14,955 nt of DNA from contig PSLL01000011.1 in NCBI GenBank assembly GCA_040289575.1, forward strand, positions 64,092 to 79,046, read 5' to 3'. Source of the DNA: Candidatus Dadabacteria bacterium. Its GTDB lineage: Bacteria; Desulfobacterota_D; UBA1144; Nemesobacterales; CSP1-2. The position numbers and the translations under genes are program-made. The stretch's first letter is position 1. Every line of letters starts with the position of its first letter. Shown here piece by piece: positions 1-14,955 of the stretch. Under the pieces are notes generated by a model. The model saw nothing but the letters and a program-made list of their open reading frames with translations. It did no database searches and was not told where the DNA came from.

Positions 1-495
1 AGGTATGATGGGGTAAGGTACGGATTCCGGGTCTCTGATGCTGACTCTCTCAGGGATATGTATATGAGAACAAGGGCGCAGGGATTTGGCTCTGAGGTTA
101 AGAGGAGAATCATGATTGGTACATATGCGCTCTCTGCAGGCTATTATGACGCCTATTATCTCAAGGCTCAGCGTGTAAGGACGCTCATTAAGAGGGATTT
201 TGATGATGCTTTTAAAAGGATTGATGTTATTATGACACCGACATCGCCTGAAGCCGCCTTTAAGATAGGGGAGAAAACAGACGATCCTCTCAGGATGTAT
301 CTTTCCGATATATTCACGATTCCATGCAACCTCGTTGGACTCCCCGGCATTTCAGTCCCATGCGGGTTTACATCCAGTGGTCTTCCTATAGGGCTTCAGA
401 TTCTTGGGAAACCGTTTGATGAAGAAACGCTTTTGCGTGTGGCCCACAACTATGAGATTCACACAAATTGGAGGGAAAGAAGACCGCCGATTTAA
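1..495 (+). CDS. gatA: Asp-tRNA(Asn)/Glu-tRNA(Gln) amidotransferase subunit A, C-terminal part (5'-truncated by window)
   Basis: Frame is open from base 1 (RYDGVRYG...). Contains [62 protein letters not shown] and GLPIGLQ, all hallmark GatA motifs. Confidence 0.97.
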
Positions 496-580
496 AACGG
501 GATGCAGGATTACAGAGTGGATGTAACTTTCGTGCATGATGAATCGTGCATCTTACATCAGTACCTTATTAGGAGGGGAT

Positions 581-748
581 ATGACAGAGAAAAAGAAGGT
601 CTGTATGATCTGTGGGAAACCCTCTGAGGCTTCAATATGTGATCCATGCAAGACTCAGATCCAGGGGGAGGCATTGGATAAAAAGCAGAAGATTGAAAGG
701 GATGTGAGAATTGGTCCAGATATTGAAAAAGAGAAAAAAAAGAAATAA
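581..748 (+). CDS. Small putative zinc-binding protein (55 aa, CxxC-x8-CxxC, Lys-rich tail)
   Basis: Strong SD AGGAGG at 571-576 before ATG 581, preferred over the ORF-track start at 536. Sequence MTEKKKVCMICGKPSEASICDPC...EKEKKKK. Confidence 0.75.
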   Translation: MTEKKKVCMICGKPSEASICDPCKTQIQGEALDKKQKIERDVRIGPDIEKEKKKK

Positions 749-777
749 TAATAGGTAATTATTTATTATATCTAAAT

Positions 778-1620
778 CTAATTCTGAGTTTTTTTCCAAA
801 CCTCAAGTGCCTTCTTATAAATTTTACTTTTAGAAACCCCTAAATTTCGAGAAACCTCTTTAACCGTGTCTTTCAGGCTTAAACCCTTTTCTCTATGAAG
901 TTCAAGCGTTGTACTAATAATATTTTCTAATATATCTGATTTATTGTATTTTCCTTCTAAGATTATTGTAAATTCTCCCTTTATTCCTTCCCTCTGTTTC
1001 AGGGTTTGTATAATGTTAGAGATCTCTCCCCTCAGGGTTTCTTCAAATACCTTTGTGATCTCTCGGCTTATAGAAGCCCGCCTGTTTCCTAGAGTCTCAA
1101 GCATAATTTTTAAGGTCTCTATAATTCTATTCGAGGATTCATAAAATATAAGTGTATGTCTGTACTCTCGAACCGACTCTAGGAATTCCCTCCTCTTTTT
1201 ATCCGACTTTGGAAAAAATCCGAGGAATATAAAGCTCGATGTAGGAAGCCCTGATATACTTAGCGCTGCTATTGCCGCTGAGGGGCCTGGTATGGAAATC
1301 ACTTCTATGCCCTTTTCTGAGGCAAGGCTTACAAGTCTATATCCGGGGTCTGAAATCCCAGGAGTTCCTGCATCCGAGACAACGGCTATGTTTTTTCCAG
1401 ATTCCACAATGGACAGGAGTTCTTCTGCTTTTTCTCTCTCATTATGCTCGTGATAGCTCGTAAGGGGTTTATGGATTTGGTAGCGGGAGAGGAGCTTCTT
1501 TGTAACCCTTGTATCCTCGCAGGCTATGAGATCAACCTCTTTTAAAATCCTGAGTGCTCGAAGTGTAATGTCCTCAAGGTTTCCTATAGGGGTTGAGACT
1601 ATGTAGAGCTTTCCTTTCAT
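778..1620 (-). CDS. rsmI: 16S rRNA (cytidine1402-2'-O)-methyltransferase
   Basis: GKLYIVSTPIGNLEDITLRA, IACEDTR, VSDAGTPGISDPG, IPGPSA, FYES and REITKVFEE motifs. Confidence 0.97.
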   Translation of the reverse strand: MKGKLYIVSTPIGNLEDITLRALRILKEVDLIACEDTRVTKKLLSRYQIHKPLTSYHEHNEREKAEELLSIVESGKNIAVVSDAGTPGISDPGYRLVSLASEKGIEVISIPGPSAAIAALSISGLPTSSFIFLGFFPKSDKKRREFLESVREYRHTLIFYESSNRIIETLKIMLETLGNRRASISREITKVFEETLRGEISNIIQTLKQREGIKGEFTIILEGKYNKSDILENIISTTLELHREKGLSLKDTVKEVSRNLGVSKSKIYKKALEVWKKTQN

Positions 1621-1682
1621 GGGTTTATAGATTACTCTAAGATACTGAGTTTAGTAAAACTAATAATCAATAAGATATATAA

Positions 1683-1708
1683 AGGCATATTGAAATTATA
1701 ATATGCCT
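1683..1708. promoter_or_regulatory. Perfect 9-bp inverted repeat, candidate operator upstream of rsmI
   Basis: AGGCATATT-N8-AATATGCCT, about 60 bp upstream of the rsmI start. Confidence 0.35.
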
Positions 1709-2115
1709 AATAAACTAAAATCTAATTTTACAGTTGACACTGAAAAAGTATTGGAAAGGGTTAAGAACTATCTTTTATACAAAGTAATCCAAACTCAGTT
1801 AGAAAACCTATCTCAGTTAAACAGCCCCCTATTGTAGAACAAGTCCATCTAAGTTGTATATTAGCTTCATAGGTTCAGGGATAGTAGAAGGTTGCTAAAT
1901 GAATTAGAGCAGGCTTTAATCTACAAAGGCTGTAGTAAATGAAATCCACATCCAAAGTTTGCGGTGTGGCCCTTTTGATAAGGCAATTGAGATACTAAAT
2001 GAGAGAAAAACTCCCGTCCTCTCTCTTATTTCTCATTTTTATCATTACAACGGCTTGAAGAAGCATAGCCACTGCAAACACGGCGCCTAAGGTTCTTATT
2101 GAGATGTATAAATGA

Positions 2116-2140
2116 GGGCAGGCGCGAATGTCACCTGCCC
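2116..2140 (-). terminator. Hairpin after amtB, probable intrinsic terminator
   Basis: GGGCAGG...CCTGCCC GC-rich stem 11 nt downstream of the amtB stop, followed on the minus strand by TCATTTAT (weak U-tract). Confidence 0.55.
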
Positions 2141-2151
2141 ATTATTATCAT

Positions 2152-3498
2152 TTAAACCGTATAACCCGTTTCGTTGTGCTGGCTCAAATCAATTCCCATT
2201 AGCTCTTCCTCCTCTGATACTCTGAGTCCCATAATAGCCTTGAGAATAGAGAGGATAATGAACGTGCCCACAATGGCAAGGACCCATGTGACTGCTACGG
2301 CAATCAACTGAACCAAGAGTTGATGCGGATTGCCGAAGAATAGGCCGTTGTTTCCGGCTGGGTTTATGGCCTTGGATGCAAATAGACCCGTTGCAAGAGC
2401 ACCCCATGTCCCCCCGATTCCGTGCACACCGACTACATCAAGCGAATTGTCGTAACCCAATTTTACTTTCACCGTGCATGCGGTAGAACATATGATTCCC
2501 GCACCGAGCCCGATAATAATAGAGGACATTGGACCTACAAAACCTGATGCAGGGGTGATTGCTACAAGCCCGGCTACGGCACCACTTGCCGCACCCAAGC
2601 AAGTGGGTTTTCCTCTAAATATCCAATCCATCATCATCCACGAAAGCGCGGCCGTTGCTGTCGCAATGTGCGTGGCTACAAACGCGCTTGTAGCCAGCCC
2701 ACCCGATGACAGCGCGCTTCCTGCATTAAACCCAAACCATCCTACCCATAGAAGGGATGCACCGACTACGCAAAATGGAAGATTATGCGGAGGCATTGCC
2801 TCTTTCCCATATCCGATCCGCTTGCCGAACATAATGGAAGCCACAAGGGCTGATATACCGGAGCTTATGTGAACCACCGTTCCACCTGCAAAATCCAAAG
2901 CCCCCATCCCACCATTGGTGCCTATCCATCCACCCTTGCCCCAGACCCAGTGTGCCAAGGGGTCATAGATGAATGTTGCCCAAAGCAATATAAATATGAG
3001 GAATGTGCTGAACTTTGCGCGCTCTACAAACGTGCCTGTAATAAGAGCGGGGGTAATAATTGCAAACATCAACTGGTAAACCATATACAACTGATGGGGT
3101 ATAGTACCCGCATAGTCCGGATTGGGTTCGAGTCCAACCCCTTTTAACCCGAACCAGGCGAGGCTCCCTATTATATGTCCTTTATCGGGACCAAATGCAA
3201 GGCTATATCCCCAGAGCACCCATTGGATAGTAACCAGACCCACTATTATGAAGCTGTGCATTATAACACTAAGGACGTTTTTTGACCTGACCAGACCGCC
3301 ATAGAAGAGGAATAGACCCGGTATTGTCATCATCAATACCAGGGCTGCGGATGTGAGCATCCATGCAGTATCGCCGGTGTCTATCTTTGGCGGTGCCGCC
3401 TCCTGGGCGAATGATAAGCCCGTAAACAGGATTAAAAGGAATACAGCTGGAGTTAAAACAAGACCTATAAAGCCCGCGGCTTCTCTTAGCTTCTTCAT
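2152..3498 (-). CDS. amtB: Ammonium transporter
   Basis: DTGDTAW, PGLFLFYGGLVR, DFAGGTVVHISSG, GWFGFNAGS, GLVAITP, GVHGIGG (both conserved His residues present) and C-terminal GLRVSEEEE..GID. SD GGGAGGG at 3505-3511 on the minus strand. Confidence 0.97.
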   Translation of the reverse strand: MKKLREAAGFIGLVLTPAVFLLILFTGLSFAQEAAPPKIDTGDTAWMLTSAALVLMMTIPGLFLFYGGLVRSKNVLSVIMHSFIIVGLVTIQWVLWGYSLAFGPDKGHIIGSLAWFGLKGVGLEPNPDYAGTIPHQLYMVYQLMFAIITPALITGTFVERAKFSTFLIFILLWATFIYDPLAHWVWGKGGWIGTNGGMGALDFAGGTVVHISSGISALVASIMFGKRIGYGKEAMPPHNLPFCVVGASLLWVGWFGFNAGSALSSGGLATSAFVATHIATATAALSWMMMDWIFRGKPTCLGAASGAVAGLVAITPASGFVGPMSSIIIGLGAGIICSTACTVKVKLGYDNSLDVVGVHGIGGTWGALATGLFASKAINPAGNNGLFFGNPHQLLVQLIAVAVTWVLAIVGTFIILSILKAIMGLRVSEEEELMGIDLSQHNETGYTV

Positions 3499-3545
3499 CT
3501 CTAACCCTCCCTAGGAATTGTGAAAAAAGTCAAGTTCATAATTAC

Positions 3546-3560
3546 ACAAAAATTGTGCCA
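3546..3560 (-). promoter_or_regulatory. Sigma54-type (-24/-12) promoter of amtB
   Basis: Minus strand reads TGGCAC-AATTT-TTGT versus consensus TGGCAC-N5-TTGC. Spacing is correct, with one deviation at -12. Lies about 48 bp upstream of the amtB start. Confidence 0.7.
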
Positions 3561-3619
3561 GTCATTTCCTCAAGAAAATCGGGCTTTTCTCATGAAAATT
3601 GGGTGGGTTCTAAAACGAT

Positions 3620-3658
3620 TGCCTATAAATTGGACACACTATGCACAAAACTTAATCA
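3620..3658. promoter_or_regulatory. Tandem NtrC-like enhancer boxes
   Basis: Two 17-bp sites, TGCCTATAAATTGGACA (3620-3636) and TGCACAAAACTTAATCA (3642-3658), resemble TGCAC-N7-GTGCA. They are 22 bp apart and 60-100 bp upstream of the -24 element. Confidence 0.55.
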
Positions 3659-3868
3659 GGGTTATGCCAACATCACCAAAATTGTAAGGGCATTCTTGTA
3701 TATGGAATCGCTGATTTGGGTTATCGGTTTTTCTCTAGAAAGTGGTGATATGAAGATAAGGTTGCTACTACTTTGATATTATGTAGTATTTAGACTAACC
3801 CTCGGCCACGGATGGATTTTAATCGTGTAGGTTCGTGGTTGAATGTGTTTTTTAATCCACAAACTGTT

Positions 3869-5047
3869 ATGGTAAATACGGCAGACGCAGTTATAATCGG
3901 AGGTGGGGTGACGGGGGCAAGTATAACATTCCATCTGGCTAAGCTCGGTCTTAAGGTCATCTGTGTTGAGAGGGGCTATCCTGCTTCAGGAGCAACAGGA
4001 AAGTCGAGTGCAATTATCAGGATGCACTATGATAACGAGCCTGAGGTGAGAATGGCTTTTATAAGCCTTCCGTATTTCCAAAATTGGAAGGATATAGTAG
4101 GCATGGGCGATTGCGGATTTAGGGGTACCGGATTCTTGAGGTTGGTTGATCCCGAAGACTACAATAAATTAAAAGCCAATGTCTCTATGATAAGGCAAGT
4201 CGGAGTAAATACTCAGATAATAAGCCGCGAGGATGTAGAAGAGATCGCTCCCAGTTTTTCAACTGGGGATATTGATATTGCCGCATGGGAGCCCGAATCC
4301 GGTTACGCCGACCCATGCGGGACAACATTTGGATTTATATCTGCCGCCGAGAGAGTGGGAGCGAAACTATTGAATCCTGCTTTGGTCACGGGAATAGATG
4401 TCGAATCGGGAAAGATAATCGGTGTAGAGACAAATCGGGGGTTCATTTGGGCAAGAATTGTAGTAAACGCCGCGGGGGCATTTGCATCGAAGGTAGCGGA
4501 GATGGCGGGACTTACACTTCCCATTAAGCCAATCCGCTATCAGGCGGGAATATTCAGGCGTCCACAGGAGATTGAGGCTCCCCATCCCATAACTATTGAC
4601 CGACTCTCAGGGCAGTTTTATTTTAGACCCGACGAAACGGGTCATACCCTAGTTGGAGGAATTGGTGCTGAGAAGGGGGTCAACCCCGAGGATTATAATG
4701 AGACTACTGACCTCGGATATTCTAAGACCGCATTGGGTCTGATCTCAAAGAGAATCCCAGGGATGGAAAGGGCGATTTTTCGCGGGGGGAGGGCCGGATG
4801 TGATGGGCTGAGCGATGACCGGTATGCAATTATAGACATGGTTTCCGAGATCGAGGGATTTTACTGTGCAGTGGGTCACAGCGGTCACGGTTTTAAAATC
4901 GCCCCCGCTGTGGGGATATGTATGGCTGAGCTAATTACCGAAGGAAAAGCAAAAACCGTTGAAATATCGCCGTTCCGCCTTAGCCGATTTGCCGAGGGTG
5001 TAAACCCGTTTAAGAACCCCAACCTTTATGGCGAGCGTGAGCAGTAG
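3869..5047 (+). CDS. FAD-dependent oxidoreductase, D-amino-acid oxidase / sarcosine oxidase beta-like family
   Basis: N-terminal DAVIIGGGVTG dinucleotide-binding motif, GATGKSSAIIRMHY, VVNAAGA and GHSGHGFKIAPAVG. Start at 3869 preferred on domain boundary; 3812 is possible. Confidence 0.9.
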   Translation: MVNTADAVIIGGGVTGASITFHLAKLGLKVICVERGYPASGATGKSSAIIRMHYDNEPEVRMAFISLPYFQNWKDIVGMGDCGFRGTGFLRLVDPEDYNKLKANVSMIRQVGVNTQIISREDVEEIAPSFSTGDIDIAAWEPESGYADPCGTTFGFISAAERVGAKLLNPALVTGIDVESGKIIGVETNRGFIWARIVVNAAGAFASKVAEMAGLTLPIKPIRYQAGIFRRPQEIEAPHPITIDRLSGQFYFRPDETGHTLVGGIGAEKGVNPEDYNETTDLGYSKTALGLISKRIPGMERAIFRGGRAGCDGLSDDRYAIIDMVSEIEGFYCAVGHSGHGFKIAPAVGICMAELITEGKAKTVEISPFRLSRFAEGVNPFKNPNLYGEREQ

Positions 5048-5165
5048 GGTTTTGGATTGGCTTTTAAAAATAAGTATAGGGTTTGCGGAGAAATGGAAAA
5101 ATACCCTTCTTCCCGTGTTGTCCGTTGCAATTTTCATATCTCGCCACTTACAATCCACAATCGGG

Positions 5166-5193
5166 TTGTCACACATACGATATTGTGTAATAT
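5166..5193 (+). promoter_or_regulatory. Possible sigma70 promoter for the MaoC-ligase operon
   Basis: TTGTCA-N16-TAATAT, with an imperfect palindrome ACACA-N8-TGTGT overlapping the spacer. Confidence 0.3.
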
Positions 5194-5244
5194 TTAGAAA
5201 TCCTAAAAATCTACATAGAAAATTAACACAGGAGGATAATTCTC

Positions 5245-6411
5245 TTGCAGAGGACAAATCTCATTTCTTCAAGATACGTGGGCGACTTTAGTGAGGGAGA
5301 TGTCTATCATCACGGTGCGATTCAAATCACCCCTATGAGAAACAGGGAGTATATAAATAAATACAGAGACGGTTTAATCCTTGGAGCGAACCCGGAACTC
5401 AACTTGCATCTCGGATATGAAGACCCCGATTATAAACAAAAAAGAGAGAGATACGGGATAGAAAAACCAGCTCTCGTGAGTCAGGGATTTGTTTTTAACG
5501 TGGGGTTTGGACTCAGTGTCCATGATATATCTTTTAATGCCATTGCAAACCTGTCTTATAGCGATCTGAGATTTGGTACGCCTGTATTTGAGGGTGATGT
5601 CATATACGCAAAGTCTCAAGTACTTGGTAGGGAGTTTAGAAAAGACGGGGCGACAAACGGCTCTGTGCAGGTAAAGACCACGGTTTATAATCAGAGAGAG
5701 GAATCTGTGCTTGAGTATGTAAGGCAGGTGCTAGTAAGGGCTGAGGGCAAAAAGACCTATTCCAAGGAGAGCACTATAAAACCGCAGCCGGGCAGGATTG
5801 ATATACATAAAATGGTTCTTCCAAAACCGTATCACAATCTGCCAAAAGAGCTTCTTGGAAAAGACGGAAAGATATTTGAGGATCTTAATGTGGGAGATGT
5901 CTTTCATGGCCTATTTGAAGAACCAATTGACCTTGTGACTTTTAGCTGGCTTCAGATTGCAACACTAAATGATGCGGCAGTCCATCACAACCCATCATCG
6001 AATTTTATTGGATATGGCGGCGCGGTGAAGGCAAGAGCCGAAGGGGAGATAAGCGGACATTTTCCCCTTGCATACCACATTGGAATGAATAGCGGCTCAC
6101 ACGATGCTCCGACTTATCCGGGGGATATAGTTCAGGTAATATTTGCCGGTGGAAGGGAAGGAGCACATGAAAGAATAAGGGCAAGGATTGAGATAGTGGA
6201 CAAGGCTACAGTCGGCGGAAGGGACGATATTGGGATTATAACGGTAAGGCTTATCGGGGAGAAGTATGTAACCGACGGGGGACTGAAGGCACTTGAAGCC
6301 GCAAAGTTTGGGGGGATTGACCAGATATACGAAGAAAACGGAAATAGATTCCTCAAGGTGCTTACATTAGAGCAGGTATTGGCTGTGCCTACGCAGAAGG
6401 CGTTTAAATGA
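5245..6411 (+). CDS. Double hot-dog (tandem MaoC) acyl-CoA hydratase, divergent mesaconyl-CoA hydratase-like
   Basis: TTG start with AGGAGG at 5230-5235. SVHDISFNAIANLSY, PVFEGD, NQREESVLEYVR, NDAAVHHN, YGGAV and NSGSHDAPTYPGD correspond to recalled Mch motifs (DISLNAVANLGY, NTAKVHF, YGGHV, NAGAHANP). Confidence 0.8.
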   Translation: MQRTNLISSRYVGDFSEGDVYHHGAIQITPMRNREYINKYRDGLILGANPELNLHLGYEDPDYKQKRERYGIEKPALVSQGFVFNVGFGLSVHDISFNAIANLSYSDLRFGTPVFEGDVIYAKSQVLGREFRKDGATNGSVQVKTTVYNQREESVLEYVRQVLVRAEGKKTYSKESTIKPQPGRIDIHKMVLPKPYHNLPKELLGKDGKIFEDLNVGDVFHGLFEEPIDLVTFSWLQIATLNDAAVHHNPSSNFIGYGGAVKARAEGEISGHFPLAYHIGMNSGSHDAPTYPGDIVQVIFAGGREGAHERIRARIEIVDKATVGGRDDIGIITVRLIGEKYVTDGGLKALEAAKFGGIDQIYEENGNRFLKVLTLEQVLAVPTQKAFK

Positions 6412-6453
6412 TGTTTATTTATTCGTGGCTAAGTAAAAACCCCAAGAGGGCAA

Positions 6454-8169
6454 ATGTACATGGCAACCAAAGCTAAAAGACCCAAAGACCTGAAATACAC
6501 TCTAAATCTTGAAAGGCACCGTCCTTTCGATGTTAAGTGGTATGAAAAGGAGGATAGAACCAAGTGGGTTCTGCCTCATATCCTGAGGCAAAGAGCCGAA
6601 GAACTAAGCGACAAACCGTTTTTACAGTTTGGATATAACCCTCCGTACAGCTTCTCACAAACCAACCTCCTTGCCAATAGAATCGCAAATGGACTTATAC
6701 ACCTTGGGGTTAAAAAGGGAGAAAAGGTTTCTGTCTATATGCCCAATTCCTCTGACTACGTTCTTATATGGTTCGGAATTTTAAAGATGGGCGGGGTTAT
6801 GGTTCCTATAAATACAGCATACAAAATGGATTTTCTTCAGTACATAATAGACTCATCCGACTCTAAGGTGCTTTTTATTGCCGAGGAATATCTCGATAGG
6901 ATTCCACCGGTTGCTAATAAGATCCCTAAGATTGAGAATGTCATTGTGTGGACTCGAACCGGAAGCGAGGAGTTTGATCCCCAGGGGTTTCATTTAAGAT
7001 ACATGATTCCGTTTATCACGTTTCTGAATGAACATAAAGAGGACGAGCCCGATGTACAGATTACACATCTCGATCATGCAAGGCTCATGTATACATCTGG
7101 CACAACAGGGAGGTCAAAGGGTGTTGTAAGGCCGTGTCAGGCTGACTATCAGAGCGCAAGGAACTACGCCGAGATTATGGACGTGTGGAATGATGATATT
7201 TGCTTTACGTGTCTTCCCCTTTTTCATTCAAACGCAATGGTGCTTACCGTATATCCGGCTCTTATTATGGGGGCGCGGGTAGTTGTACAGGAGAAATACA
7301 GCTCCACTCAGTTCTGGAAATGGATGAAGGATTACGGGGTTACAAAGTTTAATATGGTGGGTACTATGTCTTATTTTATGTGGAATACCCTGCCTGTGCC
7401 GGAGGAGAAGGAGCATAACGTAAAATTGGTTCTTGGCTCCCCTGCTCCCCACGACATCATAGAGCCTTTTATGGAGAGGTTCAATATAAAGTTTATGGAA
7501 GGCTACGGGCTTACAGAGATAGGTCAGGTTACATACATGCGCCCCGGAGAGCCGTTTCGAGTGGGTTCATGCGGCAAGGAAGCGCCGGGGTATGAGATTA
7601 AGATTGTAGACCCTGAAATCGATGAGGAGCTTCCGAGAGGTCGGGTTGGAGAGATAGTCGTCCGACCCAGGATTCCAAATATAATGCTCCATTATTATCA
7701 CAAGATGCCTGAGAAAACCGTACAGGACTTCCGCAACTTCTGGTTTCATACCGGAGATGCGGGAAGGATGGATAAGAAGGGATATATATATTTTGTTGAT
7801 AGGGTAAAGGATTACATAAGGAGAAGAGGCGAAAATATAAGCTCATTTGAGGTTGAGAGGATTATAAACTCTCATCCCGCAGTGGCGGAGTCGGCGGCGG
7901 TTGGAATAAAAGCCGAGACAGGCCATTATGCAGAAGACGAGGTTATGGTTGTAGTTGTGAAAAAGCCAGATATGGGTGTCACACCGGAAGAGCTTTTAAG
8001 ATTCATTGAACTCCAGATGCCGCACTTCATGATTCCCAGATTTATCCGATTTGTAACCTCTCTTCCCAAGACCGGAACAGAAAGGGTGCAGAAGAACAAG
8101 CTCCGAGAAGAGGGTATAACCTCTGATACATGGGACAGAGAGAAAGCGGGTTATCAAATAAAGCGGTAG
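6454..8169 (+). CDS. ATP-dependent acyl-CoA ligase (CaiC crotonobetaine/carnitine-CoA ligase-like)
   Basis: AMP-binding motif YTSGTTGRSKG, plus LPLFHSNA, EGYGLTE, WFHTGD, DRVKDYIRRRGENISSFEVE and LPKTGTERVQK. Confidence 0.92.
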   Translation: MYMATKAKRPKDLKYTLNLERHRPFDVKWYEKEDRTKWVLPHILRQRAEELSDKPFLQFGYNPPYSFSQTNLLANRIANGLIHLGVKKGEKVSVYMPNSSDYVLIWFGILKMGGVMVPINTAYKMDFLQYIIDSSDSKVLFIAEEYLDRIPPVANKIPKIENVIVWTRTGSEEFDPQGFHLRYMIPFITFLNEHKEDEPDVQITHLDHARLMYTSGTTGRSKGVVRPCQADYQSARNYAEIMDVWNDDICFTCLPLFHSNAMVLTVYPALIMGARVVVQEKYSSTQFWKWMKDYGVTKFNMVGTMSYFMWNTLPVPEEKEHNVKLVLGSPAPHDIIEPFMERFNIKFMEGYGLTEIGQVTYMRPGEPFRVGSCGKEAPGYEIKIVDPEIDEELPRGRVGEIVVRPRIPNIMLHYYHKMPEKTVQDFRNFWFHTGDAGRMDKKGYIYFVDRVKDYIRRRGENISSFEVERIINSHPAVAESAAVGIKAETGHYAEDEVMVVVVKKPDMGVTPEELLRFIELQMPHFMIPRFIRFVTSLPKTGTERVQKNKLREEGITSDTWDREKAGYQIKR

Positions 8170-8178
8170 GATTTAAAA

Positions 8179-8655
8179 ATGGGACGACTCTTGAAGCCGA
8201 TTGATAGGCAACGCCTCTCAGTATGGCTCAGCTATGGTGAGGATGCAATCTACCTGGTTGCTGGTGGGATACTGGCTGCAACTGCTGGTCTGATGCTATT
8301 CTCAACGGGCAAGCTCTTCTTCCAGGCTGTACTAGCCGAGACACTCGTACGCAGTTCACTTGAAGTGCTTGATTCCCTACTTTTGGTATTGATGTTGGTT
8401 GAGCTTCTGCACACGATTCGCGTTTCCATCGTGGAGCACACTTTGGTTACAGAGCCATTCCTCATCATTGCCTTGATTGCTGGGGTACGCCGCATACTGA
8501 TCCTGACTGCCGAGGCCTCGCAATTCATTCAGACCCAGCCCGAACGGTTTCGTATGGCGATGATGGAGATAGGGGTACTCACAGTCTTTTTCTTGGTAAT
8601 TGTAGCCTGTATAGTTCTACTTCGCCGCTTTTCCTCTAACTCTTCGGGGACTTGA
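8179..8655 (+). CDS. Phosphate-starvation-inducible PsiE-family membrane protein
   Basis: Four hydrophobic segments, LLLVLMLVELLHTIR and EPFLIIALIAGVRRIL motifs. AGGA SD overlaps the ligase stop codon. Confidence 0.8.
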   Translation: MGRLLKPIDRQRLSVWLSYGEDAIYLVAGGILAATAGLMLFSTGKLFFQAVLAETLVRSSLEVLDSLLLVLMLVELLHTIRVSIVEHTLVTEPFLIIALIAGVRRILILTAEASQFIQTQPERFRMAMMEIGVLTVFFLVIVACIVLLRRFSSNSSGT

Positions 8656-8681
8656 GATTGATATAAAGAAGGAAGCGAGTC

Positions 8682-8831
8682 ATATCAAATCTGGTTGATT
8701 AGTAACTGTATAGTATATCATCTGAACCATTTGATGTCTCGGCGTAAACTCCGTGAAGTATCTCCGTTTACATGGATTCTTCGCCTTCGGCTCAGGATGA
8801 CATGTACACTGTGTTTATCCGGATTTGATAT
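8682..8831. mobile_element. 150-bp non-autonomous element (MITE/REP-like) with terminal inverted repeats and an internal palindrome
   Basis: Left end ATATCAAATCTGGTTGA matches the reverse complement of the right end (ATATCAAATCCGGATAA) at 14/17, and 12/13 at the outer ends. Internal degenerate palindrome 8716-8802 ends GATTCTTCGCCTTCGGCTCAGGATGACA. Confidence 0.65.
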
Positions 8832-9009
8832 TATTTCTCATCTCCTCGATGTACACATCATCAAATTGCATTTACCTGTATGGTGTGGGTAGATGGTTAT
8901 GATACATGATAATATTAGATACCTCAATTATTTTGGGTAAGGAAGCGCGGTGGATAACAGATGTAATTGCAAGAGCATAAATCAAAAGTCAGGTCTCGAC
9001 ATTTTACTG

Positions 9010-9038
9010 TTGATGAAGATAAAAAAATAGCATAAGAT
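9010..9038 (+). promoter_or_regulatory. Possible sigma70 promoter of the LLM gene
   Basis: TTGATG-N17-TAAGAT, 27 bp upstream of ATG 9066. Confidence 0.35.
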
Positions 9039-9065
9039 GATTATATTTGATAAAAAGAGGCGCGC

Positions 9066-10151
9066 ATGCAATACGGTTACTTTACGATGCCTTTGCATCC
9101 CCCTGGGTCTGACTATACTCAGGCTCTTGATGAAGACCTGGAACAGATTATAGTGCTCGATCGCCTGGGCTACCGAGAGGCGTGGATTGGTGAGCACTTT
9201 ACAGCCGCTTGGGAAAATATTCCCGCCCCCGACCTTCTAATTGCAAAGGCTATTCCCTTAACTAGGAACATAATACTCGGCACCGGTGTTTCATGCCTGC
9301 CGAACCACGACCCTTTTGTGCTTGCCCACAGAATAGCAGTCCTCGATCACCTTGCGAAGGGGCGGTTTTACTGGGGTGTAGGAGCAGGGAGTTTTATCGG
9401 CGATTTTGAGGCGTTTGGAATTAATCCCAAGACAGGGGAGCAGAGGAATCTAACCAATGAATCGCTGGACTTCATTCTCAATCTGTGGAATAACCCCAAA
9501 CCCGGAATCTATGGAAATAGCAGGTGGAGATTTTGCGTCCCAAGACCCCAAGATGACGTGGGGCTTGGGGTTCATATCAAACCATATCAGAAACCCCATC
9601 CACCGATAGCGGTTGCTGGAATTACGGAAGGCTCAGGAACACTGAGAATTGCAGGCGAAAGGGGATGGATACCCATGAGCATTAATTTTGTAACAAGAGA
9701 CGTTTTAAAAACCCATTGGGCCTCGGTTGAGGAAGGAGCCCAAGAGACCGGAAGGACCGCAGACCGATCGAAGTGGAGAATAGCCAGGGACATATATGTT
9801 GCTGAGACAACGAGAGAAGCCCGCCGAGATGTTAAGGAAGGAACCCTTACAAGGGACTTTACGAATTATTTCTTCAAGATGGTTCCAAAGATCAGGGGAA
9901 ACCTAGACATATTTAAAATTGATAAGACTATGCCTGATTCGGATGTAACCCCTGATTATATGATAGGCAACCTCTGGATTGTTGGAAGTCCCGATCATGT
10001 CATTGAGCAGATTAAAGAATTATATGATTATGTTGGTGGCTTCGGTGTTCTACTTGTAATGGGTCATGAGTGGCATCCCAAAGACCAGTGGGTCCACTCT
10101 ATGGCACTTTTGGCAGAAGAGGTCATGCCGAAATTAAAAGATTTAGGCTAA
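9066..10151 (+). CDS. Luciferase-like (LLM class) flavin-dependent monooxygenase
   Basis: LDRLGYREAWIGEHF, WENIPAP, LGTGV..LPNHDP, LDHLAKGR, KPYQKPHPPIAVAG, IVGSPDHV and LLAEEVMPKL. SD AGAGG at 9056-9060. Confidence 0.92.
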   Translation: MQYGYFTMPLHPPGSDYTQALDEDLEQIIVLDRLGYREAWIGEHFTAAWENIPAPDLLIAKAIPLTRNIILGTGVSCLPNHDPFVLAHRIAVLDHLAKGRFYWGVGAGSFIGDFEAFGINPKTGEQRNLTNESLDFILNLWNNPKPGIYGNSRWRFCVPRPQDDVGLGVHIKPYQKPHPPIAVAGITEGSGTLRIAGERGWIPMSINFVTRDVLKTHWASVEEGAQETGRTADRSKWRIARDIYVAETTREARRDVKEGTLTRDFTNYFFKMVPKIRGNLDIFKIDKTMPDSDVTPDYMIGNLWIVGSPDHVIEQIKELYDYVGGFGVLLVMGHEWHPKDQWVHSMALLAEEVMPKLKDLG

Positions 10152-10172
10152 AGGTCAAGAAAAACTCTGCCC

Positions 10173-10203
10173 TTGACATTTAAGTAATTCGCTTTATTAT
10201 AAT
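10173..10203 (+). promoter_or_regulatory. Sigma70-type promoter upstream of the RSPP leader ORF
   Basis: Perfect TTGACA (10173-10178), with TATTAT at 16-bp spacing and a perfect TATAAT at 19-bp spacing. Confidence 0.6.
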
Positions 10204-10276
10204 AACTAAAATTAATTGATTTACTTAATTGTGGCTGAGTATGGTATGTATTGCTTAGAGGGCGCTGAGTTGAAAA

Positions 10277-10705
10277 ATGAATTCTAGATACATTACCACT
10301 CAGATTTCTAGGCCTATTGGAATTACTAATTGGGATACCATAAAGGTATACTTCTACGTTTTAATTGTAATCTCTATACTCGGAATATTAGGACCAATCC
10401 CTGTATCTAATAAGGTTCAAAACGAATCTTCATTATCTGATCGAAGTTTTCTCGCTCTTTATTCTTTGAACATAAATAATTCAACTAAACAGAGCTATGC
10501 CCTTCTTGAGAATGGTGAGGATAATGATTTCAGCGTGAAAGATTCTCAAGTATTTTCTAAGCTGTTTGCAGTGGCAATTGGGCCTTTAATCCTCTCTTCC
10601 ATTAATCTACAGCGGTGGGAAAATTTATTCAATGAAATAAGGTCTTTTTCTTATATCTTTTCCTTTTCATCACTTCCTTTAAGATCCCCTCCTTTATTTT
10701 TCTGA
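10277..10705 (+). CDS. Membrane-targeted leader protein ending in RSPP; candidate ribosome-arrest peptide
   Basis: N-terminal hydrophobic segment VYFYVLIVISILGILG, Ser/Asn-rich spacer, C-terminus LPLRSPPLFF. A 142-codon open frame in AT-rich DNA directly after a promoter. Confidence 0.65.
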   Translation: MNSRYITTQISRPIGITNWDTIKVYFYVLIVISILGILGPIPVSNKVQNESSLSDRSFLALYSLNINNSTKQSYALLENGEDNDFSVKDSQVFSKLFAVAIGPLILSSINLQRWENLFNEIRSFSYIFSFSSLPLRSPPLFF

Positions 10706-10836
10706 TTTTAGTGTACTCCGCTTAGGCAGAGGTCTTGAAATTTGCTTTAATCTGTCTAAGAGGTGTAGACAAGATTGAATGGTTATTGCGTATAGGGATA
10801 CAGAACCAATTCATTGTAATCAGTTAAATGAGGAGG
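10688..10836 (+). promoter_or_regulatory. Multibranch RNA structure sequestering the SD of the gene at 10842
   Basis: CCTCCT-TTATTTTT-CTGATT (10688-10707) pairs with AATCAG-TTAAATG-AGGAGG (10818-10836). It encloses hairpins 10711-10770 and 10776-10813. Confidence 0.65.
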
Positions 10837-10841
10837 AAAAA

Positions 10842-11243
10842 ATGAGAACACTAAGAGCACTCAAGATAGCAAGAAGAGAATGGGAAAATATCAGAACATC
10901 ACTTGAGATGTGTGGGGATATAGGGGAGTTCGATTCTAAGGACTATATAAATACTAGGCTTATCTCTATATCTGAAGGCCTACTTTTAGTTAGAGACCTT
11001 ATAGAGATGGAGAATAAACTCCCGACTTATGGGTATTTTACGCAAGAGGCTACTTATGTTTTCTCTGCCCTTGCGTCGGGTGCTGCAGAGAGGCTTGGGA
11101 TTATAGGCAGGCTGGCTCAGAGCTTCGGTAGGGGTTATAGCTGGGTTAGAACAGGATGGTTTGATTCAAGCGATATAGAAAATCAGCATGTAATAAAGCA
11201 GATGATCTTCTTTAACCTCTTCTTCCCGATTGAGGAGGATTGA
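10842..11243 (+). CDS. Hypothetical protein (133 aa), possibly frameshifted at its 3' end
   Basis: Strong SD GAGGAGG 10830-10836 before ATG 10842, preferred over 10779. Globular-looking sequence with no family recognised. Confidence 0.7.
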   Translation: MRTLRALKIARREWENIRTSLEMCGDIGEFDSKDYINTRLISISEGLLLVRDLIEMENKLPTYGYFTQEATYVFSALASGAAERLGIIGRLAQSFGRGYSWVRTGWFDSSDIENQHVIKQMIFFNLFFPIEED

Positions 11244-11256
11244 GGTAAAGGTGAGA

Positions 11257-11373
11257 ATGAAAACTGTATTCGATAAGTTTGTCGCGTGGCAGGATGCGCC
11301 AAAGAGCTATATTCTGGATGTTAGAAGGTATAGGGATCGGCTATGGGACTTCTTTGGCTCGGTTTACCATTAA
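11257..11373 (+). CDS. 38-aa ORF: either an independent small protein or the out-of-frame C-terminus of the 10842 gene
   Basis: MKTVFDKFVAWQDAPKSYILDVRRYRDRLWDFFGSVYH, in the +1 frame relative to the upstream ORF. GAGGT and AAGGTG lie upstream. Confidence 0.45.
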   Translation: MKTVFDKFVAWQDAPKSYILDVRRYRDRLWDFFGSVYH

Positions 11374-11490
11374 CTCTGATCTTCTATAGCTTCTGACAAA
11401 AATTTATTGAAATGTGGTTCCTTGAGGCTGTTTTTTTGAAGGAATAGGTTGCCCGGGAACCCCCAAATCCTCAAAAAGGAGGTGAGAAAA

Positions 11491-11811
11491 ATGAGGAGAA
11501 TAATCACTTTCGTTGCCGTTCTAGGTTTTATCTCAACCGCCAGCATCGGTCTTGCAGCGACAAAAATGGGTTCAAAAGAAACAGTGTGGGTATCCGGTAA
11601 AGTCACAGCGATTGAAAACGGTATTCTCAGTCTGAGGGAATCTAACGGTCAAACCTTTAAGGTTGCAGCAAAAAGCGACAAGCTTAAAGGGATACACGTA
11701 GGCGAAAGGATCGCTGTAGAGGATATAAATGGCTGGGCGGTCTCTATCAATAAGGAAGCGGGGAAGAGGACGGCGAAGAGCCATACTGGTCTAGCGCATA
11801 AACAGGGATAG
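11491..11811 (+). CDS. Small secreted beta-rich (OB-fold-like) protein
   Basis: SD AAGGAGGTG 11476-11484. Signal peptide MRRIITFVAVLGFISTASIGLA. VSGKVTAIE...GIHVGERIAVE pattern typical of small periplasmic OB-fold barrels. Confidence 0.75.
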   Translation: MRRIITFVAVLGFISTASIGLAATKMGSKETVWVSGKVTAIENGILSLRESNGQTFKVAAKSDKLKGIHVGERIAVEDINGWAVSINKEAGKRTAKSHTGLAHKQG

Positions 11812-11835
11812 CAATCTCAATTATTGAGCCTCAGG

Positions 11836-11862
11836 GGGGGTGGAAATTTATTCTCCATCCCC
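11836..11862 (+). terminator. GC-rich hairpin after the secreted-protein gene
   Basis: GGGGGTGGA...TCCATCCCC 9-bp stem with one GU pair. There is no U-tract, so it may be a stability or processing hairpin instead. Confidence 0.35.
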
Positions 11863-11927
11863 GATAATCGTTTAGAAGATAAGATATCCCAGATTAGAAC
11901 TTGGAATATTATGGAGGTATAAAAGAG

Positions 11928-12095
11928 ATGAGAGAAGAAAATAACATAAATGCGATTTTGTGGGAGATTCGACGTTTAAAAGAAGAAGCAGAAAAGTTTT
12001 CCTGGTTGCTAGGTGAAGAACTAGCACACAGGATAGTTGAAGCTTTGCAAGAAAAAGAAAACGACGTAATTGAAAACCTTATGTGGTTTGCCTAG
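11928..12095 (+). CDS. Small acidic helical hypothetical protein (55 aa)
   Basis: SD GGAGGT 11913-11918 before ATG 11928. Amphipathic helical sequence; stop lies 26 bp before degP. Confidence 0.65.
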   Translation: MREENNINAILWEIRRLKEEAEKFSWLLGEELAHRIVEALQEKENDVIENLMWFA

Positions 12096-12121
12096 AGAGT
12101 TTTTTTGGTAAGGAGGTAGTT

Positions 12122-13561
12122 ATGAAACGGTCTTTATCATTAGTAATTTTAGTTCCATTAGTCCTTTCTATGGCTTTGATAGCATGTAGGAACTCCCAGG
12201 AGGAAAAGGCAACAAAGAAAAGCGACGATAAGGTAGAAACGACCAGAGTTGAAAACCTTCCGTCATTTGCGGGACTCGTTGAAAAATTAAAGCCATCTGT
12301 TGTAAATATAAGTACAACAAGTGTGGTTCGTGCCAAGGGCTTTTTCAATTTCCCTTCACCGTTTGGTGAAGAAGACCCATTTGAGGAGTTTTTTAAGAGG
12401 TTTTTTGGTGAGATTCCTCAGCAGGAATTCAGACAACACGGGCTTGGTTCCGGGTTTATCATAAGTGGAGATGGATATGTAGTAACGAACAACCACGTGA
12501 TTGATAAAGCTCAGGATATTGAGGTTATCCTTGCAAACAGTGAGAAATACAAAGCCAAGGTTGTAGGTAAGGACCCAAAAACCGATCTTGCTCTTCTTAA
12601 GATTGAGCCTAAAAGGAAACTGCAGGCAGTGACCTTTGGAGACTCAGATAAACTCCAGATAGGGGATTGGGTTATCGCGATAGGAAACCCGTTCGGATTG
12701 GGTCATACGGTTACGGCGGGGATAGTCAGCGCAAAGGGGAGGGTTCTTGGTCTGGGCAACTATGATGACTTTATTCAGACGGATGCGCCGATTAACCCCG
12801 GGAACAGCGGTGGGCCTCTTTTTAACCTTCAGGGACAGGTTGTCGGTGTAAACACCGCAATAGTTGAAGGCGGCCAGGGGATTGGATTTGCCATTCCAAT
12901 TAATATGGCAAAGGATGTGGTTGAGCAGCTCAAAGAGAAAGGAAGGGTGATTCGTGGATGGTTGGGGGTTATGATACAAAATATTACGCCTGAGATTGCC
13001 GAGGGTATGGGTATTAAGGAGACTAAAGGTGCACTAGTAGCGGATGTGACCCCGGGTGGCCCTGCAGAGAAGGTCGGGATAAAAAGAGGAGATATAATAG
13101 TCGAATTTAATGGGCATAGGGTTGAGAAAGTAGTTGACCTTACAAGTATGGTTGCAGTTACTCTACCAGGCACAGAAGTACAAGTAAAGGTTATAAGAGA
13201 AGGGAAGGAAAGAGACATTACCGTTAAGATTGGAGAGCTTACGGAGAAGGCATCAATAGGAGGTGAAAAGGAGTCCAAAGAGAGAATAGGACTAACCGTT
13301 GAGGAGATAACCCCACAGATAGCGAATCAATTTAATCTGGGAGAGGAAAAAGGGGTTGTTGTTACGGATGTGGAGGCGGGTGGCATAGCCGATGAAGCTG
13401 GATTTCAGGTGGGGGATGTAATTCTGGAGATAGGCAGACAACCCATCAAAAATATAGATGATTATGAAAGAGCGGTAGAGAAACTAGAGAAGGGAAAATC
13501 GGTTCTTTTTCTTGTAAAAAGGGGAAAGAACACAATATATATAGGTGTAAAAATTGGGTAG
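12122..13561 (+). CDS. degP: DegP/DegQ (HtrA, Do family) serine endoprotease with two PDZ domains, predicted lipoprotein
   Basis: GLGSGFII, TNNHV (His), TDLAL (Asp), IQTDAPINPGNSGGPL (Ser) and two PDZ domains. SD TAAGGAGG before ATG 12122. Lipobox LIAC at Cys22. Confidence 0.95.
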   Translation: MKRSLSLVILVPLVLSMALIACRNSQEEKATKKSDDKVETTRVENLPSFAGLVEKLKPSVVNISTTSVVRAKGFFNFPSPFGEEDPFEEFFKRFFGEIPQQEFRQHGLGSGFIISGDGYVVTNNHVIDKAQDIEVILANSEKYKAKVVGKDPKTDLALLKIEPKRKLQAVTFGDSDKLQIGDWVIAIGNPFGLGHTVTAGIVSAKGRVLGLGNYDDFIQTDAPINPGNSGGPLFNLQGQVVGVNTAIVEGGQGIGFAIPINMAKDVVEQLKEKGRVIRGWLGVMIQNITPEIAEGMGIKETKGALVADVTPGGPAEKVGIKRGDIIVEFNGHRVEKVVDLTSMVAVTLPGTEVQVKVIREGKERDITVKIGELTEKASIGGEKESKERIGLTVEEITPQIANQFNLGEEKGVVVTDVEAGGIADEAGFQVGDVILEIGRQPIKNIDDYERAVEKLEKGKSVLFLVKRGKNTIYIGVKIG

Positions 13562-13699
13562 AAGTGAATATTACTTGAGTCTCGGGAGAACCAGACGTCA
13601 AATATTCAGGTAGATAGAAACCGTCTGATGACACGAGATGTTATGGTTTAGAAATCCGGCGCGTATTATATAGAAGCGGCTTAAAGCGGGAAATAAAAT

Positions 13700-13990
13700 T
13701 TGTTGTATAAGCGAAGCACAGTTAACAAATTATTATTTGTTGCTTTAATTATCTTTGCCATAATCATTGCCTCCCTATTATTCCTCTATGACGTTTACTG
13801 GTACTTTGCACATGATCTGCCGGATCTCACAAAAATCACCGGATACAGGCCCCGTCTTACAACCGAGGTTTATTCAATTGATGGCAGACTCATAGCCGAG
13901 TTCGGCGGAGAGAGGCGCACATTAATCCCATATGAAGAAATCCCCCCTAATCCATCAGAGAGCGAGATTGATCTCCTCATGCGGGACTAA
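13700..13990 (+). pseudogene. mrcA: Truncated class A penicillin-binding protein (PBP1A-like) remnant
   Basis: N-terminal TM helix, then DLPDLTKITGYRPRLTTEVYSIDGRLIAEFGGERRTLIPYEEIPP, the typical PBP1A N-terminus. The frame ends after 96 aa, before the AEDxxF glycosyltransferase motif. Confidence 0.8.
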
Positions 13991-14047
13991 ATCAAACTTA
14001 CTAAAATCGGTTTAGAAACCTTCCCCAAAATAACAGAAGAGCTTTAT

Positions 14048-14955
14048 TTATCCATCTGTTTTTATCCCCGTAATCTTCTCTACGAGAGACCTTCTCTCAT
14101 CGAGGTCGTATTTGCGCATCATCTCTATCCTTTCAGCCTCGGGCGAGCCGCCGCCATGAATGCTTATGACTGAATACCATCCTCCCTGATAAGACGCGGT
14201 AATATCTTCGAGTAGCCTTGCAATCTTAAGTCTGTGTTCGGAGGAGATGTCTTCCCTGCCTTTGAGGTATCTCGAAAGCCTGTCTTTAATATTTGGAACT
14301 TCCATATCTTCGGGATAAGGCGAAGTCACAAGTATTCCGCCCGAGGTTTCATGAGCGATCTTAAACATATCATATATATGAAGCCCTTGAATGAGCTTTC
14401 CAATATTCGCGTAGACGGGGTCAGGGAAGAAATTCCCCGCGGGAGTCTCTTTTCCAAAAACACAAGAGGCGACGCCGCATGCATAGAATGATTCTACAAA
14501 CTTTATGAGTTCCGAAATCTTATCACGGATGTGCCCGACCTTTTGAGGGTCAAGCCCGTTAAAATCCGCTATAGAAGCCGAAGCGCCTATAATCATATCC
14601 CCAAGCCCCGCCCTACAGCCTATACAGCTTAATCTGTGATGTGTGGCAAAAGCCTCGGTCAGCATTCCTGCAAACTGCCATTCACATGAGAGAAACACCC
14701 TCTCCCAAGGGACAAAGACATCGTCAAAGAGTATCATAGCCGTTGCCTGCCCGTATCTAGAGCTAAGCTCCGCCCCTGAATCCTCTGGACGCCCTGCCTC
14801 GCGGGATACCATCTCAATCCCATTCGCATCAACCGGGATGGCAAAAGAGACGGCATAGTATTTATCCTTTTCAGTCATAGCCCTTGTTGGGAGGACTATT
14901 ATTTCGTGCGTGTATGGTGCGCCGGTTACAATCGCTTTTATTCCCCTTACAACGA
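14048..14955 (-). CDS. 4-hydroxybutyryl-CoA dehydratase / 4-hydroxyphenylacetate 3-hydroxylase family protein (5'-truncated by window)
   Basis: Frame is open to the window end (VVRGIKAIVTGAPYTHEIIVLPTRAM...). Contains DKYYAVSFAIP, FDDVFVPWERVFL, HHRLSCIGC, GDMIIGA and HGGGSPEA. Confidence 0.9.
   Translation of the reverse strand, partial: VVRGIKAIVTGAPYTHEIIVLPTRAMTEKDKYYAVSFAIPVDANGIEMVSREAGRPEDSGAELSSRYGQATAMILFDDVFVPWERVFLSCEWQFAGMLTEAFATHHRLSCIGCRAGLGDMIIGASASIADFNGLDPQKVGHIRDKISELIKFVESFYACGVASCVFGKETPAGNFFPDPVYANIGKLIQGLHIYDMFKIAHETSGGILVTSPYPEDMEVPNIKDRLSRYLKGREDISSEHRLKIARLLEDITASYQGGWYSVISIHGGGSPEAERIEMMRKYDLDERRSLVEKITGIKTDG

Follow-up and report, generated by a model that had tools for sequence, protein, structure and literature searches.

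A family of candidate RSPP-type ribosome-arrest leaders located upstream of an orphan helical protein and a DegP-type protease in Candidatus Dadabacteria

The analysis of a 14,955-nt stretch of Candidatus Dadabacteria DNA (contig PSLL01000011.1), referred to here as the window, has revealed an open reading frame of 142 codons that, judged by sequence comparison, belongs to a genuine, new and unannotated gene family whose only invariant residues are the tetrapeptide R-S-P-P close to the C-terminus. This leader is probably a built-in switch for the operon located downstream, and the reading favoured here, which is held to be rather likely, is that it acts in cis as a member of the RAPP-like (RxPP) class of ribosome-arrest peptides, a stalled ribosome exposing the SD of the following gene. 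The helix proposed to mask this SD is a less secure element of the model.

The original prediction described a 142-aa ORF with an N-terminal hydrophobic segment, an R-S-P-P motif three codons before the stop and no cysteines, and all of these features were confirmed in the sequence (Table 1). The motif is encoded by positions 10682-10693 (R136, AGA, 10682-84; S137, TCC; P138, CCT, 10688-90; P139, CCT, 10691-93) and is followed by L-F-F and the stop codon, the top 19-residue Kyte-Doolittle window of the leader scores 2.23, and the residue count of the window's copy gave neither cysteine nor histidine. The promoter that had been placed 5' of the leader is present as a consensus match, but such sites are hardly in excess over chance in this region (4 found versus 3.5 expected from shuffled sequences). 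No match for the leader was obtained in Pfam or NCBIfam. Most of the protein is predicted to lack structure, since in the AlphaFold model (mean pLDDT 56) the helix formed by residues 18-37 (pLDDT 79-88) was the sole confident part.

Table 1. Features of the window considered in this work, with positions counted from the first letter of the window.
Feature	Position	Strand	Remarks
Promoter-like site TTGACA-16 nt-TATTAT	10173..10200	+	5' of leader; consensus match 11/12
Leader ORF, 142 aa	10277..10705	+	ATG 10277 to TGA 10703-10705; candidate RSPP-type ribosome-arrest peptide
N-terminal hydrophobic (membrane or signal-anchor) segment, residues ~26-44	10352..10408	+	Kyte-Doolittle
Acidic cluster E78-D84	10508..10528	+	Distance to stall motif conserved
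C-terminal module, residues 122-139, R-S-P-P at end	10640..10693	+	Conserved in alignment
Helix P1, 5' strand: Pro-Pro codons, L-F-F codons, stop, 2 nt	10688..10707	+	MFE and centroid
Two spacer hairpins inside P1: 10711-10739/10746-10770 and 10776-10789/10795-10813	10711..10813	+	Window MFE
Helix P1, 3' strand, contains SD GAGGAGG 10830-10836	10818..10836	+	MFE and centroid
First putative regulated gene, orphan all-helical 'MEIL' protein	10842..11243	+	133 aa, cut short here
Small signal-peptide protein	11491..11811	+	Recurs 3' of leader in related loci
DegP/HtrA-type serine protease, two PDZ domains	12083..13561	+	Domain search

A protein search carried out with the leader gave only 7 close matches, and related loci were gathered with an alignment of the downstream protein. 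The leader family was detected in 18 of 101 genomes from the order, where a single genome carries several copies, and also in 9/41 genomes. The conservation of RxPP anticipated by the original prediction was found as RSPP in 36/36 aligned members, which are 13-70% identical to the window's copy and share no other invariant column than R136, S137, P138 and P139. The wobble bases of the four motif codons all vary (AGA and AGG occur for Arg, each of the four TCN codons for Ser, and the third base is variable in the two Pro codons) while the amino acids remain unchanged, which indicates selection on the RSPP peptide itself.

The layout of the leader was compared at 29 loci, which are related to one another, so that the counts overstate the independent support. 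A hydrophobic 19-mer (Kyte-Doolittle 1.6-2.7) was found in 29/29 members, and the distance from the end of this window to the arginine was 81-103 residues in 28 of them, the exception being L060, in which the top-scoring hydrophobic window is a later segment located 23 residues before R. The tail after PP consists of 3 residues in 23/29 loci, the residue after RSPP at the C-terminus varies (S, F, L, K, C or Q), and the spacer to the next gene with a strong SD ranges from 34 to 171 nt. Preferences relative to the arginine were L at -1 (26 members), P at -2 (21), F at -6 (23) and Y at -10 (19). The acidic cluster, read in ungapped register from R, showed D at -52 (16 members), E at -53 (11) and D at -54 (12). 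No column of the family alignment contained cysteine in at least 40% of the sequences.

Five membrane-type small ORFs of the genome end in RSPP followed by 3 residues. Two of these leaders are unrelated to the family, one located 5' of ZnuA/ABC/ZnuB (zinc uptake) and the other 5' of CopC/CopD, and when the family alignment was compared with both by hhalign the motif alone was aligned; neither leader matched PF11162 at E <= 0.1. Unrelated leaders of one genome thus appear to converge on RSPP, three residues and a stop. Both also contain, as read from their sequences, 8 contiguous bases complementary to their own SD. This observation, together with the inherent complementarity of UCN CCU CCN to GGAGG-type SDs, is what would be expected if conservation acted on the RNA only, an anti-SD mimic being kept while the peptide is irrelevant. 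Such an explanation is disfavoured and considered very improbable, because all wobble positions in these codons are variable and the amino acids never change, and because the third base of P138 (CCG, CCA or CCC) breaks the core pairing in 7/29 loci. In addition, a DegP-type PDZ protease is encoded directly upstream of another RSPP leader.

The random-library screens of Tanner (2009) and Woolstenhulme (2013) reportedly yielded arrest motifs of the RxPP/RSPP type. In the long ORFs of this genome RSPP was observed once versus 4.3 expected, whereas the control motifs counted in the same ORFs were found at expectation (KSPP, 4 versus 4.3; ASPP, 5 versus 4.8). RSPP is listed, in the sections of a recent survey used here, as a motif that stalls ribosomes in random-library screens and that is both arrest-capable and under-represented (PMC12992588), and ApdA and ApdP carrying RSPP are described as keeping a partial arrest, weaker than that obtained with RAPP (PMC7897499, in the part compared).

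The genes located downstream of the leader were analyzed by domain, profile and structure searches. Homologues of the first one, named here MEIL, favour the start at ATG 10842 over a longer ORF from 10779, which leaves a spacer of 136 nt after the leader stop. A remnant of the MEIL C-terminus is found in another frame at 11239-11373, and the window's gene is therefore truncated or frameshifted. The MEIL family comprises 71 representatives among 1.84 billion proteins, and its AlphaFold model is all helical (pLDDT 85). The protein had no match in Pfam or NCBIfam, nothing was found by Foldseek against the PDB at E <= 0.001, and every score in the ESM Atlas was below 0.9. A relationship with the helical domain of zinc metallopeptidases was considered and rejected, the best VIA-align Z being 7.2, below the meaningful level for helical proteins; the HExxH motif was found in 0/31 MEIL members.

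The leader is present at 11 of the 23 MEIL-gene loci and absent at 12, and at 5 distinct loci the leader and MEIL are followed by DegP in the same orientation. The family also precedes other genes, including those of small exported proteins, a sulfotransferase, a beta-ketoacyl synthase and, in one member, a cupredoxin, and secA, secDF and yidC were not among the genes downstream of the leader family. Domain searches thus agree with the original prediction that the target is a protein without family match, in a DegP cluster, and not secA, secDF or yidC. Sub-threshold matches to CusF_Ec were obtained for 6/11 members of the small-protein family and not for the window's copy, faint ExtJ matches were seen among the small exported proteins, and the best E reached when these proteins were compared as a profile with PDB sequences was 0.05.

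The proposed pairing of the leader 3' end with the SD of the MEIL gene was analyzed by folding positions 10660-10860 (MFE -49.1 kcal/mol). The helix of about 17 base pairs between 10688-10707 and 10818-10836 that had been predicted to cover AGGAGG was recovered, with 17 pairs in both the MFE and the centroid structures, and is named P1; 7 more pairs in the same fold (10664-10670 with 10842-10848) take in the start codon. P1 was favoured when the leader strand was free, as originally expected, and when the footprint of a stalled ribosome was blocked the predicted pairing of SD plus AUG in the window fell from 0.97 to 0.29. The significance of the whole fold was modest (z = -1.79, 8/200 shuffles equally stable), and of 313 other SD regions of GGAGG type in the genome, 5.1% pair at least as well with the leader 3' end. 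Over the 29 loci, pairing of the SD with the presumed footprint had a probability above 0.5 in 23 (mean 0.72), compared with 22/189 same-strand ORF pairs of the genome (mean 0.13), a background that includes three RSPP leaders. In favour of the pairing, P138 is CCT in 22/29 loci, versus 27% CCT among the Pro codons genome-wide, and against it the codons used in the other 7 loci break its core.

The covariation expected in this helix was not found. Cognate duplexes (mean -16.5 kcal/mol) were not locus-specifically better than swapped ones (-15.9 kcal/mol; permutation p = 0.14), and no match was seen at the clade level, the leaders of one clade pairing better with the SD regions of the other clade. 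No consensus structure emerged from RNAalifold when 15 spacers aligned with MAFFT were used, a weak negative because the SD region was not aligned in register. When about 313 GGAGG sites were ranked for each of the genome's five RSPP leaders, the cognate SD stood at the 5th, 44th, 70th, 14th and 31st percentile. The pair CCUCCG/CGGAGG in one clade was considered as a compensatory change with respect to CCUCCU/AGGAGG and was rejected, as the swap energies were against it. P1 pairing is a generic complementarity of the Ser-Pro-Pro codons and the pyrimidine tail to any strong SD.

The lack of covariation and a leader 3' end that would pair with almost any strong SD are also compatible with an ordinary small membrane protein, whose C-terminal ...PLRSPPLFS would be a protein-level motif such as a docking or degradation tag, for example for a PDZ protease; regulatory stalling would then not occur and the SD pairing would be a by-product of the Ser-Pro-Pro codons. 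Such a tag would fit with the DegP-type PDZ proteases, which are encoded near the leader in 5 distinct loci and, as noted, immediately 5' of another RSPP leader. This explanation is nevertheless improbable, given that the genes after the leader are unrelated to each other, that unrelated leaders of the same genome seem to converge on RSPP with three residues and a stop, and that the C-terminal residue after RSPP varies. Moreover, little of the protein is predicted to be structured, and RSPP belongs to a ribosome-stalling class in the available sections of PMC12992588 and is depleted in this proteome.

In the favoured model of arrest-dependent control, the N-terminal hydrophobic segment would bring the nascent chain to the membrane. 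By analogy with ApdA and ApdP, where RAPP is described as slowing peptide-bond formation with a defined P- and A-site placement (PMC10951233, sections compared), P138 would be in the P site after R136-S137, with Pro139-tRNA in the A site, and peptide-bond formation would be slow. The paused ribosome would cover approximately 10676-10705 at the 3' end of the ORF, a stretch rich in pyrimidines and resembling an anti-SD, which when uncovered would pair with the 3' strand of P1 and hide GAGGAGG, a second short helix hiding the AUG at 10842. A long pause would turn on the downstream genes, namely those for the orphan helical protein and the small periplasmic protein and probably also that for DegP, and once the pause was released the ribosome would run three codons to the stop and leave, allowing the helix to re-form. 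The release signal may be a pulling force generated by export or a ligand bound to the chain just outside the tunnel. We infer that stalling takes place, that such a signal relieves it and that control has this direction.

A clear predicted switch, defined as SD pairing above 0.5 when the leader end is free and below 0.5 when the ribosome is stalled, was obtained in only 12/29 loci, and this leaves room for a route other than the SD switch. The closest characterised layout is that of CruR (Bp2923), the DUF2946/PF11162 leader of cruR-bfrG-bp2921 in Bordetella pertussis (PMC9426467), described in the sections of that paper compared here as a 145-aa protein with RAPP 3 residues before its end, a 162-nt spacer and a C/T-rich unstructured stretch, in which downstream expression needs arrest, termination is Rho-dependent and a metal is sensed. 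As far as those sections go, both systems have a leader of some 140 aa that is exported or targeted to the membrane, a spacer that is long (162 nt in CruR, 136 nt here), a target outside the Sec/YidC machinery and a second conserved element at fixed distance upstream of the stall motif (CXXC at 45 residues in CruR, the acidic cluster at about 52 here). They differ in the motif (RSPP here, RAPP in CruR) and in the target operon, which here is not that of a TonB receptor. PF11162 matched 0/15 family members even at E <= 10, and the window's leader has no cysteine and the family no conserved cysteine, hence no CXXC, so the original statement that this is not a CxxC leader of DUF2946 type has been upheld.

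A CruR-like route, in which a stalled ribosome would block the loading of Rho on the C/U-rich, G-poor leader end and allow read-through, and in which Rho would terminate transcription before 10842 once the stall was relieved, is regarded as a tentative second explanation, and it could act alongside SD masking. It would be in keeping with a layout near that of CruR (142 aa, RSPP 3 residues from the end, 136-nt spacer), with the composition of the last 75 nt of the 29 leaders (on average C 27%, U 39%, G 12%), with the presence of a rho gene in the genome, with a scan of 10100-11300 in which no intrinsic terminator was found on the + strand and with the low number of loci showing a clean SD switch. 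Against it, the spacer itself is not rich in C (C 19%, G 19%) and folds, by prediction, into a structured form, a rut site is not provable by sequence, and the predicted masking of the SD by the stall region is much more frequent than in the background pairs mentioned above.

Comparison of the favoured arrest model was extended to ApdA, ApdP and the 'RQH' family, RAPP-like arrest peptides encoded 5' of secA, secDF and yidC, for one of which (an RQH member) stem mutations have shown that the stalled ribosome opens the SD-masking stem (PMC7897499, PMC10987492 and PMC10951233, sections compared). On the basis of those sections, the leaders have in common a localisation signal at the N-terminus, a middle part that is not conserved, a conserved C-terminus of about 20 residues with R-x-P-P near the stop, and a stalled ribosome thought, or here predicted, to open a stem masking the downstream SD. 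The present family differs in that the genes after it are not Sec/YidC components, in that several paralogues per genome precede varied genes, and in the second motif position, Ser here versus Ala or Gly, a change that weakens arrest in ApdA and ApdP. With SecM of Escherichia coli, which targets secA, the likeness is the concept of a monitoring substrate that is secreted and that, on arrest, uncovers the SD of the gene after it; there is no homology, and the SecM motif F....WI....GIRAGP, as given in the compared part of PMC10987492, is absent from the leader. The layout of 81-103 residues from hydrophobic segment to R would fit that of the substrates monitoring Sec/YidC (SecM, MifM, VemP, ApdA/P and RQH). 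A SecM-like sensor of insertion or secretion stress, as originally suggested, is one option.

A further and rather unlikely extension is that cysteine-free RSPP leaders sense a signal that is neither of Sec/YidC nor of CXXC-copper type and control a lineage-specific quality-control regulon, their Ser-Pro-Pro codons doubling as anti-SD. This regulon would comprise the orphan helical protein, small OB-like periplasmic proteins and DegP. One possibility is that an envelope or periplasmic-stress signal, or a cation, is read by the conserved acidic cluster, which at about 52 residues from the stall site would lie just outside the ribosome tunnel.

Arrest-peptide leaders reach beyond Sec/YidC, as shown by CruR and by the small uORFs with RAPP or RGPP described 5' of metal-homeostasis and DsbA/thioredoxin genes in the sections of PMC12992588 compared. 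Those small proteins, like the present ones, have a localisation signal, a motif near the C-terminus and a position 5' of diverse non-Sec genes; the survey sections cover RAPP and RGPP, and natural RSPP families or the present set of targets are not described in them. A search of the literature on arrest peptides, upstream ORFs, DegP and envelope stress returned unrelated work only, and natural RSPP families with non-metal, non-Sec targets are likewise not described in the parts of the arrest-leader literature compared. The family constitutes a clean natural test set because its motif is invariant, several paralogues precede different genes, and two unrelated RSPP leaders with 3-residue tails occur as well. 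It could be used to address how RSPP stalls, whether SD masking or Rho coupling operates, and how a stall is released without CXXC, and it offers a way into the regulation of an orphan protein family and of a DegP cluster, in an uncultured soil lineage about which little is known.

With regard to other RNA elements, an Rfam search of six loci gave 2 matches, which were rejected as both far under the gathering score and implausible. A hairpin located approximately 40-65 nt 3' of the leader stop recurs by eye in several MEIL-type loci, with stems that differ in sequence (CCAT/ATGG versus CCG/CGG).

The leader family to which the 142-aa ORF of the window belongs is a genuine and unannotated gene family, its members are RxPP-type arrest-leader candidates, and their layout and logic are already known. 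The ORF, its RSPP codons and the helix between 10688-10707 (the RSPP end of the leader) and 10818-10836 (around the Shine-Dalgarno (SD) site that serves the gene at 10842), all put forward in the original prediction, were confirmed by sequence and folding, and the leader protein contains neither Cys nor His residues. A promoter had also been placed before the leader; a sigma-70-like site is indeed present, but such matches are about as frequent in this region as in its shuffled versions. At position 10614 the window has G and all four DNA runs have A; with A, leader codon 113 is CAG (Gln) instead of CGG (Arg), a difference that falls outside the C-terminal module conserved in the family.

Features of the leader region and unrelated RSPP leaders of the same genome
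Feature	Position	Strand	Remarks
Leader ORF	ATG 10277 to TGA 10703-10705	+	142 residues
R136-S137-P138-P139 codons	10682-10693	+	AGA TCC CCT CCT, then L-F-F and stop
Sigma-70-like site TTGACA, 16 nt, TATTAT	10173-10200	+	11/12 consensus match
Shine-Dalgarno GAGGAGG	10830-10836	+	covered by helix
Second short pairing	10664-10670 with 10842-10848	+	7 pairs, AUG included
Enclosed spacer hairpins	10711-10739 with 10746-10770; 10776-10789 with 10795-10813	+	predicted fold
106-aa signal-peptide protein	11491-11811	+	recurs downstream in related loci
Unrelated RSPP + 3 membrane-type ORF	G000 (window's genome) contig C47 ~14759-15148 (L066:996-1349)	+ of L066	
Unrelated RSPP + 3 membrane-type ORF	G000 contig C104 ~6852-7169 (L067:3353-3670)	- of L067	

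With the leader protein as query, matches were obtained in 9 of 41 related genomes, all belonging to the window's own family-level group (8/14 excluding the window's genome). A profile built from 15 leader sequences detected 29 places in 18 of the 101 genomes of the order, distributed among families f1 (9/14), f2 (7/33) and f8 (1/37) with none in the remaining families, and with as many as four copies in one genome; in the window's genome there are three, namely the window's own and those on contigs C20 and C28. No Pfam or NCBIfam model matched the family, and only 7 close relatives were found in a large protein collection. Across 36 aligned members (30 from the loci and 6 database proteins, sharing 13-70% identity with the window's copy) no column other than R, S, P and P is invariant, so that the conservation of RxPP expected in homologues holds in 36/36 sequences; L135 and, within the membrane helix, L29 come close to invariance. 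The codons of the motif differ at every wobble position across the family (AGA or AGG for Arg; TCC, TCT, TCG or TCA for Ser; CCT, CCG, CCA or CCC for the first Pro; CCT, CCC, CCG or CCA for the second), and on this codon evidence RSPP is under selection at the peptide level. About 15 residues preceding R are also conserved in the ungapped, R-anchored comparison of 29 loci (L-1 in 26, P-2 in 21, F-6 in 23 and Y-10 in 19), and an acidic cluster is placed at constant distance from R, with D at -52 in 16/29.

The family keeps one leader layout throughout. In 28/29 loci 81-103 residues separate the end of the first hydrophobic segment from R, the exception being locus L060, where a later segment gives the highest hydrophobic score; PP is followed by three residues in 23/29, and a spacer of 34-171 nt separates the leader stop from the next start codon. 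In the AlphaFold model (36-sequence alignment, pLDDT 56) the membrane helix is the sole confident part and residues 44-86 remain below 50, and the modelled leader does not look like a folded domain. Partial arrest is reported to be retained in ApdA/ApdP with RSPP variants (PMC7897499), and random-library screens are reported to have yielded RSPP among their arrest sequences, with the motif described as under-represented in proteomes (PMC12992588). The leader is quite probably an arrest-type regulatory leader.

Folding of 10660-10860 gave -49.1 kcal/mol (z = -1.79, equalled by 8/200 shuffles), and the helix, with 17 pairs, appears in both the MFE and the centroid structures, as had been anticipated. 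When the ribosome footprint and all upstream sequence were forced single-stranded, the predicted pairing of SD and AUG in the window decreased from 0.97 to 0.29, the response predicted for a stall that opens the helix. Among the 29 loci with a defined downstream start, which are related sequences, the SD is predicted to pair at P > 0.5 with the region from RSPP to six nucleotides beyond the stop in 16, and in 23 (mean 0.72) when the partner is a stretch of footprint size centred on the presumed P site (P138), versus 22/189 (mean 0.13) for background same-strand ORF pairs of the window's genome with strong SDs and 60-200-nt spacers, a set in which three of the top scorers are themselves RSPP leaders. 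P138 is encoded by CCT in 22/29 loci, versus 27% CCT among Pro codons genome-wide. The first spacer hairpin, some 40-65 nt beyond the stop, is seen again in several related loci (L003-L007, L014, L017) with different stem base pairs and an A-rich 3' flank, and is not terminator-like.

Co-evolution of the helix across homologous loci was not borne out. Cognate duplexes were not better than swapped ones (-16.5 versus -15.9 kcal/mol, p = 0.14), swaps of leader and SD regions between clades revealed no matching, and with RNAalifold the MAFFT alignment yielded nothing. The genome's five RSPP leaders pair about equally with any GGAGG site (cognate percentiles 5, 44, 70, 14 and 31), a Pro wobble base breaks the core pairing in 7/29 loci, and a clear predicted SD switch is present in only 12/29. 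In our reading the helix has not co-evolved; Ser-Pro-Pro codons with a U/C-rich tail are an inherent anti-SD, and therefore SD occlusion by the stall site is a family-wide tendency, predicted to be strong in the window. Masking of an SD has been demonstrated through stem mutations for one RQH leader (PMC10987492). An arrest-type leader with SD unmasking as its coupling is, on balance, the reading we favour, with less confidence than the arrest-type leader as such.

A stalled ribosome might alternatively block Rho, with the same logic as SD masking (stall = ON), and both may operate together. The last 75 nt of the leaders contain 27% C, 39% U and 12% G, the window's genome has a rho gene, and a search of 10100-11300 (+ strand) found no intrinsic terminator. 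The leader's dimensions also match those of CruR, an exported leader of 145 aa in which three residues follow RAPP and the spacer measures 162 nt, and whose arrest is described as required for downstream expression and is relieved by copper binding to a CXXC 45 residues upstream, which allows Rho termination (PMC9426467).

Modular use of RSPP was observed in the window's genome. A six-frame scan of frames with 70 or more codons, looking for R-x-P-P-type motifs within 12 residues of the stop, gave 52 matches; RSPP stands exactly three residues before the stop in six, five of them with an N-terminal hydrophobic segment. Three of these five are the window's family and two are unrelated, since hhalign aligns the motif only. 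One of the unrelated leaders, containing Cys and His, heads genes for an unknown protein of 443 aa, for ZnuA, for an ABC ATPase and for ZnuB; the other, His-rich, lies between a DegP gene and a group encoding CopC, CopD and, ahead of them, an unknown protein. Each has, in its Ser-Pro-Pro codons, a run of 8 bases complementary to the SD downstream, and where the two codon/SD pairs differ, the change on one strand is matched on the other. Counted over ORFs with 250 or more codons, RSPP is present once versus 4.3 expected, RAPP once versus 4.6 and RGPP never versus 5.2 (small numbers), and the control motifs KSPP, ASPP and RPPS are at expectation. Enrichment of RAPP/RGPP small ORFs with localisation signals has been reported upstream of TonB receptor, YcnI, PCuAC, PepSY and DsbA-type genes (PMC12992588).

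Within the window's family the gene most commonly found behind the leader encodes the orphan 'MEIL' protein, the product of the gene at 10842; others encode small signal-peptide proteins, which then follow the leader directly, a sulfotransferase (L013/L063), a beta-ketoacyl synthase (L047/L050) and a plastocyanin/azurin-type cupredoxin (L064). Conversely, 11 of 23 loci found via the MEIL protein have a leader and 12 have none. The target had been described as an unknown protein in a cluster with DegP, and this agrees with an orphan family so narrow that 1.84 billion proteins include 71 representatives of it, and with the 5 distinct loci in which DegP comes behind the leader cluster on one strand with it. 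The 106-aa protein resembles CusF or ExtJ only faintly. The leader could sense export-generated force, as originally proposed, or a ligand or metal could act on its chain outside the tunnel, by analogy with CruR; hints of ligand or metal sensing are the acidic cluster at its fixed distance, the cupredoxin among the targets and the metal operons headed by other RSPP leaders.

The MEIL protein is confidently modelled as all-helical (pLDDT 85), and a search for structural relatives gave none convincing; the top weak matches of the L004:1525-2232 protein (model m34e745e218b5) are almost all zinc metallopeptidase helical domains (Z 4-7), and HExxH is found in 0/31 family members. The window's copy ends at 133 aa versus 183-235 aa in relatives, the ~44 codons of its conserved C-terminal part can still be read at 11239-11373 in a different frame, and 10842-11373 lacks the conserved NWDF(N/D)S stretch, damage that looks like a frameshifting deletion. 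Contigs of three runs (X1-X3) carry the window's sequence at this cut-short end. The window's join at 11113-11166 rests on a repeat because the conserved stretch is common to paralogous copies; in this region none of the four runs has contigs that continue through 11136-11166, where they break, and three of these runs show a ~3- to 5-fold rise of summed depth in the 11116-11161 bin. The flanks (1-10151 and 14048-14953) carry ordinary metabolism and transport genes, encoding an amidase fragment, a tetrapyrrole-type methylase (RsmI-like), an ammonium transporter, an FAD oxidoreductase, a MaoC-like hydratase, an AMP-binding ligase, PsiE, a luciferase-like monooxygenase and an HpaB-family enzyme.
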